From positions 1-63,633 of the forward strand of contig JBFMDM010000001.1 of assembly GCA_040753835.1 (NCBI GenBank): a stretch of DNA of 63,633 nt. The letters are read 5' to 3'. Shown here one piece after another: positions 1 through 63,633 of the stretch (position 1 is its first letter; every line of letters starts with the position of its first letter). A program made the translations under genes and the position numbers. The notes under the pieces were generated by a model. That model saw only the letters and a list, made by a program, of their open reading frames with translations, was not told the DNA's origin and did not search any database. This DNA comes from Planctomycetota bacterium. Its GTDB lineage: Bacteria > Planctomycetota > MHYJ01 > JACQXL01.

Positions 1-377
1 TCGTATTCGGGACTTTGCTGACCGGACTGGGCTCGGCTGATGTGCTTTACTTAACAGACATCAGCGCGGATATCCCTTACACTTCCTTTGACCTGTCGGC
101 CTGGATTCCGGCGCAGGCAAAGGCAGTGATTCTGCAACTGGGAATTTTTAACCAGTCATTTGCCAATGGCCGGGCGTTCTTCAGGGTGCGGACTAACACG
201 GACCAGCGCGATGCCCTTGGGGTCGGCGTTGTCCCGGGCGCCAGTTCGCAGGTGGTAAATCAGGGGATTGTGCCGCTAACCAGCGCGAGAAGCATAGAGT
301 ATGCTCTCGAAAGTGTAGGAGGTCCCTGGTCGGCGACCTTGACGCTGTGGGTGACGGTGGTGGGATATATAGTATGA
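1..377 (+). CDS. 3' part of a B-family fibre-like protein gene (5' end off-window); conserved ~120-aa C-terminal domain
   Basis: Frame 3 is open from base 3. VFGTLLTGLGSADVLYLTDISADIPYT...GGPWSATLTLWVTVVGYIV aligns almost residue-for-residue with the C-termini of 27063-27929 and 59465-60439. Confidence 0.8.
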   Translation, partial: VFGTLLTGLGSADVLYLTDISADIPYTSFDLSAWIPAQAKAVILQLGIFNQSFANGRAFFRVRTNTDQRDALGVGVVPGASSQVVNQGIVPLTSARSIEYALESVGGPWSATLTLWVTVVGYIV

Positions 378-573
378 TTGTCCCGCTGGGACAATCAACT
401 ATAACTGGCAGTAACGTCGTAACTACCAGTAATCGTTTACCGTATAGCCCCGCTTTAGGCGGGATAAACTCCGAGCGTGGAACGTATAGTAGAAATACTA
501 TATGCTCTATGCTATTTGCATATCACCATCTTTTTACTTGACCCTGCGCATAATATTTGTGTAAAGTGCAAGG

Positions 574-1173
574 ATGAATAAGTCAGTTATTGCATTATCT
601 ATAATCCTCCTGGCGCTCTGGACACAGCCGGCGTCGGCCCGGGAAGACGATTTCTACCTCGGCGAGAGCCGGAACAGCGGCGGCTTTAACGTCTTTATCG
701 GGAAGAAATCGCTGGACAGTTCCTGGGACCCGGTCCAGGGCCAGATGGAAATCGGCCTGAAGTTTGATTATAAACGGAAGGACTGGCCGGTAAGCATTGC
801 CTTTGACGTCCTCGCTTCCAACGACAGCCAGGTGGATATAAGCACCAGCCCGGGAATAGAGTTCACCGGCAGCACCTTTGAGCGCAATATCGGGGCCAGG
901 TTTGACTCGCAGGTCACGGATTCCCTTAATATCTTTGCGGGCGGCGGGATTTCCTTTATCAGGGCGTCGTTCAAGAGCAGCGAGAGCGGGATAATGATAT
1001 CCGATGCGGAGAGCGCCGTGGGAAACTGGTTTGAGGCCGGGCTGCGCCTGACCACGGATAACCTCAGCGCGGGTATAGACATAATACAATCGTCCGGCAA
1101 CATGTCCCTATACGGGAAAAGTGTTAACGCCGGCGGCCTGCATTTCGGGCTGTTATTCGGGCTTAAATGGTGA
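574..1173 (+). CDS. Small secreted outer-membrane beta-barrel protein (OmpW/OmpA-like 8-strand type)
   Basis: Signal peptide MNKSVIALSIILLALWTQPASA, alternating amphipathic strands, and a C-terminal ...GLLFGLKW aromatic end typical of OMP barrels. Confidence 0.55.
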   Translation: MNKSVIALSIILLALWTQPASAREDDFYLGESRNSGGFNVFIGKKSLDSSWDPVQGQMEIGLKFDYKRKDWPVSIAFDVLASNDSQVDISTSPGIEFTGSTFERNIGARFDSQVTDSLNIFAGGGISFIRASFKSSESGIMISDAESAVGNWFEAGLRLTTDNLSAGIDIIQSSGNMSLYGKSVNAGGLHFGLLFGLKW

Positions 1174-1246
1174 TTAGGGTCGTTCCCGGTGCGATTTTAT
1201 TTCCATATTAATTGACCTTATCAGATAGATGTAATATTAGTTATCT

Positions 1247-1954
1247 ATGCCAATAGCAATACCAAAAGAGACCATCAAGCGGCTGTTCATTTATTACCGG
1301 GCCTTGCTGGAATCCCGCGAGACCGAGGTGGTCTCGTCCGAGGAGTTGTCGCAACTGACCGGATTCAGCGCGGCGCAAATCCGCAAAGACCTGACCTATT
1401 TCGGGCAGTTCGGAACGCCGGGCAAGGGTTATACCATCAAGGACCTGACCCATCAATTAAAGGCCATCTTGGGCATAGACCGCGACTGGGAGGTGGCCTT
1501 AATCGGCGTGGGCAACGTGGGCCGGGCGCTCGTGGCCTACGGGGGACTCAAGGCCCAGGGCTTTAAAATCACCCAACTCTTTGACGGCGACCAGAACAAG
1601 ACCGGGATGTTCTGCGCGGGCTTAAAGATAAAAGACATCAAAAACATCAAGGAGGATGTCCGGAGCAACAACATCAAGATAGCCATCCTAACCGTGCCGG
1701 CCCAGGCAGCCCAGGAGGTAACCAACCTGGTGGTTGAGGCCGGAATCAAGGCAATCCTCAATTTCGCGCCGACCAGAATAATTGTGCCTGAGGATGTCAA
1801 TGTCCTGAATATTGACATCACCAACGAATTGACGCGGTTGTCATATCATCTGGTCCAGCCCGCCAGCCGGTCGGGCGAGGCCGGCCCTTCAGCAGAGTCA
1901 CCCGCTTCTGATGAAACATCCCAGAACCCGGAGGGACATTTTGCAGGCGGGTAG
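1247..1954 (+). CDS. rex: Redox-sensing transcriptional repressor Rex
   Basis: N-terminal winged-helix IPKETIKRLFIYYRAL...SSEELS...GFSAAQIRKDLTYFG and Rossmann motif IGVGNVGRAL. It has an unusual Ser/Pro-rich C-terminal tail, and its stop codon abuts a MITE terminus at 1955. Confidence 0.9.
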   Translation: MPIAIPKETIKRLFIYYRALLESRETEVVSSEELSQLTGFSAAQIRKDLTYFGQFGTPGKGYTIKDLTHQLKAILGIDRDWEVALIGVGNVGRALVAYGGLKAQGFKITQLFDGDQNKTGMFCAGLKIKDIKNIKEDVRSNNIKIAILTVPAQAAQEVTNLVVEAGIKAILNFAPTRIIVPEDVNVLNIDITNELTRLSYHLVQPASRSGEAGPSAESPASDETSQNPEGHFAGG

Positions 1955-2245
1955 CCCCGCACATAACTTGCATATGTATTATGTTTATCTAATACAGAGC
2001 AGAAAAACCGGGAAGTTTTATATCGGGTTTACACCTGATTTAAGAGACCGGCTTAATAAACATAATACAGGAAAAGTCACGGCTACCAAGGTCTATATAC
2101 CGTATGAATTGATTTATTATGAGGCGTATAAATCAAAAAGAGATGCCTTGACGCGCGAGCATAATCTCAAATATTTTGGACAAGGATTCAGCAGATTAAA
2201 GGAAAGAATTAAATACTGTATCCATAATGCAAGTTATGTGCGGGG
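1955..2245. mobile_element. GIY-YIG gene unit bracketed by 19-bp perfect terminal inverted repeats of the CACATAA-MITE family
   Basis: ccccgcacataacttgcat (1955-1973) is the exact reverse complement of atgcaagttatgtgcgggg (2227-2245). Another left terminus starts at 2249. Confidence 0.6.
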
Positions 2246-2270
2246 TAACCCCGCACATAAAGATTGTTGA
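1974..2270 (+). CDS. Small GIY-YIG nuclease-family protein (URI domain only)
   Basis: MYYVYLIQSRKTGKFYIGFTPDLRDRLNKHN...YEAYKSKRDALTREHNLK carries the GIY/YIG, R, and E..N motifs. The internal ATG at 1974 is in frame with track ORF 1911-2270. Confidence 0.85.
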   Translation: MYYVYLIQSRKTGKFYIGFTPDLRDRLNKHNTGKVTATKVYIPYELIYYEAYKSKRDALTREHNLKYFGQGFSRLKERIKYCIHNASYVRGNPAHKDC

Positions 2271-2347
2271 CGCAAATCAGGGGACGCGATACGAATTTAG
2301 AGCGTCTAACATAATGCCGCCCCGAAGGGCGAGCCTCGCCACAGGCG

Positions 2348-2435
2348 GGAAACCACAGATTACTCCCGACATTCGTCGGGATAACTCGCAGTAACTTACT
2401 TCGTGCGAACTGCGAGTAAACAGATTTCGCAGATT
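2348..2435. repeat. Left arm of a perfect 88-bp inverted repeat
   Basis: Compared base by base, its reverse complement equals 3885-3972. The arm contains two internal hairpins (CCCGAC-attc-GTCGGG and ACTCGCAG...CTGCGAGT). Confidence 0.95.
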
Positions 2436-2491
2436 TTAATCCGTGTAATCTGCGCAATCTGTGGTTGCATTTTTCAGCGTCTATCTGCGGC

Positions 2492-3628
2492 TCATTTCCT
2501 GCCTCTTGGCTTCGCAGGTCTTGGCCTCGGAGCTGCCGGTTTTGTATTAGGCGCTGATGTCTTGGGCGTACGCCTGAAAAAATTGTCGTTCCAGTTGTGG
2601 CTCTTATCCCAGGCATCCTCCCTGCGGTCGCGGACATCCTCGCGTCTGTCGCGTCTGTCTTCTTTTCTGTCCCGGACGTCCTCGCGCTTATCACGGCGGT
2701 CTTCGGCCTTGTCACGCGCGCCGCCGTCGTGTTTGGCGTCCCTGGCGTCCTCTTTCTTATCGCGGATGTCTTCCTTCCGGTCACGGCGGTTTTCCCGCCT
2801 GTCACGGACATCTTCCCTTTTATCGCGCCTGTCCTCGGCCTTATCTGGATTAACCGGCGGATTCTTGGCGTCAACCTTATCCTCTGCCTTGTCACGCCTG
2901 TCTTCGCGTCTGTCGCGCACGTCCTCGGCATTATCTCTGCGGTCTTCACGCCTGTCCCTGACGTCCTCGGCCTTGTCGCGCGCCCCGCCGTCGTGCTGGG
3001 CATCCCGGACATCCTCGGCCTTGTCTTTTGCATCCTCAATGCGGTCGCGCACGTCCTCGGCTTTATCGCGTCGGTCCTCGCGCCTGTCCCGGACGTCCTC
3101 GGCCTTATCGCGGTTAATCCGGCGTCTGGCCCAAATATCGTCAGCCGCATCCGAGACGTCGGTCCACTCTCCGTTCTTCTTCTGTTCATCATCCCAGCGG
3201 TTGAGCAGTTCCTCGCGCTTAGCCGAAATATTCGCCTTTTCCGCATCGTCAAGTTGCCCGTCTCCGTTGGCGTCTCCGTGTTTGAGGATGAACTGTTTCT
3301 GGCGTGTTCTAAGATTGAATATCTTCTGGGTAATCTCCTCGTATTTCTCCGGGTCTTCGGCGCGCAGTTTAGCCAACCGTTCCTTCATGGTCTGTCTGAA
3401 TTTATCCGGGTCTTTATCGCGCAGGGCCAGCGCCTCGTCCTTTTCCTTCTGGAGTGCGTCATCGCCCCGACCACTGTTGCCATCGCCCACCTGGCCTGCC
3501 TGCCCCGCTGGGGCGGTAGGCAGGTCGGTCTTGTTGCTCTGGCTGTCATCCTGATTATCGGTTGCATACACGCCTGACCCAAATCCCATCAATCCCATCA
3601 GGACTATCATTAATACTGTCTTTCTCAT
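2492..3628 (-). CDS. Secreted, extremely charged D/R/E/K tandem-repeat protein with an EF-hand-like DxNxDG loop
   Basis: SD GAAAGGAG upstream and signal peptide MRKTVLMIVLMGLMGFGSGVYA. It has a DANGDGQLDD loop and many DKAEDVRDRREDRRD-type repeats. Confidence 0.7.
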   Translation of the reverse strand: MRKTVLMIVLMGLMGFGSGVYATDNQDDSQSNKTDLPTAPAGQAGQVGDGNSGRGDDALQKEKDEALALRDKDPDKFRQTMKERLAKLRAEDPEKYEEITQKIFNLRTRQKQFILKHGDANGDGQLDDAEKANISAKREELLNRWDDEQKKNGEWTDVSDAADDIWARRRINRDKAEDVRDRREDRRDKAEDVRDRIEDAKDKAEDVRDAQHDGGARDKAEDVRDRREDRRDNAEDVRDRREDRRDKAEDKVDAKNPPVNPDKAEDRRDKREDVRDRRENRRDRKEDIRDKKEDARDAKHDGGARDKAEDRRDKREDVRDRKEDRRDRREDVRDRREDAWDKSHNWNDNFFRRTPKTSAPNTKPAAPRPRPAKPRGRK

Positions 3629-3884
3629 AACAATTCTCCTTTCATCAAGTTCGTAATATCAAACACCCTTCCCCGTAAATAGTTTCGCTGTAATTAAAAG
3701 CGGATAGTCGGATGTTGATTTAACACCCCGCCCCTGTCTGATTGGAGCGGGGGACTATACTGGGCTGTATAATCACCGAGAAATCAACAGCCCAGTGTAA
3801 AAATCTGCTTTCAGCCAGTCACCAGAGGCGACCCGCCTTTGGCGGGAATCTGCTATATCCGCTAAATCCGCTTACTTAATTTTC

Positions 3885-3972
3885 AATCTGCGAAATCTGT
3901 TTACTCGCAGTTCGCACGAAGTAAGTTACTGCGAGTTATCCCGACGAATGTCGGGAGTAATCTGTGGTTTCC
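3885..3972. repeat. Right arm of the perfect 88-bp inverted repeat
   Basis: Exact reverse complement of 2348-2435. Confidence 0.95.
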
Positions 3973-4056
3973 CGTCCGTGGCGCCGCTTCTGGCGAGCCC
4001 CGCCCTTCGGGGCGTGAGTCCGCCCTTTGGGGTTCCTCCCACTGGAACCCGGTGGG

Positions 4057-5151
4057 TCACTTTGATTTTTCCACTTCGTGCTTGGTGAAGGAAACATTGA
4101 CCGGATTGGGCTCGTTGCGCCGCGCCAGCGTCTTGCCTTCGCTGTCCAGTTTGGTTATCTGGAGGTTTGAGACGGCCATTACCTTGTCAACCGGGTGCGC
4201 ATAGGTGAAGGCCACCCTGGTTCGCTCCTTGAAATCAAACGAGGATGGCGGAAGGGGTTTGCTTGAATCGTCTTCAGAGGGCGCATCCTTCTCCGGCCAC
4301 TTGACCTTGTAGGTGGTAACGTCCATCTGGCCGATATTCCACATCTTGTTGTATTTGACCGGCATAACAGTTCCGGCGACCTTTTCCTTTGCCCCGAGGA
4401 TTTCCAGCCGGGTTATCTGGAAATCAACGTTCAGCCAGAGGGTGATGGAGTCGGGCAAACTGTCGCGCCCGCCGACGTCCTTGTCTTCCTCTCTGGCGCC
4501 CCGCCCTTTCCGATTAGAGCGGGGACGTTTGGGTTTTTCCGAGTCCTTAAGGAACAATTCTATCTTCTGCAGTTTGCCTTCGGCAGAGGATTTAATCTCG
4601 TAGCGTTCGGTTTTCTGCAGGACGGTTATCTGCCTGATTATTTCCTGCACCATATTGGTGATTTTGGAAAACTCCTGGAGTTGCGCGGCCATTGCCTTGG
4701 CATAGAGTTCGGCCTCGGCCTTGGCCTCCCAGCCGAAATAGGGCGGGATGTCCCGGGGTTTCACGGTGATGGGCTTGTCCTCTTCCCAAATCATTTCGTA
4801 GTCCACCTTTTCCAGGATATAGCGGGAGCGGTACTGCTGGACCTTGAATATCTCGGGCGCCTGGACAAAGCAGGCAATCCGGGTAACCTTGGCCTTTTGC
4901 TGGGTGTAAAAAGAGTCGGCGCATTTCTGCAACTGCTCCAGGGCAATCTCGGCAGGAGTGGGCTGTCCTTCGCCACTCCGTAGCTTCGGAACAGCGGAGG
5001 GTGGCGGCGCTCCGCCCTCGTCCACTGGAGTGGGAGCGCCCTCGCCATAAACAACGGAGCGGGGCGGCTTTTCCCGGTCATCCTGGGCGCAGAGGCATTC
5101 GGCAACCAAAACGAGGCCGGTCAGAATTAAGACCGGTATGGTGCGATACAT
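4057..5151 (-). CDS. Secreted hypothetical protein
   Basis: A long ORF, with the likely start at the internal ATG (MYRTIPVLILTGLVLVAECLCA signal peptide). It contains an in-frame hairpin module at 4499-4524. Confidence 0.6.
   Translation of the reverse strand: MYRTIPVLILTGLVLVAECLCAQDDREKPPRSVVYGEGAPTPVDEGGAPPPSAVPKLRSGEGQPTPAEIALEQLQKCADSFYTQQKAKVTRIACFVQAPEIFKVQQYRSRYILEKVDYEMIWEEDKPITVKPRDIPPYFGWEAKAEAELYAKAMAAQLQEFSKITNMVQEIIRQITVLQKTERYEIKSSAEGKLQKIELFLKDSEKPKRPRSNRKGRGAREEDKDVGGRDSLPDSITLWLNVDFQITRLEILGAKEKVAGTVMPVKYNKMWNIGQMDVTTYKVKWPEKDAPSEDDSSKPLPPSSFDFKERTRVAFTYAHPVDKVMAVSNLQITKLDSEGKTLARRNEPNPVNVSFTKHEVEKSK
4499..4524. repeat. GC-rich hairpin module inside a CDS (CCCCGC...GATTAGAGCGGGG type)
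   Basis: 6-bp stem CCCCGC/GCGGGG. Similar units are intergenic at ~3720-3755 and ~45195-45230. Here it is read in frame as RPRSNRKGRGA. Confidence 0.6.
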
Positions 5152-5285
5152 AAATAGAACTCTATCAAATAATCTCATTAAGTCAAAGAAAATATAACCA
5201 CAGATTAACGCAGATTGTATAGACAAAACTACGGGGTAAATATATGGAATAGTTTTGTCGGGAATGATATAATAAAGGCATCCTT

Positions 5286-6311
5286 ATGAATTATTATCCC
5301 AAATTTCATACAACGAGTTATTATAAAATACCCATAATTATTCTTTTTCTGGCTGCAGCCGCCATAATCCTGCCGTCTGAGGACCAGAATCCGGAGAACA
5401 CGCCGGCAGAAGAATCATCCCAGCCTGCCCGACCGAATGACACCGGTCGTTCGGGCGGGTCGTCCCTGTTGGAGAAGAAACGCCCCGAAGATAAGATTTT
5501 CGTGGGCCAGTGGGCCAGATACCAGATCAGACGTTACAAAAAGGACGCAGCCGATGATACGATTAATGCGCTTTCAGAGGCGGATATTAAAATCAGTATT
5601 ATCGGCAAGGAAACCGTGATAGAGAACGAATACCTTTGGGCGGAATTTGTCATCAATGAGGGCAGGGCGGAACAGCGGATTGTGCGGCTGATGGCGGACA
5701 GGGAGGGCAAACCCGCGCCCGAGCGGCTGGTCCTGAAATACGGAAAACTGCCGGCCGTGGAGATACATCTCAGAATCTGGGAGGTCAAGACCAGAATCAC
5801 CCGCGAGATGCTCTTTGACGAAATGACCTCGGAACTCAACATCATCCCGTTTACCCGGATATTAACGCCCGAGGTCTTTGACGAGAGTTCGGTTACCTAC
5901 GAGACCCTGCCCATCAAGATAGGCCCGAAGGAGACCTCGCTCGGTTGCACCCGCGTGTTGTTAAAGCAGGAGGGGGCGCAACCCGCCCGACCGGACGGTC
6001 GTTCGGGCGGGGAGCCGGCGCTTTTGGCGCCGTCCGCCACAACCGGATATATCTGGTATTCGGACAAGGTGCCGCTGGCCGGGCTGGTGAAACTGCTAGT
6101 GACCGAAGACCGGTACCGGACGATGATACTTCTTACGGATTACGGCCGGGGCGGAGCCAGGTCGCTTATCAGGGAAACGCCGGCCAAACTGGATTTTAGG
6201 GAGAAAGCAGCAGCGCATCCCGTGAGGGAAGGAAATACAGCCGCAGATGACCCCTACGGGAATAACTCGCTGATAACGACCACGGGTCTAACAGCGAGTA
6301 AACACAGATGA
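5286..6311 (+). CDS. Hypothetical protein with N-terminal membrane anchor/signal
   Basis: A 341-aa ORF with hydrophobic N-terminus IPIIILFLAAAAIIL. It has two in-frame palindromes (5424-5459, 5982-6012), each encoding PARP(N/D)..GRSGG. Confidence 0.6.
   Translation: MNYYPKFHTTSYYKIPIIILFLAAAAIILPSEDQNPENTPAEESSQPARPNDTGRSGGSSLLEKKRPEDKIFVGQWARYQIRRYKKDAADDTINALSEADIKISIIGKETVIENEYLWAEFVINEGRAEQRIVRLMADREGKPAPERLVLKYGKLPAVEIHLRIWEVKTRITREMLFDEMTSELNIIPFTRILTPEVFDESSVTYETLPIKIGPKETSLGCTRVLLKQEGAQPARPDGRSGGEPALLAPSATTGYIWYSDKVPLAGLVKLLVTEDRYRTMILLTDYGRGGARSLIRETPAKLDFREKAAAHPVREGNTAADDPYGNNSLITTTGLTASKHR
5424..5459. repeat. In-frame GC-rich palindrome (CCTGCCCGA...TCGGGCGGG)
   Basis: 9-bp arms, translated as QPARPNDTGRSGGS. 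Confidence 0.7.
5982..6012. repeat. In-frame GC-rich palindrome (CCCGCCCGA...TCGGGCGGG)
   Basis: Same arms as 5424-5459, 13413-13442 and 20872-20907, translated as QPARPDGRSGGE. Confidence 0.7.
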
Positions 6312-6392
6312 ACCCCGTTAGAAAGGTCTGCAAATATAGTTATGACTATGACACATATTTGTCGTTCAGTTATAGGTCTTTCTAACGGGGTG
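6312..6392. mobile_element. 81-bp MITE-like element (TIR CCCCGTTAGAAAG) with an 11-bp target-site duplication
   Basis: The termini are accccgttagaaag... and ...ctttctaacggggtg. It is flanked by identical aacacagatga at 6301-6311 and 6393-6403. Confidence 0.75.
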
Positions 6393-6399
6393 AACACAG

Positions 6400-9300
6400 A
6401 TGAGATATAAATTCAGCATATTATTTATTCTTTTCTTCATCTGGCTCGCCCCGCTGTTTTTGTATCCCGAAGACAATCCTGAGGATGAGGATAAAATAAC
6501 CCCGGCGCCGGCTGAAGTGATATTTGACGAAGACCTGCCGGCTGATTTGGGAAAACTTATTGAGGTGGTCTATCGCTGGAAAGAGCCGCAGTCCAGCGTG
6601 GACGAGATTGTCTACAAGCGGCTGATTAAGGTCCAGGGCGCGCGGCTGGGCTGTTATTACTATGCAATGTACGCCCGGTGCAAGGATAATATCCTGGTTG
6701 GCAAAACAGCCGCGCCCGACCCGACAGGGTCCCTGCGGGATACGTGGACGCCTGAGCGGGTCCTGATGGGCGGAGAGGATATTTCCCTTGCCGTTTATAA
6801 AGGCGTGATAGAAACCCTCGCCTCGCCAGGCGCCCGCTCCGCCGAGGCGGAGACGAGGCGAGAAGCCGGCGGGGGCAAGAGCGCGGAGTATCGCATTATT
6901 TATTACCAGCAGACCCCGTATGGCCTGTTGCGTCTGGGCGAAATCAGACGCCACACGGATGAGTTTGTGCCCGATATGCGTTTTGTCAAGTGCATTGCCT
7001 CCGAAGTGGGCAAGGACACGCCGCCGACCTTGTGGCATATCGGCGCCCTGGTGTCCGGCTCGCTGGCGCTGTTTGATTATTTCAATCCCAAGGAGGAAGC
7101 GAAGAATCACGCGCCGGTTGCGGATTTCCGGACCATACCGGCCACCGGCACCATCAATACCGTTTTCTATTTTGACGCCGGCGTCTCAACCGACGCGGAC
7201 AGCCCAATAGGCGACCTGCTGGTGCGCTGGAATCTGAACGGCGACAGCGACTGGGATAATGTATTCACATTTGATAAGATAACCAGCACCTCATTCGGCG
7301 CGCCCGGGACATACAATATCGTGGCGCAGGTGCGCGACAAGGAGGGCGCATTTTCTACTATTACCAAGACGGTAACCGCCATTGCAGTCGGCCCAGGTCC
7401 CGGCTCCACGCCCCATCCGATGTTCCGCAACACCGTCACTCATACGGGAGTATCGCCTTACAACGGACCGGTGGTAACCACCACCAAATGGACCGTAACG
7501 ACCGGCGAAAGGATAGAGGCCGCTCCTTCTATCGCCTCTGACGGGACCGTCTATGTCGGCTCTTATGACGGCGCGCTGTATGCCATTCTGCCCGCAACCG
7601 GAGTCGTGTCCTGGACCAGCCCTTTGGCCGGTCCGGTTCATTCGTCTGCGGCCATAGCCACAGACGGCACGGTTTATGTGGCCGCAGATACGCGGTTGTA
7701 TGCGCTTAATCCGGCCAACGGTAATCCCTACTGGTCATACAGCACCGGCGGATTGGTGCGCTCCTCTCCGGTGATTGACTCGGACGGCACGGTTTATATC
7801 GGCTCGCTGGATAATAATCTCTATGCAGTCAATCCGGACGGCAGTTTCAAGTGGTCGTATGCCACAGGCGGGCAGATATGGTCCTCGCCCGCCATCGGGC
7901 CGGACGGCACGATTTACGTGGGCTCGCTGGATAACGGCATTTATGCGATAAACCAGAACAGCACGTTCAAATGGAAATATACGACCGGCGGCGGGATTTA
8001 TTCCTCGCCGGCCGTGGATAATTCTAACGTGGTTTATGCCGGGAGTTTGGACGGCTCGTTCTATGCGCTCAATCCGGACGGGACGCTGAAGTGGAGCATT
8101 CCGGCCGGCGGGCAGGTGTGGTCTTCAGCGGCTTTAAGCGGAACGGCGGTCTATTTCGGTTCGGATAGCGGCACCTTGTATTGCCGTAACGTTTCAAACG
8201 GCACGCCCCAATGGTCTTACCCGGCCGGCAACAGGATTCGCTCCTCGCCGACCGTGGATGCCTCGGGCCGGATTTATTTCGGAGCGGATGACGGTAAACT
8301 TTATGGCCTGGATTCGTCCGGAGCGGATTTATCTAATTGGCCGATTGACCTGTCCGGCGCCATCACACCCATCCGCTCGTCCGTGGCGATTGCCAATGCC
8401 GTGACGCCGACCCTGTATGTCGGCTCGTATGACAAGAAGATATACGCCATCGGTGCGGCCGCGCTTGACCCGGCTGACCTGGTTATCCAAAAGACAGCCA
8501 ATAAACAGCAGGTAACAATCGGCGAGGTGGTGACATATAAAATTGTAATCACCAACCAGGGTCCGGACCCGACCAATGGAACGCCGACAGCAATTATTGA
8601 CGCCATTCCGGCCGGGTTCAAGTATCTCAAGGGCTCAACCCGCCTGTCCGGCGCAGTTCAGCCGGACCCAAGCGGAAGCGATATCCTTACTTTTGACGTC
8701 GGGCATTTTACGCCCGGCTCTTCCAAGGCGTTGACCTACCAACTGGTAGTGGGAAGCGGGGTGCGCGAAGGCCGCTATGTCAACCGCGTGTATGCCGTTT
8801 ATTATTACGACCAGCCGCCGCTCACCGAGGGCAGGAGCGGTATCGCCAGGAGCGAGGTTTGGGTCGTGCCTGACCCGCTCTTTGACCTAGGCACGATTAT
8901 CGGCAAGGTATTCTGGGATAAGAACGCCAATGGAGTGCAGGATAAAGGCGAAGGCGGATACGGCGTAGCGCAGATAATAATGGAAGACGGGACGATAATT
9001 ACCGCGGACAGGAACGGCGGTTATCATATCCCGGGCGTGAAGCCGGGCACGCACCTGTTGCATCTCATGGATATTTCCGCGCACTGGATAACCACGGATA
9101 ACCCCTGCCTGGTGCGGGTTACGCCGGGCCTTCTGGTTAAGACGAATTTCGGGATTCATCCGGTGGATAAACCGCTGGATTCGTTTGTGCCGCCCCTTAA
9201 AGATATGACTTTTGTCTTATTGGGCGAGGGTGAAGTGAGCAGTATTTACGCCAACGGCAGCAATGCGGACAAGCAGGATAAGAGCGTCAGGGACGGCAAT

Positions 9301-11928
9301 TACCTGAACGGGCGGCTGGCCTATTATCTTTCAGGCCGGATAGAGGATAAGTTCACGGTTGTTTCGTCGCTTGATACCCGGCGCGCGCAGTCCCAGTCCA
9401 CGGGATTTCGGTACCTTGACCCGGATAAGTATTATACCGAATACGGCGATAATTCTTCGGTATCGTATGATGCCGCAAATGCGGCCGGCCCATTTTACCT
9501 GAGGATTGACTCGCTGCCCGGGGCGAACCTCGGGAAATCCAGTTTGTTATATGGTTCATATCAATCGGGGATTGACAAGACAGAACTGACGACGTATCAA
9601 AGGACGCTTTCAGGAGTGAAAATAGACGCCGCGCAGGTGCCGGTCTATGAAGACGAGCGCCTGAAGATAAAGGCGTCCGGCACGGTATTTGCCGCCCAGC
9701 CGGTTGATGCAGCGCAGGCGCCGGCCCATAACGAGTTCCGGGCCACCGGCGCTTCGGTGTATTACCTCAAAAACAGGGATATCCTGCAGGGCTCGGAGCG
9801 TATTGCCGTAGAAACGCGCGACAGGGTCACCAACCTTGCGTTTTCCACCAGGCAACTGCTCCGCGACAGCGATTACGAAATAGATTATTCCAACGGACGC
9901 ATTATCTTCAGAGCGCCGCCTTCAATGGTTGATACTTCGGCATATATTACCTCCAATAATATTCTCGGCGGCAATCCGGTTTACGTTGTGGTTGATTATG
10001 AATACGCGCCGGCCGGAGCGCGAGGGATTAATGACGGCCCTTACGGCGGCCGGCTCTCGGGCGAGTTGTCGGACGAGCGGGATAATAAAATCCAGTTGGG
10101 CGGGACATATATCGCGGAAAAGGACGACAGTGACTACGAACTAAAAGGTCTTGATTTCACCCTGAACGAGCCGGCGACGTTTATTATTCCGATGAGATTA
10201 TCCTTGGCTGCCGAATACGCCGAGTCAACATCCCGGGGCATAGACGGATATATCTCCTCAAACGGCGGGTTGGGTTTTAATGCCATCACCGGCACCAATT
10301 CCAGCGACGGGGTCGCGTATAAAATCAAGGGCGGGATAAAAACGTCCGAACAGTTTGGGATTGATTCGTATTACCAAAAGGTGGAGCCCGGATTTATTTC
10401 GGCTTCGTCATACAACAACCAGGGTTCGTTGCGCTACGGCTATCTAATATCTATCAAAGGTGATACTGCTTCGCGGTGTGGCGGCTACGACCCTCCCACG
10501 ATTGCTATAAATCTCCGTTATGATAACCAGGAGTTATTGAGGAACTCCAATATTATTTCGCAGGGCAATATCGGCGCGGAGCGCACCGAGACCGGCGCTC
10601 TGCAGGTAATTTACCGCAGCGATAAATGGACCATTACCAACGAATACCGTTATCAAGAGGCGACCAACCTGATTGGCGGTGTTAAGGCCGAGACCAACGA
10701 GGACCTGGCGCTCGGCGCGCTCAAGGTTGATTATGCGGTTACGCCGAGGAGCAATGTCTATGCAATCCAGCAGGCGGCCCTGAAGGGCGATGCCAATTCG
10801 CAGACCACCCTGGGTGCGACGTTCGGCCTGTGGGAAAAGACCGCGGTCGTGCTCCAGGCCACCTCCGGTACAAATGGTAATGCATTCCTGATAGGCGTGA
10901 ATAACAGGGTGTCAGACAAGACCGAGACGTTTTCCAATGTCAGCATCAGCGATGATAATTCATTGGACACGTTACAGGTCTCCAACGGTGCCTCGTACCA
11001 GTTGACGCCAACAACGCGCCTTAATGCACAGCAGGATTATTCAACCAGGAAGAACCAGTCAACAGATGCCACCCAACGTTCAACCGCCGCTTCGGTGGGT
11101 CAGGAAACCAAACTTTCAGACCGGTGGCGGTTCTGGGCGACCGCCCAGCAGGGTATTGTCAATGAATATAACGGCGCAACTAATATAGAAACCGTCAGGG
11201 AATCCGGCTGGCTCCGGTTCAGGTATGCGGATAATGACAATACCGTGTTTGACACCAAGATTGAAGCCAGGTTTGACGAGGGCGACGTGGACAAGCGCCA
11301 GTACCTAACCGCCAACAGTTTCAGGCATAAGATAACCGAGGACATTACGGTTTCTTTGCGGGATAATTATTCCCGGACCGAGAATCGGACTACCGATACG
11401 AACGAGGCGCTTTTTAACGAAGCCGGTTTGGGCCTGGCCCTGCGGCCGGTCAAATGGGACCGGTGGCACCTGTTGGCTAAATACACCTATCTTAAGAATA
11501 TCTATCCGTCCGCCCAGACCGACGCCACGGTGGGCACAACAAGGACGTTATCTAATATTTATGCCATAGAAACCGCCTATGACATCTCTAAATATCTGCA
11601 ACTGGTGAAGAAATACGCCCTGAAGGATATGAAAGAAACCGTGGCCGGCTATGACGAGACCGAGAATGAGGTTACGCTCTGGATTAACCGCATCAACTAC
11701 AACGTCATCAAGCAGTGGTATGCCGGCGTGGAATACCGCATCCTCAGGCAGACATTAGGCGAGGACAAAAAGAGCGGATTCCTGGTTGAGGTGACGCACC
11801 GGGCCTCGGAGAATATCCATTTAGGCGTGGGTTATAACTTCACTGATTTTTCTGACGACCTCAGGCAAAACAACAGTTATTCCAGCAACGGATTCTTTGT
11901 CAGGATTAATACGGCGTTCGGGTTTTAA
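6400..11928 (+). CDS. Giant (1842 aa) surface protein: PKD-like domain, ~9 PQQ/beta-propeller repeats, DUF11-type repeat, SdrD/Cna-B-like domain, large C-terminal OM beta-barrel
   Basis: N-terminal hydrophobic signal. Repeats of the form DGT(V/I)Y(V/I)GS.D..LYA(L/I)NP..G..KW. The motifs TIGEVVTYKIVITNQGPD and GKVFWDKNANGVQDKGE are present. The C-terminus ...GFFVRINTAFGF ends in Phe, as in OMPs. Confidence 0.85.
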   Translation: MRYKFSILFILFFIWLAPLFLYPEDNPEDEDKITPAPAEVIFDEDLPADLGKLIEVVYRWKEPQSSVDEIVYKRLIKVQGARLGCYYYAMYARCKDNILVGKTAAPDPTGSLRDTWTPERVLMGGEDISLAVYKGVIETLASPGARSAEAETRREAGGGKSAEYRIIYYQQTPYGLLRLGEIRRHTDEFVPDMRFVKCIASEVGKDTPPTLWHIGALVSGSLALFDYFNPKEEAKNHAPVADFRTIPATGTINTVFYFDAGVSTDADSPIGDLLVRWNLNGDSDWDNVFTFDKITSTSFGAPGTYNIVAQVRDKEGAFSTITKTVTAIAVGPGPGSTPHPMFRNTVTHTGVSPYNGPVVTTTKWTVTTGERIEAAPSIASDGTVYVGSYDGALYAILPATGVVSWTSPLAGPVHSSAAIATDGTVYVAADTRLYALNPANGNPYWSYSTGGLVRSSPVIDSDGTVYIGSLDNNLYAVNPDGSFKWSYATGGQIWSSPAIGPDGTIYVGSLDNGIYAINQNSTFKWKYTTGGGIYSSPAVDNSNVVYAGSLDGSFYALNPDGTLKWSIPAGGQVWSSAALSGTAVYFGSDSGTLYCRNVSNGTPQWSYPAGNRIRSSPTVDASGRIYFGADDGKLYGLDSSGADLSNWPIDLSGAITPIRSSVAIANAVTPTLYVGSYDKKIYAIGAAALDPADLVIQKTANKQQVTIGEVVTYKIVITNQGPDPTNGTPTAIIDAIPAGFKYLKGSTRLSGAVQPDPSGSDILTFDVGHFTPGSSKALTYQLVVGSGVREGRYVNRVYAVYYYDQPPLTEGRSGIARSEVWVVPDPLFDLGTIIGKVFWDKNANGVQDKGEGGYGVAQIIMEDGTIITADRNGGYHIPGVKPGTHLLHLMDISAHWITTDNPCLVRVTPGLLVKTNFGIHPVDKPLDSFVPPLKDMTFVLLGEGEVSSIYANGSNADKQDKSVRDGNYLNGRLAYYLSGRIEDKFTVVSSLDTRRAQSQSTGFRYLDPDKYYTEYGDNSSVSYDAANAAGPFYLRIDSLPGANLGKSSLLYGSYQSGIDKTELTTYQRTLSGVKIDAAQVPVYEDERLKIKASGTVFAAQPVDAAQAPAHNEFRATGASVYYLKNRDILQGSERIAVETRDRVTNLAFSTRQLLRDSDYEIDYSNGRIIFRAPPSMVDTSAYITSNNILGGNPVYVVVDYEYAPAGARGINDGPYGGRLSGELSDERDNKIQLGGTYIAEKDDSDYELKGLDFTLNEPATFIIPMRLSLAAEYAESTSRGIDGYISSNGGLGFNAITGTNSSDGVAYKIKGGIKTSEQFGIDSYYQKVEPGFISASSYNNQGSLRYGYLISIKGDTASRCGGYDPPTIAINLRYDNQELLRNSNIISQGNIGAERTETGALQVIYRSDKWTITNEYRYQEATNLIGGVKAETNEDLALGALKVDYAVTPRSNVYAIQQAALKGDANSQTTLGATFGLWEKTAVVLQATSGTNGNAFLIGVNNRVSDKTETFSNVSISDDNSLDTLQVSNGASYQLTPTTRLNAQQDYSTRKNQSTDATQRSTAASVGQETKLSDRWRFWATAQQGIVNEYNGATNIETVRESGWLRFRYADNDNTVFDTKIEARFDEGDVDKRQYLTANSFRHKITEDITVSLRDNYSRTENRTTDTNEALFNEAGLGLALRPVKWDRWHLLAKYTYLKNIYPSAQTDATVGTTRTLSNIYAIETAYDISKYLQLVKKYALKDMKETVAGYDETENEVTLWINRINYNVIKQWYAGVEYRILRQTLGEDKKSGFLVEVTHRASENIHLGVGYNFTDFSDDLRQNNSYSSNGFFVRINTAFGF

Positions 11929-12023
11929 CCCCGCACATAAGATTTATTAAGCGTTTATAACGGCTGATAAATACTTGATTCAAACCATCTGCATAATTGG
12001 TTATACAAATATTATGTGCGGGG
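11929..12023. mobile_element. 95-bp CACATAA-MITE copy
   Basis: Termini are ccccgcacataa (11929-11940) and ttatgtgcgggg (12012-12023). The interior is nearly identical to 21483-21577. Confidence 0.85.
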
Positions 12024-12111
12024 TTTTCCTGTTATTATATTTGACCTTTATTGATATTTGTTTATACCTATAACAACAGGCAGATAAACAACTTTAACGA
12101 AAGGAGTTTTT

Positions 12112-12756
12112 ATGGCAGAAACGCCGCAAACCGCGGCTCCGGACCAGCAGGCAGTGCCGGCGCCCCAGCCAGAGGTTATCGCCTGCTACGGGCTCGCCTG
12201 GAAGCAATTGTGGAAGAACTTCCCGATGCTTCTCCTGATTGTGGTCATCTATTCGGCAATGGCATCCCTTAACGCCCTTCCCTTTTGCATCGGTTTTGTC
12301 TACAGCGTTCTGGTCGGCTGGCCGATGGTCTACGGCCTTATGCAGGTTAATCTCAAGGCCGCCCGGGGCGAGAATCTGGAGGTCGGTGACCTCTTTGCCG
12401 GATTTAAGAACTACGGCAATGTTCTGCTGGCCATGCTGTTGACAAGTTTAATAATATGCGGAGGCCTTCTCCTGCTGATAGTTCCGGGCGTTATATTCGC
12501 CTGCAAACTCGCCTTTGTCCCATTCCTGGTAATGGACCAGAAAAAGGATGCGATCGAGGCAATCAAGCAGAGTTGGAATATGACCGGCGGATACTCAATG
12601 AAGATATTTCTGTTGTATCTGCTGGGTGTTCCGATTGCCATAGCCGGATTGATTGCCCTTTGCGTCGGAATTATACCGGCCTCAATGTGGATAAGTTTGG
12701 CCGTGGCGGTAATGTATTATGCGGTGGTAAGTGCGGGCAATAAAACCGCGGCGTAA
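12112..12756 (+). CDS. Integral membrane protein (4-5 TM), family not recognised
   Basis: SD AAAGGAG upstream of the ATG and several long hydrophobic segments. Confidence 0.6.
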   Translation: MAETPQTAAPDQQAVPAPQPEVIACYGLAWKQLWKNFPMLLLIVVIYSAMASLNALPFCIGFVYSVLVGWPMVYGLMQVNLKAARGENLEVGDLFAGFKNYGNVLLAMLLTSLIICGGLLLLIVPGVIFACKLAFVPFLVMDQKKDAIEAIKQSWNMTGGYSMKIFLLYLLGVPIAIAGLIALCVGIIPASMWISLAVAVMYYAVVSAGNKTAA

Positions 12757-12993
12757 TTAATACTTTGAGTCAGACGGGCTTGATTTTGAGGACAGGTCCT
12801 TAATTATCTGAAGCGCCTTGTCCACATCGGGTTCCCTGACCTGTAATTCAATCCGGTCTTCCCCAACGCCAAGTCTGCTAAGATATTGGTTTTGAATGAA
12901 GCATTCTATTTCCGCTTTCTCAAGATGCATTTTGAACACATGTGCTTCCAAGGAAGCGCCAAACGTAACCACAGTAACCAGTTTTTCTGACAT
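12757..12993 (-). CDS. Small DUF2007-like (putative signal-transducing, PII-like fold) protein
   Basis: 78 aa with the beta-alpha-beta pattern LVTVVTF..SLEAHVFKMHLEKAEIECFIQN... Confidence 0.5.
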   Translation of the reverse strand: MSEKLVTVVTFGASLEAHVFKMHLEKAEIECFIQNQYLSRLGVGEDRIELQVREPDVDKALQIIKDLSSKSSPSDSKY

Positions 12994-12998
12994 CTAGT

Positions 12999-14219
12999 TT
13001 ATTGCGCTGTGGAATAGGCGTCCAGCGCCAGTTGTTTGGGCGAATATCTCCGCCATTGGGCCGAGGCGCGGTATTTGGCATAGGCCATTGCTCCGACCAT
13101 CACCGCATTATCCGTGCAGTGTCTTCCGGCCGGCAGGAAGAGTTTGATATTATTTTCTTTTGCTGCCGCCTGGAATCTTTCCCTCAAACGGCCGTTGCAG
13201 GCCACGCCGCCGCCCAGGACAATCGCACTGCATTTTTTAATCTTTGCGGCCTGGAACGTCTTTTGAACCAGTGTATCCACAACTGCTTCCTGGAACGAGG
13301 CGCAGATATCAGGGATATTCAGCCCTTTCTTGAGCGGGGTCCTGGCCGAAGCGTTCTGGCCCTTGCAATGATACAGCGCCGCGGTCTTCAGGCCGCTGAA
13401 ACTAAAGCCCAGCCCGCCCGTACGACCGTACGGTCGGGCGGGCGAACCCTCTGACGCAATGCCTCTGGGGAATTTAATCGCGCTGGGGTTGCCCTTGCGG
13501 GCAATTTGTTCTATTATCGGCCCGCCCGGATAACCCAATCCTAATATTTTGGCTACCTTATCAAACGACTCTCCAGCCGCATCATCGCGCGTTCTGCCGA
13601 CGGTGCGATAATCTGCGGGCGATTTCACATAGAACAAACTGGTATGCCCACCCGAAACTACAAGACCTATATACGGATAAATTAGTTCTTCGGTCAAATT
13701 GTTCACATAAAGATGCGCCTCAATATGGTTGATTGGTATCAACGGCTTATCCAGGAGCCAGGCCAGGGTCTTGGCAACCGAGACGCCCACAAGCAGCGCG
13801 CCAATCAATCCGGGCCGGTTGGTTACAGCCACAGCCGAGATGTCTTTTAACTCAAGATGCGCTCCGCTCCACTCAACTGGGGCGAGAGCGTCCCGCTTCA
13901 GCGGATGAGTGCGGGGCGCGTCTTTCAGCGCCTTTATTAATATTGGCAGTATGGATTCAATATGCGCCCGGCAGGCAATCTCAGGCACCACGCCGCCGTA
14001 TACGCTGTGCAGGTCAATCTGGGACAGGACCACATTCGCCAGGATTTCTTTACCGTTGCGGATAATACTTACTGCCGTCTCGTCGCACGAGGTCTCAATG
14101 CCCAGGCAGACAAACCCAGCCCCTGCGCGCGAAGCCGCAGCAAAGTTCCGATTATTTCGGGGCAGGGGCTGGGCAAAAGGTTTGGTTTTATTCGCGCGAT
14201 TGGTTTTGATTCGCACCAT
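12999..14219 (-). CDS. tsaD: tRNA N6-adenosine threonylcarbamoyltransferase TsaD (start uncertain; ~40-aa N-terminal extension in the ORF)
   Basis: Motifs LGIETSCDETAVS, GGVVPEIACRAH, VSGGHT and FSFSGLKT. It carries an in-frame palindrome at 13413-13442. Confidence 0.9.
   Translation of the reverse strand: MVRIKTNRANKTKPFAQPLPRNNRNFAAASRAGAGFVCLGIETSCDETAVSIIRNGKEILANVVLSQIDLHSVYGGVVPEIACRAHIESILPILIKALKDAPRTHPLKRDALAPVEWSGAHLELKDISAVAVTNRPGLIGALLVGVSVAKTLAWLLDKPLIPINHIEAHLYVNNLTEELIYPYIGLVVSGGHTSLFYVKSPADYRTVGRTRDDAAGESFDKVAKILGLGYPGGPIIEQIARKGNPSAIKFPRGIASEGSPARPYGRTGGLGFSFSGLKTAALYHCKGQNASARTPLKKGLNIPDICASFQEAVVDTLVQKTFQAAKIKKCSAIVLGGGVACNGRLRERFQAAAKENNIKLFLPAGRHCTDNAVMVGAMAYAKYRASAQWRRYSPKQLALDAYSTAQ
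13413..13442. repeat. In-frame GC-rich palindrome inside tsaD
   Basis: cccgcccgtacgaccgtacggtcgggcggg is read on the minus strand as SPARPYGRTGG, just before the conserved FSFSGLKT. Confidence 0.8.
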
Positions 14220-14228
14220 TCGTGTTTA

Positions 14229-15539
14229 CTATTTGCCCTCTCGCAGGAATTTAATGGCCCGCTCCAACTGGATATCCACAAATTCGCCGGTTTCCTCTTC
14301 GGTCTCATCCGGGGCCCTTGAAGCGGGATTGAGCCGCGTCTTAAGCAATTGCGTTTCTTCCTGGGGTGACATCTCCACGATGATATCCGGCTCCAGACCG
14401 AAGTCCTTGACGCTTTTGTCGCGTTCCAGACACCGGCCCGAAGGCGTATAATACCGGGCCGTGGTCAGTTTCACCGCGCCGGTGACGTTTTTCTTGGCGT
14501 CGCGGATGGTAAATACGGACTGGACCGAGCCCTTGCCGTAGGTATGCGAGCCAATTAAGGTGGCCCGGTGATGGTCCTTCAGCGCTCCGGCCAGAATCTC
14601 CGAGGCCGAGGCCGAAGAGCCGTTAATCAGAACCACTATAGCCGTTGCGGTAATGGCCTTGTCGCCCGAGTCGGCCTTGATTTCCTCGTTTATTGTCTTG
14701 CCTCTGAGCGAAACCAGGACGCCGGACGGGATAAAGCGGTTTGATATGTTAAGAGCCGCATCCATCAACCCGCCGCCGTTAAAACGTAGGTCGATAATCA
14801 GCGACTTCATCTGCTGGTTCTGCAGTTTCTCCAGCGCCTGGTTGAAGAGTTCCGCAGTATCCTCCTGGAAAGCGGTGATTCTAAGGTAACCGATATGCGC
14901 TTTGCGGTCAATAATCCTTGCGTCTTTGACGCTTTTCATATTGATGATTTCCCTCACCAGCGTGATGTCCTCGGTGGTCTCCGCGTTCTTATGCAGGATT
15001 TTCAGGGTGACCGTGGTGCCGGGATTGCCCCGGACCTTTTTGGAGCAGTCCGAGACGGACAGGCCTTCGGTCGTCTCGCCGTTGATTTCCAGAATCTTGT
15101 CGCCTGGCAGAAGCCCGGCCCTGAAGGCCGGCGTGTCCTCAAACGGCGCGATGACCGTGATAATCCCGTCTTCCAACGCAATTTCCACGCCGATGCCGCC
15201 GTATTCGCCCTTGGTGGACGAGACAAAATCGTTGTATTCGTCCGCATTCATATACTGGCTGTAGGGGTCAAGCCCGCCGACCATTCCTTTAATGGCGTTT
15301 TCAAAGGCCTGGTTCTCGTTCGGCTCAACCACGAAATTATCTCTGATAAGTTGGTAGATGTTTCCGATGTCTTGGAGGTTTCTTTTGGTGTCCGTGGCGT
15401 TTAAGGTAGTTGCGGCCGGAGCTGCGCGAAGATAAAAACTTCTGCCGTCCAGAATGGTCTTGCCGACCAGGAAGGTTATGGCCAGCAGGACGACGAGGAT
15501 TACGGCATTAAGCCCTTTTTGGTAACTGATAGATTTCAT
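14229..15539 (-). CDS. C-terminal processing peptidase, family S41 (with PDZ)
   Basis: SD AAGAGGAG, TM anchor, GGIGVEI and the PDZ motif GDKILEINGE. Catalytic region GSSASASEILAGALKD...GKGSVQ. Confidence 0.9.
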   Translation of the reverse strand: MKSISYQKGLNAVILVVLLAITFLVGKTILDGRSFYLRAAPAATTLNATDTKRNLQDIGNIYQLIRDNFVVEPNENQAFENAIKGMVGGLDPYSQYMNADEYNDFVSSTKGEYGGIGVEIALEDGIITVIAPFEDTPAFRAGLLPGDKILEINGETTEGLSVSDCSKKVRGNPGTTVTLKILHKNAETTEDITLVREIINMKSVKDARIIDRKAHIGYLRITAFQEDTAELFNQALEKLQNQQMKSLIIDLRFNGGGLMDAALNISNRFIPSGVLVSLRGKTINEEIKADSGDKAITATAIVVLINGSSASASEILAGALKDHHRATLIGSHTYGKGSVQSVFTIRDAKKNVTGAVKLTTARYYTPSGRCLERDKSVKDFGLEPDIIVEMSPQEETQLLKTRLNPASRAPDETEEETGEFVDIQLERAIKFLREGK

Positions 15540-15685
15540 TATAAAACTCCTCTTAGAGCCATCTTGAGCGCAGCGAATTACTGGCTCTTAGACCCCGCCA
15601 TATAGCGGGGTATTCCTTATAAATATCGTAAGCTGGTTTTGCTGATTTAGCAGATTAAATATGTCGGCTTAATCCGCCTTCTCCG

Positions 15686-17002
15686 CTAAATCTGCTTACT
15701 CAATTTTGTATTTATTGCCTGGGCCGCGACCATCACCGGCTCCCAGACATCGGTCACCGGCGGCGAATAACAGAAGTCGCCCTTTAAAATATCGGCTATT
15801 GTCATCTTATTCTGAATAGCCAGTGAAATCATATTCACCCGCAGGGCAGCGCCTGATTTACATAATACCTGCCCGCCGATAATCCGATTGCTGGCCTTAT
15901 CGGCAATGAGTTTGATATGCACGTCTGTTCCGCCCGGATAATAATACGGCAACGAAGGATATTTAATTAAAGCGCTGACCGGATTCCTGTATCCTGTATC
16001 CTGTATCCCATATTCTGTTACCCCCACGCTCCCGATTTCCATGTCCAATAACCTCAAGACCGAAGAGTAGAGTATAGATGGTCCGGTCTCGCTTTTGCCG
16101 GCCGCATTAGCGCCGGCCACCACGCCCTGCCGGGCCGCGATTGTGCCCAGGCCGATGGTTATGGGCTGGCCGGTCAGGTCCGAAACCGCCTCAGCGCAAT
16201 CGCCCACCGCATAAACATTCGGCAGATTGGTCTGGAGATTCTTATCAACCTTGATTCCGCCGGTCAGGCCAATAGTTACGCCTATGCCCTTGGCTAATTT
16301 CACCGAAGGCCGCACGCCCGTGGAGATGACTACCATTGAATTCTTGTATTCATTTAAGTCAGAAATGTTCTTGTCTTCAATCAGTTTTATTCCAGCGGCT
16401 TCCAAACGTTGCCGGACCATCTGGCTGATTTCCTTATCCAGCATACGCCAGAGCAGGTATCTCTGTTCAATGACCGTGACATCCAAACCCAGGTGCTTCA
16501 ATGCCTCAGCAACTTCCAGGCCAATAAAACTTGCTCCAACTATCACAACCGACCTAACGGTCTTAACTGACCTAACGATATTATTCGCATCATCAATCGT
16601 ACGTAAGACAAATACGTTTTGACCCCCGATTCCAGCGATGGGCGGTTTGGATGGTGTGGAGCCGGTGGCAAAAATCAGCGAGTCGTAATTAACCTTACCT
16701 GGTTCGTCTGACGTTATATTGCGATAAGTAATCTCGTGTTTCTGGTGATTTATCTCTGTAACCTCGGTTGAGAGTTTCTGGATGATTTTTTGTGAGGCGA
16801 AGACCTTGGGCTGAAAGACCACGAGGTTTTCTATCGGGTTGATTACGCCCTTGATGGCAAAGGGTAGTCCGCATCTGGAATAGGTGGAATGCGATTCCTT
16901 ATCAATGATGGTGATTTCGGCGGTTCTGTCGGTCTTTCGGGCCGAGAATGCGGCCGAGGCGCCGGCCGTCCCGCTCCCGATTATCACGATTCTCTTTGGC
17001 AT
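15686..17002 (-). CDS. FAD-dependent pyridine nucleotide-disulfide oxidoreductase (CoA-disulfide reductase/NADH oxidase family)
   Basis: IVIIGSGTAGASAA dinucleotide fold, single active-site Cys in YSRCGLPF, and a second Rossmann motif VVIVGASFIGLE. Confidence 0.8.
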   Translation of the reverse strand: MPKRIVIIGSGTAGASAAFSARKTDRTAEITIIDKESHSTYSRCGLPFAIKGVINPIENLVVFQPKVFASQKIIQKLSTEVTEINHQKHEITYRNITSDEPGKVNYDSLIFATGSTPSKPPIAGIGGQNVFVLRTIDDANNIVRSVKTVRSVVIVGASFIGLEVAEALKHLGLDVTVIEQRYLLWRMLDKEISQMVRQRLEAAGIKLIEDKNISDLNEYKNSMVVISTGVRPSVKLAKGIGVTIGLTGGIKVDKNLQTNLPNVYAVGDCAEAVSDLTGQPITIGLGTIAARQGVVAGANAAGKSETGPSILYSSVLRLLDMEIGSVGVTEYGIQDTGYRNPVSALIKYPSLPYYYPGGTDVHIKLIADKASNRIIGGQVLCKSGAALRVNMISLAIQNKMTIADILKGDFCYSPPVTDVWEPVMVAAQAINTKLSKQI

Positions 17003-17183
17003 AGGTCAATACTACCTCTGATAACCGCAGAAGGCAATAAATATGAGCATAAAATGAGAACACGAATTACATGAACGTAAACTAACAACGCGAATAAAAC
17101 AATCTATTAGTGTGATTCGTTTCTATTTGTCTTATTCGTGATAAAAATTTGGTGTCTTAGTGTCTTTGTGGCAAAGAATCTTC

Positions 17184-17212
17184 TTGACAGATAATAATCG
17201 CCTGTCTATAAT
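17184..17212 (+). promoter_or_regulatory. Consensus sigma70 promoter TTGACA-17 nt-TATAAT driving a probably leaderless mRNA
   Basis: TTGACA lies at 17184-17189 and TATAAT at 17207-17212. The ATG of the methyltransferase gene begins at 17220, 7 nt after the -10, with no SD. Confidence 0.6.
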
Positions 17213-17219
17213 ATTATGT

Positions 17220-18050
17220 ATGAAAAAGTCAGACATAAAAAAGATAGTCCGGCAAGGATATGCCCAGGTTGCCACAACCAACACCTCGTGTTGCCCGACC
17301 ACCTCGTCCTGTGGATGTGGTGCTCCATCGGGCCTGTCCATCAGCAAGGCAATCGGTTATTCGGATAAGGAGATTAAGTCCGTGCCCAAAGAGGCCAATC
17401 TCGGACTGGGCTGCGGCAACCCCATTGCCCTGGCGTCCCTGAAACCGGGCGAGACGGTCCTGGACCTGGGTTCGGGTCCGGGGCTGGACTGTTTCCTAGC
17501 CGCCAATAAGGTCGGCAAATACGGTAAGGTCATCGGCATAGACATGACGCCGGAGATGCTCGCCAAGGCGCGGGCTAATGCCCAAAAAGGCAACTACTCA
17601 AACGTGGAATTCCGTTTAGGCGAGATTGAGAAACTGCCCGTGAAGGATAATTCGGTGGACGTGATTATTTCCAACTGCGTGATTAACCTTTCCCCGGACA
17701 AACCCAAGGTGTTCAAAGAGGCGTTCCGGGTCTTGAAGCCGGGCGGGCGCCTGATGGTCTCGGACATTGTCCTGACCAAGCCGTTGCCTGATACGGTTGT
17801 CAAATCGGTCGGCGCCTATGTGGGCTGTTTAAGCGGCGCGGTATTGAAAAACGTCTATTTAGGCACGGTCAAGGAAGCCGGGTTTAAGAAGATAAAGGTC
17901 TTGGACCAGGCCCGGTATCCAATAAAGTATATGATGAACGACCCGACAGCCCAGGCCTTGGCCCAGACCATTAATCTATCCACCAAAACCGTGGCGGGTC
18001 TGATCGGCTCGGTAATCTCCATCAAGGTCGCGGCCGTCAAGACAGAATGA
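17220..18050 (+). CDS. arsM: Arsenite methyltransferase-like SAM-dependent methyltransferase
   Basis: Cys-rich N-terminus (SCCPTTSSCGCG), GLGCGNP, VLDLGSGPGLD, VIGIDMTPEML and VDVIISNCVINLSPDK. Confidence 0.75.
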   Translation: MKKSDIKKIVRQGYAQVATTNTSCCPTTSSCGCGAPSGLSISKAIGYSDKEIKSVPKEANLGLGCGNPIALASLKPGETVLDLGSGPGLDCFLAANKVGKYGKVIGIDMTPEMLAKARANAQKGNYSNVEFRLGEIEKLPVKDNSVDVIISNCVINLSPDKPKVFKEAFRVLKPGGRLMVSDIVLTKPLPDTVVKSVGAYVGCLSGAVLKNVYLGTVKEAGFKKIKVLDQARYPIKYMMNDPTAQALAQTINLSTKTVAGLIGSVISIKVAAVKTE

Positions 18051-18098
18051 TTCGTCAGAACATTTAATTTTCAGGCAGGCCGTATAGATTGGTAAACC

Positions 18099-18274
18099 GA
18101 TACCGTCTCTATTGATAAGACCCGGCATCCCTTATATACTATATAGCCCAATAAGTTCATAAGAGACGGTGTTTGTATATATTTAAGATACCGCCTCTTT
18201 AGTAATAACCCGGCACCCCTTATCATCTATATGGAACTGTATGTTCATAAGGGACGGCTTGTGTAATGGCTTGA
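18099..18274. repeat. Two tandem ~88-bp diverged direct repeats in a convergent intergenic region
   Basis: Units start gataccg(t/c)ctct at 18099 and 18187. Shared blocks are acccggca.ccCttat, ctatat and gttcataag.gacgg. Unit 1 closes with the 9-bp stem ACCGTCTCT/AGAGACGGT. Confidence 0.7.
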
Positions 18275-18448
18275 GGTGCGGTATGTATAGATTAAGCGGG
18301 CTATCTCTAATGGCTTAAGGGGTGGGGGGAGAGCAGAGAGGCGGTGGGTATCTCCCCCCTGCCTGCATAAGGCATTGATGAATAAATAGTTATAAGAGGC
18401 AAAAATATGATTTTAGACCAAAAAACGCCTAAATTATTTAGAACTTAT

Positions 18449-19888
18449 TCATCTGACCTTTAATTCCCTTGCGGCCTTGACCTCATCCAGCCGGCCGACC
18501 GGCGTGGTGGTCGGGGCGGACTTGACTACATCCGGCATGGTCTCGGCCTCTTTGGCTATGGCAATCATTGCCTTGATGAATTCATCCAGGGTCTCTTTGC
18601 TCTCGGTCTCGGTCGGCTCTATCATCAATGCCTCGTGCACAATGAGCGGGAAATAGATGGTGGGCGGATGGAATCCATAGTCCAGCAGACGCTTGGCAAT
18701 GTCCAGGGTTCTGACCCCGAACTTTTTCATCTGAATCGTTGCGTCCAGCACACATTCGTGCATGCAGTGCTGGTCATACTGTAAATGGTAGTGTTGCTTT
18801 AATTGGGTCATGACGTAGTTGGCATTGAGGACCGCCATCTGGCTGGCTTTTTTGAGCCCGTCCGGCCCCATCATCCGGATATAAACATAAGCGCGGATGA
18901 TAACTGCGATATTGCCGAAGAATCCCTTGATTTGGCCGATGGATTCGGGCCGGTCATAGTCCAGCGAGTATTCGTCGTTATTCTTGACGACAATCGGCAC
19001 AGGCAGGTAGGGCGCGAGTTTGGCGCAGACCGCAATCGGGCCAGCGCCCGGGCCGCCGCAGCCGTGCGGCGTGGAAAAGGTCTTGTGCAGGTTAAAATGT
19101 AATACGTCAACGCAGACCAATGACGGCTTGGTGATGCCCATAATGGAGTTGAAATTGGCGCCGTCCATATAGATGAATCCGCCTCCAGCGTGGACGATTT
19201 GGCAGATTTCAGCGATGTGCTCGTCAAACAGTCCGAGCGTATTGGGGATGGTCAGCATCAGGGCCGCCACCTCGTTGGTCATCTTGGCCTTGAGGTCCGG
19301 AATATCCACGTTGCCGTGGCTGTCGGACTTGACCTCAACGGCCTTAAATCCGCAGAGCGCGCCGGATGCCGGGTTGGTGCCGTGCGCCGAGTCCGGAATC
19401 AACACTTTGGTTTTTTTCTCATTATGTTTCTTAAAGTATTGATGGATTACTTTCAACCCTGTGAATTCGCCGTGCGCGCCGGCCGCGGGCGCCAACGTCA
19501 CGCCTTCCAGGCCGGAGATTTCCTTGAGGAACTCGGCCGTTTCGTACATCAGTCGCAGGGTGCCCTGGACCGCGCCTTCGGGCTGGTAGGGATGCAGGTT
19601 GGCGAATTCGCTCAGGCCGCTCAGGGTCTCGTTGACTTTGGGGTTGTATTTCATCGTGCAGGAACCGAGCGGATAGAAGCCGGAATCCACGCCGAAGTTC
19701 TTTTTGGAGAGATTGGTATAATGGCGCACCAGGGTGAGCTCGTCCACCTCAGGCAGTTCAGCCGGGGCCGGCCTTAAGGCGGCCGGCGGCAATAGTTTAT
19801 TGATTTCCTGGGCTGGGACATCCAGGGCCGGCAAAGAACAGGCGCTCCGGCCGGGCTTGGATTCCTCAAATATCAGTTTGTCGTTCAT
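18449..19888 (-). CDS. gcvPB: Glycine dehydrogenase (decarboxylating) subunit 2
   Basis: MNDKLIFEESKPGR..., GSCTMKYNP, the PLP region NLHKTFSTPHGGGGPG-like (HKTFSTPHGCGGPGAGP). Confidence 0.9.
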   Translation of the reverse strand: MNDKLIFEESKPGRSACSLPALDVPAQEINKLLPPAALRPAPAELPEVDELTLVRHYTNLSKKNFGVDSGFYPLGSCTMKYNPKVNETLSGLSEFANLHPYQPEGAVQGTLRLMYETAEFLKEISGLEGVTLAPAAGAHGEFTGLKVIHQYFKKHNEKKTKVLIPDSAHGTNPASGALCGFKAVEVKSDSHGNVDIPDLKAKMTNEVAALMLTIPNTLGLFDEHIAEICQIVHAGGGFIYMDGANFNSIMGITKPSLVCVDVLHFNLHKTFSTPHGCGGPGAGPIAVCAKLAPYLPVPIVVKNNDEYSLDYDRPESIGQIKGFFGNIAVIIRAYVYIRMMGPDGLKKASQMAVLNANYVMTQLKQHYHLQYDQHCMHECVLDATIQMKKFGVRTLDIAKRLLDYGFHPPTIYFPLIVHEALMIEPTETESKETLDEFIKAMIAIAKEAETMPDVVKSAPTTTPVGRLDEVKAARELKVR

Positions 19889-19965
19889 AACACAACTACT
19901 ACGAATTACGAATCTGCGAATTACGAACACCGCAGTGACCGCGATAGCGAATTCGTCATTCGGAT

Positions 19966-21369
19966 TTAGACATTCTTTAATAAGATTGTCAGGTTATCTA
20001 TTTCTTCTTTCGTGTTCATCTCCGTCACGCACAGGAGCATCGCATTCTTTAGTTTGGGATAGAATCTCTTAAGCGCCAGGCCGCCGATGATGCCGGCTTT
20101 CAGGAGTTTCTTGTTTATCTGTTCAGGATTCTTGGGGCATTCTATTACGAACTCGTTGAAGAATGGCCCGTTAAATGCGAGTTTGAATCCCGGGATTTTG
20201 GATATTTGGTCGGCCGCATAATGCGCCTTTTGAAGGCACAAGGTGGCCACTTGCTTTATGCCCTCTTTGCCCACGGCCGCCAGGTATATGGCGGTCCGGA
20301 TGGCGCAGAGCGCCTGGTTGGAGCAGATATTGGAGGTGGCCTTTTCCCGGCGGATGTGCTGTTCGCGCGTGGACAGGGTCAGGACAAACCCGCGTCTGCC
20401 CTTGTTGTCCACGGTCTCGCCCACAATCCGGCCGGGCATCTTGCGGATATGCGCCATTTTGGCGGCCATAAACCCGAGATGCGGGCCGCCGAAGGACATC
20501 CGGTTACCCAATGATTGTGCATCGCCCACAACTATATCCGCTCCGTATCCGCCTGACCCATCCAGTCGGGCAGGTTCTCCGGGCGGTTTCAGCAGTCCCA
20601 GGGAAATCGGATTGACCACGTTGATGAGCATAACACCTTCGTATTTGCGCACGAGTTTGGCGATTTGGTCAACCGGCTCTACGATGCCGAAGAAATTCGG
20701 GGATTGGTAAGCCACGCAGGCAACGTTTCCGTCCAGTTTCTTTTCCAGCGCCTCCAATGAGGTCGCGCCATCAGCGAAATCTATTTCTATGATTTTGATA
20801 TTTAAATCCTCAAGCCAAGTCCGGACCACAGCCCGGTATTCCGGATGGATGGACTTGGAGAGGATGACCTTCCCGCCCGAACGACCGGCGTCGTCCGGTC
20901 GGGCGGGTTTCTTGTCGGTGGTATGAAGCGCCATCAGGACGGCCTCGGCCAGGGCCGTGGCGCCGTCGTAAAGCGAGGCGTTGGAGACCTCCATGCCGGT
21001 CAATTCGCACATCATTGTCTGGTATTCAAAGATGGTGGTCAGCGCGCCCTGGCTGGTCTCGGGCTGGTACGGGGTGTAGGCGGTATAGAATTCGCTCCGG
21101 GCGGCCAGGTGGTCCACCACGGCCGGCACGAAGTGGTTGTAACATCCCGCGCCCAGGAAAGACGTTGTTTTGGCGGCATCGGTGTTTTGTGCGGCCAATT
21201 CCGAGAGGAGTTTGGTCGCCTCCGGCTCGCTTAAGGCCTTGGGCAGATTAAGCGGCTGATTGAGGCGCAGTTGCGTCGGGATGCTCTTAAAAAGTTCGTC
21301 AATATTGGCGGCTCCGCTGGCTTTGAGCATCTCGCGGATGTCGGACTCTGTATGAGGGATATATGGCAT
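19966..21369 (-). CDS. gcvPA: Glycine dehydrogenase (decarboxylating) subunit 1, with two in-frame palindrome insertions
   Basis: MPYIPHTESDIREML..., FLGAGCYNH, YTPYQPE.SQG and TREQHIRREKATSNICSNQAL. Confidence 0.9.
   Translation of the reverse strand: MPYIPHTESDIREMLKASGAANIDELFKSIPTQLRLNQPLNLPKALSEPEATKLLSELAAQNTDAAKTTSFLGAGCYNHFVPAVVDHLAARSEFYTAYTPYQPETSQGALTTIFEYQTMMCELTGMEVSNASLYDGATALAEAVLMALHTTDKKPARPDDAGRSGGKVILSKSIHPEYRAVVRTWLEDLNIKIIEIDFADGATSLEALEKKLDGNVACVAYQSPNFFGIVEPVDQIAKLVRKYEGVMLINVVNPISLGLLKPPGEPARLDGSGGYGADIVVGDAQSLGNRMSFGGPHLGFMAAKMAHIRKMPGRIVGETVDNKGRRGFVLTLSTREQHIRREKATSNICSNQALCAIRTAIYLAAVGKEGIKQVATLCLQKAHYAADQISKIPGFKLAFNGPFFNEFVIECPKNPEQINKKLLKAGIIGGLALKRFYPKLKNAMLLCVTEMNTKEEIDNLTILLKNV
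20872..20907. repeat. In-frame GC-rich palindrome inside gcvPA
   Basis: cccgcccgaacgaccggcgtcgtccggtcgggcggg is read as KPARPDDAGRSGG. A degenerate second copy lies at ~20551-20575 (EPARLDGSGG). Confidence 0.8.
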
Positions 21370-21387
21370 AGCAATTGGGTTCTTAAC

Positions 21388-21686
21388 CCGCATTATTCAT
21401 AAATTTTTATACAATTATGTTGAAAGCCATTCCATAGTTGTTATATGGTGCGGGTAATCCAGCACATAACCTCTACTGCTTGCCCCGCACATAAGGTTTA
21501 TTAAGCATTTATGATGGCTAATAAATAACTTCCTCAAATCATCTGCATAATTGGTCATACAAATATTATGTGCGGGGTGAAGGCTACCCAAGTTGAAGGT
21601 TATGTGCTGGGCTACTTTATTGTATAGGCACAAACATCTAATACACTTTGTTACCATTTTTAGCATTGTATGAATAATCCAGATTA
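21388..21686. repeat. ~300-bp composite repeat (termini GCATTATTCATA.../...TATGAATAATCCAGATTA) between gcvPA and gcvH, with nested elements
   Basis: It shares its ends with 45075-45293 and 46002-46209. It contains the hairpin element 21459-21610 (CCAGCACATAAC.../...GTTATGTGCTGG), which is itself split by the 95-bp MITE at 21483-21577. Confidence 0.8.
21483..21577. mobile_element. 95-bp CACATAA-MITE copy nested in another repeat
   Basis: Termini are ccccgcacataa and ttatgtgcgggg. The interior matches 11929-12023 with few substitutions. Confidence 0.85.
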
Positions 21687-22076
21687 GTGGCCCGCGGATT
21701 CCGTCTCGCAGAGTTTCTCATACGCCTCCTTGGTCAGGAGGTTCTTGAGTTCTGCGCTGTCGGACAATTTAATCTTAACCATCCATCCGGCATTGAAAGG
21801 GTCGGTGCTGACCAGGTTAAGGTTGGAGGTAATCGGGTCATTGGCTTCAACAACCTCGCCGCTTAAGGGGCTGTTGATGTCCACCACGGTCTTGACCGAT
21901 TCTATTTCGCCCATCGGCTCGCCCTGCTTTACGGTTGATTTCACCTTGGGCAGGTTGATGAAAATCAGGTCGCTCAACTGCTGGGCCGCGAAGTCCGTGA
22001 TGCCGATGGTGGCGACGTGGCCTTCCACGTTGGCCCATTCATGCGTCTGCGAGAAATATAACTCTGCCATATACAC
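21684..22076 (-). CDS. gcvH: Glycine cleavage system H protein
   Basis: YFSQTHEWANVEG..ATIGITDFAAQQL and the lipoyl-Lys motif GEIESVKTVVDI. Confidence 0.9.
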   Translation of the reverse strand: MYMAELYFSQTHEWANVEGHVATIGITDFAAQQLSDLIFINLPKVKSTVKQGEPMGEIESVKTVVDINSPLSGEVVEANDPITSNLNLVSTDPFNAGWMVKIKLSDSAELKNLLTKEAYEKLCETESAGH

Positions 22077-22320
22077 CTTGCTTTCTATAAAACAAACTTC
22101 TGCTACAAAGGCGCTAAGGCACGAAAACCACGAAGTGACCGCGTCCAGCGAACTCTGCCCGCCCGAAGGCGAGGTCTCGCCAAAGGCGGACAGAGATCCC
22201 AGCCGGGAACGGGGCGGGCGCTATAGCGAATTTCTTGGTGTCTTCGTGTCTTGGCGGCTAAATTATAATACGTTAATAAAAAGGGCAAATAAATTCGGAT
22301 AAAATTATGAAAAGGGTTGA

Positions 22321-22440
22321 CCCCGTTAGAAGCATTTGGTTTAATATTTAGCATAAAAGTGTATATTAATAATTGACACAAAAGCGGGGTAAGGGTTTAA
22401 TGATACGGCGGCGCCAAGATGCCGCCTGCTTCTAACGGGG
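22321..22440. repeat. ~120-bp element with 14-bp inverted termini CCCCGTTAGAAGCA
   Basis: ccccgttagaagca (22321-22334) pairs with tgcttctaacgggg (22427-22440). The termini are related to those of 6312-6392. Confidence 0.6.
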
Positions 22441-22505
22441 TTGACCCCGCAGCGCCTAATCAAGCGGGGAAACAGTTAAAACTCTTACTTTACGGAGGTG
22501 TATAT

Positions 22506-23654
22506 ATGAGAAAAATCACATTATTGTTAGTCCTGTGTCTTCTCGGCGCATCGCTGTTGCCCGGCAATGTTTATTCCCAGGGGTTCAAGCCGCCTGCAGG
22601 CGGCGGGGGCGACGGCTCGCCGATAAACAGGAACACCTTTATCCAGATAGCCCAAAAGGTATCCCCGTCCGTGGTAAACGTATTTAATTTTATAGAATAC
22701 GGCGCCTTTAAGACGCGTGTCAAGGCCTCGCTGGGCACCGGTTTTATTATTGACGCCAAAAAAGGCATTGTCCTGACCAATCACCATGTTGTAGAAGGCG
22801 CAAAGGAAATGATGGTGGCGTTGCAGGATAAGAGGGTTCTCAAGACGAAGATACTCGGGAGCGACCCGATGTACGACGTTGCGGTGCTGGAAATACAGAA
22901 CCCGCCGGCCGACCTCAAACAGGCCAACGTGGGAAATTCGGACAAACTGGCCCAGGGTGAATTTATTATCGCTATCGGCCAGCCGCGCGGCTATGAATAT
23001 ACTGTCACTACCGGCATTATCTGCGGGTTCGGAAGGGAAATAAGAATCGGGAAAACCCAGTGGTCCACGGTGGAATACTCCCCGTCTTATTTGCAGATAG
23101 ACGCCATAATAGACGCCGGAAACAGCGGCGGTCCGCTCTTTAACCTGAACAGCGAGGTGGTGGGAATCAATACGGTCGGCTTTTATAAATACGGCGGGTC
23201 TATACCGATAAATACGGCGATACAGGTGAAAGACGAAATTATAAAAAACGGGCGGGTCATCAGGGCATATATGGGCATACAGGGCAGCGATTTTAACGAC
23301 GAACTTGCCTGGGGGTTTCAGGTCACCATTGAGGATTTGGTAAAGGACCTGGGATTGAAGGCGCCCAGGGGCGTTTTCATCAGAGGAAGCGAAGAGGGGT
23401 CTCCGGCCGGGGAAATCGGACTGGCCGAATCGGATGTGCTGGTTGAATTAGCCGACAAAAAAGTGGACAATCTGAACGACTATCGCGCTATAATCAAAAA
23501 CCTGAAGCCCGAAACGGAAATCAAGGTAAAATATATCCGCAAGGGTAAGGAAGAGGTGGCGACAGTAAAATTGGCGGAAATGAAAATCGGCAAAAAGCCC
23601 GGCGATAAACAACCCTCGGGCGAAGGCGACGAAGGCGAGGATGGCGAGCAATAA
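22506..23654 (+). CDS. HtrA/DegP-family serine protease with one PDZ domain
   Basis: SD GGAGG, signal peptide MRKITLLLVLCLLGASLL, catalytic motifs TNHHVV, DVAVL and GNSGGPL. Confidence 0.85.
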   Translation: MRKITLLLVLCLLGASLLPGNVYSQGFKPPAGGGGDGSPINRNTFIQIAQKVSPSVVNVFNFIEYGAFKTRVKASLGTGFIIDAKKGIVLTNHHVVEGAKEMMVALQDKRVLKTKILGSDPMYDVAVLEIQNPPADLKQANVGNSDKLAQGEFIIAIGQPRGYEYTVTTGIICGFGREIRIGKTQWSTVEYSPSYLQIDAIIDAGNSGGPLFNLNSEVVGINTVGFYKYGGSIPINTAIQVKDEIIKNGRVIRAYMGIQGSDFNDELAWGFQVTIEDLVKDLGLKAPRGVFIRGSEEGSPAGEIGLAESDVLVELADKKVDNLNDYRAIIKNLKPETEIKVKYIRKGKEEVATVKLAEMKIGKKPGDKQPSGEGDEGEDGEQ

Positions 23655-23675
23655 CAACAGGAGGTATTCATTATT

Positions 23676-25532
23676 ATGGAAAACATCATATTCTGCGGCG
23701 GATGCGGGACTTTTATCTCGGCGGCTGATATTTCAGCCGGCAAGGCATCCAAGATAAACAATATCTATTATTGCCAAAAATGTTCCACTGGCGCCCAGGC
23801 CCGGCCGGCCCAAGCCAGACCGCCGGCCCCTGCCGCAAGGCCGGCCCAGCCAGCCACGGCGCGGCCGGCTGCAATGCCGCCATTAGAGCGAGCCTCGCCT
23901 TCGGGCAGGCCGCCTCAGCAGAGACCGGCGCCCAAGCCGACTGTGCCTGTTGCACGACCCGTAGCGCCTGGCACACCGGCGGCAATGCCAGTTTCTCCGG
24001 TCCAAGCGCAAAGACCAGCGGCGCCAAGACCGGTTGCGCCCGCAAGGCAATTGGATGAGACGGTCGCCATCAACCAGCCCGCTCGGCCGTCCGCTCCGCC
24101 TTCCCGCTCTGGTGGGGTAGCGCGGCCCGCTGTGCCGCAGCAGAAAACCCAGAAGGTAATGCCTTCTACGCCGCCCAGGGTATCCCAGACCTCGCGTATC
24201 AGACAGCCCCCCGCCCCTGCGGGCGAGGCTCGCCCTTTAGGGCGGCAAGTTACCGCGGATACAGGCGGCGATGATATTGAGATTTTGGACGACGCCTCAT
24301 CCCGCAGGTTCGGCAAGGCAAAGACAGGCAAGGGCGGAAATAAGAAAATCTACCTGATTGCCGGAGCGGCCGCGGTTGTAATCATAGGCATTATTATCTG
24401 GTCGGTGTTGAGCGGTATGGCAACGGCGGCCAGGGAAAAAGAGGAGGCCGCGCGCCAGGCAAAACTCAAAAAGCAGTTTAACGCCATAGAAGAGGTTGAA
24501 AAGGACTTTGCGGACGACCCGCAGAAAATTATTGACAAGATAAAGGAACTGTCCGGCGAACTAAAAGGCACCAAATACGAGGATGAGATAAAGAAAAAGG
24601 AGGAAAACGCAAAGGCCCTGATAGAAATACTGGATAAGATAAATGAACTGGAAAAGCCGGTGGAAACAGCCGAGGAGGTTGACCAAAGGATAAAGGACAT
24701 TAGCAAACTTAAGAGCAATCCGGCCGCGGCAACCAGCAAGACGGCCGACAATAAACTCAGGGAATTGCTCAATGACTTCAGGAAAAAGCAGAAAAAGTTA
24801 GCCGAAGAGGAAAAGAAGGCGCACGAGGCGCAGGAGGCCGCGGAGAAAAAGGCCTACGAGGATTTCAAGGCAAAGATAGAACTCCTGAGAAACAGGCGGG
24901 ACTGGAAGGAGATGCTCAGGGAATGCGACATCCTTCTCGGGCGTCCCAACGGCCTGCAATACCAGGAGGAGGCGGATAAAATCAAGGAGGAGGCCAAGGC
25001 GGCGCTGGAAGAAGACCAGGAAAAGGCCAGGAAGCGCAAGGAATGGCAGGTCCTTAACGACGATATATCAAAATGGGACAGGTCCGGAGATTCCAAGGCG
25101 GAGATTTACGTGGACGAGGACAAGATACTCCTGAAGAACACGGCTTCGGCCGGCAACCGGGGCGCCGTTGCCAGCATTGCCAATAACAACGAGGGCGAGG
25201 GCTGGCAGGATTTTACGATGACCCTGGAATTCAAGGTGGTGAAGGGTTCTTTTGAAATGTTCCTGCGGGGCGGATTCCAGTCCTTTAATGTTCCGGGGCT
25301 TGGAAACTTTAGCGTCTTCAGCGGCATTCCCATTCCCTTCCCGAGGAAATTCAAGGACGAGTGGCAGAAATACACCATAGAACTGAAGGGCAAGAAACTG
25401 ACCATCAGCGGGACCGGCCTGAACGAACCCAAGGTGAGCGATGTCCCCGAGGGAAAGGGCGGAATCGGCATCAACGTAAAGGGCGGCGATGAAATAATCG
25501 TGAAAGAACTGAAAGTGAAGGTGATAGAATAA
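23676..25532 (+). CDS. Zinc-ribbon / Pro-Ala-rich / single-TM / coiled-coil protein with C-terminal DUF1080-like (LamG jelly-roll) domain
   Basis: CGGCG...CQKC ribbon, a long P/A-rich tract, TM IYLIAGAAAVVIIGIIIWSVL, a K/E-rich coiled coil, and C-terminal WQDFTMTLEFKV...KELKVKVIE. Confidence 0.7.
   Translation: MENIIFCGGCGTFISAADISAGKASKINNIYYCQKCSTGAQARPAQARPPAPAARPAQPATARPAAMPPLERASPSGRPPQQRPAPKPTVPVARPVAPGTPAAMPVSPVQAQRPAAPRPVAPARQLDETVAINQPARPSAPPSRSGGVARPAVPQQKTQKVMPSTPPRVSQTSRIRQPPAPAGEARPLGRQVTADTGGDDIEILDDASSRRFGKAKTGKGGNKKIYLIAGAAAVVIIGIIIWSVLSGMATAAREKEEAARQAKLKKQFNAIEEVEKDFADDPQKIIDKIKELSGELKGTKYEDEIKKKEENAKALIEILDKINELEKPVETAEEVDQRIKDISKLKSNPAAATSKTADNKLRELLNDFRKKQKKLAEEEKKAHEAQEAAEKKAYEDFKAKIELLRNRRDWKEMLRECDILLGRPNGLQYQEEADKIKEEAKAALEEDQEKARKRKEWQVLNDDISKWDRSGDSKAEIYVDEDKILLKNTASAGNRGAVASIANNNEGEGWQDFTMTLEFKVVKGSFEMFLRGGFQSFNVPGLGNFSVFSGIPIPFPRKFKDEWQKYTIELKGKKLTISGTGLNEPKVSDVPEGKGGIGINVKGGDEIIVKELKVKVIE
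24211..24245. repeat. In-frame string of three mini-hairpins (GCCC..GGGC, GCGAG.CTCGC, CGCCC..GGGCG)
   Basis: ccgcccctgcgggcgaggctcgccctttagggcgg is read as PAPAGEARPLGR. The same modules are intergenic at ~2318-2349, 22150-22190 and 61845-61900. Confidence 0.65.
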
Positions 25533-25534
25533 CT

Positions 25535-25876
25535 ATGAGCGACGCAATAAAAGAGGTGACAGACGGGGTATTTGAAAGCGAGGTATTGAAATCAGGCAGT
25601 CCGGTGCTGGTGGATTTCTGGGCGCCCTGGTGCGGGCCCTGCCGGATGCTCTCACCCATCCTGGCAAAACTCGCATCCCAATACCAGGAAAAACTAAAGG
25701 TGGTAAAACTGAATACGGACGACAATCCTGAAACGGCCACTACCTACAATATCTCGGCCATTCCCACCCTGCTTCTCTTCAAGGGCGGGCAGATTGTCAA
25801 TCAGGTTGTCGGCATAAAACCGCCTGAAGAGTTGAAAAAGATAATAGACGCCGTCGTCCATAGCGATCTCCAGTAA
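25535..25876 (+). CDS. trxA: Thioredoxin
   Basis: VLVDFWAPWCGPCRM active site; 113 aa. Confidence 0.95.
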   Translation: MSDAIKEVTDGVFESEVLKSGSPVLVDFWAPWCGPCRMLSPILAKLASQYQEKLKVVKLNTDDNPETATTYNISAIPTLLLFKGGQIVNQVVGIKPPEELKKIIDAVVHSDLQ

Positions 25877-25955
25877 AACCACGTCTGCTCTATAGCAATT
25901 CTGTAGAGAGAAGCGAAAAAGAGGAGATGACTATGGCGTCGGACGACGAAGCAGT

Positions 25956-26921
25956 ATGAAATACCTGATAACAGGCGGCGCCGGATTTATCGGCTCGCAC
26001 CTGGCCGAGGCCATCCTTAAGCAAAACGACGAGGTCTGGATTGTTGACAACCTTTCCACGGGCAGTATCAACAACATAGAGCGCCTCAAGGCCAATCCCA
26101 AGTTCCACTATATCATAGACACCATCTTCAACGAGCCGCTCCTGGCCGAGATGATAGACAACTGCGATATCGTGTTCCATATGGCCGCGGCCGTGGGCGT
26201 CCGGCTTATCGTGGAAAGCCCGGTCAACACCATTGAAACCAATATCAGCGGGACCGAGAGCGTGCTCAAACTGGCCAACAAGAAGAACAAGACCGTCCTG
26301 ATTGCCTCCAGTTCCGAGGTCTACGGCAAGAGCAGCAAAATCCCGTTCAGCGAGGAAGACGATATGATAATGGGGCCGACCGTGAAGTCGCGCTGGAGTT
26401 ACGCCTGCTCCAAGGCGATAGACGAATTCCTGGCCCTGGCCTACTGGCGCGAGAAGAAACTGCCGGCCGTTGTGGTCCGGCTCTTTAATACGGTGGGCCC
26501 GCGGCAGTCCGGCCGGTACGGGATGGTGATTCCGAGATTTGTCCAGCAGGCCCTCACCGGGGAGCCATTCACCGTTTACGGAACCGGCAAGCAGTCGCGT
26601 TGTTTTACCGATGTGAGCGACGTGGTCGGCGCACTGATAAAGGTGGTCAACCATCCCAAGGCAATCGGCGAGGTGTTCAATATCGGCAGCAACCAGGAAA
26701 TCACCATTGAGGACTTGGCCAAGAAGGTAAAAGAGAAGACCAAAAGCGCATCAAAGATAAAATATGTGCCTTATGACGAGGCATACGAAAGCGGGTTTGA
26801 GGATATGCTCAGGCGCGTGCCGGATTTGTCCAAGATAGAAAAACTCATCGGTTACAAACCGACCCAAAGCATTGACCAAATCCTGGACCGGATAATCGGA
26901 TATTTCAAGGCGCAGAAATAG
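25956..26921 (+). CDS. NAD-dependent nucleotide-sugar epimerase/dehydratase (extended SDR)
   Basis: ITGGAGFIGSHL, the SSSEVYG motif, and the YACSK catalytic Y-x3-K. Confidence 0.85.
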   Translation: MKYLITGGAGFIGSHLAEAILKQNDEVWIVDNLSTGSINNIERLKANPKFHYIIDTIFNEPLLAEMIDNCDIVFHMAAAVGVRLIVESPVNTIETNISGTESVLKLANKKNKTVLIASSSEVYGKSSKIPFSEEDDMIMGPTVKSRWSYACSKAIDEFLALAYWREKKLPAVVVRLFNTVGPRQSGRYGMVIPRFVQQALTGEPFTVYGTGKQSRCFTDVSDVVGALIKVVNHPKAIGEVFNIGSNQEITIEDLAKKVKEKTKSASKIKYVPYDEAYESGFEDMLRRVPDLSKIEKLIGYKPTQSIDQILDRIIGYFKAQK

Positions 26922-27062
26922 CGGACGGCTAACGGCGTCCCACAGGTAGTATAAAACACGAATCGCACGAATAGGAGCAAATGATACGAATAATTATTCG
27001 CCAGATTCGTTATCATTCGTCCTATTCGTGTTTCTCAGTTCTTCCGTCCCTCAGTTTCTCCG

Positions 27063-27929
27063 TTAGACAATGTATCCGACGACAGTGATATAGAGTGTAA
27101 GCGTTCCAACCCATGGCCCACCCACGGACTCCAAAGCATACTCAATCGTCCTCGGACCTGTGCCAACTACCAGCGGAACAATCCCCTGATTAGCCACCTG
27201 TGAATTCGCGCCCGGAATCAAACCCAAGCCGAGCGCATCGCGCTGGTCAGTGTTAGTTCTCACCCTGAAGAACGCCCGGCCTGTGGCAAACGACTGGTTG
27301 AAGATTCCCAGTTGCAGAATCACTGCCTTGGCCTGCGCCGGAATCCAGGGACTCAAATCAAAGACCGTGTAGGGAATATCCGCGCTGATGTCGGTCAGGT
27401 ACAGCGCCTCTACCGAAGGCGTCAGGAACGACATCCGGTCCCCACCGCCCACTCCGGGCGCTAACTTCTCGGCCGTGACTGCTCCATTCTGTATTTCACC
27501 TGTGCCGATGGCATTGTTAGCGATTTTCCCTTGCGTGATTGTATTTGTGGCAATCTTGGCATTGGTCACTGCGCCATCCGCAATCTTGAGCGCTGTTACC
27601 GCGCCGCTGGGCAGTTTATCGCCGGTCACCGCGCCATTGGCAATCTTATCGGCGCTTACCGCGTCGGTTGCCAGTTTGGTGTTGGTCACCGAACCGTCCA
27701 TCAGCGGAATCACCGAGACATCGCCGCCTAATTTGGCCAGTGTAACCGCGCCGTCCGCAATATCCTCGGTCCGGACTTGGCCCGGAGCGATATCCACTGA
27801 CTTGATGGTCTCGTCCTTGATTTTCTCCGAGGTGACTGCTTCGTTGGCAATCTTCTCCTCGGTTACCGCGCCCTCAACGATAGCAGGCGTCGTAACTTTA
27901 CCGTCAAAATATTTTGGTCTATATGTCAT
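27063..27929 (-). CDS. B-family protein, copy B1: ~14 eleven-residue repeats + GGGDR hinge + conserved C-terminal domain
   Basis: SD AAGGGGGTGA lies 5-6 nt before the ATG at 27929 (the track start at 27938 is GTG). Repeats look like GAVT.EKIA./DGAVTNAKIA. The C-terminus matches 1-377 and 59465-59830. Confidence 0.8.
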   Translation of the reverse strand: MTYRPKYFDGKVTTPAIVEGAVTEEKIANEAVTSEKIKDETIKSVDIAPGQVRTEDIADGAVTLAKLGGDVSVIPLMDGSVTNTKLATDAVSADKIANGAVTGDKLPSGAVTALKIADGAVTNAKIATNTITQGKIANNAIGTGEIQNGAVTAEKLAPGVGGGDRMSFLTPSVEALYLTDISADIPYTVFDLSPWIPAQAKAVILQLGIFNQSFATGRAFFRVRTNTDQRDALGLGLIPGANSQVANQGIVPLVVGTGPRTIEYALESVGGPWVGTLTLYITVVGYIV

Positions 27930-27987
27930 ATTTATCACCCCCTTTGTTATTCTGAATAAATGTTATCAAAAGGAGGTCGCCCAGCCC

Positions 27988-28004
27988 CCCGACGTTACGT
28001 CGGG
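27988..28004 (-). promoter_or_regulatory. Intercistronic stem-loop between A1 and B1
   Basis: CCCGACG-tta-CGTCGGG (7-bp stem), with no U-tract. Confidence 0.4.
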
Positions 28005-28030
28005 AGGCCGGGACTCTCCTTAACAACTCT

Positions 28031-28837
28031 TTACGGGGTTGTCAGTCCGGTCTGTATCCAGAGATACAGCAAGCCGCCGGCGTCCTGTGCCCAGACACAG
28101 AAGCATTTGTCAGATGCCGGTGTGGTCACAAAGACGTCGCACTTGGCCGGGTCGCGCATACCGTTCAGGAGTTCGGTATTGACGAGGTTCTCCTCCTGAA
28201 GCGCCTCGGGCTTAAAATCCTGGTTGATGACCATCAATCCGCCCTGAATGATTCTCTGCTGAACCGCGGCCTTAAGAGCCACTCTTTGCCTGGACTTGGC
28301 GATGTCGTAAGGCATTCCATCGGCAAAGTCGCCGGATGAAATCCAGCCCTGCGCGCGTTCGTCGCCGACCAGATAAAAGGCCGCAATCGGCGCCACGCCG
28401 CGTCCGCGGATCCTATCACCGGTCAGCCGGAGTGTCTTAGCCATCACCTTTAGCGCCCAGCGGTCCTTGGCATTGTCCACCCGCGCCTTGAAATCCCTGG
28501 CCACCACACCGTCCTTGGTCGCGAAGACGTCATTTATCTTCTCGTTCCATTTGCTGTATGCGGTAACTATGTTCTTGGCGTGAGTCCCTCTGATGCCGGA
28601 GTCCGTACGGTCGCTCTTGGAAATAAAGCCCGGCGGAACATAAGGGCCGTAGCCCTTAGTAGACGGCGTGGCTATATCCTTGATGAATGTTGCATCATCG
28701 GGAATCTTGGCCTGCCTGCGGTCGTTCATTATCTCCGCGGCCCGTTTCAAACCCTCAGCCCAGCGGTCCGGCATATCGCCGGCCGGCTCTGCGCTTTCAG
28801 GCACATAGAGTTTTAACTCAAAATGCTTGGTAAACAT
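28031..28837 (-). CDS. A-family protein, copy A1 (268 aa, soluble, unknown function)
   Basis: SD GGGAGGTG lies 7 nt before the ATG at 28837. It is a paralog of 60644-61438 (shared blocks AEIMNDRR/AETINNRR, LRLTGDRIRGRG/LRFTGSRARGRQ, DPAK...C.VW). Confidence 0.8.
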   Translation of the reverse strand: MFTKHFELKLYVPESAEPAGDMPDRWAEGLKRAAEIMNDRRQAKIPDDATFIKDIATPSTKGYGPYVPPGFISKSDRTDSGIRGTHAKNIVTAYSKWNEKINDVFATKDGVVARDFKARVDNAKDRWALKVMAKTLRLTGDRIRGRGVAPIAAFYLVGDERAQGWISSGDFADGMPYDIAKSRQRVALKAAVQQRIIQGGLMVINQDFKPEALQEENLVNTELLNGMRDPAKCDVFVTTPASDKCFCVWAQDAGGLLYLWIQTGLTTP

Positions 28838-29565
28838 TGTTCTCACCTCCCTTGTCGTTTTGTTAGAGGGTTACGAGGTTGTCCTCCGAACTTGCGCCGG
28901 AGAAGGGCTCAAGAGAAAGGTCGATATCCTGAAGAACTATGACAATCGCCACTCCAGCAACCGCCATAGGGAGTGAATCGCCAGGAGCATCCTGCCTTCT
29001 CTCTCCTCCACCCTCTCATTGCAGGACCGGCGGTATTTTGGGGCGAAAACCAGCAAAATATGCCGAAAAAATTGCCGCAACTCTTTGTTTGGGCAGGAGA
29101 TAAAATATTTGTTGAAAAAAATGCAAAATTCTTCAAGGGGGTGTTCTTGCGGGTTTTAGCGCCCTTTAACCTTAAGAATAATCAGGCAGGGCTATACCTG
29201 TATTCAAGGAGGTACAGATTCTTGGTAAGAGGAGAAGATGTTGTTGATACGATAGGTACGGGGAGTTAACAAGAGAGAAACCGGCTCTTGTTTTAAGAAA
29301 TGTATGCTTTTATTTAGAGAGGTATCGGGGGGCGTTTAAGGGGAAGCAGGTTGCCGATCAAACAGATATGCGCTTTTATTTAAAGGGGAGCGGGCAGTTA
29401 TCCAAAGAAGTATCGGGGGTTGATTAGAGAGATATCTGTTTTTATCCAGAGAAGGTGTGGGGCCTATTTAGGTCGTAGGGGGTATCTACCCGGTAGGGAT
29501 GGGGTATTGGGTAGATTAGCAAGGGGTATTCCCCCAGTCCCCCTGCGGATAAATTGGTTTTAAGA

Positions 29566-29593
29566 TTGACAGAACTTGTGGAATTGGTAATAT
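29566..29593 (+). promoter_or_regulatory. Sigma70-type promoter for the ATPase operon
   Basis: TTGACA (29566-29571), 16 nt, then TAATAT (29588-29593). SD AAAGGAGG lies at 29601-29608 and the ATG at 29618. Confidence 0.5.
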
Positions 29594-29617
29594 TGTCTTA
29601 AAAGGAGGCATACTAAA

Positions 29618-30604
29618 ATGATAAACAAGATTCTAGAAATCAAGAATTTCAAGTCCATCAAACACCTGAAACTGGATTGCAAGAAGATAAACATCTTCAT
29701 CGGCAAGCCCAATACAGGCAAGTCCAATATTTTGGAAAGCGTGGGATTTTTCTCGCTTCTTCACGGTGCTGACCACTTTAAAAAATGGATTAGGGTTCAA
29801 AATACAACTAATTTGTTTTATGATAATGACCTATCCCAACAAATATCAATAAATATTGATAATTCCAGGGGGACTCTGAAATTTAACAACGGTTCATTTG
29901 ATGGCGAGATAAGAATGCGTATAGGAGACCAAAGACAGAGTTTTATTTTTCATACTTATTATGATCCCCGTCTTCAGTGGCAAAAAGGTTGGAATACTAA
30001 AGCACCGTTTAAATTCTATAAGTTTAACATTCAAGATTCATTTCAGAGTAGTGATGCGAATTTTTTACACCCGCCGGATGGTGATAACCTATTGACTATA
30101 TTATTAACAAGTAAATCATTGAAAAAGGCAGCGGCAGATATATTCAGTGAATATAAGTTAAGAATTGTATTAAAACCACAGGAGCGTCAAATAGAAGTTC
30201 AGAAAGAAGTTGATGATGTTGTGATTTCCTGGCCATATTCGCTCGTCTCAGATACATTACAAAGGATTGTCTTTCATTTAGCGGCTATTGAAACAAACAC
30301 GGATTCGGTGATAATATTAGAAGAGCCGGAATCCCACAGCTTCCCGTATTACACGACATTTCTGGCTGAACGGATTGCCTTAGACAAGACCAACCAGTAT
30401 TTTATTGCTACGCACAACCCGTATTTCCTATTTTCTATTCTGGAAAAAGCACCTAAAGAAGATGTTGGGATATTCATTACCTATTTTGAGGACTACCAGA
30501 CCAAGGTTAGACCAATTAAGGATGAAGAAATGGCCCAGGTTTTTGATTTGGATGATGACATCTTCCTTAATTTGGATAAATTTATAAAATCCGGGAAAGA
30601 ATAA
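29618..30604 (+). CDS. ABC/SMC-like ATPase of the AAA_15/AAA_21 type (AbiLi/AriA/OLD-N-terminal-like)
   Basis: N-terminal ILEIKNFKSIKHLKL, Walker A GKPNTGKSN, signature-like SDTLQRIV, Walker B VIILEEPE and H-loop ATHNP. The region is AT-rich. Confidence 0.8.
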   Translation: MINKILEIKNFKSIKHLKLDCKKINIFIGKPNTGKSNILESVGFFSLLHGADHFKKWIRVQNTTNLFYDNDLSQQISINIDNSRGTLKFNNGSFDGEIRMRIGDQRQSFIFHTYYDPRLQWQKGWNTKAPFKFYKFNIQDSFQSSDANFLHPPDGDNLLTILLTSKSLKKAAADIFSEYKLRIVLKPQERQIEVQKEVDDVVISWPYSLVSDTLQRIVFHLAAIETNTDSVIILEEPESHSFPYYTTFLAERIALDKTNQYFIATHNPYFLFSILEKAPKEDVGIFITYFEDYQTKVRPIKDEEMAQVFDLDDDIFLNLDKFIKSGKE

Positions 30605-30607
30605 ACA

Positions 30608-31102
30608 ATGCGATATGTAGAATGCTACAAGGACGAAACACTGGCAAAAAGATTAGGCATACCAAAACAACAGATTAGACACAGCCCCGGTAAAACCAAA
30701 CTTTGTTATGGGTTAGAAAATACAACAAACTCTAAGGGAATGATAGATGAAGAACCCTGGAGCAGAGGGAACGAGGAAATTCCTTATATAAAGAAACTAA
30801 AAACATCAAACCCACAGGGATGGAATAACTTACAGCACAGCATCAGGGTTTTAGATGACAAGGACAAGCAAAACAAATTAATTGTTTTATGCCCAAATCT
30901 GGAAGGATGGATTTTAGAGGCGGCCAAAGAGGTTAAAATAGACGTTACGAAATCACCGTATGGATTACCCGATGATAAAGACGAATTGCATAAAGTATTA
31001 GGCACTAAGACCAGAAACGAAAACTACGAAAAACTCCTGGACGCAATGCTAAAAGCCAAATCCCCGATGCTTAAAACACTGGAGCAACTCCTAAAAAAGT
31101 AA
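30608..31102 (+). CDS. Small protein, possibly Toprim-like (RloB/DUF4276/DUF4435-like partner of the ATPase)
   Basis: It starts 3 nt after the ATPase stop. An N-terminal acidic strand (YVECYKDE), GMIDEEP, and LIVLCPNLEGWILE resemble the E...DxD...(P.lE.Wl) layout of OLD-type Toprim partners. This was read by eye only. Confidence 0.35.
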   Translation: MRYVECYKDETLAKRLGIPKQQIRHSPGKTKLCYGLENTTNSKGMIDEEPWSRGNEEIPYIKKLKTSNPQGWNNLQHSIRVLDDKDKQNKLIVLCPNLEGWILEAAKEVKIDVTKSPYGLPDDKDELHKVLGTKTRNENYEKLLDAMLKAKSPMLKTLEQLLKK

Positions 31103-31106
31103 ACCG

Positions 31107-31610
31107 ATGGATAAGTTAAGAATCAAGAAAGGATTCCTTAGATTTCCAGTTATTTCACACGGTGCGGAGTTTCTCGTCCAGGGATATTTAATGCGCCGGA
31201 ATATCCTGACCTACAAAGCACCGCCTAATAATGAGGGCTACGATTTAATATGCATTCATCCCGACCCAAGGATAAAAGGCAAACAGGTAAGGATTCAGGT
31301 AAAAAGTCGTTACCAAACTGATTGTGGTTTTTGGTTCCCTGTTAAGGAAAAAACGTTTAGGGGCTTTGACTTCTTAATAGCGGTATTCCTAAATGTGGGA
31401 TATTTTTATAAGAGAGGGGTGTCTTCCGTAAACGGACAACAGATACCAGAGTTTTATACTTTCCCTGTGAGTTTTATTAGGCGACACCACGATAAAAAAT
31501 CATCTTGGCATTTGGTAAATTTAGAAGGCGTCAATATTGAAAAATATAAAAATGAAAGAGGTTTTGAACTAATCGCCAAAGCACTTAATATACCTTATCC
31601 ATCAAGATAA
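31107..31610 (+). CDS. PD-(D/E)XK nuclease-fold protein (Hjc/restriction-endonuclease-like)
   Basis: It starts 4 nt after the previous stop. The motif order is GAEFLVQGYL ... GYDLICI ... VRIQVKSR, which is E ... D ... (E/Q)xK. Confidence 0.5.
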   Translation: MDKLRIKKGFLRFPVISHGAEFLVQGYLMRRNILTYKAPPNNEGYDLICIHPDPRIKGKQVRIQVKSRYQTDCGFWFPVKEKTFRGFDFLIAVFLNVGYFYKRGVSSVNGQQIPEFYTFPVSFIRRHHDKKSSWHLVNLEGVNIEKYKNERGFELIAKALNIPYPSR

Positions 31611-31643
31611 TTATTACACCAATTAGCAATAAGGAGAATGTTT

Positions 31644-32402
31644 ATGCGCAAAGGATTCTTCATCCGCATTGGCACGCGCACCACGAGCCGCAAAAAATCA
31701 GCCATCCAGGCCGCCCTGGAGCGCCGGATGTTAGACCGGCACCTGGACTACGTCATCGCCAAATACCACCCGGCCCTGCTTTATTCCGTCCGGGAAATCG
31801 TCCTGAACCAATACGGCGCGGGCAAGATTATCGGATTTTCGCCCGAGGAGTTCGTGGATAACTGCATCAAGGACGCCTTTAGCCGCATCAGGGAATACGA
31901 CCCGAAATACAAGTTCCGGACCTTCCTGTGCAAGATGATAGTCATCCCGGCCCTGGTAAACCTCCTGCGCGAGGCAAAGAAGGAGCGCACGGCCATAGAG
32001 GCCTATGTGGCCGAGAAGAAAACCATCCAGGATTTGGAGAGCGAATTTGAGACCGCGCTCAGATACGCCCTGACCAAACAACTCTTCTTTGACGCCCTGA
32101 TGCGCTACAAGAACGAAGAGCCGATTCGCTACGAGGTCTTTTGTATGTCCTTCTATGAGAAATTATCCTATCCCAAGATTAAGGACGAACTGGGCAAACT
32201 CTACCCGCATCTGCAGGTGGAATCCAGCCGGTATGTCCGAACGCTCCACGAGCAGGCCATTAAAGGGCTGAAACACTACCTGCGCCAGACCTACCATGGC
32301 CGGAAGTATTTTGACAAAGACCTGATAATGGACGATAAATTCCTCAAACGGCTAAGGGCGGAAACAACCAAGGCGAAGGCAACCACAGATGGACGCAGAT
32401 AA
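31644..32402 (+). CDS. ECF-like sigma-70 family factor
   Basis: Region 2-like CIKDAFSRIREYDPKYKFRTFLCKMIVIPALVNLLRE and region 4-like RYEVFCMSFYEKLSYPKIKDELG...YVRTLHEQAIKGLKHYLRQ. The SD AAGGAGA touches the first ATG (31638), so the second ATG (31644) is preferred. Confidence 0.65.
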   Translation: MRKGFFIRIGTRTTSRKKSAIQAALERRMLDRHLDYVIAKYHPALLYSVREIVLNQYGAGKIIGFSPEEFVDNCIKDAFSRIREYDPKYKFRTFLCKMIVIPALVNLLREAKKERTAIEAYVAEKKTIQDLESEFETALRYALTKQLFFDALMRYKNEEPIRYEVFCMSFYEKLSYPKIKDELGKLYPHLQVESSRYVRTLHEQAIKGLKHYLRQTYHGRKYFDKDLIMDDKFLKRLRAETTKAKATTDGRR

Positions 32403-32455
32403 ACACGGATAGCTACAGATTACACAGATGGCACAGATAAGAAAGGATATTTATT

Positions 32456-32743
32456 ATGGGTGATGAATATGTAAAAGATAAAGATAAAAACCAGATATTA
32501 TCTGAACTTAAAGGCACTGCTCTTCCAGGTTCCGTCGTGCATGAACAGCAAAAAATGGCAATTATGATAAGGTGTACGGAAGATATAGAGAAAACTATTG
32601 AAGGATTACGCAAACAGATTGAATTATCAACAAAAGAAACATCATCTTTAAATCGCGGAGTATTTTGGTTAACGTTCATTTTAGCTGTAGCAACAGTGGT
32701 TGGTGCTTTTGCCACTGTATGGAATGTCTTCTGTAAAAAATAA
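32456..32743 (+). CDS. Small tail-anchored membrane protein (possible minimal anti-sigma or effector)
   Basis: 95 aa with a C-terminal TM (VFWLTFILAVATVVGAFATVW) and an SD-like AGAAAGGA. The region is AT-rich. Confidence 0.45.
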   Translation: MGDEYVKDKDKNQILSELKGTALPGSVVHEQQKMAIMIRCTEDIEKTIEGLRKQIELSTKETSSLNRGVFWLTFILAVATVVGAFATVWNVFCKK

Positions 32744-32783
32744 TGACGATAAATAGATTATTCTATTTATCTGTGGTTAAAGT

Positions 32784-34364
32784 ATGAAGCCATTTAAAAA
32801 GATAGGCCAATACGAGATAATTGACACCCTTTACGCCCGGCCGGATTATGCCTGCTATCTGGCCTGCGGCCCGGATGATAAGAATTATGTCATCAAGGCC
32901 TTTGACCTGGGACTGCTGGAGAACGCCTCGGCTGAACTCAAAGCGGCCCGGCAACTCCAGGAAATCTCACACCCCAACTTAGTCAGAATCATTGAGGTCA
33001 AGCGCGATACCAAACTGAAAATCTACTACTACGTGATGGAATGCTGGGGCGACGACCTGCGCAATACCCTCAAGGAAGTCAAAGCCGACCCCAAATGGAT
33101 TCTTGATATTATCAAACAGGTATTAGCCGCATTGTCCGAATTGCACCAACACAATATGGTGCACCGGGACATCAAGCCGGAGAATATCTTTCTTAAGGGC
33201 AATCAGGTCAAGATAGGCGATTACGGGTTGGTCAAGTCCCAGCGTTATGTGACGCAACTCACCACCATTGCCGGCACGCGCGACTATATGGCGCCCGAAG
33301 TCCTGGGCGGTAAGCCGTATGATTATAGGTGTGATATATATTCTACAGGCGTGGTATTAAAGGAACTGCTGGGTGATGAAACGCATGGAGAGGTTTGTAG
33401 CAAGGCAATGGCAGAGAAGCCAACAGACCGATTCCAGACCGTGGAAGAATTCATCAACGCCCTAACCCACCGCAAAGACGCAAAGACAACAAATTCCTTC
33501 ACTGTAATTGACGGCAAGATAGTCAGAGGTCTAAGGTGTCCTATTCGGCCTAAAGAGAATTCTCTTGGCCAACTCAGTACCCCGGTGGTTAAAAGCCCAA
33601 TATTCCAGAAACTGGATATCCAGCGCTACCCGCCCAAGCCCGAACTGCGCGGACAGGACGACCCGGGCGTTCTGGTCAAGACACTACAAACAAGATTGGA
33701 TGAGATTCTTCGTTCCACTCCCCGAAATAATCGGGACTCCGTTGCGGCTTCGCAGAATGACAAATATCAGAGTGCCTTGCCGGTAGCAGAAGAATGGACT
33801 AAGGCGGTAGAGCAAAGATTCACCAGACAGAATTCCCGTACGGCCGATGCATACGATAAATTAGCCGGCATATATCTGCTATTAGGTAACCACCAAAAAT
33901 CAGAAGAGAATTATAGAATCTCTTCAGAGATTGACCGCCGCCTCTATGGAGAACCCTCCCGTCAGGCCGTAAGTGATTATTATCATCTGGCGCAGATGTT
34001 CGCCCACGCTGGTAATTATTCAAAAGCAAAGGAGTGTTACGGTTTTTCCCTGCGGATGGCCATTAAGAATACTTCTGACTATACAATCATCGCTAATAAT
34101 ATTGCGGTAGTATATTGTTATTTGACGGAATATCAACTGGGCTTAAACTTGCTAAAAGAAGCATTAGTAACAAACGAGAAACAGAACCGGTTCTCCGAGC
34201 CGGTGGTAATCAATCTCTACAATATGGCCTTGACCTATGAGGCGATGGGAAACAAGGGCACAGCCGAGCCGCTCTATAAACAGGCCAAAGATACGCTGGC
34301 CAAACTCCCGCCGGACAAGATAACCCTTTCAGAACAGGACAAACAGCGAATTTCTCACGGATGA
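32784..34364 (+). CDS. Hanks-type Ser/Thr protein kinase with C-terminal TPR repeats
   Basis: YVIKAF (VAIK Lys), HRDIKPENIFL, GDYGL (DFG variant), YMAPEV, and C-terminal TPR-like Y..LA..Y...G.Y..A repeats. Confidence 0.85.
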   Translation: MKPFKKIGQYEIIDTLYARPDYACYLACGPDDKNYVIKAFDLGLLENASAELKAARQLQEISHPNLVRIIEVKRDTKLKIYYYVMECWGDDLRNTLKEVKADPKWILDIIKQVLAALSELHQHNMVHRDIKPENIFLKGNQVKIGDYGLVKSQRYVTQLTTIAGTRDYMAPEVLGGKPYDYRCDIYSTGVVLKELLGDETHGEVCSKAMAEKPTDRFQTVEEFINALTHRKDAKTTNSFTVIDGKIVRGLRCPIRPKENSLGQLSTPVVKSPIFQKLDIQRYPPKPELRGQDDPGVLVKTLQTRLDEILRSTPRNNRDSVAASQNDKYQSALPVAEEWTKAVEQRFTRQNSRTADAYDKLAGIYLLLGNHQKSEENYRISSEIDRRLYGEPSRQAVSDYYHLAQMFAHAGNYSKAKECYGFSLRMAIKNTSDYTIIANNIAVVYCYLTEYQLGLNLLKEALVTNEKQNRFSEPVVINLYNMALTYEAMGNKGTAEPLYKQAKDTLAKLPPDKITLSEQDKQRISHG

Positions 34365-34429
34365 TGAGTATCTTGAGACATATCTATTTCTTGCCAGCGG
34401 GCGGTTAATAAGGTAATAGTGACGTCAGT

Positions 34430-35431
34430 ATGAAGTTCGGCGAGTTTGGGATATTTCCGGTCAGCGACGGGTTTTTCCGCTTAGACGGCGGCGCGATGTT
34501 CGGCGTGGTGCCCCGTGTGCTCTGGGAAAAACGCGCTCCCCCGGATGCCAAGAACCGCATCCGGATGGGCCTCTGGTGCCTGCTTATCCAAGCCGCAGGC
34601 AAGAATATCCTCGTTAATACCGGCATCGGCAATAAATACACCCTCCGCTTCAACGAGATTTATGGGATTAAGCATCCGCCCTCGCTCATCTCGTCCCTGG
34701 CCGAACATAATGTCAAGCCAACCGATATTGATATGGTGATTCTGACCCACCTGCATTTTGACCACTGCGGCGGGAATACGGTTTATCAGGACCCGGATGC
34801 CGGGCTGGCTTATCCGCGGTCATCGCCGCTTTTGCCGGCCTTTCCCAATGCCCGGTATATTGTGCAGGAAGCGGAGTGGCAAAGGGCCGTTAATCCCAAC
34901 GAGCGCACCAGGGCCAGTTACATCAGGGAAAACATTATACCTATCAGGGATGCCGGACTGCTGGATTTGATTGAGGGCAATAAGGAACTCCTGCCCCCGC
35001 CCCCGCCGGCTCCGCCTGGCGAGGCGAGCGAAGGCGTCGCCCTTCGGCCCGCTCCGCTCTCGCTGAAGCGAGGCGAGGGCGAACCTCGCCCTGTTGGGCG
35101 GGAGGTTCGCCCTAATGGCGGCGGCGTCTCGGTCCGGGTTACCGGCGGACATACCAGGGGGCACCAGATTGTCTTTATAGAGTCCGGCGGCAAAAAGGCG
35201 GTCTTCTGGAGCGACCTGATTCCCACTACCGCGCACCTTGACCTGCCTTATATTATGAGTTACGACCTTTTTCCCGAAGAGACCTTAGAGGAGAAGAAAC
35301 ATCTGGTGGAGCAGGCCATAAGCGAGAAATGGCTCTGTTTTTGGGAGCACGACCCGGTGGTGAATTGCGGGTATATCCAGCGGAACGAAGAGGGCAGGCC
35401 GGTGGTTCAGCCGATATCTGAAAAACCTTGA
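34430..35431 (+). CDS. MBL-fold metallo-hydrolase with a ~45-aa in-frame hairpin-module insertion
   Basis: THLHFDHCGG and GGHTRGH motifs. An insertion (PPPPAPPGEASEGVALRPAPLSLKRGEGEPRPVGREVRPNGG) lies between conserved blocks. Confidence 0.8.
   Translation: MKFGEFGIFPVSDGFFRLDGGAMFGVVPRVLWEKRAPPDAKNRIRMGLWCLLIQAAGKNILVNTGIGNKYTLRFNEIYGIKHPPSLISSLAEHNVKPTDIDMVILTHLHFDHCGGNTVYQDPDAGLAYPRSSPLLPAFPNARYIVQEAEWQRAVNPNERTRASYIRENIIPIRDAGLLDLIEGNKELLPPPPPAPPGEASEGVALRPAPLSLKRGEGEPRPVGREVRPNGGGVSVRVTGGHTRGHQIVFIESGGKKAVFWSDLIPTTAHLDLPYIMSYDLFPEETLEEKKHLVEQAISEKWLCFWEHDPVVNCGYIQRNEEGRPVVQPISEKP
34990..35130. repeat. Composite in-frame insertion of GC-rich hairpin modules inside the MBL hydrolase gene
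   Basis: Stems such as AGGGCGA-acc-TCGCCCT and GCGAG...CTCGC. The same words occur in the adjacent intergenic region 35480-35590. Confidence 0.7.
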
Positions 35432-35691
35432 CTTTTTATCCGGTTAGGGATATAATAGAATTTAACGAAAAGAATGCCCGCCTGCGTCCCCCTGGGACTA
35501 CGGCGCGGCGTCGCCTTTTGAGGCGAACCTTCCGCCTTAGGCGCCGCCTCTGGCGAGCATCGCCCTTCGGGGCGGGAGGTCTAACTGGCCTCAAAGGAAA
35601 GTCCCGACAAAAACTGTCGGGATAAGATACTGTAACGGACTTTCCCGAAAGCATTCTGGGAATTCCTAACAGTATCTAAAAGGAGATTTAT

Positions 35692-36390
35692 ATGATAAAT
35701 AAGTTATTAGCCGGAGCCGTGGCGGTTCTGACCCTGGCCGGTTGCGCCGGGACACGGGTCTCCTCAACCTATTCGGTTGATACCACGCCGGTAAAGACGT
35801 ACGCGCCGCCGCCGGCCGCCATCAAGGTGAAGACCATCGCGGTCCTGCCTTTCAAGGATAAGACCGCGAACAGCCCGATTAAAGGCGATGTGGGTAGTAT
35901 GGCGGTTGACCAGTTGACCACGTTGTTGGTCAATACCGAGCGGTTTTCGGTGATTGAGCGTGAGCGGCTGGATGCGGTCCTGGCCGAGCAGGGCCTGGCC
36001 GGCAAGGGTATTGTGGATTCGGCTACCGCGGCACAGGTCGGCAAGATTCTGGGCGTTGACCTGATTTTCACCGGCGCGGTTACCAACTGGGAGGTCAAGG
36101 AAACGCGCTCGGCCACCTTTGTTCTGGTGGGCGGCGGGTCTGAAAAAGCCATTGATATTGACCTGGCCCTGGACGGGCGGATTATTGATACGACCACAGG
36201 CCAGATTTATGTCGCCGATTCGGGCGAGATTAAGCGCCAGGAAAAGGTCTCCTCCACGGCTATCTTGAGTTTTTCGCCGGGCGGCTATGTCAAACTGGAC
36301 CAGTCCGTGGCCGGCAAGCAACTGCGTTTGGCTTTGGATAATATGCTTTCCAAAATGGTTCCCAAGGTGGATGCCAAATTCAGCAGGTAG
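35692..36390 (+). CDS. CsgG-family lipoprotein (curli-type secretion channel family), copy 1
   Basis: Lipobox LTLAGC, plus LPFKDKT...MAVDQLTTLLVNTERFSVIERERLDAVLAEQ...KILGVDLIFTGAVTNWE. Confidence 0.75.
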   Translation: MINKLLAGAVAVLTLAGCAGTRVSSTYSVDTTPVKTYAPPPAAIKVKTIAVLPFKDKTANSPIKGDVGSMAVDQLTTLLVNTERFSVIERERLDAVLAEQGLAGKGIVDSATAAQVGKILGVDLIFTGAVTNWEVKETRSATFVLVGGGSEKAIDIDLALDGRIIDTTTGQIYVADSGEIKRQEKVSSTAILSFSPGGYVKLDQSVAGKQLRLALDNMLSKMVPKVDAKFSR

Positions 36391-36397
36391 ATGCAGA

Positions 36398-37192
36398 ATG
36401 AAAAGAAGCGGATTGCTGGTTTTTGCCGTTTGCTTTTTGGTTGTCGCTTTAATATCGGGATGCGCAACCGCTGGAACCAGGACTACTTACGAGGACGACG
36501 ACAGCAAATGCGGGATTTACCCGCCGCCTCCGGCTAATTTCGTCCGGAAGCGGATAGCGATAATCCCTTTTAAGGACAAGACCAACCAGCAGTATACCAA
36601 GACCGACCTGGGCTCGCAGGCCGTGGATATCGGGATAACCTTATTGCTCAACGCCGAGCGGTTTGATGTGGTGGAGCGTGAGCGGCTGGATGCGGTCCTG
36701 GCCGAGCAGAAACTGGTCGGCATCGTTGACCCTGAGACCGCGGCCAGGGCCGGGAAGATTCTGGGCGTGGACCTGATACTTACCGGCGCGGTAACCAATT
36801 TTGAGATAAAACACTCAAAGACCGGCGGGAGTTTCGCCCTGCCACGGATGGGCAAGATACCGGCCTTTGACATAGAAAAGCGGACATCCATTATGGAAAT
36901 TTTGATGGCGCTTGACGGCCGGGTGATTGAGGTGGAAACCGGCCGGGTTCTCTTTGCCGGCTCGGGTGAAATCAAGCGGGAGGAAAGGGCGGATAACTGG
37001 GGCATCATCCTGGAAACCGGGGCGCATGCTTCATCCAGGGAGAAAATCAGGATAGACCAGAACGCGGCCGGCAAGCAATTGCGCTTTACCCTGGACGCGC
37101 TGATTAAGAAGATTATTCCCAAGGTTGACGCGGCCTACGGCGCAGCGCCGGCTCCGGCAACGCCGGCCCAGGTCATTGAAACAAAACCCTGA
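36398..37192 (+). CDS. CsgG-family lipoprotein, copy 2
   Basis: Lipobox LISGC, plus IPFKDKT...RFDVVERERLDAVLAEQ...KILGVDLILTGAVTNFE. The start was taken at the internal ATG 36398. Confidence 0.75.
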   Translation: MKRSGLLVFAVCFLVVALISGCATAGTRTTYEDDDSKCGIYPPPPANFVRKRIAIIPFKDKTNQQYTKTDLGSQAVDIGITLLLNAERFDVVERERLDAVLAEQKLVGIVDPETAARAGKILGVDLILTGAVTNFEIKHSKTGGSFALPRMGKIPAFDIEKRTSIMEILMALDGRVIEVETGRVLFAGSGEIKREERADNWGIILETGAHASSREKIRIDQNAAGKQLRFTLDALIKKIIPKVDAAYGAAPAPATPAQVIETKP

Positions 37193-37244
37193 ATCAATGC
37201 AACTTGATTGAGCAAGACGGGGTTAAATAGAACAGGAAGTATTT

Positions 37245-37721
37245 ATGGAAAAGACACTGGTAATCATAAAACCGGACGGCGTCCAGCGGAGATTAACAGG
37301 CGAGATTATCAGCCGGTTTGAACGCAAGGGGCTGAAGATAGCGGCCTTGAAGATGCTCAAGGTCTCGCCCAAGCAGGCCGAGACGCTCTATGCGGTGCAT
37401 AAGAAGAAGCAGTTCTACCAGGGATTGCTTAAGTTCATCACGGCCGGGCCCGTGGTTACAATGGTGATAGAGGCAATCGGAGCGGTGAATATCTGCCGTA
37501 AACTGCTCGGCGCGACCTTCGGGCCGGACGCCGAGGCCGGCACCATCCGCGGCGACTTCGGGGCGAGCATAAGTTATAACCTCATTCACGCCTCAGATTC
37601 GCCCGAGGCCGCCCAGAACGAAATAGCCATATTCTTCAAGGATACCGAAATTCTGTCTTATACAATGGATAACATTAAATGGGTCTATCATCCTTCAGAG
37701 GAGAAGGAGATGGAGGAATAA
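37245..37721 (+). CDS. ndk: Nucleoside-diphosphate kinase
   Basis: EKTLVIIKPDGVQR, GTIRGDFG and N.IHASDS (active-site His). Confidence 0.95.
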   Translation: MEKTLVIIKPDGVQRRLTGEIISRFERKGLKIAALKMLKVSPKQAETLYAVHKKKQFYQGLLKFITAGPVVTMVIEAIGAVNICRKLLGATFGPDAEAGTIRGDFGASISYNLIHASDSPEAAQNEIAIFFKDTEILSYTMDNIKWVYHPSEEKEMEE

Positions 37722-37850
37722 AGACATTCTATAAAGAATCCCGCCCAAAAGGGCGAGTTTCGCTATAGGCGACAAGGAAAATCCCGCCATTTGGCGTGGT
37801 CTAAGTCGCTGTAAGGGCTAAAGCCCAACAGCGGCTAAGAGGAGTTACCG

Positions 37851-38378
37851 ATGAGAAACAAGAATAACCGCGGACTTGCCTCGCACATAAGCGATGATGA
37901 AATATTGAGGAATGAAAGTTCCCCGAATTTGGCGGTGAAGGATACAAAACGGCACGGCCATTTATGTGCGGGATTCACCCTGATTGAACTGCTGATGGTG
38001 GTAACGATTATCGGGATACTGGCCGCGATAGCGGTTCCGAAATTTGTCGGGCTTGGGAAAAAGGCGTCTATAAAGGCGTCTATTGCAGAGATAAGGGTTA
38101 TTGGCTCGGCGCTGGAGCGATACGAGATGGACAACCAGATGTTTCCCTCAACCGAACAGGGCCTTAAGGCGCTTATTGAAAAGCCGTCCACCTCGCCGGT
38201 GCCTAGGGACTGGAACGGCCCTTATTTAAGCGAGGATATTAACGACCCGTGGGATAATCCGTATCAATACCGGAATCCGCCCCAGAGCGGCCGGACCGAT
38301 TACGACCTCTGGTCCAAGGGGCCGGACGGTACGGACGGAACTGCAGATGATGTTACAAACTGGAAAAAAGAGAAATAA
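37851..38378 (+). CDS. gspG: Type II secretion major pseudopilin GspG with a MITE-encoded extended leader
   Basis: SD AAGAGGAG, GFTLIELLMVVTIIGILAAIAVPKF, and the GspG C-terminal block WNGPYL...DPWDNPYQY...DLWSKGPDG. Confidence 0.85.
   Translation: MRNKNNRGLASHISDDEILRNESSPNLAVKDTKRHGHLCAGFTLIELLMVVTIIGILAAIAVPKFVGLGKKASIKASIAEIRVIGSALERYEMDNQMFPSTEQGLKALIEKPSTSPVPRDWNGPYLSEDINDPWDNPYQYRNPPQSGRTDYDLWSKGPDGTDGTADDVTNWKKEK
37879..37972. mobile_element. CACATAA-MITE copy inserted in-frame in the gspG leader
   Basis: Termini are cctcgcacataa (37879-37890) and ttatgtgcggg (37962-37972). Removing it leaves MRNKNNRG|FTLIELL. Confidence 0.75.
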
Positions 38379-38748
38379 CCCCCCCCTGATTAACCGGGCC
38401 GGAATAACACTTCTTGAGGTTCTGGTTGCCATTTCCATCTTTGCCGTCTGCATTGTGGCGATTTTCCAGGCGTTCATCAGCGCCTTTGACGCCCAGTTAA
38501 GGGCTGAGAGTTATTCAAGGGCGCTGATGGTGGTTTCGGATGCGCTGGAATACGCCGAGGAGTTTAAGGTGCCACAGGGCGCGGAAGAATCAACTGAAGG
38601 CGCCACCCGCATCAGTTGGGAATTCACCCAGAATGATATTGAGGACTACCAGAAACTGAAAGAGATTGTCGTTGACACAACCTGGGAACACGGCAAGCGA
38701 AACGGCAGATTCTCTTTAACAACCTATTTCTGGAACCCGCAGAAGTAA
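38347..38748 (+). CDS. Minor pseudopilin (GspI-like)
   Basis: Prepilin-type N-terminus RAG|ITLLEVLVAISIFAV; 133 aa; overlaps the gspG end. Confidence 0.6.
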   Translation: MMLQTGKKRNNPPLINRAGITLLEVLVAISIFAVCIVAIFQAFISAFDAQLRAESYSRALMVVSDALEYAEEFKVPQGAEESTEGATRISWEFTQNDIEDYQKLKEIVVDTTWEHGKRNGRFSLTTYFWNPQK

Positions 38749-38755
38749 CGATAAA

Positions 38756-39523
38756 ATGAAGAAGACAGGATTAAGGGGACTTACCTCGCACATAAACGGG
38801 GATGAAACAACGCCGGAGGCAAATGTGTCAGCCCTGAATCTTACGCCAAAAGGTGTAGTGAGACGCGGTTATTTATGTGCGGGGTTCACTCTTATAGAAC
38901 TGCTGATAGCCAGCGTCTTGACGGCCTTGGTTGCCTTGGCCGCATATCACGCCTTTAGCCAGGGGATTCTAATCTGGAAAAAGGGCCAGGAAAACACCAA
39001 TCAAGACAAGGCGCTGATGGCAATGGAAAGGATATCACGCGAACTGAAGAATATGTTTTCCTTTGAACCGGTCGGGTTCAGCGGCGAGGAGACGAAGGTT
39101 TCCTTTCCCTGCCTGGCCTATAGATATGATTGGATAGAGCCGAACGAGGAAGCGATAATAGAGCCGGTCTCGGCCACGGCAGAAACCGCGCCGTTGCCGC
39201 TTATTACCAAGGCCACCTATGAATATAATCAGAGCGAGGAGAAACTTTCGCGCCTTGAAGAGGTATATGCCTATCCGGACCTGGAGGAGTTAAAGACCAA
39301 GACGGACTGGGCGAAGAAGGACTCCAGCCGCATTATCCTGGAGGATGTGGAGATACTGAAATTCTCCTACGCCATCACCAAGACGCCGGAACTCAGTTTT
39401 TCCAACAGCGTCATCAACTCCGGCATTCCGTATGCCGTGAAAATAGAGTTGAAACTGAAGAGTATGAAAGACGCCTTAACGCGCACCATACTTGTCCCGG
39501 TTATCAAACCGCCTATAAACTGA
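38756..39523 (+). CDS. Minor pseudopilin (GspJ-like) with a MITE-encoded extended leader
   Basis: GFTLIELLIASVLTALVALAAY, and a leader paralogous to that of gspG (RGLTSHINGDE...YLCAG). Confidence 0.65.
   Translation: MKKTGLRGLTSHINGDETTPEANVSALNLTPKGVVRRGYLCAGFTLIELLIASVLTALVALAAYHAFSQGILIWKKGQENTNQDKALMAMERISRELKNMFSFEPVGFSGEETKVSFPCLAYRYDWIEPNEEAIIEPVSATAETAPLPLITKATYEYNQSEEKLSRLEEVYAYPDLEELKTKTDWAKKDSSRIILEDVEILKFSYAITKTPELSFSNSVINSGIPYAVKIELKLKSMKDALTRTILVPVIKPPIN
38784..38884. mobile_element. CACATAA-MITE copy inserted in-frame in the GspJ-like leader
   Basis: Termini are cctcgcacataa (38784-38795) and ttatgtgcgggg (38873-38884). Removing it leaves MKKTGLRG|FTLIELL. Confidence 0.75.
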
Positions 39524-39528
39524 TACTT

Positions 39529-40569
39529 ATGAGAAACGGCAGTGTTCTGGTGATTGTGCTCTGGATAATAATCATTCTTACCATTCTTGCGGTGAGCGTC
39601 AGTATTGTCTCCTCGTCCCAGGTGTTTTTCACCAGGCGATACCGCTCGCAGGTAACGGAATATTTTATTGTCCGGGCCGGCATAGCCCTGTGCCTGGCTG
39701 AACTAAACCGGGACAAGGAACTCAATACCTATGATGCCTTAAACGAGGAGTGGAGCAACAAGCAGGAGTTTTTTGGCGAGAGGCCGATGGGCAACGGGTT
39801 CCTGAGCGTTTCGTATGAATATTCCAACTATCTTACGGTTCTTTCAGACGAGGGTAGCAAGGTGGTAACCAACACCTTTTACGGGATGGTTGACGAGGAG
39901 CGCAGGATAAATATCAACACGGCCAGCGCGGCTGTTTTGCAGACGTTATTCCGGAACCAAGCGGTTCTTTCGCCCCTGCAAGCCGGGGAAATCGCGGACA
40001 GCATCATTGACTGGCGCGATACCGACCAGACCAGACGGGAAAACGGAGCCGAGAACAGTTATTACCAGAGTTTGTCGTCTCCGTATTCCTGCAAGAATAA
40101 CAAGTTTGATATACCCGAGGAACTCATCCTGGTGCGGGGAATGCGGCCCGAGATTTTCCAGTCCGTTAAGGAATTTATCACGGTCTACGGAGACGGCAAG
40201 GTTAATATCAATACCGCGCCCAGGCCGGTTCTGCTGGCGCTCGGTATGTCCGAGGCGCTGGCCGAAAAGGTCATCCGTTGCCGGGCCGGCCCGGACGAAA
40301 CAGAGGGCACCGAGGATGACGAGGTTTTTACCCAGCCCTCGGCCATCGTCAGCGCCCTGAACCGGAAACAATCACTTACCCAGGAGGAAACCACCCAGAT
40401 AAATAATCTGATTAGCACCAGCGCCATCGGCGTAAAATCCGCCTATTTTCGGATTAATTCAGCCGGTTATCTTGCCGATATAAACACCGGAGAAATAGAC
40501 CGTAAAAATAGTAAGAGAATTACTTGTATTATCAACCGAAATGGTAAGATAGCATACTGGCAGGAGTAA
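39529..40569 (+). CDS. gspK: Type II secretion minor pseudopilin GspK
   Basis: N-terminal GSVLVIVLWIIIILTILAV, INTASAAVLQTLF, IIDWRDTDQ and VNINTAPRPVLLAL. Confidence 0.75.
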   Translation: MRNGSVLVIVLWIIIILTILAVSVSIVSSSQVFFTRRYRSQVTEYFIVRAGIALCLAELNRDKELNTYDALNEEWSNKQEFFGERPMGNGFLSVSYEYSNYLTVLSDEGSKVVTNTFYGMVDEERRININTASAAVLQTLFRNQAVLSPLQAGEIADSIIDWRDTDQTRRENGAENSYYQSLSSPYSCKNNKFDIPEELILVRGMRPEIFQSVKEFITVYGDGKVNINTAPRPVLLALGMSEALAEKVIRCRAGPDETEGTEDDEVFTQPSAIVSALNRKQSLTQEETTQINNLISTSAIGVKSAYFRINSAGYLADINTGEIDRKNSKRITCIINRNGKIAYWQE

Positions 40570-40597
40570 TTCATAACCCATAATTCATAATTATAAA

Positions 40598-42055
40598 ATG
40601 TTCGGTTCCAAAGATTTACTCGGTATTGAGATAGGCGGCCAGTATCTTAAAATCATCCATTTTAGCAGGAAGTTTGAGATACTGAACTGGGTTTCCACCG
40701 ATATCCGGACCCTGAATGACGATGGTATCGTGGAATTTATCCGCAACTATATCCAGGAAAAAGGGATAAAGTCAACCGATGTAATCAACCCCATCCCGGC
40801 CCGCTATACGATTACCAAGAATATAGAATTGCCTTCAACCAATCCGTCTGAAATCAAGCAAATTATCAAACTCCAGGCCGGGCATCATTCGCCCTATTCG
40901 CCTGAAGAGATTATCATTGACTATATCCCCATCGGCGTTTTCCGGGGCGGCTATACCAGGATATTCCTGATAATCGTCAACCGCGACAACATCAAGCGCA
41001 ATTTTGACATCATAGAGCGTTCCGGCCTGAAGTTGAAAAGAATCGTCCTGTCGCTGGAGACGATGGTCCTGTGGTATAAAGACCGTTCTCCGGCGGCCCC
41101 TCTGGGAATGCTTCATCTGGATGCGGATAATACTGATTTCCTGGTGATTAAAGAGCAAAAGCCCATCTTCCTGCGCAATATTCCGGTCGGCGTGGAGCAG
41201 ATATTATACGACCGCGATAAATACTTTCCGCAGTTATTGGAGGAGATAAATCATTCTTTGGAGGCGTATCAGACCGAGCAATTGGAGTCGCTTTCCGGGG
41301 TGGTTGCCTGCGGCGCCACGGTTAATGCCGCCGAATTCCTGCGGCTGATTCCGGAAAAGACCAATCTCGCGGTTGATATTGACGAACAACTTGAGGGCCT
41401 GAAACTTGCGCCGACCGCGCCGGATATCAAAGGCGTGGCCGCCGACCTCTCGGTCATTGGCCTGGCCGCCGGCGTTATCAAGCAGAACAAGACCCATCTT
41501 GACCTGACGCCTGAAGAGGTGAAAGTCCGCGAGGCCATGGCCGAGAAAAGCCGCGATATCATCTGGCTCGGCACGCTTCTGTTTTTTATTCTGATACTGT
41601 TCCTTTCGGTTTTCGCCCAGAAGATATGGATGAAGACCAGAATGGTGGATACGTTGGAGAAGGAAAACCAGAAATACCAGCAGGAGGCGGGTCAGTTAAA
41701 GAACACCAAGAAGCAGATTGAGCAGGTGAAAAACCATTTCCGGCGCCGGAATTTCCCGCTGGAAGCCCTGGTGGAGATTCATAAGTGTATGACTACGGAT
41801 ATTTACCTGACAAACCTGCAGGTAGATGACCAGCAGGGCAAGGGCGACCAAAACGCCACCAAGATAACATTAAGAGGAATCGCAAATACAACGGCCGATA
41901 TCAACCAGTTGGCGGAACGGCTGGAAAAGTCAAAATACTTCAAGGACATCAAACCTCCGAACGCCACACCCCGCGAAGAGATTGACCGCGCGACCGGCAA
42001 GACGAGAAAAGTGGTTGACTTTGACATAAGCGGTAAACTGGAGGTAATAAACTAA
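40598..42055 (+). CDS. PilM/GspL-like actin-fold protein fused to a PilN-like TM/coiled-coil segment
   Basis: LLGIEIGGQYLKIIHF..., a central TM IIWLGTLLFFILILFLSVF, and a C-terminal PilN-like region. Confidence 0.6.
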   Translation: MFGSKDLLGIEIGGQYLKIIHFSRKFEILNWVSTDIRTLNDDGIVEFIRNYIQEKGIKSTDVINPIPARYTITKNIELPSTNPSEIKQIIKLQAGHHSPYSPEEIIIDYIPIGVFRGGYTRIFLIIVNRDNIKRNFDIIERSGLKLKRIVLSLETMVLWYKDRSPAAPLGMLHLDADNTDFLVIKEQKPIFLRNIPVGVEQILYDRDKYFPQLLEEINHSLEAYQTEQLESLSGVVACGATVNAAEFLRLIPEKTNLAVDIDEQLEGLKLAPTAPDIKGVAADLSVIGLAAGVIKQNKTHLDLTPEEVKVREAMAEKSRDIIWLGTLLFFILILFLSVFAQKIWMKTRMVDTLEKENQKYQQEAGQLKNTKKQIEQVKNHFRRRNFPLEALVEIHKCMTTDIYLTNLQVDDQQGKGDQNATKITLRGIANTTADINQLAERLEKSKYFKDIKPPNATPREEIDRATGKTRKVVDFDISGKLEVIN

Positions 42056-42056
42056 G

Positions 42057-42581
42057 ATGAAGTTTTTCTCCAAACTATCTTCAAGAGAACGGATGTTCGT
42101 TTATATTACCGCCCTGATTATTATCCTTTTTGTGGTGGATAAGTTTATCTTCAGCGGGATGGTTGCCCGGATTGATAAACTGGATGAGCGGATAGAGGCG
42201 CTGACCGCAGAGTTGTCTGACAATAAAAATATTATTGCGGGTAAGGATAAAATAAGCCGGGAGAACGAAATCTACGGTAAATATCTGGTCAAAGAGCCGA
42301 GACCGGATATGGAATTGTCCAAGGTTGTGGATACCCTGGCGATACAATCAGAATTAGGCAAGCCGGAACTTAAGCCGGTTAAAGTGAAGGAAACGGAAGC
42401 GAACAGGTTTCTTATAGAGGTAAACGCCGAAGGCACAATGAAGAACGTAATTAATTTTATGTATAACCTGAATGCGAGTTCTTCTCTGCTTAAGGTGGAA
42501 AGAATAGACCTTTCGCCTAGGGCGGCAAAGTCGGATAAGTTGAAGATAAATATTTTAATATCCAAGACGGTCGTCCAATAG
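42057..42581 (+). CDS. PilO/GspM-like assembly protein
   Basis: 174 aa with N-terminal TM MFVYITALIIILFVV followed by a coiled coil. The start overlaps the previous stop region. Confidence 0.5.
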   Translation: MKFFSKLSSRERMFVYITALIIILFVVDKFIFSGMVARIDKLDERIEALTAELSDNKNIIAGKDKISRENEIYGKYLVKEPRPDMELSKVVDTLAIQSELGKPELKPVKVKETEANRFLIEVNAEGTMKNVINFMYNLNASSSLLKVERIDLSPRAAKSDKLKINILISKTVVQ

Positions 42582-42644
42582 CCCGAATCCCGCCGAAGGC
42601 GGGATAGCCCGGCTCGTAATTTCCTTTAGTAAGGCGGTCTGCCG

Positions 42645-44636
42645 ATGGGTCAGGAACGAGAAATCTACTGGCAAATCCCCAAAATCCTGGTCGTCATCCA
42701 TTACGGCCTTTTTATTATCGCCTCGGTCATTTTCCTATACGGCGTCTTCAGGCATTTCCGCCTGATTCGCCTGGGCAAGAAAGATAATAGGTTTGGCTCC
42801 ATTTCCAAACGGCTCTTTAATCTTATCTATTACGGCCTGTTCCAGCGCCGCATCCTAGAGCGCCCATATCAGGGCCTGACCCATACCGGTATCTTTTACG
42901 GCCTGGGCCTGCTCTATATCGGCACGCTTATTGTCCTGGTCCAGTCCGATTTCGGCATCGTTATCCTGACCGGTGCGTTCTATCAATACTTCTCGCTGGT
43001 GATGGACTTATCCGGCGCGGCCCTGATTCTCGGACTGGTCTTTGTCCTCATCCGCAGATATATTATCCGGCCGGCTGAACTTGATAACCAGGCCGACGAC
43101 CTTGTGGTCATCCTGTTCTTCGGCACGCTCGCCCTAACCGGCTTCTTCCTGGAATCAAGCCGGATGGTCGTCACCGAAATCCCGCAGAACCTGGCTATTA
43201 TGTGCTTTGAGCCGGTTGGGCTCCTGTTTGCCAAACTTATGCTCACCATGGGTATCAACGAATCCAATGTCCGCGCCTGGTATCCGTTTTTATGGTTCAC
43301 GCATTCAACTATTTTGGTGGCGCTCATTGCCTACCTGCCCTGGTCAAAACTTATGCATATATTCACCGCGCCGCTGAATATCTACTGCCGCGACCTGGAA
43401 CACCAGGGCACATTGGTCAATCTGGATTTGGAGACGTCAGAGGAATTCGGCATTACCAAGATAACCGATTTTACCTGGAAGCATCTCCTGGACCTTGATG
43501 CCTGCACCAGGTGCGGCCGCTGTAACACCGGCTGTCCGACCAATCTGAGCAATAAGCCGTTAAAGCCAAAGCAATTGATTCAGAACCTCAAGACGCATTT
43601 ATTCACCAAGGTGTCAAAATCCGCTCCCTTGCCAAATCTGGCCCCTGAAACCGCCTCATACGACGAAATTTGGGACTGCACCACCTGCGGATTCTGCCGC
43701 TCCAACTGTCCGGTCTTTATTGAGCATCCGCCCAAGATAGTGGAATTCCGACGGCACCTGGTCCTGGCTGAAAGCAATTTTCCGTCCGAGGTCAAGACGA
43801 TGTTCAAGAATATGGAAACCAACGGCAATCCCTGGCCGGTCAGTTGGGACAAACGGAGTGATTGGTGCAAGGATTCCGGCGTGAAAATACTCCGCGAGGG
43901 CGGGCAGGCCGATATCCTGCTCTGGGTGGGCTGTGCCGGCGCGACTGACGACCGCAATACCAGGGTGGCCAGCGCGCTGGTCAGGGTCCTGCAGAAGGCC
44001 GGAGTGGATTTCGCCATCCTTGGCAATGCCGAGCGTTGTTGCGGCGACCCGGCCCGCAGAATCGGCAACGAATACCTCTACCAACAACTGGCCGGCGAGA
44101 ATATTGAAACCCTCAAGAAATACAAATTCTCAAGGATACTAACCTACTGCCCGCACTGCTATAATACCCTCAGGAACGAATACCATCAGTTGGGCGCCGA
44201 TTTCTCCGTGCTCCACCATAGCGAATTCATCTGGGATTTGATTCGCTCCGGCAAACTCCAAATTAATAATTCAGAATTCATAACTAATAATTCGTTCGTG
44301 ACTTATCACGACTCCTGCTATCTTGGCCGGTATAACGACATCTACAATGCGCCCAGGCAAATTCTGAAATCCATTCCGGGCGTGGAATTCAGGGAAATGC
44401 CCCGTAACCACAAGAAGAGTTTTTGTTGCGGCGCGGGCGGCGGCCGGATGTGGATGGAGGAAAAACGCGGCACACGCATCAACCAAATTCGCATCCAAGA
44501 GGCGCAGGACACGGTCAAGGCGGGAACAGTCGTTACCGCCTGCCCCTATTGCCTGACGATGCTGGGTGACGGTATAAAGGAAAAGGGCATTGGCGATAAA
44601 CTCAAGGCGGTAGATATCGTAGAAATGCTATCGTAA
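42645..44636 (+). CDS. Membrane-bound HdrD/DsrK/GlpC-like Fe-S oxidoreductase fused to a NarI/DsrM-like membrane domain
   Basis: ~6 N-terminal TM helices, two ferredoxin motifs (CTRCGRCNTGCP and CTTCGFCRSNCP), and two CCG domains (ERCCGD...CPHCY and FCCGAGGG...CPYC). Confidence 0.75.
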   Translation: MGQEREIYWQIPKILVVIHYGLFIIASVIFLYGVFRHFRLIRLGKKDNRFGSISKRLFNLIYYGLFQRRILERPYQGLTHTGIFYGLGLLYIGTLIVLVQSDFGIVILTGAFYQYFSLVMDLSGAALILGLVFVLIRRYIIRPAELDNQADDLVVILFFGTLALTGFFLESSRMVVTEIPQNLAIMCFEPVGLLFAKLMLTMGINESNVRAWYPFLWFTHSTILVALIAYLPWSKLMHIFTAPLNIYCRDLEHQGTLVNLDLETSEEFGITKITDFTWKHLLDLDACTRCGRCNTGCPTNLSNKPLKPKQLIQNLKTHLFTKVSKSAPLPNLAPETASYDEIWDCTTCGFCRSNCPVFIEHPPKIVEFRRHLVLAESNFPSEVKTMFKNMETNGNPWPVSWDKRSDWCKDSGVKILREGGQADILLWVGCAGATDDRNTRVASALVRVLQKAGVDFAILGNAERCCGDPARRIGNEYLYQQLAGENIETLKKYKFSRILTYCPHCYNTLRNEYHQLGADFSVLHHSEFIWDLIRSGKLQINNSEFITNNSFVTYHDSCYLGRYNDIYNAPRQILKSIPGVEFREMPRNHKKSFCCGAGGGRMWMEEKRGTRINQIRIQEAQDTVKAGTVVTACPYCLTMLGDGIKEKGIGDKLKAVDIVEMLS

Positions 44637-45062
44637 ATAAATCAGCCCGTCCAGGAACAGTGCACCGCCGCCCAATATCATAAACAAAATCCCCAAGTCC
44701 GGCTTGACCTCAGCCAGTTTAAGGAAGACGTAAACATCGCTTGCTTCTATCCTGGTCCAGATAAAAAGCCCCAGGGCCGCCGCAATAATTCCGGCGACGA
44801 GTATTATGATACCGAAGACGGGTTTGGACGGCGCCAAAAGCGAGAGAAACCCGGAGAAGAACGTAACGGTAATAATAGCAATCAGGATTCCGAACGGCAG
44901 GCAGAGTTTCGGCTCGCTATAACCGTATGCGGTCTGGTTGACCAGCCCAAAGGTGCTTTTGCCGGTGGCCCAGGGCAGCGACAGCGCCCAGATTAACAGC
45001 CCCAGCCCGATAAGCAGCAGGAAGAAATGCATTACCCACAACAAGAAAGTCGGTTTTTTCAT
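44628..45062 (-). CDS. Small integral membrane protein (4 TM)
   Basis: 144 aa, almost entirely hydrophobic helices. Confidence 0.55.
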   Translation of the reverse strand: MKKPTFLLWVMHFFLLLIGLGLLIWALSLPWATGKSTFGLVNQTAYGYSEPKLCLPFGILIAIITVTFFSGFLSLLAPSKPVFGIIILVAGIIAAALGLFIWTRIEASDVYVFLKLAEVKPDLGILFMILGGGALFLDGLIYLR

Positions 45063-45074
45063 CGCAATAGATAG

Positions 45075-45293
45075 CCCGCATTATTCATAGATTTTTATAC
45101 AATTATGCTTAAGACCAACCCCGATATAATATTGGGATGCGGGTCATGCCAGAGGCAGATCCGTCTTCGGCTGGACAATCCCGCACCCCGCTCCAATCAA
45201 ATAGGGCGTGATGCGGGGCGAGATTATGGTATAAGCACAAATACCGAAAACAAACCGTTATCATTTTTAGCATCGTATGAATAATCCAAGATA
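45075..45293. repeat. Composite repeat, ATTATTCATA family, copy 2
   Basis: It starts cccgcattattcatagatttttatacaattatg and ends catcgtatgaataatccaagata. The interior differs from copies 1 and 3. Confidence 0.75.
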
Positions 45294-45409
45294 GTATTAC
45301 AGAACTCCGGCAAACGCAAGATTTATCCCGATTTAATATTTCTACGTTGCAGATTCCGGCAAAACCGCTATTTTACACGGAAACCAGGATTATAAAAATC
45401 CCCCTTGAT

Positions 45410-45505
45410 CCCGCACATAATATTTGTGTAAAATGCAGGATATCTAAGTAGATGTGGCAATTATTTCTATTCCCTGGAGGCGAATAATAATGCTTATGTG
45501 CGGGG
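45410..45505. mobile_element. 96-bp CACATAA-MITE copy
   Basis: Termini are cccgcacataa (45410-45420) and ttatgtgcgggg (45494-45505). Its left part (cacataatatttgtgtaaaatgcagg) matches a half-copy at 541-573. Confidence 0.8.
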
Positions 45506-45560
45506 CTTGACAAAACCGGATATCTATGCTATAATAACGGAATCAAAGGAGTAGCAATAG

Positions 45561-46001
45561 ATGAGAGGAATAATAATAACCACAGCGCTATTGGTGGTCA
45601 TCCTGGCACCGGGCTGGTATCTGATGAGCCAGAATACGGACCGGGACGGCGGGGCCGAGCCGGAATACGTCTGGAAACCGGTCCAGGCCAGGATTACCCA
45701 TTACAGTTGCAATGAAAAGACCGAGCGCAGATGGAAGGGCCGGACCTCGCTAAACAAATCCGCCCGCAACAATGACGGCGTGGCCGTTGACCCGAAGATA
45801 ATTCCCTACGGCTCCATTATCCACATTCCGGGCATCGGCACCCGCATCGCAGACGACACCGGCGGCAAATGCCGGCAATACGGCCGCAAGAATCAGATAC
45901 TCATTGACGTGCGCTGGAACGACAAGACCCGCAAGGAACTTTTTGATATGGGCGCAAACTGGCAGACCGTCTATGTCCTCCAAAAGGTCAGCAGCGATTA
46001 G
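45561..46001 (+). CDS. 3D-domain (MltA/RlpA-like double-psi beta-barrel) protein with N-terminal anchor
   Basis: ITHYS...GVAVDPKIIPYGSIIHIPGIG.RIADDTGG...ILIDV. Confidence 0.7.
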   Translation: MRGIIITTALLVVILAPGWYLMSQNTDRDGGAEPEYVWKPVQARITHYSCNEKTERRWKGRTSLNKSARNNDGVAVDPKIIPYGSIIHIPGIGTRIADDTGGKCRQYGRKNQILIDVRWNDKTRKELFDMGANWQTVYVLQKVSSD

Positions 46002-46209
46002 CCCGCATTATTCATAAATTTTTATGCAATTATGCTAAAGGCCGTGCATAGTTATTATATTATGCGGGCAATCCCGCACATAACTTCTGCTTTGGGCTAC
46101 CTAAGTTGAAGGTTATGTGCGGGGCTGGGCTATAAGATAAGTATAAAGATATAAGACGTCTTGGTATTATCTTAAGGGTAATATGGATAATCCAGATTAG
46201 CCATAAGGA
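46002..46209. repeat. Composite repeat, ATTATTCATA family, copy 3, containing a 52-bp CACATAA hairpin element (46073-46124)
   Basis: It starts cccgcattattcataaatttttatgcaattatg and ends atggataatccagatta. Its 3' end supplies the last 9 codons and the stop of prmC. Confidence 0.8.
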
Positions 46210-47035
46210 TGCGCGGAATCCGGTTATAGTCATTGAGGATTTTTATATCCCTGAAGCACCTGCCTTGCTTGGCCGTTCTCATCGTTTCCTTTGCCTGGCC
46301 GATGCCGATTTCCATCAATAGCCAGCCGCCGGGCTTAAGATGGTCCGGCGCATGTTTGATTATCTGCTCAATATAAAATAATCCCCGCCTATCAGCCCAA
46401 AGCGCTTCTGGCGGCTCGTATTTCAGTCCGGTCTGCCATCTGGATTTCTCTGCTTTGTCCACATAAGGCGGATTGGAAACAATGATATCCGCCTTGATTC
46501 CCTTAAACGGTCCAAATAAATCTCCGTGACAGAACTTGATGTGTTTATTGACCTTATGCCGCCGGGCATTAAGCCGGGCAATGCGCAGCGCCTTGTGCGA
46601 GATATCAGAGGCAAGGATGCGCAACCCTTCTGCCGCGCAGTGCTTGATGATGGAAACGGCAATGTTACCGCTCCCTGTTCCGATGTCTATAGCGTAGAGC
46701 GTAGAGCGTGGAGCATTATGCGTTAGGGCATCAACACATCGCAGCGCTTCTTCTACCAGCAATTCTGTTTCAGGCCTGGGAATCAGGACGTCCTGCGTAA
46801 CCAGAAAATCCAGCGACATAAATTCCTTGTGCCCGGTCAAGTACGCCACCGGCCAGCCCCTCTTATATTTGGCAAGCATCCTCCTGAATCTTGCATCCTG
46901 TATCGGAGTGATTACCCTGTCCGGGGTTTTATACAGGTCTATAGCCGGGTGCTTCAGGACGTGAGCCAGGAGGATTTCCATATCTGGTGGTTGATTGTTT
47001 GCTGAATACTTTGCCAGGGTTTGAGCGATATTCAT
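46172..47035 (-). CDS. prmC: Release-factor glutamine N5-methyltransferase
   Basis: DIGTGSGNIAV SAM motif and the IVSNPPY catalytic motif; adjacent to prfA. Confidence 0.9.
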   Translation of the reverse strand: MNIAQTLAKYSANNQPPDMEILLAHVLKHPAIDLYKTPDRVITPIQDARFRRMLAKYKRGWPVAYLTGHKEFMSLDFLVTQDVLIPRPETELLVEEALRCVDALTHNAPRSTLYAIDIGTGSGNIAVSIIKHCAAEGLRILASDISHKALRIARLNARRHKVNKHIKFCHGDLFGPFKGIKADIIVSNPPYVDKAEKSRWQTGLKYEPPEALWADRRGLFYIEQIIKHAPDHLKPGGWLLMEIGIGQAKETMRTAKQGRCFRDIKILNDYNRIPRILMANLDYPYYP

Positions 47036-47101
47036 TTGCCTTTTAACAGCGGGATTAAACGGATTTAACGGAAATCGGTTTAATCGGTTAAATCCTGTTG
47101 T

Positions 47102-48181
47102 TTATTTTGTGCTTCCGATATTCTGGAGTTTGAGTTTGCGGTCCTCTTCCAGCAGTTTATCAATCATTTCGTCCAGTTCGCCCTCCAGCACAGCCGGCAG
47201 GTTATGGATGGAAAAGTTAATCCGGTGGTCGGTCACGCGGTTCTGTGGGAAGTTGTAGGTGCGGATTTTCTCGCTCCGGTCGCCCGAGCCAATCTGGGTC
47301 TTGCGCATCTTGTCCCGCTCCTGCTTGTTCTTGGAGGCCATATTCTCATAGATGCGGCTGCGCAGGAGCCGCATTGCCAAATCCTTGTTGCGGTGTTGGG
47401 AGCGCTCCACCTGGCAGGCCACGACCGTATTGGTTGGGATATGCGTGATGCGCACGGCCGAGGCGGTCTTGTTCACGTGCTGGCCGCCCGGGCCGCCGGC
47501 TGAATAGGTGTCTATCTTCAAATCCTCGGGTTTTATCTCTATGTCCACCTCCTCGGCTTCGGGCAGGACCGCCACGGTTGCCGCCGAAGTATGAATCCGG
47601 CCGCTTGCCTCGGTCTTGGGCACCCTTTGCACCCGGTGCCCGCCGCTTTCAAACATTAGGCATTTATAGACATTCTCGCCCTCCACGGAAAAGACCACCT
47701 CCTTGAATCCGCCCAGGCCGGTCGGGCTTGAGTCCATCAGCAGGCATTTCCAGCCCTTGCGGTCCGCATACTTGGTGTACATCCGGAACAGGTCCGCGGT
47801 AAAGAGCGCGGACTCCTCGCCGCCCGTGCCGGCCCGGATTTCCATTATCACATTCCGGTTGCCCTGTTCCTGGTCCGTCAGGAACATCTCCTCCAGTTCG
47901 GACAGGATGGCCCTTTCTTTTTCCGAGAGCGTATTGATTTCTTCGGTGGTTAGGTCAATAAACTCCCTGTCATCCTTATGCTGGCTGATAAGTTCCCCGG
48001 CGTCCTTCTTTTGCCGGCGGGTCTCCTCCAGCGCTTTGATGCGTTCCACAAACCGGGAAAGCGACCCGCGCTCCTTCATCAGTCCGGCATAGCGCCCGGG
48101 ATTTCCGATGACCTCGGGCTGGACGATGAGTTTCTCAATCTCCTCGTACCGCTTCAGAATTTCAGCCAGTTTGTTTTTCAT
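47102..48181 (-). CDS. prfA: Peptide chain release factor 1
   Basis: GGQ motif [13 protein letters not shown] and the PxT-type recognition region (RVQRVPKTE). The start was taken at [16 protein letters not shown]. Confidence 0.95.
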
Positions 48182-48235
48182 AAATACAAATAGCCTGGAT
48201 TCCCGCTTCCGCAGGAATGACAAAACCGAAATTAG

Positions 48236-49549
48236 TTACGCACGGACAATGCGCTCATTCAGGCCGGTGACGCTTTTCGTGGCGTTGCGCGTGTCTATTA
48301 CCAGTTTGCTGCGCCGGACAATCCACTGGTAATCGTATGTTGTGTGGTCCGTGGAAATCACCACCGCATCCTGTTTCTTCAGCAGTTCGGCCGTCAGCGG
48401 CGCTGACTTCATCGCCGGGAATTTGTAGTGCCTCAGGTACGGCAGTTTCGGGATAAACGGGTCGTTGTAAACTACCTTTGCACCCTGCTCCCGGAAAAGT
48501 TCCGTCAGTTTCAGCGAAGGCGATTCTCTTAAATCATCCACGTCCTTTTTGTAGGCCATCCCCAAAATAAGGATGCGCGCGCCCTTGAGCGACCTGGAGC
48601 GCTTGTTCAGCGCCTCCATCGTTCTGGCCACCACGTAATAGGGCATTGAGATATTTATCTCGCCGGCCAGTTCTATGAATCTGGTCGTCATCTCGTATTG
48701 CCGCGCCTTCCAGGAAAGATAAAACGGGTCTATGGGAATGCAGTGCCCGCCCAGGCCAGGCCCGGGGTAAAAACTCTGGAACCCGAAGGGCTTGGTGGAT
48801 GCGGCTGAAATCACCTCCCAGATATTGATGCCCATCTTATCAAAGAGCATCTTGAGTTCGTTGACCAGTGCGATATTGACGCAACGGTAGATGTTCTCCA
48901 TTAGTTTGGTTGACTCGGCCACCCGCGCCGACGAGACCCTGACCACCTTAGCCACGGCCTGCTCATATAGCAGGACCGCGATGTCCGTGGCCATTTTATC
49001 AACTCCGCCCACCACCTTGGGTATCTTCTCAGTTGAGTATTTGGGATTGCCCGGGTCTTCGCGCTCTGGTGAGAAGGCCAGGTAAAAATCCTTCCCGCAT
49101 TTGAGGCCGGTCTTTTCCAGAATGGGACGGACCACCTCGTCGGTTGTGCCCGGATAGGTAGTGCTCTCCAGCACGATTAACTGTCCCTTGCGCAAGTTGG
49201 CCGCAATGCTCCGGGTCGTGTTTTCAATGTATGACATATCCGGGTCGCGCATTATAGTCAGCGGAGTCGGGACGCAGATAATGATGACGTCCATCCGGCG
49301 CAGTTCGCGGAAGTTGCCCGTGGCGTGGAATCCGTATTTCCTGCGCATCTCCTGCACCAACGTTGCCGGGATATGCTTGATATAGGATTTGCCGCTGTTT
49401 AGGGCCTTTATCTTGGCCGGGTCAATGTCAAATCCGGTTACCGGAAATCCCTTTTGGGAAAAGACCTTGGCTAAAGGCAGTCCGACATAGCCCATTCCGA
49501 TGATGCCGACCCTGGCTTTATGCGCCTTGATGAGTTCTGTAATCTTCAT
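48236..49549 (-). CDS. Nucleotide-sugar dehydrogenase (UDP-GlcNAc/ManNAc 6-dehydrogenase type)
   Basis: VGIIGMGYVGLPLA Rossmann motif and GGHCIPIDP catalytic Cys region. Confidence 0.85.
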   Translation of the reverse strand: MKITELIKAHKARVGIIGMGYVGLPLAKVFSQKGFPVTGFDIDPAKIKALNSGKSYIKHIPATLVQEMRRKYGFHATGNFRELRRMDVIIICVPTPLTIMRDPDMSYIENTTRSIAANLRKGQLIVLESTTYPGTTDEVVRPILEKTGLKCGKDFYLAFSPEREDPGNPKYSTEKIPKVVGGVDKMATDIAVLLYEQAVAKVVRVSSARVAESTKLMENIYRCVNIALVNELKMLFDKMGINIWEVISAASTKPFGFQSFYPGPGLGGHCIPIDPFYLSWKARQYEMTTRFIELAGEINISMPYYVVARTMEALNKRSRSLKGARILILGMAYKKDVDDLRESPSLKLTELFREQGAKVVYNDPFIPKLPYLRHYKFPAMKSAPLTAELLKKQDAVVISTDHTTYDYQWIVRRSKLVIDTRNATKSVTGLNERIVRA

Positions 49550-49567
49550 GGTTATCCAATCTATAAT

Positions 49568-50365
49568 TTATTCCGCCAGCAATATCTTGGTCATCACGAC
49601 CATCTCCAGGTATTCCATATTAAACGGCTTCATAATGTAGTCATAAGCGCCCAGTCTCATCGCCTCGCGCGTGCTCTGGTCGTCGTTCAGCCCGCTTATC
49701 ATTATGACCGGGATTTTCTTGTCTATCTGTTTCATCTTATTCAGGGCAACCAGTCCGTCCATTCCCGGCATCCGGATATCCATCAAGACCATAAAGGGCG
49801 TCTTCCTGTCCGCATCCTGTTTGGCGGAAACGTATTCAGTGACCGCCTTTACGGCTTCTTCGCCGCTTCCGGCCGTGGCTACCTCATAGCCCTGCCGGGC
49901 GAAGAATTTCTCCAGCATAAACCTGATTTCCGGCTCATCATCCACAACCAGGATTCTGCCCTTGGGCTTGGCCGCCGGCTGGGCGCGCTTGGCCTTGCGC
50001 TTTTCCAGCACGTAATTGACCGACTTCATAAAGAGTTCCACGCCCACGCCCTTGCGCAGAATTTCGGAAACGCCTAATTTGCGCGCCTGGGTCTCCAGGT
50101 CGTCTATATTCGCGCCGGTCAGGAGAATCACCTCTATCTGCGGGTCTATTTTGCGCATCCGGACAAACGCCTCAAGCCCGTTTATCCCCGGCATCATCAG
50201 GTCCATAATCACCAAATCCGGCCGCTCGCGCTCCAGCATCTTCACGCCCTCGTCACCGTTCGGCGCGGTGATGGCCTTGAATCCGTTCCTAGTCAGGACG
50301 TTATACAGCAGGTCGCGCATCACCAGTTCGTCATCCACAACAAGGACTTTTTCTTGGTTTGGCAT
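49568..50365 (-). CDS. Response regulator with two tandem receiver domains and no output domain
   Basis: KVLVVDDE...LVIMDLMMPGINGLE and RILVVDDE...MVLMDIRMPGMDGL. Confidence 0.85.
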   Translation of the reverse strand: MPNQEKVLVVDDELVMRDLLYNVLTRNGFKAITAPNGDEGVKMLERERPDLVIMDLMMPGINGLEAFVRMRKIDPQIEVILLTGANIDDLETQARKLGVSEILRKGVGVELFMKSVNYVLEKRKAKRAQPAAKPKGRILVVDDEPEIRFMLEKFFARQGYEVATAGSGEEAVKAVTEYVSAKQDADRKTPFMVLMDIRMPGMDGLVALNKMKQIDKKIPVIMISGLNDDQSTREAMRLGAYDYIMKPFNMEYLEMVVMTKILLAE

Positions 50366-50606
50366 AGAATTTCTCTCCCTTGGAGTAAGCATATTCAATT
50401 AATGATGAAAAGTCAATAATTCTCTGGACTCTTTTTCTTCCCGATAACTGATTGCTGCTACGAATTTTCTAATTACAGATTCGTAATTCGCCGATTCGTA
50501 ATTTGTAGAGTTAGGAATTCGTGGGGTTAATTTCTTGCCTTGTTCCCCAATATTTGCTATTTACAGCGCTTGATTATAAGCCGATATAGAAGAGAGGTTT
50601 GAGATT

Positions 50607-50771
50607 ATGCAAAGCACCTATCATCCGTCCAAGACCAGGCGCCGCAGGAAATACGGGTTCCGGGCCAGGATGAAGACCAAGGGCGGCCGCAAGGTCCTGT
50701 CGCGCCGCAGGGCACGTGGCTGCTGGAAACTCTCGGTCAGCGACGAAAAGACCCTGAAAAACAGGAAATAG
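50607..50771 (+). CDS. rpmH: 50S ribosomal protein L34 (absent from the ORF track because it is under 60 aa)
   Basis: [38 protein letters not shown]... matches the L34 consensus M.RTYQPS...R.HGFR.RM.T..GR.VL..RR.KGR. SD AGAGAGG upstream. Confidence 0.9.
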
Positions 50772-50809
50772 CAATATCGCCTATCTGCGTAGTCCAGAGG
50801 ACTCTGCGT

Positions 50810-51292
50810 TTATCTGCGGCCCAGTTTCTTCTTAAGCGCATCCTGGATTTCCGCCGGTACGAATAGTTGCATATCCGCGCCCAGCGATACCGCCTCCTTT
50901 AACAGGTGCGACGAGATGTAGGAATATTTTTCGCAAGTCATTACGAAGACCGTTTCAATATCCGGCGCAATCGCCCGGTTGGTCAGGGCCATCTGGAACT
51001 CGTATTCAAAGTCCGAGATGGTCCTGATGCCGCGCAGGATAATATTGGTCTTTTGCTTCCGAACGTAGTCAATTAACAGCCCCTTGAATGAATCCACCCT
51101 GACATTAGGGTATTTGCCGATGACCTTTTTGATATGATTGACCCGTTCCTGTTTGCAGAAGATGGGGTTCTTGGCCGGGTTGTCGGCCACGGCCACGACC
51201 AATTCGCTGAAGATTTTAGCCCCGCGTTCAATGACATCAATATGCCCTTTGGTCAGGGGGTCAAACGTGCCTGCATAAATCGCCTTACTCAT
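50810..51292 (-). CDS. coaD: Phosphopantetheine adenylyltransferase
   Basis: AIYAGTFDPLTKGHIDVIERG and ILRGIRTISDFEYE. Confidence 0.95.
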   Translation of the reverse strand: MSKAIYAGTFDPLTKGHIDVIERGAKIFSELVVAVADNPAKNPIFCKQERVNHIKKVIGKYPNVRVDSFKGLLIDYVRKQKTNIILRGIRTISDFEYEFQMALTNRAIAPDIETVFVMTCEKYSYISSHLLKEAVSLGADMQLFVPAEIQDALKKKLGRR

Positions 51293-51294
51293 AT

Positions 51295-52593
51295 TTAACT
51301 CCTTCCGATTCCGTAATACACAAAACCCAGGTGTTTCATCTTGGTTGGCTCAAAGATATTCCGGCCGTCTATGATGACCGGCTTACGCAATAGTTTCTTC
51401 ACCCGGGCTAAGTTGGCCTTGCGGAATTCGTTCCATTCGGTGGCAATAAAGAGACAGTCGCTTTTCCGGAGCGCCTCGTATGCCGTGGCGCAGTAGTGGA
51501 TGTGCGGTAGAACTTTCCTGGTTTCGTGCATTGCCTGAGGGTCGTATGCCCTGATGCGCGCCTTTTGGCGCAGGAGTTCTTCTATTATATATAGCGAAGG
51601 CGATTCCCTGATGTCGTCCGTATTGGGCTTGAATGATAATCCCCAGACCGCAATGTGCTTGTTGCGCACGGTTCCGCCCAGGGCCTTCTTTATCTTGTTG
51701 ACCGCAACCTCGCGCTGGAAAACATTGGTCTTCTGCACGGCCTTGAGGATGCTGAAGTCATAGCCGAGTTTGTTGGAGATGTGGATAAAGGCGGCCACGT
51801 CTTTGGGGAAACAGAATCCGCCGTAGCCGATGCCGGCATTAAGGAAGTGCGGGTTGATGCGTTTGTCCATTCCGATGCCGCGCGTGACCATCCTGATATC
51901 CGCGCCGCTCTTTTCGCAGACATTGGACAACGCATTGGCGTATGAGATTTTCAGGGCCAGGAAGGAGTTGGCCGCATGCTTTATGAGTTCCGCGCTCTTG
52001 ATGTCGGTCACGAGTATAGGCGCTCGGAACGAACCGAAGACCTTGCGCATCGCCTTTTCGGCCTGCGCGGTCTTGACTCCGAATACGATGCGGTCCGGAT
52101 AGAGCGTGGTCCTGATAGCCGAGCCCTCCTGGAGGAATTCGGGATTGGAGACGATGTCAAAGCGGGCGCCCCTGGGCGCGTGCATTCTGATGATGCGCTC
52201 CATTTCATCTGCCGTGCCGACCGGCACCGTGCTTTTTTCCACGATGACCTTGTATTGGCTGTTCAAGTTATCTGCGATTTCCCTTGAGACCCGGCGGATT
52301 TGGGACAGGTTGGCGCCGCCCCATTTGCCCAGAGGCGTGCCGACCGAGATGAAGATGACCTCGGCAAAGCGCACGGCCTGGCTGATGTCCGTGGAAAAGC
52401 CCAACCGTTTGGCCTTGTGGTTGCGCCGGACCATCTCAGGCAGTCCCGGCTCGTAAAATGGCACAACCAGTTTGCGGAGCGATTCTATTTTCCTGCGGTC
52501 GCTGTCCACGCAGATGACCTTGTGTTTCTTTTCGGCTAAACACGCGCCGGTAACCAGGCCCACGTGCCCCGAGCCGATAATGGCAATTCTCAT
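51295..52593 (-). CDS. ugd: UDP-glucose 6-dehydrogenase
   Basis: MRIAIIGSGHVGLVTGACLA and GYGGFCFPKDV. Confidence 0.9.
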   Translation of the reverse strand: MRIAIIGSGHVGLVTGACLAEKKHKVICVDSDRRKIESLRKLVVPFYEPGLPEMVRRNHKAKRLGFSTDISQAVRFAEVIFISVGTPLGKWGGANLSQIRRVSREIADNLNSQYKVIVEKSTVPVGTADEMERIIRMHAPRGARFDIVSNPEFLQEGSAIRTTLYPDRIVFGVKTAQAEKAMRKVFGSFRAPILVTDIKSAELIKHAANSFLALKISYANALSNVCEKSGADIRMVTRGIGMDKRINPHFLNAGIGYGGFCFPKDVAAFIHISNKLGYDFSILKAVQKTNVFQREVAVNKIKKALGGTVRNKHIAVWGLSFKPNTDDIRESPSLYIIEELLRQKARIRAYDPQAMHETRKVLPHIHYCATAYEALRKSDCLFIATEWNEFRKANLARVKKLLRKPVIIDGRNIFEPTKMKHLGFVYYGIGRS

Positions 52594-52609
52594 AGCACTA
52601 CAAATAATA

Positions 52610-55003
52610 TTACTTTACCCCCTTAGGCGAGAGGAAGATATTAAAATTCTGTTCATCCTTGCCCTTGTCAATATTCAGGGTGAATTCAAGATAGAACTCG
52701 TGCAAATCCCGGCGCAGTGAATAACTCCGGTTGATGAAGTTTCCGGCCCGGAAGTCATACTGGTCCGCGATGGACAATTGCCATTTCTCCAGGGGCGAGC
52801 AGGTCAGGTTCAGGCCGTAGGTATCGGTGCGGTCAAGGAGATAATTGCCGAAGAGCGAGACCTTCCAGGTGGAATAGGGCATAAAGGCGGTGTTGAAATA
52901 CCAGGCCTCGCCCACGTGGGTGTTGGTGTTATACTGCCAGATAGTCCTGAACGAGAACGGCGCGGCCGGCGTAAGCAGGACGTCCAGGTTGAGGTCCGAG
53001 ATTTTCCGCTCCGGGAAATCGTTGTTCTCCACCGGCGGAATGGTCAGGGCGCTCATCGGATAGAGATAATTTGAGGCCGGGTTGGTAATCGGCCTGGAGT
53101 AGCGTTCCATAGACAGCCCGATGTCCAGGAATTCGTTATAGGTTCCCTTGTGCTCGGACTTAAAGCGGTTGCGGATTTCAAAATACCATTCGCCCATCTC
53201 GTCATAGCGGTCTGTATTGTCAAAGTAATATAAATCCGAGGATGGGACGTTTACCGAACTGTGGTTGGCATAACGGACGTCAAAGGAGACGGTGTGGATG
53301 GGCTTGGAGATGCCCAATGGTTTCTCCTTGAGGTCAAATTGGCGCGAGAGTTGGGTGTAAAAACGGCCGCCTTCAGAGGCGATAAACCGGGTTGCGTAAT
53401 CAGTGTCCTGCAGGGTTTTGTTATAGCCGGTCCAGCGGCCGGCTACAAAGGGCGTGAACCGGGTGACGCCGAGGTCTATCGGCGCTGAGAGTTCGTTGAA
53501 GGAGTCAACCCGGTTGGCCTGATAGCCGGGCTGTTCAGGCAGTTCGTCCAGCGCCCGGCGCGGGGTGGAGAACTCCATTGTCCCGGAATAATATACCAGG
53601 GGCGTTGAGCCGGTAAACCAGACCGGCTCGTTCATCATATACGTCTTAAGCGCGGGCTGGTATTCGGTCTTGTTCTGGTAGTTGGTCATTGTGGGCTGGC
53701 CGAGCAGGGTCAGGGCCTTATTGTAGCGCAAATAACGCAGGTAAAAATAGGATTCGGGCGGTTTGTGTTCCTTGTATTCGTCGTTAAAGAATTCGGGCAG
53801 GAAGTAGCGGTCCGAAAGATTATACATCTCCACGTCCAGCCGCAGGTTCGGATTGTTGTTGCCGGTCTGGGCCTGTCCCGGCGTGAGATTCTGGCGGTGG
53901 AATGAATGTATGCGTCCGCGCTCCTCGTTGACGACCGAGTCCATTGCCTGGGGCGTCTGGTAAATGAGCGTGCTGTAGCGCAGGTCCGGGTCAGGCCCCT
54001 TGTCGTTGATATAATAGCCCTTGACAAAACCCTCGTATTTGCCCCAGTCGTATTCCAGTTGCGCCTCAGAGGCCAGGCCGCGCTTTTCGTAGATATGCTC
54101 ATCCAGCGTCAGGTCGCCCCAGAGTTTGGTCTTGTAATAGCCGTCCCGGTCTTTGGCTATTTCCCCTTTTTCATCGCGGACGTATTTTGCGAGATTCATA
54201 CCCAGTTTCACATCCGTGCTTTTGCCCAGCCGGTTGGATGTGGAAAAGCGGACGCCCCTGATGATGGAATCCTCGCCCAGGGTCTTGCTGTAATAAGGGA
54301 TGTAGAAAACCGGGATGCCGATGATATGCGGGACGAGATGATAGGTGGTTACGTGCTTGCCGGATTCGTCCCTGACGAACGAAATCTGATGGGCCCAGAA
54401 ATAATAATGGGGCTGGCCGTGCGGGCAGGAAGTGACCGAGGCGTTGCGGGCGATAATCGTGTTCTTGTCCGTCTGGTAGGCGATATTGGCCCGGACCACC
54501 AGGGAAAGTTCCTGTCCGTCCCGGCCCTTGGCCGAGGTCCGTATTTCCAGGTTGATAAGGATGCCGGTGTCGTTGTAAAAGTTATAATAGAAGCGGTCGG
54601 CGGACAAAAGGTCGTTCTCGCTGATGACCTTGACGTTGCCCTCGGCGTAGACCTCATCAAAGATAATATCCTTGTCGTGCGCGGGATTGCCGGTCCTGGC
54701 CTTGTTGCGGGCAATGAGGGTGTCGGCCTTGAGGATCTTGCCGGCCTGGTAGAGTTCCACCTTGTTGGTAAAGACCGTAATCTGGACGCTGTCCTCCTTG
54801 CGGATTTCCATCTGGCCGTAGCGGACATAGGCCGAGGGCTCGGGTTTTTGGGGCGCGGCCTCTTCGGCCTTGGGCGCAGGCGCGGCGTCTTTGGCGCCCC
54901 CGTTCTTCTCCTGGGCCGGGGAAAGGAACGGCATATTGATAAACAGCCCGAGGCAGAATGTTAATAGCAAACTGAAACCGGATTTCATAATATCCATCTT
55001 CAT
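52610..55003 (-). CDS. lptD: LPS-assembly outer-membrane protein LptD/OstA-like
   Basis: Signal peptide, an OstA-like N-terminal beta-jellyroll (VELYQAGKILKADTLIA...EGNVKV), and a ~600-aa Tyr/Asn-rich beta-barrel. Confidence 0.6.
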   Translation of the reverse strand: MKMDIMKSGFSLLLTFCLGLFINMPFLSPAQEKNGGAKDAAPAPKAEEAAPQKPEPSAYVRYGQMEIRKEDSVQITVFTNKVELYQAGKILKADTLIARNKARTGNPAHDKDIIFDEVYAEGNVKVISENDLLSADRFYYNFYNDTGILINLEIRTSAKGRDGQELSLVVRANIAYQTDKNTIIARNASVTSCPHGQPHYYFWAHQISFVRDESGKHVTTYHLVPHIIGIPVFYIPYYSKTLGEDSIIRGVRFSTSNRLGKSTDVKLGMNLAKYVRDEKGEIAKDRDGYYKTKLWGDLTLDEHIYEKRGLASEAQLEYDWGKYEGFVKGYYINDKGPDPDLRYSTLIYQTPQAMDSVVNEERGRIHSFHRQNLTPGQAQTGNNNPNLRLDVEMYNLSDRYFLPEFFNDEYKEHKPPESYFYLRYLRYNKALTLLGQPTMTNYQNKTEYQPALKTYMMNEPVWFTGSTPLVYYSGTMEFSTPRRALDELPEQPGYQANRVDSFNELSAPIDLGVTRFTPFVAGRWTGYNKTLQDTDYATRFIASEGGRFYTQLSRQFDLKEKPLGISKPIHTVSFDVRYANHSSVNVPSSDLYYFDNTDRYDEMGEWYFEIRNRFKSEHKGTYNEFLDIGLSMERYSRPITNPASNYLYPMSALTIPPVENNDFPERKISDLNLDVLLTPAAPFSFRTIWQYNTNTHVGEAWYFNTAFMPYSTWKVSLFGNYLLDRTDTYGLNLTCSPLEKWQLSIADQYDFRAGNFINRSYSLRRDLHEFYLEFTLNIDKGKDEQNFNIFLSPKGVK

Positions 55004-55202
55004 AGTTTATATTCCCGCAAAGTCAAACAAAACCGCCCAAAACTTGACCCGGTTAGAAATACATATTATTATAACTTATATATAGACAGGCGTCTCAGGC
55101 ATGACAACCGCAGATTTCACCGATTAAAATCGGTGTTACCTGCCCGCCGAAGCATCGGCGCAGGCGGGTCTGCGAAATCTGTGGTTACGAAGTTTTCTGG
55201 AC

Positions 55203-55275
55203 GCTCCCGTAGCTCAACTGGATAGAGCACTGGCCTCCGGAGCCAGGAGTACAGGTTCAACTCCTGTCGGGAGTA
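55203..55275 (+). tRNA. tRNA-Arg (anticodon CCG), no encoded CCA
   Basis: Cloverleaf folded by hand: acceptor GCTCCCG/CGGGAGT (G1-U72), D arm GCTC-AACTGGATA-GAGC, anticodon arm CTGGC-CTCCGGA-GCCAG, T arm ACAGG-TTCAACT-CCTGT. Confidence 0.9.
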
Positions 55276-55368
55276 ATACCCCCAGCCGGCCTTAAAATAA
55301 ATAATTATTTTCTTGATTTCTGCGGGGTAATATGTTAAATTAGGCGTTATCAAAAGGAGGGTATTATT

Positions 55369-55839
55369 ATGGCCAATATTGTTGAATGTCCGCTTTGCGA
55401 TACCAAGTATGATATCAGTTCCCTGAAGGACGGGATGAAACTGAAATGCACCCGCTGCCATAAGGTGGTTGGCACAATCAGCGGCGGAGCGCTGTTGCCG
55501 ATTCTGGAGACCATCAAGGCGCCGGCGATGCTGAAGAAAGCGCCGCCGCCTCCGCCGCGCCAGGTGGTGGAAGAGGTCTACGAAGGCGACGAGGGCGAAT
55601 ACGAAGAGGTTATCGTCCGCAAGCGGGTTCCCAGGGGAATGGGGCACCGCCAGGGAATGGCAATGGAACCGGCCGTGCCGCGGGAAAAGCCGCCCCTGAT
55701 GCTGATGCTGGCCGGATTAGCCGGGCTGGCCGCGGTCGTTACAGTTGTCTATGTCACGGTGATGCTTTATCAGCCATTCAAGGCGCCGTCCAGGAACACA
55801 GATAAGGCCGTTGCGAGCGACACCAACCCTGAGAAATAA
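55369..55839 (+). CDS. MJ0042-type zinc-ribbon protein with C-terminal TM segment
   Basis: VECPLCDTKYDI...LKCTRCHKVV and TM LMLMLAGLAGLAAVVTVVYVTVML. Confidence 0.65.
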   Translation: MANIVECPLCDTKYDISSLKDGMKLKCTRCHKVVGTISGGALLPILETIKAPAMLKKAPPPPPRQVVEEVYEGDEGEYEEVIVRKRVPRGMGHRQGMAMEPAVPREKPPLMLMLAGLAGLAAVVTVVYVTVMLYQPFKAPSRNTDKAVASDTNPEK

Positions 55840-55851
55840 CTCTGCGCTAAA

Positions 55852-57441
55852 ATGGGAAACGCTTTGTGGCTGAATCTCGGCGAAATGCTCAGGGTCAATT
55901 CCGCAAAATATCCCAACAAGACCGCTTTCAAGGATAAAACTGTTTCGCTTACCTTCAGCGGGCTGAACGCGCGGGTCAACAAACTGGCCCATCTCCTGCT
56001 GGGCTTGGGGCTGAAAAAGGGCGACAAGGTTTCCTGCTTCCTGGAGAACTGCCTGGAGATAGTGGAGTTATACCTGGCCTGCGCCAAGACCGGCATCATC
56101 ATAAATCCCATAAACTTCCGCCTGGACGCGCAGGACGTGTCTTACATCATCAACGATGCGGACAGCAGGGCGCTTTTCTTCCACAGCGAATTTGCTCCGG
56201 TGATTGAGCCAATCCGGAATTCACTGCCGCAGATTAAGCATTATTTTACCGTCGCTTCTGATGCCGGCAAGGCAGGCCTGCCTGCCGTCCCGTTTCGGAC
56301 GGGACAGGCAGGCGCGTCCGATTACGAGTCCGCAATAAAGGATATGCCGGCGTCCGAGCCGGACTGCAGGGTCAGGCACGAGGATATCTGGGTGCTGTTA
56401 TACACCTCAGGCACCACCGGGAAACCCAAGGGCGTCCTGCGCTCCCACGAGTCATACGTCGCCTTCTATCTCATTAACGCAGGCGACTTCGGGTTTACGC
56501 CCGACGATGTCTGCCTTAATGTAATGCCGCTCTGCCATGTCAATACCACCTTTTTCTCTTTCACCATAACCTATCTGGGCGGGAGCGTTTATGTCCATCC
56601 GGCCCGGCACTTTGAACCGGCCGATATCCTGCGGATTATAGAAAAGGAAAAGATAACCTTCATTTCGCTGATACCCACGCACTATCACCTTCTGTTAAAT
56701 CAGCCCGGGGAGGTCCTCCGGAAATACGATGTCTCGTCAATAAGGAAACTGCTTTGCTCCTCGGCGCCGGCCCGGGGCGATATCAAACAGCGGGTAATGG
56801 ATTATTTTAGGGGCGTGGAATTATACGAGGGCTACGGTTCAACCGAGGCCGGCATCGTCACGGTCTTGCGGCCGTCAGAGCAAATGTCCAAGGTCGGCTC
56901 CATCGGCCGGGAATCCTCCGGCACGGACTGCATCAAACTGCTGGACAAGGACCATAAAGAAGTTGCGGCCGGCCGGGTGGGCGAACTGTATTCGCGCGGG
57001 CCGATGCTCTTCAGCGGCTATTACAAACTGCCGGAAAAGACCAAGTCCTCATTCTGCGGCGAGTGGTTCTCGGCCGGCGATATGGCGCGCCGGGACGCGG
57101 ACGGCTATTACTATCTGGTTGACCGCAAGGACAATATGATTATCTCGGGCGGCGAGCATATCTATCCTTCCGAGGTGGAGGAAGTCCTGATGCGCCATCC
57201 CGGGATATTTGAGGCCGCGGTCATCGGAGTGCCTGATGACAAATGGGGCGAGAAGGTGGTTGCGATTGTGTCGCTGAAAGACAATGCCCCGGCTGATGAA
57301 GATGAGATTATAGAATTCTGCCGCGACAAGATGGCATCCTACAAAAAGCCCAAGACCGTGAAATTCATTCCGGCAAAAGATATGCCCCGGACGGCCAGCG
57401 GCAAGATTCTGCACCGCGAATTGCGGCGGTTATTTTCCTGA
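55852..57441 (+). CDS. AMP-dependent acyl-CoA synthetase/ligase
   Basis: AMP-binding motif LLYTSGTTGKPKGV, YGSTE and GDMARRDADGYYYLVDRKDNMI. Confidence 0.9.
   Translation: MGNALWLNLGEMLRVNSAKYPNKTAFKDKTVSLTFSGLNARVNKLAHLLLGLGLKKGDKVSCFLENCLEIVELYLACAKTGIIINPINFRLDAQDVSYIINDADSRALFFHSEFAPVIEPIRNSLPQIKHYFTVASDAGKAGLPAVPFRTGQAGASDYESAIKDMPASEPDCRVRHEDIWVLLYTSGTTGKPKGVLRSHESYVAFYLINAGDFGFTPDDVCLNVMPLCHVNTTFFSFTITYLGGSVYVHPARHFEPADILRIIEKEKITFISLIPTHYHLLLNQPGEVLRKYDVSSIRKLLCSSAPARGDIKQRVMDYFRGVELYEGYGSTEAGIVTVLRPSEQMSKVGSIGRESSGTDCIKLLDKDHKEVAAGRVGELYSRGPMLFSGYYKLPEKTKSSFCGEWFSAGDMARRDADGYYYLVDRKDNMIISGGEHIYPSEVEEVLMRHPGIFEAAVIGVPDDKWGEKVVAIVSLKDNAPADEDEIIEFCRDKMASYKKPKTVKFIPAKDMPRTASGKILHRELRRLFS
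56271..56313. repeat. In-frame GC-rich hairpin inside the acyl-CoA synthetase gene
   Basis: GCCTGCCGTCCCGT-ttcgg-ACGGGAC(A)GGCAGGC is preceded by the 12-nt palindrome ggcaggcctgcc. It is read as GKAGLPAVPFRTGQAGA. Confidence 0.7.
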
Positions 57442-57918
57442 GTTTTTGCCTTCCAGGTCCTTGATGCGTTTTTCCAGTTCCTCAATGCGCCTTTTCAGGG
57501 CGGCGTTGTCGTTATTTAAGCTCAACAGCGCGTTTTCCAGTTCCCGGACCCGCCGTTTTGCGTCCGCGGTCTCTTCTTTAAGGGCCGGAATGGTCTTGGT
57601 CAGCTTGGCGTTCTCGTCTTTTAACTGCTTGTTCTTCTGGACCAACTCCTTGTTTTCTTTTACGGCGGCTTCCTTTTCCTGGACTGCGCCGCTTGCCTCG
57701 GCCTTTAACAGGGCTATTTCGTCTCCCAGTTCCTTTATCCTGGTCTGAAGGCCCGACACCTTATCGGCCTCGGCCAAAGCCTTATTGAGATTTTCCCGCA
57801 CCTCTTCCAGCGCCTTCTCGGCCCGGGCGCAACGGTCCTGCAACAGTTTCGTCTTGTTGTCGCAGCCAACAGCGGCCAGCAATATGGCGCAGACAGAAAC
57901 AATTAACATATTTTTCAT
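57430..57918 (-). CDS. Coiled-coil lipoprotein
   Basis: Lipobox LLAAVGC, with a heptad-rich K/E/L remainder. The 3' end overlaps the convergent acyl-CoA synthetase gene by 12 nt. Confidence 0.65.
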   Translation of the reverse strand: MKNMLIVSVCAILLAAVGCDNKTKLLQDRCARAEKALEEVRENLNKALAEADKVSGLQTRIKELGDEIALLKAEASGAVQEKEAAVKENKELVQKNKQLKDENAKLTKTIPALKEETADAKRRVRELENALLSLNNDNAALKRRIEELEKRIKDLEGKNSGK

Positions 57919-57932
57919 AGACGCACCTCCAT

Positions 57933-59315
57933 TTACTTCGCCGCGGCCTGCAACTTGTTTACCCGGTCGCTGACATCGCGGTAACTGATGTCCACCTCCA
58001 TTATTTTCTTGTATTCGGAGATGGCCTGTTCGCGGTTCTGGTTATATTCATAAGCCAGGGCCAGGTTATACCTGATGGCCTTGGCGTATTCGTTGGTCAG
58101 AGCCCCGCCTTCAAGGGCCTTGGTGAATTGCCCGACCGCCATATCGTAGAGTTTCTTGGCGATGAAGCAGAGCCCGAGATAATTCAACGAGTCGGTCTTG
58201 AGTTTATGGTCGCGCAGAGAGGCCTGGAACTCGGCCACGGCCTCGTCATACTGCTTGGCGTCGTAAAACGCCCGGCCCAACTGGTAGCGGTAAATCAGGT
58301 TGGTCGGGTATAACTTAACCCGCTGGCGGTATTCCTCTATCCGGAAATTGTTCTTCTCCTGCTGCGCCCTGGCCAGCGCCTCCTTGAGCTTATGATTGCC
58401 CGGCTCGGATTTCAGTTCCTGTTGGAGTTCCCTGATGCGCTCGTCAAAGACCTGAACCTTAATATCCCCGATTTTCATTGAGAGCGACCCGTCCGCGGGC
58501 GCCAGTTTCATGGCCTGCTCGTAAGTGGCCAGCGCCGCGCTGAAATCCTTCTGCCTGCTTTGCAGTTCCCCGATTTTCTTCAGGAACCGCACGTTGTCCG
58601 GGCTCTGCGGGTTCTGGTTGACGATGCCCTTGAGCCGGCTGATTTCCTGGGGGATGTCGCTGTCCTTGACGAATTGGGTCTCCTTTTCCAGTTCCTGGGC
58701 GGTCTTGGTATCCTTGACGATATCGCGGGATGACTTGGCCGTGGACCAGCCGCCCTCATGCAGGGTGGTCAAAGCGGCCAGGTCCTTCAGGGCCCGGGTG
58801 GCCTGCAAATCAGAGGGTTTTAAGGCCAGGGCTTTTTCGTAATAGAACTGGGCCTTTTTGACGTCGTTCTTGAGCCGGTAGAGTTCGCCCAGTGATTTCA
58901 TCGCCCGGGCGTCGCGCGTCTTTAAGGCGGCCAGCGCCTCAAATTCCTCTATGGCGCTGTCCGTGTAATTCAGGTTCTCCAATGCGCTGCCTACAATCAT
59001 CCGGCCCCAGATGCTGTAGGGATTCCGGGACAGGAACTCCTCGCCGGCCTGCAGGACTATGCCGTATTTCTTCAGCAGGGAAAACAGGCAAATCTTGATG
59101 ACCGGGAACAGTCCGGTGACAAAGGCCAGATACGGCGAAGGCGCGGTCTTTTGGATTTCGCACCGGCCCACCGAACTGGCCCTGAGGATTTTGCGGGCCT
59201 GGGCGCTGGACGGGTTGAATTCAAGAATCTGCCGGGCCAGGTCTATGGCGTAGTCGTAATTGCGCTTGTCAAATGCCTCCTGGGCCTTGGCGGACAGTTT
59301 CTCGGTGTCTATCAT
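57933..59315 (-). CDS. TPR-repeat protein
   Basis: Multiple 34-residue A..Y..AL...P motifs; 460 aa. Confidence 0.75.
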   Translation of the reverse strand: MIDTEKLSAKAQEAFDKRNYDYAIDLARQILEFNPSSAQARKILRASSVGRCEIQKTAPSPYLAFVTGLFPVIKICLFSLLKKYGIVLQAGEEFLSRNPYSIWGRMIVGSALENLNYTDSAIEEFEALAALKTRDARAMKSLGELYRLKNDVKKAQFYYEKALALKPSDLQATRALKDLAALTTLHEGGWSTAKSSRDIVKDTKTAQELEKETQFVKDSDIPQEISRLKGIVNQNPQSPDNVRFLKKIGELQSRQKDFSAALATYEQAMKLAPADGSLSMKIGDIKVQVFDERIRELQQELKSEPGNHKLKEALARAQQEKNNFRIEEYRQRVKLYPTNLIYRYQLGRAFYDAKQYDEAVAEFQASLRDHKLKTDSLNYLGLCFIAKKLYDMAVGQFTKALEGGALTNEYAKAIRYNLALAYEYNQNREQAISEYKKIMEVDISYRDVSDRVNKLQAAAK

Positions 59316-59464
59316 AATGCGTTGATTTTATACCAAAACCGCTAATGCGGTGGCAAGAAATAAATGTCATAAAAAACTTCTTTTACCGCAAAGACTGCAA
59401 AGCAGCCGCGTCCAGCGAACAAAGCGAACTTTACTGCCCCTTATCCCGTAGCAAAGCGGAGGGG

Positions 59465-60439
59465 CTACATTATATAACCGACGACTGTAATGTATAGCGT
59501 CAATGTAGCAGACCATGGACCGCCCACGGACTCCAACGCGTACTCAATCGTCCTCGGTCCTGTTCCCACCACCAGCGGCACTATCCCCTGATTGGCCACC
59601 TGCGAATTCGCGCCCGGAATCAAACCCAAGCCGAGCGCGTCGCGCTGGTCAGTATTAGTCCGGACCCTGAAGAACGCCCGGCCTGTGGCAAATGCCTGGT
59701 TGAACATCCCCAGTTGCAGAATCACGGCCTTGGCCTGCGCCGGAATCCAGGGACTCAAATCAAAGGCCGTATAAGGAATATCCGCGGAGATGCCGGTCAG
59801 GTAAAGCACATCAGCCGAACCCAGTCCGGTGAGTAATGTCCCGAAGGTAAAGCGGTCTCCGCCTCCGATACCAGCCGCCAATTTCTCCTGCGTCACCGCG
59901 CCGTTCTGGATTTTCTCCGTACTGACACTGCCTACTGCCAACTCACTACTGCCTACTGCTCCAGATTGTATTTCGCTGGAGCCAATCGCATTAGCCGCAA
60001 TCTTTGAGGCCGTAACTGCGTTATTCGCTAACTTGGCATTGGTTACGGCTCCATCCACCAAATCCTCTGTTCTGACGCTCTGGTCTGCGACCTTTTCTCT
60101 GGTAATTGCGCCGTTGGCAATCTTCTCTGTGGTTATTGCCCCGGCCACTATCTTGCCTGAGGTAATTGAGCCGTCTGCAATCTTTTCGTTAGTCACGCTG
60201 GCCGATTGCAACTTATCATTGGTTACTGCCTTACTGGCTATTTTTACGGCGCTAACTGAACCGTCTACTAATTCATCAGTTCCGACCACACCATCGGCAA
60301 TCTTGCGCCTGGTTACCACACCGTCCTTGATATGTTTTTCCTCAATAGCGTCATTGGCTATTTTCTCGCCCGTGGCCGATTGCGGGCTTAGGTGTTTTGT
60401 TTTGATTTCGTTGAGTCGGTCGTACAAAGTCCTTGCCAT
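59465..60439 (-). CDS. B-family protein, copy B3: ~16 eleven-residue repeats + GGGDR hinge + conserved C-terminal domain
   Basis: SD AAAGGAG. Repeats look like DGSITSGKIVAGAITTEKIANGAITREKVAD. The C-terminal ~120 aa are near-identical to 1-377 and 27063-27420. Confidence 0.85.
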   Translation of the reverse strand: MARTLYDRLNEIKTKHLSPQSATGEKIANDAIEEKHIKDGVVTRRKIADGVVGTDELVDGSVSAVKIASKAVTNDKLQSASVTNEKIADGSITSGKIVAGAITTEKIANGAITREKVADQSVRTEDLVDGAVTNAKLANNAVTASKIAANAIGSSEIQSGAVGSSELAVGSVSTEKIQNGAVTQEKLAAGIGGGDRFTFGTLLTGLGSADVLYLTGISADIPYTAFDLSPWIPAQAKAVILQLGMFNQAFATGRAFFRVRTNTDQRDALGLGLIPGANSQVANQGIVPLVVGTGPRTIEYALESVGGPWSATLTLYITVVGYIM

Positions 60440-60569
60440 AACACATTACTCCTTTCGCATTCCCGAACTTATGGTCCGGGCATAAATGTAATTTTGTTTG
60501 TTCGTCGTAGTAAAACGCCATATTTTCACACTGGCGGTTTTTTTGGCTTAACGCCTCGCATTGTTTCAT
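60351..60569 (-). CDS. Possible small Cys/His protein between A2 and B3 (overlaps the B3 start out of frame)
   Basis: SD-like GGAAAAAGGA. The N-terminus MKQCEALSQKNRQCENMAFYYDEQTKLHLCPDH has a C..C...C..H spacing. The downstream half overlaps B3 and may not be real. Confidence 0.3.
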   Translation of the reverse strand: MKQCEALSQKNRQCENMAFYYDEQTKLHLCPDHKFGNAKGVMCYGKDFVRPTQRNQNKTPKPAIGHGRENSQ

Positions 60570-60588
60570 AAATTATCCTTTTTCCTCT

Positions 60589-60625
60589 GCCCTAACCCTC
60601 TCCCCCTTAGGGGAGAGGGCAGGGC
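60589..60625 (-). promoter_or_regulatory. Strong stem-loop immediately downstream of A2
   Basis: GCCCT-aa-CCCTCTCCCC-ctta-GGGGAGAGGG-c-AGGGC. Confidence 0.5.
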
Positions 60626-60643
60626 GAGGGGTTAATCTGTGGT

Positions 60644-61438
60644 CTACACCTTCCAGATTTGTGTCTGGAGTTTGAGTTGGCCGTCCTCCACATACCATAC
60701 ACAGTAGGACTTATCCGCTGTAATGGCCGCCACCCAATCCGTTGCCTTGGCTGGGTCTGACATTCTTTCCAACGCATCTTTAATCCTGCCGTTATGCTTT
60801 GTCAGCATCGCCGAATCAAACCCGGATTCGTTGATGATGACGCCGGTCTGAATTAAAAGTTGGGTTAAGGCCGCTCTCAGGGTTGCCCGCAAGCCGTTTG
60901 AGGAGATGTCGTATGGACCGCCATCCAGTACTTGTGAGCCATCGGGCAGCCGCTGGGTTGCCTGGATATCGCCTGTCAGCCAATAGCCCATTACCGAGGC
61001 CACCTGCCTGCCTCTGGCGCGCGAGCCGGTGAAACGCAGTGTCCCACGGGCCGCCTCTTCGTCCCAGTTTGACTGCTTTGCGGTAACCGCATCCTTGAAC
61101 CGCTTGGCATAGACGCCGTCCACCTCCTCAAAGGCGTGGTCCAGGCCGTCGTTATACTTGTCGTATGACCTGAGAATCTTTCCGCGATGCATAGTATAGA
61201 TATCCGCGGCATCACGATCGCCCTGTGTTGAGGTCGGGAAATTAACCCGGTTCTTGAATTTGTCCGCAGCCGGAGTGGCAATAACCTGGCCGAAAGTCCC
61301 GTCGTTGCCTATCCGCTCCTTACGCCGGTTGTTGATGGTCTCGGCGTTGTTAATCAGGCCGCTGACCCGCTTTTCGGACATATCCGAATGTGGCGTAATC
61401 AGTGCCGCCACCGGCACTATAAGTTTTGTGCGTATCAT
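60644..61438 (-). CDS. A-family protein, copy A2 (264 aa, soluble, unknown function)
   Basis: SD AAAGGA; a paralog of 28031-28837. Confidence 0.8.
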   Translation of the reverse strand: MIRTKLIVPVAALITPHSDMSEKRVSGLINNAETINNRRKERIGNDGTFGQVIATPAADKFKNRVNFPTSTQGDRDAADIYTMHRGKILRSYDKYNDGLDHAFEEVDGVYAKRFKDAVTAKQSNWDEEAARGTLRFTGSRARGRQVASVMGYWLTGDIQATQRLPDGSQVLDGGPYDISSNGLRATLRAALTQLLIQTGVIINESGFDSAMLTKHNGRIKDALERMSDPAKATDWVAAITADKSYCVWYVEDGQLKLQTQIWKV

Positions 61439-61628
61439 AGTTTTATCCTTTCTTAGGGACTGTTAGACCGAAGGAAGTTATCCGCCAAAGGCGGATCCGC
61501 CTCCGGAGGACAGTCCCTTAGACCCGCCTCTGGCGGGTATTGTAATCAGCCGGTGGGCTAGCTGCGTCTTGCCCCCCGATGGTAATTCGGGGTGACGCCG
61601 ATAGCCAGCCGCACCGGGCTGGTAAAGT

Positions 61629-61721
61629 TTACTGTTTGGTTTTTTCCTTCAGAATCTCCAGGACAATCTCCACGACCATCCGGATGATTTTCCTCCAGAA
61701 ATCGGAAATCATTTTGGCCAT
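61629..61721 (-). CDS. Possible 30-aa amphipathic peptide upstream of A2
   Basis: Strong SD AAGGAGGG lies 5 nt before the ATG. The peptide is MAKMISDFWRKIIRMVVEIVLEILKEKTKQ. It is not in the ORF track because it is too short. Confidence 0.35.
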   Translation of the reverse strand: MAKMISDFWRKIIRMVVEIVLEILKEKTKQ

Positions 61722-62004
61722 AAGCCCTCCTTTTCTTACTGGCTGTTCGGCCGCGGAAGTTGACCTGCGCTCCCCGAATACTTTCGGAGTGCTCGGAGTC
61801 ACGCTTCGCTTAGTTCCAGCCAGTTATCCGCCAAGGGCGCTCGCCTCGCCAGGCGCCGCCCGAAGGCGAGCCTCGCCAAAGGCGGGAAGCCGGCGGGGCT
61901 TTCAATGAGTGCTTAACCACAAAGGACACTAAGACCGTCCCGAAAGCATTCGGGGTGCGCTTTGTGGTTATATCTTTTGACGATCTGGGCTCAAACAGGC
62001 CATG

Positions 62005-62040
62005 AAAAAACCCCATACTCCGATTGCTCAAAGTATAGGG
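62005..62040 (-). terminator. Rho-independent terminator after the sigma/S24 gene pair
   Basis: On the minus strand: CCCTATACT-ttgagcaatcgg-AGTATGGGG followed by TTTTTT. Confidence 0.6.
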
Positions 62041-62095
62041 TTGTTATTGAATCAACGCCTGTGTGTTTGGATTGTTGCCTTTGCCCAGCCGCCGG

Positions 62096-62830
62096 CTATT
62101 TTTTACCCTGTCTGAATTTAACCCATACCACCGGATACATCCTCCAGATGTTCTTCCTGCTTATTTCCTTGGGCGGATATTCCGGGTTTGTGGAAATCAG
62201 GGTCGCTTTGCCGCCCTGGATTTTCACCAGTTTTACAGCGGCTTCATATTCCTTGTTGATGACCATAGCCAGCGAGCCGGACCTTGCCTCCTTGCGCGGG
62301 TCAATGACCGCATAAGAGCCGTCCGGGATGGTCGGCTCCAAACTGTCGCCCTTGATTTGCACCGCGAATATCTCCTTATAGGGCAGGTCAAAAGGCCGGG
62401 TGATTTTCTCCCAGCCCTCAATGGTCAGCAGGGCATCCGGCTCGCAGGACATCGCCTCGCCGGCCGCGGCCAGCCGCACCACCGGGATTCCGTCGTATTC
62501 CCTGGTCAGGGGATGCGGCACGTCGAATATTTTTATCTCATTGCCGTTTTTGTCGCCTTTGGAAAAGGAGGAGAGGAGTTTTTGTTTTATGCTTTGCTCG
62601 GTCTCGGCAGGAATCTCCTGCCTGGGCCAGGGTGTCTTGGCGGACTCCAGAATTACCAGGCTCATCTCTAATTGTTGTCGCAACTGGTCAGCGGGTGCGT
62701 CGGCCGAGGCGTATTTCTCCACCCATTCATCAACAGAAGGCCTCCGGCCGCTGCGGCACGCATTGTTGAATCGTTCCACAATCCGGCCAATCTTGATGGC
62801 CCTTTCCTTTTCCGTTCCTCGCTCTTTCAT
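62096..62830 (-). CDS. LexA-type S24 autopeptidase-domain protein without a recognisable HTH
   Basis: C-terminal AAGE...IKGDSLEPTIPDG...AVKLVK...LISTNPEYPP carries the Ser/Lys dyad motifs. SD AGAGGAG lies before the ATG at 62830. The N-terminus carries ERFNNACRSGRRPSVDEWVEKY. Confidence 0.75.
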   Translation of the reverse strand: MKERGTEKERAIKIGRIVERFNNACRSGRRPSVDEWVEKYASADAPADQLRQQLEMSLVILESAKTPWPRQEIPAETEQSIKQKLLSSFSKGDKNGNEIKIFDVPHPLTREYDGIPVVRLAAAGEAMSCEPDALLTIEGWEKITRPFDLPYKEIFAVQIKGDSLEPTIPDGSYAVIDPRKEARSGSLAMVINKEYEAAVKLVKIQGGKATLISTNPEYPPKEISRKNIWRMYPVVWVKFRQGKK

Positions 62831-62930
62831 AATCCTCACTCCTCTTGCCGGCTGTTAATCCGTCAGGATCTTACAGCCAGTTATCCCGACAGTTTTTATC
62901 GGGAGCCTCTCTTTTCCTTCCTTATCATAA

Positions 62931-63596
62931 TTATTCCAATTCTCTGCCTGTAGCGGCGTCCAGGCACAGCCGCCGGGCCAAACGGTCTCTTAAGGCCTGT
63001 CGGGCCTGGCTCAGTCGCCAGTAAATCTCGGTCTCGGCAATCCCGCAAAGCCGCGAAATATCCTCTGCCGAACAATTCTGCCAGTAGGCCAGATAAATTA
63101 CCCACGAAGACATCCTCGGCAGTTTGAGAATCTCCTCCTGGATAATCTCCCTGCTCTCCCGGTTGACCAGCCGCTCCAGGATACCGGGCTTCTCGCATTT
63201 TTCAGGAATGGTCTGGCCCAATGAAACCGGATTGTCGTCCTCATCCTGCCCGACCTCCTTGTCAAGCGAGGCGAACGAGAATTTTTGCTGTATGAAAATG
63301 GCCGAATAATGTCCGATGATGCCGTGCGGCGCGCCGAAGCCCAGGTAGGCGCGGCCTAAAAGCGCCTTGACTGACTTGCCCTTGAAATTCCCGATGGCCT
63401 TGATAGCCCTTTGCCAGACCTCGGAGCAGAAATCGGCGACATCGGCCGCTCGGTTCGGCGGAATCAAATGCCTTGCTTCATCAGCCACATATTTCTTATA
63501 TCTCTCATATACATTTATAACAGCGTCATCTTTTTTCTTTGGGTCTTCCTTAATCAGCCGGATTAACTCCGCATCTGAATATTTCTTGTCAGGCAT
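62931..63596 (-). CDS. ECF-like sigma-70 family factor
   Basis: Region 2-like FCSEVWQRAIKAIGNFKG and region 4-like VIYLAYWQNCSAEDISRLCGIAETEIYWRLSQARQALRDRL. It has the same AAGGAG-ATGTTTATG start context as 31638/31644. Confidence 0.65.
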   Translation of the reverse strand: MPDKKYSDAELIRLIKEDPKKKDDAVINVYERYKKYVADEARHLIPPNRAADVADFCSEVWQRAIKAIGNFKGKSVKALLGRAYLGFGAPHGIIGHYSAIFIQQKFSFASLDKEVGQDEDDNPVSLGQTIPEKCEKPGILERLVNRESREIIQEEILKLPRMSSWVIYLAYWQNCSAEDISRLCGIAETEIYWRLSQARQALRDRLARRLCLDAATGRELE

Positions 63597-63633
63597 AAAC
63601 ATCTCCTTGTATAATCGGCGCCATTCGTTTGAA

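Follow-up and report, generated by a model that had tools for sequence, protein, structure and literature searches.

Positions 1955 to 2245 of the window, the whole 63,633-nt stretch of DNA analysed here, would correspond to one copy of a compact selfish cassette in which a nuclease gene sits in the loop of its own recognition hairpin, a reading to which we give a probability of roughly 0.55. The cassette is a conserved unit in hundreds of genomes, where it lies at unrelated genomic sites, and the gene-less hairpins of the window are insertions, one of them being nested in the loop of another and two of them lying in prepilin leaders from whose orthologs they are absent. These hairpins are, moreover, copyable as gene-less units.

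A nuclease gene bracketed by an inverted repeat

The cassette and its immediate borders comprise the following features.

1947 to 1954, plus strand: right-tip-like GCGGG with the spacer TAG, directly 5' of the left arm; this TAG is the stop codon of rex
1955 to 1973, plus strand: left arm CCCCGCACATAACTTGCAT, whose outer 12 nt are the family-wide tip and whose last base lies directly before the ATG
1974 to 2270, plus strand: single-domain GIY-YIG nuclease gene of 98 aa (ATG at 1974, stop at 2268-2270)
2227 to 2245, plus strand: right arm ATGCAAGTTATGTGCGGGG
2234 to 2260, plus strand: tail-to-head junction palindrome, made of the right tip, TAA and a solitary second left tip (2249-2260)

An earlier note on this DNA had described an exact 19-nt inverted repeat around a 98-aa GIY-YIG ORF, and both elements of that description hold. 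The left arm is the exact reverse complement of the right arm, a perfect 19-nt repeat that reaches 25 nt at 92% when its imperfect flanks are included (pair I17 of the repeat finder), and the ORF between the arms is intact, with a match to the Pfam GIY-YIG domain PF01541 over residues 1-66 (E value of 3.3e-14, 53.4 bits against a cutoff of 22.6). This is the sole domain above the Pfam curated cut-off, T5orf172 being a weak match below it, and the closest solved structures are those of UPF0213 and SLX1. The nuclease core of ~83 aa is the counterpart of the ~85-aa homologs, whereas the final ~15 codons run through the right arm. Residues Y3, Y5, Y16, G18, R26, H30, and E62 are invariant among 37 sequences (alignment A1), of which the Tyr pair, Arg, His, and Glu are those that we take to be the catalytic positions of the GIY-YIG family. 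The subfamily to which the window protein belongs is marked by the pattern MYYVY...ELIYYEAY.

The cassette lies in the mRNA 3' region after the protein gene rex and not in an RNA gene, with no match to a promoter or terminator between rex and the GIY-YIG ORF. Sequences identical to the GIY-YIG and Rex proteins of the window were not on record in an exact-protein look-up. On its upstream side, GCGGG-TAG-CCCGC forms a small palindrome of the right-tip-like sequence with the left tip of the cassette. The same arrangement of GCGGG, spacer, and left tip is found at 2241, 21450, and 46064 (repeat family D14), a right-tip-like motif being present 3-5 nt upstream in about 6 of the 9 left tips of the window. 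On the downstream side, the second left tip starts 3 nt past the right arm, and the two tips therefore make 2234-2260 perfectly palindromic, with 12 bp in the stem and TAA as the loop (folding at -20.3 kcal/mol, with a z of -6.4), in agreement with the tail-to-head junction that had been pointed out before.

The closest relative of this cassette, at 86%, comes from a 1.3-kb ENA contig (L001); beyond it, identity does not exceed 65% for relatives from JGI metagenomes or 64% for those among the GTDB species representatives. When the window is compared with L001, dN/dS is 0.055 with dS of about 1.15, and 37 of the 38 nt of the arms are identical (19/19 in the left arm), though synonymous sites are saturated. 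In this comparison, purifying selection acts on the protein and on the repeat arms alike. The window, L001, and a further relative (L002) resemble one another from the left arm tip up to the right tip or a few nucleotides past it, with unrelated flanks: L002 diverges directly after the right arm, and L001 shares ~7 nt more (TAA.CCC), including a partial equivalent of the junction (GGGG-TAAA-CCCCC). The neighbourhoods are also different: rex precedes the cassette in the window, a GspE/PilB-like gene precedes that of L001, and the L002 copy is inside RNase P RNA. Orthologs of the genes flanking the L001 cassette were sought in the window as a possible empty site and none was found.

The bracket in homologous genes

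A total of 528 homologs of the window protein were found. Among 76 homologs taken from species-representative genomes, 67 have a flanking inverted repeat with a score of at least 12 (median score of 17), compared with 1 of 355 control positions. The check proposed in the earlier note, whether GIY-YIG genes are consistently flanked by these termini, thus gives a positive answer, and its view that gene and repeat termini belong together in a RAYT/REP-like layout is supported by the bracketed homologs. Also, at 10 of 70 other loci, gene-less hairpins with the cognate tip adjoin GIY-YIG genes; the number expected for an exact 11-mer is ~0.004 per locus. The repeat accompanies relatives of ~48% identity or more and is missing from more distant 80-aa GIY-YIG proteins.

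The geometry is similar from one cassette to another. The left arm ends 0-52 nt before the ATG, mostly at less than 30 nt, most right arms overlap the stop codon, and in several cassettes the ATG is placed exactly at the centre of the palindrome. The pattern (A)CCCC-N-CAC is followed by 73 of 85 left arms, and this tip motif is kept across phyla regardless of the host. Some genomes harbour several copies (L002, L027); for example, L002 has two cassettes in one genome, whose arms differ between cassettes while each pair is individually matched. A short unfilled hairpin is observed at 4768-4797 of L045. No target-site duplication of fixed length was found around the cassettes, flanking direct repeats being absent or of 3-18 nt, and about 10 of 87 cassettes, most of them at tRNA 5' ends, have the right tip with its spacer as a direct repeat. 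Mismatches between arms comprise 19 of the G.U type versus 13 of the A.C type, with no clear bias toward the DNA or the RNA level.

Gene-less hairpins of the window

The 12-mer CCCCGCACATAA has 16 occurrences with at most one mismatch on both strands of the 63.6-kb window, against 0.46 expected, a number reached in none of 100 shuffles; the 12-nt core does end other elements, as the earlier note had claimed. These occurrences make at least eight paired elements in the window. Paired copies are listed here together with one solitary tip.

543 to 553, plus strand: degenerate solitary left tip CCTGCGCATAA, just upstream of the ORF 574-1173
11929 to 12023: gene-less 95-nt hairpin, its first base directly after the stop of the 1842-aa ORF 6400-11928
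21458 to 21611: outer hairpin with tips TCCAGCACATAA and TTATGTGCTGGG, carrying a nested element in its loop
21483 to 21577: gene-less 95-nt hairpin within the loop of the outer element (fold z of -4.1)
37879 to 37973, plus strand: in-frame hairpin in the GspG prepilin leader, between MRNKNNRG and FTLIELL
38784 to 38884, plus strand: in-frame hairpin in another pseudopilin gene, 38756-39523, again at the G|F position (fold z of -4.1)
45409 to 45505: gene-less 97-nt hairpin with CTTGA at both flanks (fold z of -2.3)
46072 to 46124: short 53-nt hairpin, unfilled counterpart of 21458-21611, preceded by the right-tip-like TTATGCGGG-CAA

Several of these elements can be recognised as insertions. 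In an alignment of the outer element with its paralog 46072-46124 (alignment A2), the hairpin at 21483-21577 stands out as a clean insertion; the paralog folds at -33.2 kcal/mol with a z of -5.4. Moreover, the in-frame copies that had been noticed in two pseudopilin genes are confirmed. In GspG, the right tip TGTGCGGGA of the element restores the Gly of the G/F cleavage site (G|F) and the N_methyl motif is pushed to residues 39-62, whereas the orthologs P0122 and P0123 (85% identical, 141 aa; locus L165) are without the 34 inserted residues. For the second pseudopilin gene, the insertion is absent from the syntenic gene in L166 and L167. The syntenic relative (L166-L168) has one hairpin element and no GIY-YIG gene within 12-14 kb, and in the window a single copy of the gene is found versus at least eight gene-less hairpins in 63.6 kb.

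The hairpin at 11929-12023 has a 14-bp terminal stem (z of -5.1 on folding) and is 88% identical to the one at 21483-21577 (repeat family D10). For the remaining elements, interiors differ and only the 12-nt tips are common, so the window hairpins are one family by their termini and not over the whole 95 nt. Accordingly, of the ~95-bp MITE family suggested in the earlier note, the common 12-nt termini stand, but a common interior (outside the 11929 and 21483 copies) and a fixed target-site duplication do not. The left end of 45409-45505 overlaps a promoter-like TTGATC-N18-TAAAAT, and the degenerate tip at 543-553 lies within a partial copy of the left part of this element, 537-570 being 88% identical to 45404-45437 (D20). 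An Rfam scan of the window returned no family on any element, either at the gathering threshold or at an E value of up to 0.1, and only one tRNA was found.

Cassettes in RNA genes and at gene ends

Structured RNA genes are the hosts of 34 of 89 cassettes, which are located in or at RNase P RNA, rRNA (16S h6, h17, and h44, and 23S H63), and tRNA 5' ends, and in 33 of these 34 the cassette is co-oriented with the RNA gene. When a co-oriented ORF is present upstream, the left tip falls from -25 to +22 nt from its stop in 15 of 33 cases. Cassettes are co-oriented with host transcription, usually without room for a promoter of their own. The tip of a native hairpin is replaced by an extended stem in 23S H63 of L034, in 16S of L026, L036, L075, L011, and L056, and in RNase P RNA of L002, L053, and L067. 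The host rRNA or RNase P RNA still scores full length in the presence of the cassette. In the Rfam consensus of the native RNase P P3, the 5' strand is rich in C and the 3' strand in G, which is also the case for the element tips. Intergenic cassettes have equally perfect arms with the same tip sequence. No group I or group II intron (Rfam) was detected in the window at E values of up to 0.1, and the surroundings of the cassettes in L002 and in a further 19 loci gave none either.

GIY-YIG ORFs have been described in rRNA insertions that are dissimilar to either intron class, in bacteria of the candidate phyla radiation (CPR) (Tsurumaki et al. 2024, PMC11270868). As far as the accessible text of that paper goes, it treats only rRNA insertions and a term search finds no mention of inverted repeats in it. 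The rRNA-borne relatives reported here are probably the same GIY-YIG insertions.

Relationship to the Ssn nucleases

Ssn/SRM is the closest known system, and the window protein is, on sequence grounds, related to Ssn. The Ssn proteins (Chenal et al. 2025, Nat Commun, PMC11893778; CDD cd10448) are small single-domain GIY-YIG nucleases, encoded by genes that are flanked by hairpin repeats (NTS/SRM) present in hundreds of copies. Ssn binds the flanking hairpin repeat as single-stranded DNA and cuts upstream of the repeat, site-specific cleavage of ssDNA adjoining a hairpin, with none on double-stranded DNA or RNA, being an Ssn trait; also, SsnA modulates transformation in Neisseria (PMC11893778). 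The analogy with IS and RAYT/REP was already drawn by these authors, who left open the mobility of the 'repeat-ssn-repeat' units (PMC11893778). The novelty that the earlier note had seen in a GIY-YIG protein in the enzyme position is therefore predated by this work, where Ssn is described with its multicopy hairpin repeats. On the other hand, the words rRNA, RNase P, tRNA, Patescibacteria, Planctomyc-, and MITE are absent from the Ssn paper in a term search (PMC11893778).

Membership in Ssn was defined by a BLASTP match to N. meningitidis SsnA with E<1e-10 and coverage of 75% or more, or else by cd10448 as the top CDD match (PMC11893778). For the SRM repeats and the presence of their cognate gene, the co-occurrence given by Chenal et al. 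is 81%. The window protein has 34% identity to the NTS-flanked Ssn member P0329 in a pairwise alignment of 70 of its 98 aa (E of 9e-13, 45 bits). It scores 45 bits with the UPF0213 protein BH0048 and 43-46 bits with Ssn, whereas Ssn and UPF0213 score at most 32 bits with each other, and since the window protein is equally close to both, the transfer of Ssn biochemistry to it is an extrapolation. A consensus probe only served for fetching real Ssn-family proteins, and no conclusion rests on it. The published SRM motif, HGTCWYN(0-2)YYVSBRHN(0-5)WNVSBRGN(0-2)RNCYNB, has 0 matches in the window (0.55 expected from shuffles); the same expression finds 4 NTS copies around P0329 (L169).

Proposed mechanism and alternative explanations

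In the model that we favour, a stand-alone GIY-YIG gene of ~85 codons would be carried in the loop of a hairpin built by two inverted arms, and the arm tips (consensus CCCC-N-CAC, here the 12-mer of the window) would be the cognate recognition element of the nuclease. By homology with Ssn, the protein may bind the arm hairpin in single-stranded DNA, for instance at replication forks or during DNA uptake, and nick beside the hairpin base. GIY-YIG enzymes hydrolyse DNA and form no covalent intermediate, which makes strand transfer by the enzyme alone impossible, and for this reason excision and re-joining would need host functions. One step further, cuts followed by host repair, ligation, or template switching, with the arms as short homologies, might move the cassette or swap the contents of the hairpin loop. 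Acting in trans on gene-less hairpins with the same tips, the nuclease would make its gene the autonomous partner of the window hairpin family; mobilisation of the hairpins by the nuclease is plausible. Moreover, paired arms would turn each insertion into an extra stem-loop, and this could be why insertions are tolerated at RNase P RNA and rRNA hairpins, after stop codons, and in a cleaved leader peptide. A broader proposal, which we put forward only tentatively, is that Ssn-like ssDNA-cutting GIY-YIG nucleases are the engine of an unrecognised class of hairpin transposons, with the gene in its own hairpin loop, which would colonise hairpin positions of essential structured RNAs (RNase P RNA, rRNA, tRNA 5' ends) as well as cleavable leader peptides and amplify gene-less hairpins in trans.

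The possibility that unrelated MITE ends landed by coincidence on either side of a resident GIY-YIG gene has a negligible probability. It would agree with the fact that the other elements of the window have only the 12-nt tips in common with the cassette, but the same geometry is carried by 67 of 76 homologs versus 1 of 355 controls, so the bracket is not a chance landing; the same bracket in a different genomic context in L001 refutes it as well. A more substantial competitor, although an unlikely one, is that the GIY-YIG gene invades pre-existing hairpins as a homing endonuclease gene does, entering the loop after cleavage with the stems as homology for repair, in which case hairpins, including native RNA hairpins such as RNase P P3, would be its targets rather than its dependents and would owe their origin, spread, or upkeep to another process. 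The great variation of loops between identical stems, the likeness of the native P3 strands to the element tips, the short unfilled hairpins (46072-46124 and that of L045), and the cassettes with the ATG exactly at the palindrome centre would all fit such a history. Nonetheless, arms of 12-19 nt are short for recombinational repair, their sequence is conserved along with the protein, the tip motif is kept whatever the host phylum, and the two cassettes of the L002 genome have different arms that are individually matched; also, the copying of gene-less units such as 11929 and 21483 to new sites is left unexplained.

A domesticated host function, as proposed for SsnA/NTS and RAYT/REP, with mobility being only historical, seems improbable to us. 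The protein would in this case modulate ssDNA uptake or recombination, or the hairpins would act as mRNA 3' stabilisers, terminators, or promoters, which is in line with the strong purifying selection on a gene that is single-copy in the window, the effect of SsnA on transformation in Neisseria (PMC11893778), the many elements directly after stop codons, and the promoter-like site at the left end of one element that is re-used upstream of another gene (537-570, 45404-45437). However, related cassettes are spread over many phyla at unrelated sites that include essential RNA genes, and are sometimes multicopy, as would be expected of an element that is selfish and moves horizontally, and some insertions are recent enough to be missing from 85%-identical orthologs. 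Slightly more improbable still is that the arms act only at the RNA level, as a stem for RNase III-type excision or for folding of the host RNA like that of rRNA intervening sequences, while the gene spreads between genomes by conventional homing and the gene-less hairpins are decayed remnants. Replacement of rRNA and RNase P RNA hairpins in hosts that score full length, co-orientation in 33 of 34 cases, and the CPR rRNA insertions with intron-unrelated GIY-YIG ORFs, as far as these are described in the accessible text of PMC11270868, speak for a role of this kind. Against it, the arms are just as perfect and the tip is the same in intergenic cassettes, the tip sequence itself is conserved beyond what pairing demands, and a G.U bias is absent from the arm mismatches; moreover, the gene-less copies 11929 and 21483 are not simple remnants because their shared interior is unrelated to the gene. 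An action of the arms on RNA can coexist with a selfish cassette.

Significance

The findings bear on the open question of the mobility of 'repeat-ssn-repeat' units: a subfamily related to Ssn is organised as cassettes with sharp boundaries, found at unrelated sites across many phyla, conservation extends from the protein to the arm sequence, and the gene-less hairpins can be shown to be insertions, with nested copies and with orthologous sites that are either filled or empty. Were the nuclease responsible for this spread, it would represent a new enzyme class in prokaryotic transposition. The cassette could also account for the GIY-YIG ORFs in CPR rRNA insertions. That insertions of this kind also occur in RNase P RNA and tRNA genes has consequences for the annotation of RNA genes and for surveys based on 16S. 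Finally, if true, the proposal would offer many natural nuclease/hairpin pairs for ssDNA-cutting tools.

Comparison with known systems

A literature search that linked GIY-YIG with MITE, REPIN, RAYT, RNase P, and intervening sequences returned nothing relevant beyond Tsurumaki 2024 and Chenal 2025. With Ssn, the window cassette has in common a bare GIY-YIG protein of ~90-100 aa without a separate DNA-binding domain (98 aa in the window), hairpin-forming repeats that border the gene and have many further copies elsewhere, a repeat sequence that varies with the protein as in cognate pairs, and a related stem core (TCCCGC/GCGGGA); also, in the relative L070 the order is hairpin-gene-hairpin, with complete hairpins on both sides. 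However, the arms of the window cassette pair across the gene as split half-sites, a complete palindrome being present at 2234-2260, and the gene is here usually within the hairpin loop. Moreover, the published SRM requires a 5' GTC tag and the window repeats have no SRM match; the repeats described here have loops of 20-75 nt and behave as insertions, and the relatives are found in RNase P RNA, rRNA, and tRNA genes.

The homing endonucleases I-TevI and the Seg proteins have the same catalytic domain and a similar selfish spread into conserved genes, but they possess a C-terminal DNA-binding domain and recognise long double-stranded sites, whereas the window protein is a bare domain. Like rRNA intervening sequences, the relatives of the window cassette swap 16S and 23S hairpin tips for a long stem, together with an ORF. 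Neither Rickettsia palindromic elements nor Neisseria Correia elements are known to have a dedicated transposase; they have no sequence relationship with the elements described here, in which a candidate enzyme is physically linked to the repeat. A classical DDE-type IS/MITE was considered and rejected, since inverted termini are present but without a fixed target-site duplication or a shared interior. Integron attC-like sites and transcription-factor operators were also dropped, given that the bracket travels with the gene across phyla.

The likeness to IS200/IS605 elements lies in the ssDNA hairpins, the lack of a fixed target-site duplication, and insertion beside a short specific sequence, which would correspond here to the right-tip-like GCGGG often located 3-5 nt upstream of the left tip. 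In IS200/IS605, each end has its own subterminal hairpin, whereas the arms of the cassette pair across the whole element. As for REP/RAYT, in both cases a short palindromic repeat with abundant copies in the rest of the genome borders the gene of a single enzyme in inverted orientation, and as for REP/REPIN, repeat doublets form hairpins of ~100 nt and the repeats are non-autonomous; the left tip comes after a GTAG tag in the window (1951-1954) and in L046, which is not a general feature. The enzyme of the window is a GIY-YIG hydrolase, this being its only significant domain, and not an HUH/Y1 transposase, and in consequence the cassette has no known strand-transfer chemistry. The tentatively proposed hairpin transposons could then be seen as a hydrolytic, non-HUH counterpart of IS200/IS605 and RAYT/REP.

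The GIY-YIG cassette of the window

The only GIY-YIG gene that tblastn detects in the window lies between two inverted arms, and the bracketing described in the earlier note for 1955-2245 is exactly that found in the sequence, with the GIY-YIG domain recognized by Pfam (E 3.3e-14). The cassette, meaning the ORF with both arms, consists of the following features:

1955-1973, + strand: left arm, CCCCGCACATAACTTGCAT, exact reverse complement of 2227-2245
ATG at 1974, stop at 2268-2270, + strand: GIY-YIG ORF
2227-2245, + strand: right arm, ATGCAAGTTATGTGCGGGG, exact reverse complement of 1955-1973

The ORF exceeds its ~85-aa homologs solely through read-through of the right arm. A solitary left tip (the tip being the outer end of an arm) occupies 2249-2260, separated from the right arm by TAA, so that 2234-2260 forms a perfect palindrome; the proposed tail-to-head junction is therefore present. 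On the other side, the first base of the cassette directly follows the stop codon of rex, and no promoter-like or terminator-like site was found between rex and the ORF. The direct neighbor of the cassette, a minus-strand gene (2492-3628) encoding a secreted-looking product with RDRREDRRDKAEDV-type repeats and no Pfam match, is itself enclosed by a 104-nt inverted repeat (2332-2435 / 3885-3988, 96% complementary) composed of several small hairpins.

Conservation of the inverted repeat among homologs

The window protein has 528 detectable homologs, mostly of ~85 aa. In the closest relative (locus L001, an ENA contig; 86% amino-acid identity) the arms are as in the window, and the upstream gene is GspE/PilB-like instead of rex, whereas the contig of locus L002 holds two cassettes whose arms differ from each other yet match within each (CCCCGCACATAATTTGTAT and CCCAGCACACAATTTCCTG). 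When the window, L001 and L002 are aligned, similarity extends from the left tip to the right tip, or to a few nucleotides past or short of it.

A broader search found 587 relatives, chiefly from Patescibacteria and also from Planctomycetota, Omnitrophota, Bdellovibrionales and other lineages, from which 80 loci of species-representative genomes were fetched, 76 of them being testable. An inverted repeat scoring ≥12 (median 17) is present in 67/76 loci, against 1/355 shifted control positions of identical geometry, which answers in the affirmative whether homologs elsewhere are consistently repeat-flanked. The left arm lies 0-52 nt (mostly <30 nt) before the ATG, and in most cassettes the right arm covers the stop codon. 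A consensus, (A)CCCC-N-CAC, describes the outer end of 73/85 arms; the inner portion is variable, with complementarity between the two arms kept. Relatives below ~48% identity form a separate 80-aa group without the inverted repeat. Distant 80-aa proteins of 38-46% identity (metagenome loci L132, L134, L137, L138, L141, L145, L148 and L152) have no CCCC-N-CAC arms, and upstream of many genes of this group stand GAAGCTTCAGCGAAGG-like or AGCGAAG / CTTCGCT motifs, possibly another cognate repeat.

The comparison of the window with L001 gives a dN/dS of 0.055 and a dS of ~1.15. Because 37/38 arm positions are identical despite this divergence, the arm sequence itself is constrained, beyond pairing alone.

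In 10/70 loci from other genomes, the cognate 11-nt tip also has additional copies no more than 4 kb from the gene, where ~0.004 per locus would be expected. Examples are a 52-nt hairpin inside the same RNase P RNA gene as the cassette (L015), a minimal hairpin of 30 nt (L045) and a gene with a complete hairpin on each side (L070). A Saccharibacteria locus (L046, 2349-2380 and 3966-4266) has an RNase P RNA P3 cassette carrying the window's 12-nt tip, the proteins being ~47% identical, and a minimal hairpin preceded by GTAG, like window 1951-1954.

Gene-less hairpins with cassette tips

With ≤1 mismatch, the window contains 16 copies of the 12-nt tip CCCCGCACATAA, 0.46 being expected, and no shuffle reached this count. 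The four pairs previously listed (starting at 11929, 21483, 45410 and 46073, the last two here taken from 45409 and 46072) were recovered together with further ones:

11929-12023: paired-tip element
21458-21611: outer tip pair, enclosing 21483-21577
21483-21577: paired-tip element
37879-37973: paired-tip element
38784-38884: paired-tip element
45409-45505: paired-tip element
46072-46124: paired-tip element

Folding gives a terminal stem of 11-15 bp in every element, and no Rfam family covers them. The elements have only the tips in common, their interiors being unlike, with the exception of those at 11929 and 21483, which are 88% identical end to end. The 11929 element begins at the base following the stop codon of an 1842-aa ORF. 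Moreover, an alignment of three paralogous intergenic segments reveals 21483-21577 as an insertion in a hairpin loop whose unfilled form is 46072-46124. The gene-less hairpins are insertions.

At its left end, the 45409 element overlaps a promoter-like TTGAyC-N18-TAAArT, and a partial copy, 88% identical to 45404-45437, lies at 537-570, directly upstream of ORF 574-1173, where element sequence may have been re-used as a promoter. Intergenic palindromes are unusually abundant in this genome. Another family of intergenic repeats, GGCGAG(C/G)CTCGCCCTTCGGGGCGG, has at least 7 copies (2317, 3992, 24211, 24222, 35078, 35552 and 37741); further palindrome families include CCCGCCCGACCGGACGGTCGTTCGGGCGGG (5982, 13413), related to sequences at 5424 and 20872, and ACGAAT-rich ones (19899, 50480, 26954-27033). 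A ~270-300-nt segment present in three copies, 82-87% identical and one inverted (6-277, 27070-27416, 59472-59845), corresponds to parts of paralogous genes (ORFs 15-377, 27063-27938, 59465-60439) that also share 30-nt periodic internal repeats.

Insertion in prepilin leaders

The two copies noted earlier in pseudopilin genes are indeed inserts. The methylation motif of GspG (37851-38378) is shifted to residues 39-62, whereas the 85% identical orthologs P0122 and P0123 (locus L165) are proteins of 141 aa starting with MKNNRAG|FTLIELL, without the insert. In the window gene, the insert falls precisely at the prepilin cleavage site, where it separates the Gly codon from the Phe codon. Since the right tip of the insert, TGT GCG GGA, provides a new Gly, prepilin peptidase would presumably remove the insert along with the leader. 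The second pseudopilin gene (38756-39523) has its insert at the same position, and the syntenic counterpart in L166/L167 lacks it. In a syntenic, more distant Planctomycetota contig (L166 8023-8120; also L167 and L168), a 57% identical GspG carries at the same G|F junction a hairpin element with degenerate tips (CCCCGCGCATAA / TTATGTGCTGGG), an interior unrelated to that of the window element and GG(A/G)TTCAC on either side. Accordingly, either the site has been invaded repeatedly or the L165 lineage has lost its element precisely.

Genomic sites of the cassettes

Structured RNA genes host or adjoin 34/89 repeat-flanked cassettes, at these positions:

RNase P RNA, P3 hairpin position: 11-12 cases
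RNase P RNA, J2/4 joining region and P12 region
16S rRNA, helices h6, h17 and h44
23S rRNA, helix H63
tRNA gene 5' ends: 10 cases, tRNA-Ala in 6

According to Rfam, the host RNAs are full-length around the inserts, with LSU, SSU and RNase P RNA matches at 12 loci besides L002, where the RNase P RNA scores 196 bits with two cassettes inside. There (2363-3339, identical in L003 / L085), one cassette replaces the P3 hairpin and the other lies in J2/4, between the P2 and P4 3' strands; a spurious 132-aa ORF is called on the opposite strand across this RNA. ORF and RNA gene have the same orientation in 33/34 cases. Of the other cassettes, 33 have an upstream ORF in their own orientation and 12 one in the opposite orientation; in 15 of these 33, the left tip lies -25 to +22 nt from the stop codon of that ORF. 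In tRNA 5'-end cassettes (L020 3951-4281; L022, L042, L054, L061, L069, L008), tRNA nt 1-4 come from the right tip (GGGC), and an 8-18-nt direct repeat (right tip plus the first 9-11 tRNA nt) is duplicated just before the left arm.

Possible mechanism and relation to known systems

Ssn proteins are single-domain GIY-YIG enzymes of ~94 aa (CDD cd10448) whose genes have copies of the hairpin repeat NTS/SRM, CGTCATTCCCGCGMAVGCGGGAATCYRG, at their flanks, a repeat that occurs hundreds of times; these enzymes bind the hairpin in single-stranded DNA, cleave upstream of it and are inactive on double-stranded DNA and RNA (Chenal et al. 2025, PMC11893778). A consensus sequence, used only as a search probe, retrieved a real 95-aa family, and its member P0329 is a genuine Ssn protein because canonical NTS copies surround it in locus L169. 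The window protein shares 34% identity with P0329 over 70 residues (45 bits) and scores equally, 45 bits, against UPF0213 BH0048, Ssn against UPF0213 giving ≤32 bits. As these scores favor neither family and the published SRM motif has no match anywhere in the window, the protein is not assignable to Ssn.

Based on homology to Ssn and on tip conservation, the most likely mechanism would be that the nuclease recognizes the hairpin in single-stranded DNA and nicks there, with joining or copying then mediated by the host. No fixed target-site duplication was found at the cassettes. A right-tip-like GCGGG precedes the left tip by 3-5 nt in ~6/9 cases in the window and in the tRNA 5'-end cases, whereas the mirror arrangement, a tip past the right tip, occurs once in the window (2246-2260). 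This asymmetry suggests a directional joining step.

The window repeats share the stem core TCCCGC / GCGGGA with SRM and, as in Ssn/SRM and RAYT/REP (transposase and palindromic repeats), a small nuclease gene is physically tied to its presumed target repeat. In this the cassette works like such a unit, and a transposase-like role of the nuclease is putative. The proposal of a GIY-YIG gene as partner of the MITE-like hairpins stands as a real, cognate association; its novelty does not, given the Ssn precedent, whose likeness to insertion sequences and RAYT/REP was pointed out by Chenal et al. (PMC11893778). In that text, the terms rRNA, RNase P, tRNA, Patescibacteria, Planctomyc- and MITE do not occur. 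Also, GIY-YIG ORFs are reported in rRNA insertions of CPR bacteria, similar to neither intron class and, according to the authors, improbable as products of homing spread (Tsurumaki et al. 2024, PMC11270868); searched by terms, that article gave no mention of inverted repeats. Relative to both studies, what is new here is the gene-in-loop architecture, the sharp cassette boundaries with the evidence of mobility, and the colonization of a leader peptide that is cleavable, as well as of hairpin positions in essential RNAs.

Follow-up and report, generated by a model that had tools for sequence, protein, structure and literature searches.

The window analysed here is a stretch of 63,633 nucleotides from a Planctomycetota bacterium (assembly GCA_040753835.1, contig JBFMDM010000001.1). 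At positions 13413-13442 it contains the GC-rich palindrome CCCGCCCGTACGACCGTACGGTCGGGCGGG, which lies inside a 406-aa ORF identified by Pfam as TsaD and is read as S-PARPYGRTGG-LGFSFSGLKT. An earlier note, made from the sequence alone, had proposed that this palindrome and similar ones were inserted in frame into conserved genes, as in the case of the Rickettsia palindromic elements. We confirmed this observation, and three more copies, plus one decayed copy, lie in frame in two further genes. In the following we refer to the element as E. The copies and their host genes are:

12999-14219, minus strand: tsaD host gene (Pfam PF00814, E=1e-86)
13413-13442, minus strand: E copy (30 nt) in tsaD, read PARPYGRTGG
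19966-21393, minus strand: gcvPA host gene (Pfam PF02347, GDC-P, E=7e-128)
20872-20907, minus strand: E copy (36 nt) in gcvPA, read PARPDDAGRSGG
20548-20574, minus strand: decayed E-like hairpin (27 nt) in gcvPA, read PARLDGSGG
5424-5459, plus strand: E copy (36 nt, one arm CCTGCCCG) in ORF 5286-6311, read PARPNDTGRSGG
5982-6011, plus strand: E copy (30 nt) in ORF 5286-6311, read PARPDGRSGG (the earlier note gave 6012 as its end)

The four intact copies share an asymmetric consensus, CCCGCCCG-(A/T)ACG-ACCG-loop-CGGT-CGGGCGGG. All four have the same orientation relative to the host gene, so all are read as PARP..GR.GG. We first checked if the recurrence of the element could be due to chance. 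The 8-mer arm alone is only about 2x enriched (11 matches against 5.9 expected). However, arm pairs 6-33 nt apart, allowing up to 1 mismatch per arm, occur 13 times against 1.3 expected, with a maximum of 5 in 100 first-order (dinucleotide-frequency) Markov simulations. A pattern with 28 specified bases recurring in 63.6 kb has negligible chance expectation. As single strands the copies fold as stable hairpins of -10.7 to -16 kcal/mol (z = -2.7 to -5.7). No Rfam family covers E, either in the window or in 18 E-bearing loci, where only tRNAs and one 16S rRNA were found.

In order to evaluate whether the palindromes are insertions, we compared the host genes with their relatives. The tsaD insert is absent from all 26 aligned TsaD relatives, including ones 75-81% identical, and from T. 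maritima TsaD (6N9A). The empty site in one relative (L001) reads TCG/TTG, whereas the window reads TCG[30 nt]CTG (here and below a slash marks the insertion boundary), so the two differ by exactly the 30 nt. There is no target duplication, and for gcvPA, which reads AAGAAA/E/AAGGTC, we did not see one either. The palindrome also does not extend into the flanks. The gcvPA insert is absent from 18 of 19 aligned relatives, and the decayed hairpin in the same gene is absent from relatives. For the copy at 5982-6011 the window has about 10 extra residues relative to the syntenic orthologues in L001 and in a second locus, L004, whereas the copy at 5424-5459 lies in the poorly conserved N-terminal region. 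The condition that distant orthologues carry homologous residues at the same positions, which would have refuted the insertion, does not hold.

These comparisons make it highly unlikely that we are dealing with an ancestral variable loop that happens to be palindromic. An assembly or sequencing artefact is also unlikely, at least for the gcvPA copy. The tsaD copy itself, and the TsaD protein of the window, are known only from this contig. However, an identical 36-mer sits at the same gcvPA site in L221 and the same arms are found in L270, and L221 and L270 are two independent assemblies of related organisms. Furthermore, the same element occurs in frame in 170 loci from many unrelated projects and assemblers.

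E is not the only hairpin in the coding sequences of the window. We also found the following elements:

14115-14173, minus strand: second palindrome family (CCCAGCCCCTGC...GCAGGGGCTGGG) in the tsaD N-terminus, with a 33-nt nested insert in its centre
13860-13916, minus strand: composite hairpin insert in tsaD (PRTHPLKRDALAPVEWSGA), GC 0.70, fold z=-3.1
6817-6879, plus strand: GC-rich double-hairpin insert (GGCGAG..CTCGCC family) in the 1842-aa beta-propeller ORF, GC 0.79, fold z=-4.3
34990-35130, plus strand: composite hairpin block inside the metallo-beta-lactamase (MBL)-fold hydrolase gene
56271-56313, plus strand: hairpin inside the AMP-binding enzyme gene

For the element at 14115-14173 the orthologous uninterrupted 26-nt palindrome is present in locus L271. 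The insert at 13860-13916 is absent from relatives and from 6N9A, and the one at 6817-6879 is absent from the L001 and L004 orthologues. AlphaFold models the three window-specific TsaD inserts with low confidence (pLDDT <50 at residues 1-32, 101-116 and 257-266, the last being the E copy), and these are the only low-confidence segments of an otherwise confident model (pTM 0.80). The block at 34990-35130, which the earlier note had listed as an in-frame hairpin module, is supported: about 44 residues are unmatched against PDB 3ESH and Pfam Lactamase_B spans 239 aa for 170 profile positions. The note had also listed 56271-56313, but the alignment to 8WEV shows a variable region of similar length and no clean insertion can be called. 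Two further sites from the note, 4499-4524 and 24211-24245, lie in ORFs with no Pfam hit and no usable orthologue. For ORF 4057-5226 the neighbouring genes in L001 and L004 are not orthologues.

Subsequently we studied the distribution of E outside the window. E has the form CCCGCCCG-AACG-inner stem-loop-inner stem-CGGGCGGG. Pattern scans found 174 copies in 170 loci labelled Patescibacteria, Planctomycetota and Bacteroidota. The element is thus not lineage-specific, which could not be seen from the window alone. It is shared almost base for base, with exact copies in MAGs labelled Patescibacteria (many classes), Bacteroidota, Planctomycetota and Gammaproteobacteria at 31-66% GC. All copies come from metagenome assemblies, the phylum labels are those of the depositors, and the pattern-based loci are ascertained on an exact E match. 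High-GC actinomycete hits from a first, looser pattern are chance matches of the form CCCGCCCGCCCG... and were used as negative controls. We found no indication of a phage or plasmid vector: E gave 0 hits in 2.9 million viral contigs and no true hit in PLSDB.

Of the 174 copies, 104 lie in long ORFs. The host genes include SecA, LeuRS, GyrA, UvrA, TrmD, CarB and transketolase. Most noticeable is the preservation of the reading frame: 100 of the 104 ORF copies have a length divisible by 3, compared to 25 of 35 non-coding copies (Fisher p=1.6e-4), and they lie in a spanning frame without stop codons. Of the 104 copies, 67 are in the PARP..GRSGG frame. For these 67 the flanks in coding sense are AAA/E/GA, with 54 and 53 of the 67 copies showing T at the two positions that give the AAA, against roughly 25-30% expected from base composition by a rough estimate. 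In tRNA fragments the site is TTA/E/GAGC. No copy lies in an otherwise intact tRNA (0 of 174). Excising E and running ARAGORN restored a tRNA in 0 of 49 and then in 0 of 174 copies, and the tRNA-like flanks are truncated duplicates.

The frame and stop-codon statistics suggest that the inserts are translated, although they are the only evidence for translation. A stable hairpin inside an ORF is the classic context for translational bypass, and E also sits in tRNA-like sequence. One could thus suspect that the inserts are removed from the transcript or skipped by the ribosome, as with T4 gene 60 or, apparently, the byp elements of Magnusiomyces mitochondria. However, removal or bypass would not require a length divisible by 3 and an open frame. 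Non-3n variants are concentrated outside ORFs, and the absence of E from intact tRNAs argues against an RNA-level excision system. We therefore consider this explanation very unlikely.

The conserved unit is the DNA and not the peptide. The remaining 37 of the 104 ORF copies are read in the other five frame/orientation combinations, giving different peptides. The inner stems covary (ACCG with CGGT, ACTG with CAGT, TACCG with CGGTA, AGCCG with CGGCT). E evolves more slowly than host synonymous sites. All 26 comparable positions are identical between the window and L270, while third codon positions of the gene are 62.7% identical, and 17 orthologous-site pairs have flanks 72-80% identical and E about 100% identical. 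This could mean a host-level function rather than pure selfishness, with E domesticated as a nucleic-acid signal, for example a protein-binding, nucleoid-structuring, transcription-pausing or mRNA-stability hairpin. We regard this as unlikely. Close relatives lack the inserts entirely at the same sites, so they are dispensable, and the host genes are functionally unrelated. The same conservation is expected from recent or repeated insertion or from recognition by a mobilising enzyme, and the 17 pairs are ascertained on exact matches. In a gcvPA tree, for which no bootstrap was computed, the insertion is present in three lineages that do not form a clade and absent from their closest relatives, which hints at ongoing precise turnover.

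Another characteristic that is not visible in the window alone is a tight physical link between E and a small GIY-YIG nuclease gene of about 80 aa at tRNA genes. A GIY-YIG ORF lies within 56 nt of E in 24 of 169 pattern-selected loci and in 0 of 74 control loci. The architecture is a tRNA fragment with E, then the GIY-YIG gene, then a complete tRNA of the same sequence. All six homologues chosen without regard to E also carry an E-family hairpin in the adjacent tRNA fragment. Pfam GIY-YIG (PF01541) matches at E=1e-11 to 1e-15, and the closest solved structures are the UPF0213 proteins 1YWL and 1ZG2. The E-linked GIY-YIG gave no hit in 50,697 phage records. No E-linked GIY-YIG gene is present in the window itself, but a gene of another subfamily is. 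It is listed here with further elements of the window:

1974-2270, plus strand: small GIY-YIG nuclease ORF (Pfam PF01541, E=4e-14; also compared by tblastn), of a different subfamily from the E-linked one
1949-2251: 25-nt inverted repeat (core CCCCGCACATAACTTGCAT) bracketing the GIY-YIG ORF
11927-12026: MITE-like intergenic element with the same CCCCGCACATAA termini, with further copies at 21481-21580, 45407-45508 and 46070-46127
55139-55168: E-like hairpin (CCTGCCCG..CAGGCGGG) 35 nt upstream of tRNA-Arg (55203-55275)

The inverted repeat of the GIY-YIG ORF in the window differs from E, but its termini recur on the four MITE-like elements. More distant GIY-YIG genes, in loci L139, L067, L213 and L276 and in the window, likewise carry other hairpins at the equivalent junction or as bracketing inverted repeats. 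This suggests a general nuclease-hairpin pairing.

The link could nevertheless be indirect. The nuclease gene may leave dispensable tRNA fragments when it inserts at tRNA genes, and E, spreading by host functions or an unidentified enzyme and with a strong target preference for tRNA-loop sequence (TTA/GAGC), may survive only in those fragments. In agreement with this, E is never found in an intact tRNA and occurs in both orientations next to the nuclease gene, so it is not an obvious strand-specific part of the gene's transcript. It also occupies tRNA fragments with no GIY-YIG between fragment and tRNA (loci L026, L031 and L088). No nearby GIY-YIG is seen in 145 of 169 loci, and the window has 4-5 E copies but no E-type GIY-YIG. 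On the other hand, the presence of an E-family hairpin at all six unselected GIY-YIG loci would require an extremely hot target. We consider the indirect link possible but rather unlikely.

Taken together, we favour with some confidence the reading that the tsaD palindrome is one copy of a family of 30/36-nt GC-rich bulged hairpins, with an 8-bp outer stem CCCGCCCG/CGGGCGGG, a 4-nt AACG bulge, a covarying inner stem and a short loop, and that E behaves as selfish DNA. In this reading, E is inferred to insert at the DNA level, in either orientation, exactly and without target duplication, and preferentially at A/GA. Copies in genes survive only where the insert keeps the frame, has no stop codon and falls in a tolerant surface loop, where E is inferred to be transcribed and translated, most often as PARP(N/D)..GRSGG. 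We further infer that the UPF0213-type GIY-YIG nuclease is the trans-acting enzyme that cuts targets and/or hairpins and so probably spreads E, although an 80-aa catalytic domain has no evident DNA-binding domain to give sequence specificity. More tentatively, and somewhat less likely than not, E and its relatives could form a previously undescribed class of mobile DNA, mobilised in trans by this nuclease. Their insertion and excision at A/GA sites would be precise and leave no footprint, and the system would be exchanged horizontally among Patescibacteria, Planctomycetota and Bacteroidota, decorating core proteins (SecA, GyrA, UvrA, LeuRS, TsaD, GcvP) with a stereotyped peptide. This would also give the widespread orphan UPF0213 family its first function.

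The element is so small and so conserved that identical copies can be followed across phyla, there is a clear statistical signature of selection for frame-preserving insertions in essential genes, and the minimal GIY-YIG nuclease is a concrete candidate enzyme. On the practical side, such inserts inflate and distort gene models and protein alignments in Candidate Phyla Radiation (CPR, Patescibacteria) and Planctomycete MAGs, and their presence or absence at fixed sites could serve as fine-scale population markers.

Small palindromes inside genes are already known. Like E, the Rickettsia palindromic elements (RPE; Ogata et al. 2000) are palindromic repeats inserted in frame into housekeeping ORFs, adding a peptide segment that the protein tolerates, and they also occur in non-coding DNA and near RNA genes. 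RPE-1 appears, however, to be about 100-150 bp and confined to Rickettsia with no known enzyme partner, whereas E is 30-36 nt, shared nearly unchanged across phyla and linked to a GIY-YIG gene. RPE are not the only precedent. Di Nocera et al. 2013 (PMC3733652), who equate RPE-4/-6 with CGTC REPs, documented intragenic REPs of the GTAG/CGTC superfamilies, which are 20-40-bp GC-rich palindromes, some lying entirely inside ORFs (uvrA, aminoacyl-tRNA synthetases, repair genes), in several phyla including Planctomycetes. Those REPs carry an unpaired GTAG or CGTC tag, are mostly extragenic and often occur as dimers. The flank logos of E show TC at the 5' side and TTT at the 3' side and no such tag, 60% of the copies are in long ORFs, and nearly all are single.

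If the nuclease spreads E, REP/REPIN with RAYT (Y1 HUH) transposases (PMC3116915, PMC3337134) would follow the same logic, as would a MITE with its transposase. Short hairpins are dispersed in the genome together with a single-gene enzyme that is itself flanked by the cognate hairpins, and the hairpin structure is conserved through covariation. The gene associated with E is a GIY-YIG nuclease and not a tyrosine HUH transposase, and in the literature searched we found no description of E or of any pairing of GIY-YIG with REPs. REPIN-RAYT systems are described as vertically inherited within lineages, whereas E is near-identical across phyla. Unlike in MITEs, no target-site duplication flanks the insertion. 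Free-standing GIY-YIG homing endonucleases in tRNA gene clusters (T4 SegB, PMC2330249) share the GIY-YIG catalytic domain, the location among tRNA genes and a selfish lifestyle. SegB-type enzymes are larger, have DNA-binding domains, are phage-borne and are not associated with dispersed hairpins. The GIY-YIG proteins found here, four of them shown to be above the Pfam cut-off, are 77-115 aa and consist of the catalytic domain only, and the E-linked protein is chromosomal. Finally, mobile GC clusters, double-hairpin elements and byps in fungal mitochondria and the coding palindromes of Nematomorpha mitochondria (PMC4478555, PMC6649704) are also small GC-rich hairpins that invade protein-coding genes of AT-richer genomes. 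These are organellar and no nuclease partner at tRNA genes is described for them, and byps appear to break the frame and to be bypassed by the ribosome, whereas E keeps the frame.

We first examined the palindrome that the earlier note had reported inside tsaD, and the observation holds. The element, referred to here as E, occurs in the window in four copies with the following locations:

12999-14219 (-), ORF encoding TsaD (Pfam PF00814, E=1e-86)
13413-13442, 30-mer CCCGCCCGTACGACCGTACGGTCGGGCGGG inside the TsaD ORF, read S-PARPYGRTGG-LGFSFSGLKT
20872-20907, copy of E in gcvPA (Pfam GDC-P)
5424-5459, copy of E in ORF 5286-6311 (no Pfam hit)
5982-6011, second copy of E in ORF 5286-6311

Written on one strand, all four copies fit CCCGCCCG-(A/T)ACG-ACCG-loop-CGGT-CGGGCGGG, where the loop is 2 nt in the 30-mers and 8 nt in the 36-mers. 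All four have the same orientation relative to the host gene, hence the common reading PARP..GR.GG. To test whether such structures could be expected by chance we counted arm pairs across the window and found 13, compared to 1.3 expected and a maximum of 5 in 100 simulations. As single strands the units fold into bulged hairpins of -10.7 to -16 kcal/mol.

We then checked if the units are insertions or ancestral loops. In an alignment of 27 TsaD sequences the 10 residues are absent from every relative, including Planctomycetota proteins that are 75-81% identical (GIASEGS----------LDFSFSGLKT), and they are also absent from T. maritima TsaD 6N9A. At the DNA level the syntenic relative L001 reads GAA GGG TCG|TTG GAT and the window reads GAG GGT TCG[30 nt]CTG GGC, which is a clean 30-nt difference with no target duplication. 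In gcvPA the window has KK[PARPDDAGRSGG]KV, which 18 of 19 aligned relatives lack, and in ORF 5286-6311 the window has about 10 extra residues at 5982-6011 relative to the syntenic orthologues. Another indication comes from an AlphaFold model of the window's TsaD, which is confident overall (pTM 0.80). Its only segments below pLDDT 50 are residues 1-32, 101-116 and 257-266, and these are the three window-specific inserts. Given these orthologue alignments and the breadth of independent assemblies in which E occurs (see below), an ancestral loop or an artefact is very unlikely, although the window's own tsaD insertion is known from this contig only.

Besides the four copies of E the window carries several other hairpin families and E-like units:

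13860-13916, composite hairpin inserted in tsaD
14115-14173, second palindrome family in tsaD (CCCAGCCCCTGC..GCAGGGGCTGGG)
20548-20574, decayed E-like unit in gcvPA
1855-1879, degenerate E-like unit (CCAGCCCGCCAGCCGGTCGGGCGAG) in the C-terminal tail of the Rex-like repressor ORF 1247-1954 (Pfam Put_DNA-bind_N + CoA_binding)
34990-35130, region coinciding with about 44 residues of the MBL-fold protein that are unmatched against PDB 3ESH
2318-2350, 6817-6879, 22158-22195, 24209-24245, 35072-35113 and 61855-61897, a separate nested double-hairpin family found in both intergenic DNA and ORFs, with an outer stem CCGCCC/GGGCGG surrounding a GGCGAG(N1-3)CTCGCC hairpin

By comparison with orthologues we defined eleven window-specific insertions. 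Nine of these are GC-rich (0.64-0.79 compared to 0.55 for the genes) and fold much better than pieces of the same length from the same gene (z = -2.0 to -5.5). The earlier note had also listed an in-frame hairpin at 56271-56313, but this one could not be shown to be an insertion. Relatives carry their own, different inserts at other sites and thus this Planctomycete clade as a whole is prone to the phenomenon. We also noticed a 104-nt inverted repeat (2332-2435 and 3885-3988, 96% complementary) enclosing a 1449-nt segment that holds ORF 2492-3628(-), which has no Pfam hit. It looks like a transposon-like or invertible unit.

In order to determine how widely E is distributed we scanned one genome per species with a pattern. 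The scan returned two kinds of hit: chance hits in high-GC actinomycetes, and about 50 loci in low- and mid-GC MAGs where even the unconstrained positions match the window's element (always AACG-ACCG..CGGT). By record title these MAGs are Nomura-, Kaiser-, Zambryski-, Vogel- and Uhrbacteria, Paceibacterota, Saccharibacteria, Peribacteria, Bacteroidota, Planctomycetota and a 31%-GC 'Gammaproteobacteria' bin. All data are metagenome assemblies and the taxon labels are those of the depositors. Counting the window, there are 174 copies in 170 loci, spanning 31-66% GC. There were no hits in 2.9 million viral contigs and no true hit in PLSDB plasmids, and Rfam has no family for E.

The copies located in genes bear the mark of selection for translation. 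Judged by stop-to-stop ORFs rather than by gene models, 104 copies lie in ORFs of at least 150 codons with at least 20 codons on each side, and 100 of these have lengths of 30, 33, 36, 39 or 42 nt. Among 35 clearly non-coding copies the same was true for only 25, and there variants of 32, 35 and 37 nt are common (Fisher p=1.6e-4). The multiple-of-3 and stop-free statistics disfavour RNA-level removal or ribosomal bypass of the inserts, as does the absence of E from intact tRNAs described below, and we infer that the inserts are translated. The host genes checked with Pfam are core genes, namely SecA, LeuRS, another class I aminoacyl-tRNA synthetase, GyrA, UvrA, TrmD, CarB and transketolase. 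Six diverged LeuRS genes (loci L082, L098, L157, L197, L207 and L232, flanks 72-78% identical) carry the identical 30-nt E at the same position inside a Cys-x-x-Cys-like motif (HC(D/E)K[PARPDGRSGG]CG).

Of the 104 copies, 67 are in the one orientation and phase that reads PARP(N/D)..GRSGG, whereas the other 37 are spread over the other five combinations and give unrelated peptides. Thus the nucleotide hairpin, not the peptide, is the conserved entity. The inner stems covary (ACCG/CGGT, ACTG/CAGT, TACCG/CGGTA, AGCCG/CGGCT) while the outer stem and the AACG bulge stay fixed. The flanks are non-random: in coding sense they read AAA|E|GA, with 54 and 53 of 67 copies at the two best positions, and in tRNA-like contexts they read TTA|E|GAGC. 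Two copies, L085:761-792 and L106:137-172, have flanks similar to each other (..gc(t/g)a|E|ggcaaga(g/a)acagag). The one in L085 lies about 100 nt downstream of a 16S rRNA 3' end, so these may sit in the rRNA spacer or in another structured RNA.

Many non-coding copies have tRNA D-loop sequence on both sides. However, excising E never restored a tRNA (0 of 174), and the flanks are truncated duplicates of a neighbouring tRNA. In the typical arrangement tRNA positions 1 to about 30, with E between positions 21 and 22, are followed by an ORF of ~80 aa whose stop codon is the TAG of tRNA positions 8-10, and then by a complete tRNA with the same 5' sequence (Arg, Thr, Val or Ala in different loci). 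Variants place E in the anticodon loop or T-loop of a 3' fragment downstream of the ORF (loci L016, L074, L146, L183 and L223), or at positions 7|8 or 9|10. In locus L245 (JGI Ga0255346_1000080, about 1170-2110), labelled Magasanikbacteria, a tandem array of at least five tRNA 5' fragments surrounds one GIY-YIG gene, and each fragment carries an E variant (CCTGCCCGACTGAATGACTTCAGTCGTTCGGGCGGG) in its D-loop. The ORF is a GIY-YIG catalytic domain with nothing else attached (Pfam E=1e-11 to 1e-15), and the nearest solved structures are the UPF0213 proteins 1YWL and 1ZG2.

Such an ORF lies within 56 nt of E in 10 of 49 genome loci and 14 of 120 metagenome loci, compared to none of 74 control loci. 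As those loci had been selected for E, we inverted the test. All six homologues obtained in this way have an E-family hairpin in a tRNA fragment directly upstream. A seventh, distant homologue (51% identical, labelled Marinimicrobia) has a duplicated tRNA 3' fragment and other hairpins, but no E. GIY-YIG genes of other subfamilies are likewise paired with other palindromes, in loci L139, L067 and L213 and in the window itself, where we found the following features:

1974-2270, 98-aa GIY-YIG ORF
1949-1973 / 2227-2251, 25-nt inverted repeat (core CCCCGCACATAACTTGCAT) bracketing the GIY-YIG ORF
2234-2260, perfect 13-bp hairpin of the same sequence, following at once
11927-12026, 21481-21580, 45407-45508 and 46070-46127, four intergenic MITE-like elements of about 58-100 nt ending in the same CCCCGCACATAA / TTATGTGCGGGG termini as the GIY-YIG bracket, the first two also sharing internal sequence
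55203-55275, tRNA-Arg(ccg), preceded by an E-like hairpin (55139-55168) and another inverted repeat (55110-55143), with no GIY-YIG gene adjacent

A related hairpin, CCCGCCAGAATGAC(A/G)(T/C)TGTCGGGCTGG, was encountered in two contexts. At L271:2381-2407 it is in frame in a Planctomycete TsaD (K-PARMTLSGW, after AAA), and in L229, another metagenome contig, it is in the D-loop of a tRNA fragment beside a GIY-YIG gene, about 100 nt upstream of the GIY-YIG hit.

To study the evolutionary dynamics we compared insertions at orthologous sites. The gcvPA insertion recurs in two independent assemblies. L221 carries the identical 36-mer with flanks 80% identical, and L270, which was found by protein homology, has the same arms with a second E-like unit nested in the loop (L270:789-848, PARPDG-PRPTGRAFGR-GSGG), so hairpin loops are themselves insertion targets. 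Over the 26 comparable positions E is identical between the window and L270, while third codon positions of the gene are only 62.7% identical. Among the pattern-selected loci 17 orthologous-site pairs (LeuRS, TrmD, S41 peptidase, gcvPA) have flanks 72-80% identical and E about 100% identical, although the search pattern itself fixes 28 positions. At two further sites a 30-mer in one genome corresponds to a 36-mer in the other. Given this conservation beyond synonymous sites, E could alternatively be a domesticated nucleic-acid signal. On a neighbour-joining tree (441 ungapped columns, no support values) the three E-bearing gcvPA genes are not a clade, and L221 sits among E-less sequences that are 92% identical to it. 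Either the same site was hit repeatedly or the element was lost precisely several times, and both imply an active and exact process.

Taken together, the insertions are exact at the DNA level, occur in either orientation and without duplication, prefer A|GA and can be nested inside other hairpins. Copies in genes are under purifying selection for preservation of the frame, E is excluded from functional tRNAs and it is tightly linked to a UPF0213-type GIY-YIG gene at tRNA genes. From this we infer, without an experiment linking the nuclease to E, that the nuclease probably acts in trans on the hairpin or cruciform and/or on the targets, so that E would relate to it as REPs relate to RAYTs, or MITEs to their transposase. 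Solo copies in genes, such as the one in tsaD, would then be non-autonomous insertions that landed in tolerant loops. However, the linkage could also be indirect, with tRNA fragments acting as permissive hot targets.

In-frame palindromic elements are known from Rickettsia (RPE), and small intragenic REPs of the GTAG and CGTC superfamilies have been catalogued in several phyla, including in uvrA and aminoacyl-tRNA synthetase genes (PMC3733652). The phenomenon itself is therefore of a known kind. In the literature searched we found no description of the pairing with a GIY-YIG nuclease at tRNA genes, of the cross-phylum near-identity of a 30-nt unit, or of the patchy presence at identical sites. 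E lacks the defining REP features that could be tested, as it has no GTAG or CGTC tag, is mostly intragenic and occurs singly. It also lacks the target duplication of MITEs, and it is far shorter than RPE-1. The closest enzyme analogue is phage T4 SegB, a GIY-YIG homing endonuclease in a tRNA cluster (PMC2330249), though SegB is larger, phage-borne and has no dispersed hairpins.

What the first reader, a model, noticed from the sequence alone, without database searches (positions are those of the whole stretch)
27063..28837. Recurrent two-gene module of unknown function (A: ~265-aa soluble protein; B: hendecad-repeat fibre with conserved C-terminal domain), copy 1
Two co-oriented minus-strand genes with strong SDs make up this copy: A1 (268 aa, no signal peptide) and B1 (288 aa). 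B1 consists of about 14 degenerate 11-residue repeats with consensus roughly A-V-T-x-x-K-I-A-x-G-x. A 33-nt periodicity is visible in the DNA at 27470-27900. The repeats are followed by a GGGDR hinge and a ~120-aa C-terminal domain.
The same A+B pair recurs at 59465-61438, and a third B 3' end lies at 1-377. A1 and A2 share only blocks (AEIMNDRR/AETINNRR, LRLTGDRIRGRGVAPIAAFYLVGD/LRFTGSRARGRQVASVMGYWLTGD, DPAK...C.VW). The B C-terminal domains, by contrast, are near-identical even at DNA level, so divergence is discordant inside one module. In both complete copies a GC-rich stem-loop separates A from B (27988-28004 and 60589-60625). Such a layout often sets a high major-subunit to minor-fibre expression ratio.
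I recognise neither family. No terminase, portal, integrase or tail genes accompany them. My working hypothesis is a self-assembling shell or lattice protein (A) decorated by a trimeric-fibre-like protein (B). That would be a domesticated capsid-like particle, nanocompartment or surface fibril.
Basis: partly seen in the sequence, partly recalled or inferred. Interest (0 to 1): 0.8.

Follow-up and report, generated by a model that had tools for sequence, protein, structure and literature searches.

The report
Phage-like fibre with novel-fold partner
An uncultured groundwater Planctomycete carries many copies of a sigma-factor-linked gene pair: a phage-style fibre with a lectin-like tip kept the same in every copy, and a partner protein whose predicted fold matches nothing in the libraries searched, function untested.

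Summary
The two-gene module is real and recurs, but some details of the finding are wrong. B's repeats are 10 residues / 30 nt, not 11 / 33. The B tips are 75-84% identical at DNA level, not near-identical. The third B fragment is on the + strand.

B is a phage-type fibre. It has a short N-terminal peptide specific to its A partner, about 14 decad repeats shared with phage tail fibres (PHROG 892, E 1e-32), a Gly hinge, and a confident jelly-roll tip closest to trimeric TNF-like lectins and phage/Bdellovibrio fibre tips.

A belongs to an unannotated family of 225 clusters, with every named source a Planctomycetota/Brocadiia MAG. Its model is confident (pLDDT 93.6) and alpha-rich, with no match in PDB, BFVD, Pfam, PHROGs or phage genomes. 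It is therefore not HK97, jelly-roll or encapsulin. Its conserved residues look structural, not catalytic.

A and B are one unit. B follows A in 29 of 43 loci, and A precedes B in 11 of 11 loci found from B. A natural A-fibre fusion exists. The fuller operon is ECF sigma/anti-sigma <-> Zn-ribbon, exported serine protease, 30-aa micro-ORF, A, hairpin, B.

B's N-terminus co-varies with A. B's tip instead tracks the genome (83% vs 32% identity) through mosaic gene conversion. Function remains unknown. My best reading is a fibre docked on a novel base protein.

The parts
28031..28837 (-). A1: 268-aa soluble protein of an unannotated family with a fold unmatched in PDB and BFVD (class 1; N-terminus MFTKHFELKLYVP)
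   Evidence: ORF and SD. 104 close homologues, every named source Planctomycetota. 225 clusters in the exhaustive search. AF2 pLDDT 93.6 and no Foldseek match.
27962..28027 (-). Two-tier GC-rich stem-loop between A1 and B1, followed by UUUU
   Evidence: dG -44.8 kcal/mol, z -6.0. A similar GCGTGAGTGG-[GC hairpin]-CCGACCACGCTTTA element sits in the A-B spacer of about a dozen loci, by eye on the extracted spacers. It does not pass the simple terminator scan.
27063..27929 (-). B1: 288-aa fibre protein (N-terminal peptide, decad shaft, hinge, tip)
   Evidence: ORF. PHROG tail-fibre families, phrog_892 E 2e-32. 615 homologues at E<=1e-10.
27459..27875 (-). B1 shaft: about 14 repeats of 10 residues (G-A-V-T-x-x-K-I-A-D), 30-nt DNA period
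   Evidence: Autocorrelation z 13.3 at lag 10. TRF period 30/60. 30-nt spacing of direct repeats.
27063..27437 (-). B1 C-terminal tip domain (124 aa plus stop): 8-stranded jelly-roll, TNF-like lectin type
   Evidence: AF2 pLDDT 89.4. Foldseek best hits BC2L-C-Nt 6zzw E 7e-4, lambda tail tip 8xcg, Bd2133 8ond, PLTL 9ib9, PRD1 P5 1yq5.
60644..61438 (-). A2: 264-aa paralogue of A1 (34-35% identity)
   Evidence: A-family HMM E 3e-94.
60584..60631 (-). GC-rich stem-loop after A2 (no U-run)
   Evidence: dG -43.2 kcal/mol, z -6.3 for the 77-nt spacer.
59465..60439 (-). B2: 324-aa fibre with a different N-terminus and shaft but the same tip type as B1
   Evidence: Tip 89% aa and 84% nt identical to B1; shaft 45% aa.
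3..377 (+). B3: 3' end (tip domain) of a third B gene, cut by the contig end, inverted relative to B1 and B2
   Evidence: Inverted repeats I1 and I2, 82-83% complementary. The gene is annotated as partial, AB1599_00005.
61446..61539 (-). Structured 5' leader with UAAC junctions directly upstream of the A2 SD. It is a lineage-wide leader motif, not specific to the module.
   Evidence: CM hit 58 bits, E 4e-13. Closing stem covaries in 6 of 7 pairs. Fold dG -58.8, z -6.5.
61629..61721 (-). Conserved 30-aa micro-ORF MAKMISDFWRKIIRMVVEIVLEILKEKTKQ with a strong SD, upstream of A2
   Evidence: Homologous micro-ORFs lie upstream of A in L018, L025, L030, L033, L038, L044 and L048; in L018, L025, L030 and L038 a protease gene precedes them. 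Coordinates and SD verified.
62096..62839 (-). S24 (LexA/CI-type) serine peptidase-like protein, occupying the protease slot of copy 2
   Evidence: Pfam Peptidase_S24 E 2.6e-18. The same S24, micro-ORF, A order occurs in L033.
62931..63602 (-). ECF-type sigma factor upstream of copy 2
   Evidence: Sigma70_r4_2 E 9e-8 and Sigma70_r2 E 1.4e-4, the latter just below Pfam's cut-off. An ECF sigma sits next to the module in at least 9 other loci.

Best explanation
WHAT THE LOCUS IS
The locus is one copy of a lineage-restricted, multi-copy operon of uncultured groundwater/subsurface Planctomycetota (Brocadiia-related MAGs). The full form is [ZAS anti-sigma <- ECF sigma] <-> [Zn-ribbon protein -> exported trypsin-like (or S24) serine protease -> ~30-aa micro-ORF -> A -> strong hairpin -> B].

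SHOWN
- B is built like a phage tail fibre. It has a ~15-aa N-terminal peptide, about 14 decad repeats of the kind found in phage tail-fibre shafts, a Gly-rich hinge and a jelly-roll tip of the TNF-like lectin type.
- A is an alpha-rich protein whose predicted fold has no detectable relative. Its family-wide conservation is structural.
- A and B are inherited as a unit.
- B's N-terminus co-varies with A.
- The tip is shared by all paralogues of a genome through mosaic gene conversion, and it differs sharply between genomes.

INFERRED
- B forms a trimer whose N-terminal peptide docks onto A. A is therefore the proximal base or adaptor, playing the part that a penton base or baseplate protein plays for a viral fibre.
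- The tip is distal and binds a lineage-specific ligand, most likely a glycan.
- The hairpin after A lowers read-through or stabilises the A message, so A is made in excess over B.
- The neighbouring ECF sigma switches each copy on in response to its own signal.
- The protease matures A, B or the regulatory proteins.

UNKNOWN
Where the complex ends up (cell surface, released, or intracellular) is not known. What A attaches to is not known either.
For: ADJACENCY
- B follows A in 29 of 43 assessable loci from at least 8 MAGs and other metagenome contigs.
- Starting from B's N-terminus, A is directly upstream in 11 of 11 assessable metagenome loci.

PHYSICAL LINK
- P0187 is a natural fusion of A (residues 1-261) to a fibre-like C-terminus. 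It sits in a locus with three tandem A paralogues followed by an Mtd_N phage-fibre protein.
- In that fusion A is N-terminal to the fibre, which is the proximal end in viral fibres.

CO-VARIATION
- A identity correlates with identity of B's first 25 residues (Mantel rho 0.45, p 0.001) but not with the tip (rho -0.04).
- Two clear classes exist: MxFxKKFELKLYVP pairs with MTYRRRYFDG, and MSTxVSGLxLxVP pairs with MSLKPLEVKT.

FIBRE NATURE OF B
- phrog_892 tail fibre, E 2e-32 and 1e-36.
- The decads are shared with long phage fibres in unrelated metagenomes.
- One homologue carries collagen repeats ahead of the same tip.
- The tip is a jelly-roll close to trimeric TNF-like lectins and fibre tips (BC2L-C-Nt is described as a TNF-like trimeric lectin in PMC3164656).

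A IS STRUCTURAL
Only W26, G140, G174, P176 and N217 are at least 85% conserved across 110 family members.

TIP HOMOGENISATION
- Tip identity is 0.83 within a genome against 0.32 between genomes; for A the values are 0.41 against 0.42.
- Third-codon-position identity is 0.6-0.95 in patches of the tip against about 0.3 upstream.

REGULATION AND SPACER
- Sigma and ZAS anti-sigma lie next to the operon.
- A stable, conserved hairpin sits between A and B.
Against: - No A-B contact was computed or measured, because no multimer prediction was available.
- Neither A nor B has a signal peptide, so a surface location needs an unknown export route or lysis.
- A occurs alone in 14 loci. All three distant family members examined lack a fibre gene. 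A therefore has a function that does not need B.
- The Foldseek matches for the tip are weak (TM 0.45-0.5, E about 1e-3), so 'lectin' is an analogy.
- Trimerisation of B is inferred from relatives only.
- The hairpins are not canonical terminators.
- Sigma control of the operon is inferred from position only. Copy 1 in the window has no sigma, protease or Zn-ribbon gene next to it.
- Gene conversion alone could produce the within-genome tip identity without any selection for a common ligand.
Confidence: 0.5

Rival explanations
1. Shell or lattice with fibres. A self-assembles into a capsid-like particle, nanocompartment or 2-D lattice built on a new fold. B trimers decorate it, and the protease matures the shell as in viral proheads.
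For: - A's conservation is structural.
- A is placed before a hairpin that could give A in excess over B.
- A serine protease gene immediately precedes A. In three clusters it is fused to A like a viral protease-capsid polyprotein.
- Fibres with TNF-like heads sit on the vertices of PRD1 (1yq5 among the hits).
- Three tandem A paralogues occur in L008.
Against: - There is no structural similarity to HK97, jelly-roll, encapsulin or any capsid in PDB or BFVD.
- No cargo, packaging or nucleic-acid-binding genes lie nearby.
- A is absent from all catalogued viruses searched.
- Oligomerisation was not tested.
Confidence: 0.12
2. Targeted bacteriocin or effector. B is the receptor-binding targeting subunit with a strain-specific tip. 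A is the payload, for example a membrane-active helical protein. The protease activates it, and the micro-ORF or Zn-ribbon protein serves release or immunity. Expression is stress-induced through ECF sigma or an S24 LexA-like protein, as for colicins and pyocins.
For: - The tip evolves fast between genomes (32% identity) as in tailocin and phage receptor-binding proteins.
- An S24 LexA/CI-like peptidase sits upstream of copy 2 and of L033.
- A small amphipathic basic-tailed micro-ORF could act in release.
- A is helical, and its best (insignificant) PDB sequence hit is the colicin E1 channel domain at E 0.12.
- Several modules sit next to defence or mobile genes: OLD/Gabija-like ATPase, PemK, transposases.
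Against: - A has no hydrophobic helical hairpin (max KD19 1.1), no toxin domain and no fold match to pore formers.
- No obvious immunity gene is present.
- The tip is identical among paralogues while the presumed payload varies only moderately.
- Solo A genes are embedded among housekeeping genes.
Confidence: 0.12
3. Leftover host-recognition modules of an unknown virus or mobile element of this lineage. The many copies are remnants or satellites, and all share the tip because all must bind the same host's receptor.
For: - The mosaic pattern (conserved proximal part, exchangeable host-specific tip) is typical of phage fibre genes.
- The L008 context has an Mtd_N fibre, a PLD nuclease with a PHROG hit and many small ORFs.
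- Contigs carrying the family are mostly short; repeat-induced assembly breaks are one possible cause.
Against: - Flanks are ordinary housekeeping genes within 0.1-1 kb at every locus, and they differ between loci.
- There are no integrase, replication, packaging or lysis genes and no terminal repeats.
- The genes are intact, with dN/dS about 0.1 in the tip.
- Each module has its own sigma/anti-sigma pair, a cellular style of control.
- A is not found in IMG/VR or INPHARED.
Confidence: 0.1
4. A is an assembly chaperone or regulator for B, not part of the final structure.
For: - Strict adjacency and co-variation with part of B.
- Phage fibres often need dedicated chaperones.
Against: - Known fibre chaperones are encoded downstream and act on the C-terminal tip. 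Here the co-variation is with the N-terminus, and the tip does not track A.
- The A-fibre fusion keeps A as a permanent domain.
- Many A genes have no B.
- A is placed where higher, not lower, expression is expected.
Confidence: 0.06

Closest known systems
Phage tail fibres with decad 'xAVTxxKIAD' shaft repeats (PHROG 892 and related; Pfam DUF5907)
   Same: B's shaft matches these profiles strongly (E 1e-32 to 1e-36). The same repeats occur in long fibre proteins on unrelated metagenome contigs. The modular layout is the same: proximal N-terminus, repeat shaft, exchangeable tip.
   Different: B is short (about 290-400 aa) and encoded in cellular loci without any virion genes. It is always paired with A, which no catalogued phage has. 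The DUF5907 hit is below Pfam's threshold.
Bdellovibrio bacteriovorus MAT (mosaic adhesive trimer) fibre superfamily (PMC10769870)
   Same: Both are cell-encoded, phage-like fibres present as many paralogues per genome: 21 in Bdellovibrio, at least 13 B genes in this MAG. The tip of Bd2133 is among the structural neighbours of B's tip (8ond).
   Different: MAT proteins have a signal peptide, a conserved ~130-aa N-terminal domain and tips that vary within the genome. B has no signal peptide and only ~15 residues before the repeats. Its N-terminus varies with its partner, and its tip is constant within the genome. MAT fibres have no A-like partner gene.
Trimeric TNF-like jelly-roll heads: BC2L-C N-terminal lectin and PLTL, PRD1 spike P5, Chlamydia Pgp3, lambda tail tip
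   Same: The predicted 8-strand jelly-roll of B's tip aligns best to these (E 7e-4 to 5e-3, probability about 1.0). Like PRD1 P5, one homologue combines collagen repeats with the head.
   Different: Similarity is weak (TM 0.45-0.5, 9-18% identity) and there is no sequence-level match to any PDB chain. Sugar binding and trimerisation are untested.
Viral vertex complexes (adenovirus penton base + fibre; PRD1 P31 + P5)
   Same: The working model is the same logic: a short N-terminal fibre peptide docks on a base protein encoded next to it, and the base is made in excess.
   Different: A has no similarity to any penton base or jelly-roll protein. No capsid is present. This is an analogy only.
ECF sigma / ZAS anti-sigma controlled operons with a membrane serine protease
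   Same: A Sigma70_r2/r4 protein with an H-x3-C-x2-C anti-sigma lies divergent from the operon. A signal-anchored trypsin-like protease is the first large gene.
   Different: The output genes (A, B, micro-ORF, Zn-ribbon) are not known ECF regulon members. Neither regulation nor protease targets have been tested.

Membership tests
Phage tail-fibre shaft repeat proteins (PHROG 892 / DUF5907 type) | Significant profile match of the repeat region | tested here: met
   phrog_892 E 2.1e-32 (B1) and 1.4e-36 (B2), plus more than 15 other tail-fibre PHROGs. Pfam DUF5907 reaches only E 0.016-0.03, below its cut-off.
Phage tail-fibre shaft repeat proteins (PHROG 892 / DUF5907 type) | Encoded within a virion or tail gene cluster | tested here: not met
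   Flanks are housekeeping or regulatory genes in the window and in more than 40 loci.
Phage tail-fibre shaft repeat proteins (PHROG 892 / DUF5907 type) | Homotrimeric fibre | not testable with these tools
   Only monomer prediction was available.
TNF/C1q-like trimeric jelly-roll (lectin) domain | Jelly-roll beta-sandwich fold similar to family members | tested here: inconclusive
   The model has 8 strands and pLDDT 89.4. Best Foldseek hits are BC2L-C-Nt, PLTL, 4-1BBL, Pgp3 and PRD1 P5, but with TM 0.35-0.5 and E about 1e-3. Generic viral jelly-rolls score similarly.
TNF/C1q-like trimeric jelly-roll (lectin) domain | Trimer with a ligand site at the subunit interface; carbohydrate binding | not testable with these tools
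   No multimer modelling or binding assay was possible.
HK97-fold capsid / encapsulin (for A) | HK97 fold (A- and P-domains, E-loop) or a Linocin_M18 profile match | tested here: not met
   No Pfam hit. A is mostly helical with 3-4 strands. Zero Foldseek matches at E<=1e-3 in PDB or BFVD.
Single/double jelly-roll capsid proteins (for A) | Eight-stranded jelly-roll core | tested here: not met
   The secondary structure of the confident model is alpha-dominated. No fold match.
Bdellovibrio MAT fibre superfamily | Signal peptide followed by a conserved ~130-aa beta-rich N-terminal domain | tested here: not met
   B starts MTYRPKYFDG and enters the repeats by residue ~19. No hydrophobic N-terminus. 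The MAT definition is from PMC10769870.
Bdellovibrio MAT fibre superfamily | Tips diversified among paralogues of one genome | tested here: not met
   Tips are 83% identical within a genome against 32% between genomes.
Polymorphic toxin / CDI-like systems | Variable C-terminal toxin domain followed by a cognate immunity gene | tested here: not met
   The C-terminal domain is a conserved jelly-roll shared by all paralogues. No small gene follows B.
Protease-activated pore formers (bacterial gasdermin type; colicin channel domain) for A | Gasdermin or colicin-channel fold; hydrophobic hairpin | tested here: not met
   No Foldseek match. Colicin E1 reaches only E 0.12 by profile. Max KD19 is 1.1.
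Known anti-phage defence systems (PADLOC) | Profile match of the components | tested here: not met
   A gives none. B's repeats hit PD-Lambda-5_A at E 1e-8, and only over the repeats. PD-lambda-5 is an RM+Abi methyltransferase system (PMC9519451).
ECF sigma / anti-sigma regulated operon | Sigma70_r2 and r4 domains, with an adjacent anti-sigma carrying the HxxxCxxC (ZAS) motif | tested here: met
   Window sigma: r4_2 at 32.1 bits passes Pfam's cut-off, while r2 at 22.0 bits is just under its 24-bit cut-off. L004 sigma. The ZAS motif is seen in the genes downstream of sigma in L001, L004, L011, L018, L021 and L025. Control of A and B by the sigma factor was not tested.

The most novel reading that the evidence does not exclude
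A, B, the exported protease and the micro-ORF together build a previously unknown kind of bacterial nanostructure. A novel-fold protein self-assembles or anchors in the envelope and carries domesticated phage fibres. The gene-converted, lineage-specific lectin tip then mediates self/kin or partner-cell recognition, or targeted delivery of A. The structure would be deployed from up to a dozen independently ECF-switched copies per genome in very small groundwater Planctomycetota.
Probability: 0.25. Interest if true: 0.85.

Novelty: new variant of a known kind. Interest (0 to 1): 0.62.

Why it matters
- It defines a sizeable protein family (225 clusters) with a confidently predicted fold that has no relative in PDB or BFVD. 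It also ties that family genetically to a recognisable partner, which gives a concrete handle for experiments.
- It adds a second, differently organised example of cells keeping large paralogous sets of phage-type fibres; the first is the Bdellovibrio MAT family. Here the logic is reversed: the tip is constant and the base varies. Each copy has dedicated sigma/anti-sigma control.
- The tip shows a clean case of concerted evolution confined to one domain, useful for studying how recognition specificity is kept uniform within a genome while diverging between lineages.
- If the complex is a surface or released structure, it would bear on how uncultured, filter-passing groundwater Planctomycetota attach to partners or surfaces.
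- If it is a new assembling scaffold, it could be of biotechnological interest.

Tried and rejected
- **Capsid, encapsulin or jelly-roll fold for A:** rejected by the confident model and empty Foldseek results. Profile search against PDB sequences gave only noise: colicin E1 at E 0.12 and GtgE at E>0.3.
- **Pfam, NCBIfam, PHROG and PADLOC for A1, A2 and ten distant members:** nothing.
- **A in phages or viral contigs:** tblastn against 50,697 phages and a pattern scan of IMG/VR were both empty. The same holds for the B tip in phages.
- **Defence-system reading through PD-Lambda-5_A:** rejected. The match covers only the repeats, and the system is an RM/Abi methyltransferase.
- **Recent gene conversion as the sole reason for tip identity in the window:** overall dS is 0.6-1.2, so the copies are not recent duplicates. 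The finer scan shows mosaic patches of high third-position identity. I conclude older or ongoing patchy conversion plus purifying selection.
- **The UAAC-junction leader as a module-specific riboswitch:** rejected. The covariance model finds it upstream of many unrelated genes.
- **The 72-aa Cys-rich ORF between A2 and B2 as a Zn-ribbon family member:** not supported (E 0.015, 2 bits).
- **Mobile-cassette boundaries:** no terminal inverted or direct repeats flank either module.
- **Other copies in this same MAG:** a look-up of P0019 failed because the assembly is not indexed.
- **Literature searches for such a system in Planctomycetota:** nothing found.


Full report
**1. What is in the window**

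The window is a 63,633-bp contig of an uncultured Planctomycetota MAG (locus tags AB1599_). At the reported coordinates lie two co-oriented minus-strand genes with strong Shine-Dalgarno sequences. A1 is 28031-28837 (268 aa). B1 is 27063-27929 (288 aa).

A second pair lies at 60644-61438 (A2, 264 aa) and 59465-60439 (B2, 324 aa). The 3' end of a third B gene runs off the contig start at 3-377, on the opposite strand.

A1 and A2 are 34-35% identical. The B C-terminal domains are 84-89% identical in protein and 75-84% in DNA. Stable stem-loops separate A from B in both copies: dG -44.8 and -43.2 kcal/mol, z about -6.

Two points of the original description are wrong. First, the B repeat is 10 residues / 30 nt, not 11 / 33. 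Autocorrelation gives z 13-14 at lags 10 and 20, DNA self-identity is 0.45 at lag 30 against 0.29 at lag 33, TRF reports periods 30/60, and direct repeats are spaced 30 nt apart. Second, the tips are not near-identical at DNA level.

**2. B is a phage-type fibre**

The repeat region matches many tail-fibre PHROGs (phrog_892 at E 2e-32 and 1e-36). The same decads occur inside long fibre proteins on unrelated metagenome contigs, including human gut.

After a GVGGGDR hinge comes a ~124-aa domain. With a 62-sequence alignment it is predicted confidently (pLDDT 89.4) as an eight-stranded beta-sandwich. Foldseek places it nearest to the following (E 7e-4 to 5e-3, TM 0.35-0.5):
- the TNF-like trimeric lectin BC2L-C-Nt and the related PLTL
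- the lambda tail tip
- the Bdellovibrio Bd2133 fibre tip
- PRD1 spike P5
- Chlamydia Pgp3
- 4-1BB ligand

These matches are weak, so 'TNF-like lectin' is a description of fold type, not a membership claim. One homologue carries collagen repeats in front of the same domain, as trimeric spikes such as PRD1 P5 do. Neither sequence search of the PDB nor tblastn of phage genomes finds the tip.

**3. A is an unannotated family with a fold unmatched in the libraries searched**

A1 has 104 close homologues. All are hypothetical proteins, and every named source is a Planctomycetota or Brocadiia MAG, with several copies per genome.

An exhaustive profile search of 1.84 billion representatives finds 225 clusters at E<=1e-3. 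Nearly all are 255-275 aa.

No Pfam, NCBIfam, PHROG or PADLOC model matches A1, A2 or ten distant members.

The AlphaFold model is confident (pLDDT 93.6, pTM 0.79). It is mostly helical, with an N-terminal strand and a C-terminal hairpin. It has no Foldseek match at E<=1e-3 in PDB or BFVD and no significant profile match to PDB sequences.

A is also absent from 50,697 phage genomes and from IMG/VR.

Across 110 diverse members, only W26, G140, G174, P176 and N217 are at least 85% conserved. The next tier is Gly, Pro and hydrophobic residues. This is the pattern of a structural or binding protein, not an enzyme.

**4. A and B are one unit inside a larger operon**

Genome and metagenome loci (L001-L053) show B directly downstream of A in 29 of 43 assessable cases.

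In the reverse direction, a metagenome scan seeded with B's N-terminus returned 11 assessable loci, all with A directly upstream.

The modal architecture has these parts:
- a Zn-ribbon protein (a CxxC...CxxC pattern read from the alignment)
- a trypsin-like serine protease with an N-terminal signal or anchor (Trypsin_2 E 1.5e-16; KD19 1.7-2.0)
- in at least 8 loci, a conserved ~30-aa micro-ORF
- A, then a conserved two-tier hairpin, then B
- an ECF sigma factor followed by a ZAS-type anti-sigma, transcribed divergently

In the window, copy 2 has the sigma factor (62931-63602) and an S24 LexA/CI-like peptidase in the protease slot (62096-62839). The same order occurs in L033. Copy 2 also has the micro-ORF (61629-61721), A2 and B2. 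Copy 1 is a bare A-B pair.

Three clusters are protease-A fusions. One (P0187) is an A-fibre fusion in a locus with three tandem A paralogues followed by an Mtd_N phage-fibre protein.

A also occurs alone in 14 loci. These include all three distant members examined.

Flanking genes are unrelated housekeeping genes at each locus, and no terminal repeats bound the modules.

**5. Two halves of B follow different histories**

B's first ~25 residues fall into classes that match the class of the adjacent A. MTYRRRYFDG pairs with MxFxKKFELKLYVP. MSLKPLEVKT pairs with MSTxVSGLxLxVP.

Over 21 pairs, A identity correlates with B N-terminal identity (Mantel rho 0.45, p 0.001) but not with tip identity (rho -0.04).

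The tip tracks the genome instead. Mean identity is 0.83 between paralogues of one MAG and 0.32 between MAGs (Mantel p 0.0005). For A the values are 0.41 and 0.42.

The tips fall into about five discrete sequence types. The window's MAG has at least 13 B genes, and those whose tips were aligned carry the same type.

Within-genome pairs show patches of 0.6-0.95 identity at third codon positions across the tip and last repeats, against about 0.3 in the N-terminal half. Overall dS is 0.6-1.2 with dN/dS about 0.1. I read this as mosaic gene conversion plus purifying selection, with a boundary near the hinge.

**6. Best explanation and its limits**

The fusion puts A at the N-terminal, proximal end of a fibre. 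The N-terminal co-variation and the strict adjacency add to this. Together they make direct docking of B's N-terminal peptide on A the most economical reading.

Under this reading A acts as a base or adaptor of novel fold, and the jelly-roll tip points away to bind a lineage-specific ligand. The hairpin plausibly makes A more abundant than B.

The sigma/anti-sigma pair plausibly switches each copy. The constant presence of a serine protease suggests a maturation step.

None of these mechanistic steps was tested. Neither protein has an export signal, so the location of the complex is open. Solo A genes show that A does something without B.

The rivals cannot be excluded: a self-assembling shell, a targeted effector, viral remnants, or a chaperone. 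They are ranked in the report sections.

**7. Comparison with known systems**

B's shaft is a member of the phage tail-fibre repeat families by profile, but it is not in a virion context.

The closest cellular parallel is the Bdellovibrio MAT fibre superfamily (PMC10769870). B fails the MAT defining features: a signal peptide, a conserved 130-aa N-terminal domain, and tips that vary within the genome. MAT has no A-like partner.

The penton-base/fibre analogy describes how the complex may work, not what it is.

I found no description of this module in the searchable literature.

**8. Verdict**

The system is a new variant of cell-encoded phage-like fibres. It is coupled to an uncharacterised protein family whose predicted fold has no match in PDB or BFVD, and to a distinctive regulatory and evolutionary architecture. 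Its function is unknown.

Noticed in passing
window 61446-61539(-), 62838-62905(-), 37781-37845(+), 35601-35686(+), 6250-6308(+), 15546-15611(-), 2363-2426(+), 3894-3957(-); also about 50 sites in loci L001-L049: A structured ~65-95-nt 5' leader ending in the SD: hairpin - CUAA(C/G) - stem 5' half - UAAC - hairpin - CUAACAG stem 3' half - UAAGARAGG. The closing stem covaries (6 of 7 pairs compensatory; 91% paired against 68% in shuffles). It sits directly upstream of the start codons of many unrelated genes. It is not in Rfam. It looks like a candidate lineage-wide leader, mRNA-stabilising or translation element.
   Followed up: partly
window 61629-61721(-); L018:5666, L025:3485, L030:5749, L033:4761, L038:450, L044:1019, L048:963: A conserved ~26-34-aa micro-ORF (..MSxFW[RK][RK][IV]IxVIVE[VI][VI]LDYLEKKGKRK) with its own SD, upstream of A. 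In L018, L025, L030 and L038 a protease gene precedes it; in the window and L033 the S24-like gene does. It forms an amphipathic helix with a basic tail. Its function is unknown; a release, regulatory or leader peptide are possibilities.
   Followed up: partly
window 29295-29454: Four copies of a ~28-nt direct repeat (AAGAAATGTATGCTTTTATTTAGAGAGG-like), spaced 22-66 nt apart. They lie in the 780-bp divergent intergenic region between A1 and the AAA ATPase gene at 29618. They may be operator sites.
   Followed up: no
window 29618-32402: A low-GC island (41% against about 52%) next to copy 1. It holds an AAA_15/AAA_21 ATPase matching AbiLi, Gabija GajA, PARIS AriA and OLD-type defence ATPases (E 1e-12 to 1e-15), followed by three small genes with no family match. 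It is a likely defence island.
   Followed up: partly
window 11929-12024 and 21483-21578; similar sequence in L048 upstream of B: A 96-nt REP-like element bounded by CCCCGCACATAA...TTATGTGCGGGG (88% identical copies). Further short repeat families lie at 21383-21428 / 45071-45116 / 45998-46043 and at 21582-21687 / 45189-45294 / 46095-46200.
   Followed up: no
window 2492-3628(-) with 2332-2435 / 3885-3988: This gene has a strong 21-nt (7-codon) internal periodicity at 2613-3113. It is flanked by a 104-nt inverted repeat that is 96% complementary, and each arm contains a copy of the UAAC leader motif.
   Followed up: no
window 62096-62839(-) and L033:3749-4447: An S24 (LexA/CI-type) peptidase with a non-HTH N-terminal half sits between the ECF sigma and the micro-ORF/A, in the slot where other loci have the trypsin-like protease. 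This hints at a self-cleaving regulator or an alternative maturation protease.
   Followed up: partly
window 60351-60569(-): A 72-aa Cys-rich ORF with a good SD lies between A2 and B2 and overlaps the B2 start by 89 nt. It gives a weak Pfam zf-C3Hc3H hit (E 0.0085) but is not a member of the module's Zn-ribbon family (E 0.015, 2 bits). Whether it is real is undecided.
   Followed up: partly
L008:356-4221 (= L009): Three tandem A paralogues, the third fused to a fibre-like C-terminus. They are followed by a 188-aa Mtd_N phage-fibre protein, a PLD-like nuclease (phrog_12711) and many small ORFs. This is the only phage-like or mobile-looking context found for the A family.
   Followed up: partly
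upstream regions of A and B in L013, L015, L017, L024, L029 (CACAGATAAACACAGAT); L021, L025, L030, L032, L038, L044 (AATCCGCTTAATCCGCTTAC); L007, window 28850-28880 (TAAC x3-4); L002, L015, L017, L022, L024 (GGGATGTATCCCCCGGGCG...GGGATACC): Several other leader types recur just upstream of the SDs of module genes. They are made of short direct repeats or conserved hairpins. Their roles are unknown.
   Followed up: no
L007:6372-7094(-), L019:1-564(-), L031:3-284(-), L034:819-1526(-), L042:3952-4881(-): A second family of ~235-aa proteins (RVGTRTTTRKKSAIQAAL...RHLDYV) with no Pfam hit on record for the one member with gene calls (L007). It lies divergent from A, where other loci have the ECF sigma factor, and may be an alternative regulator.
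   Followed up: no
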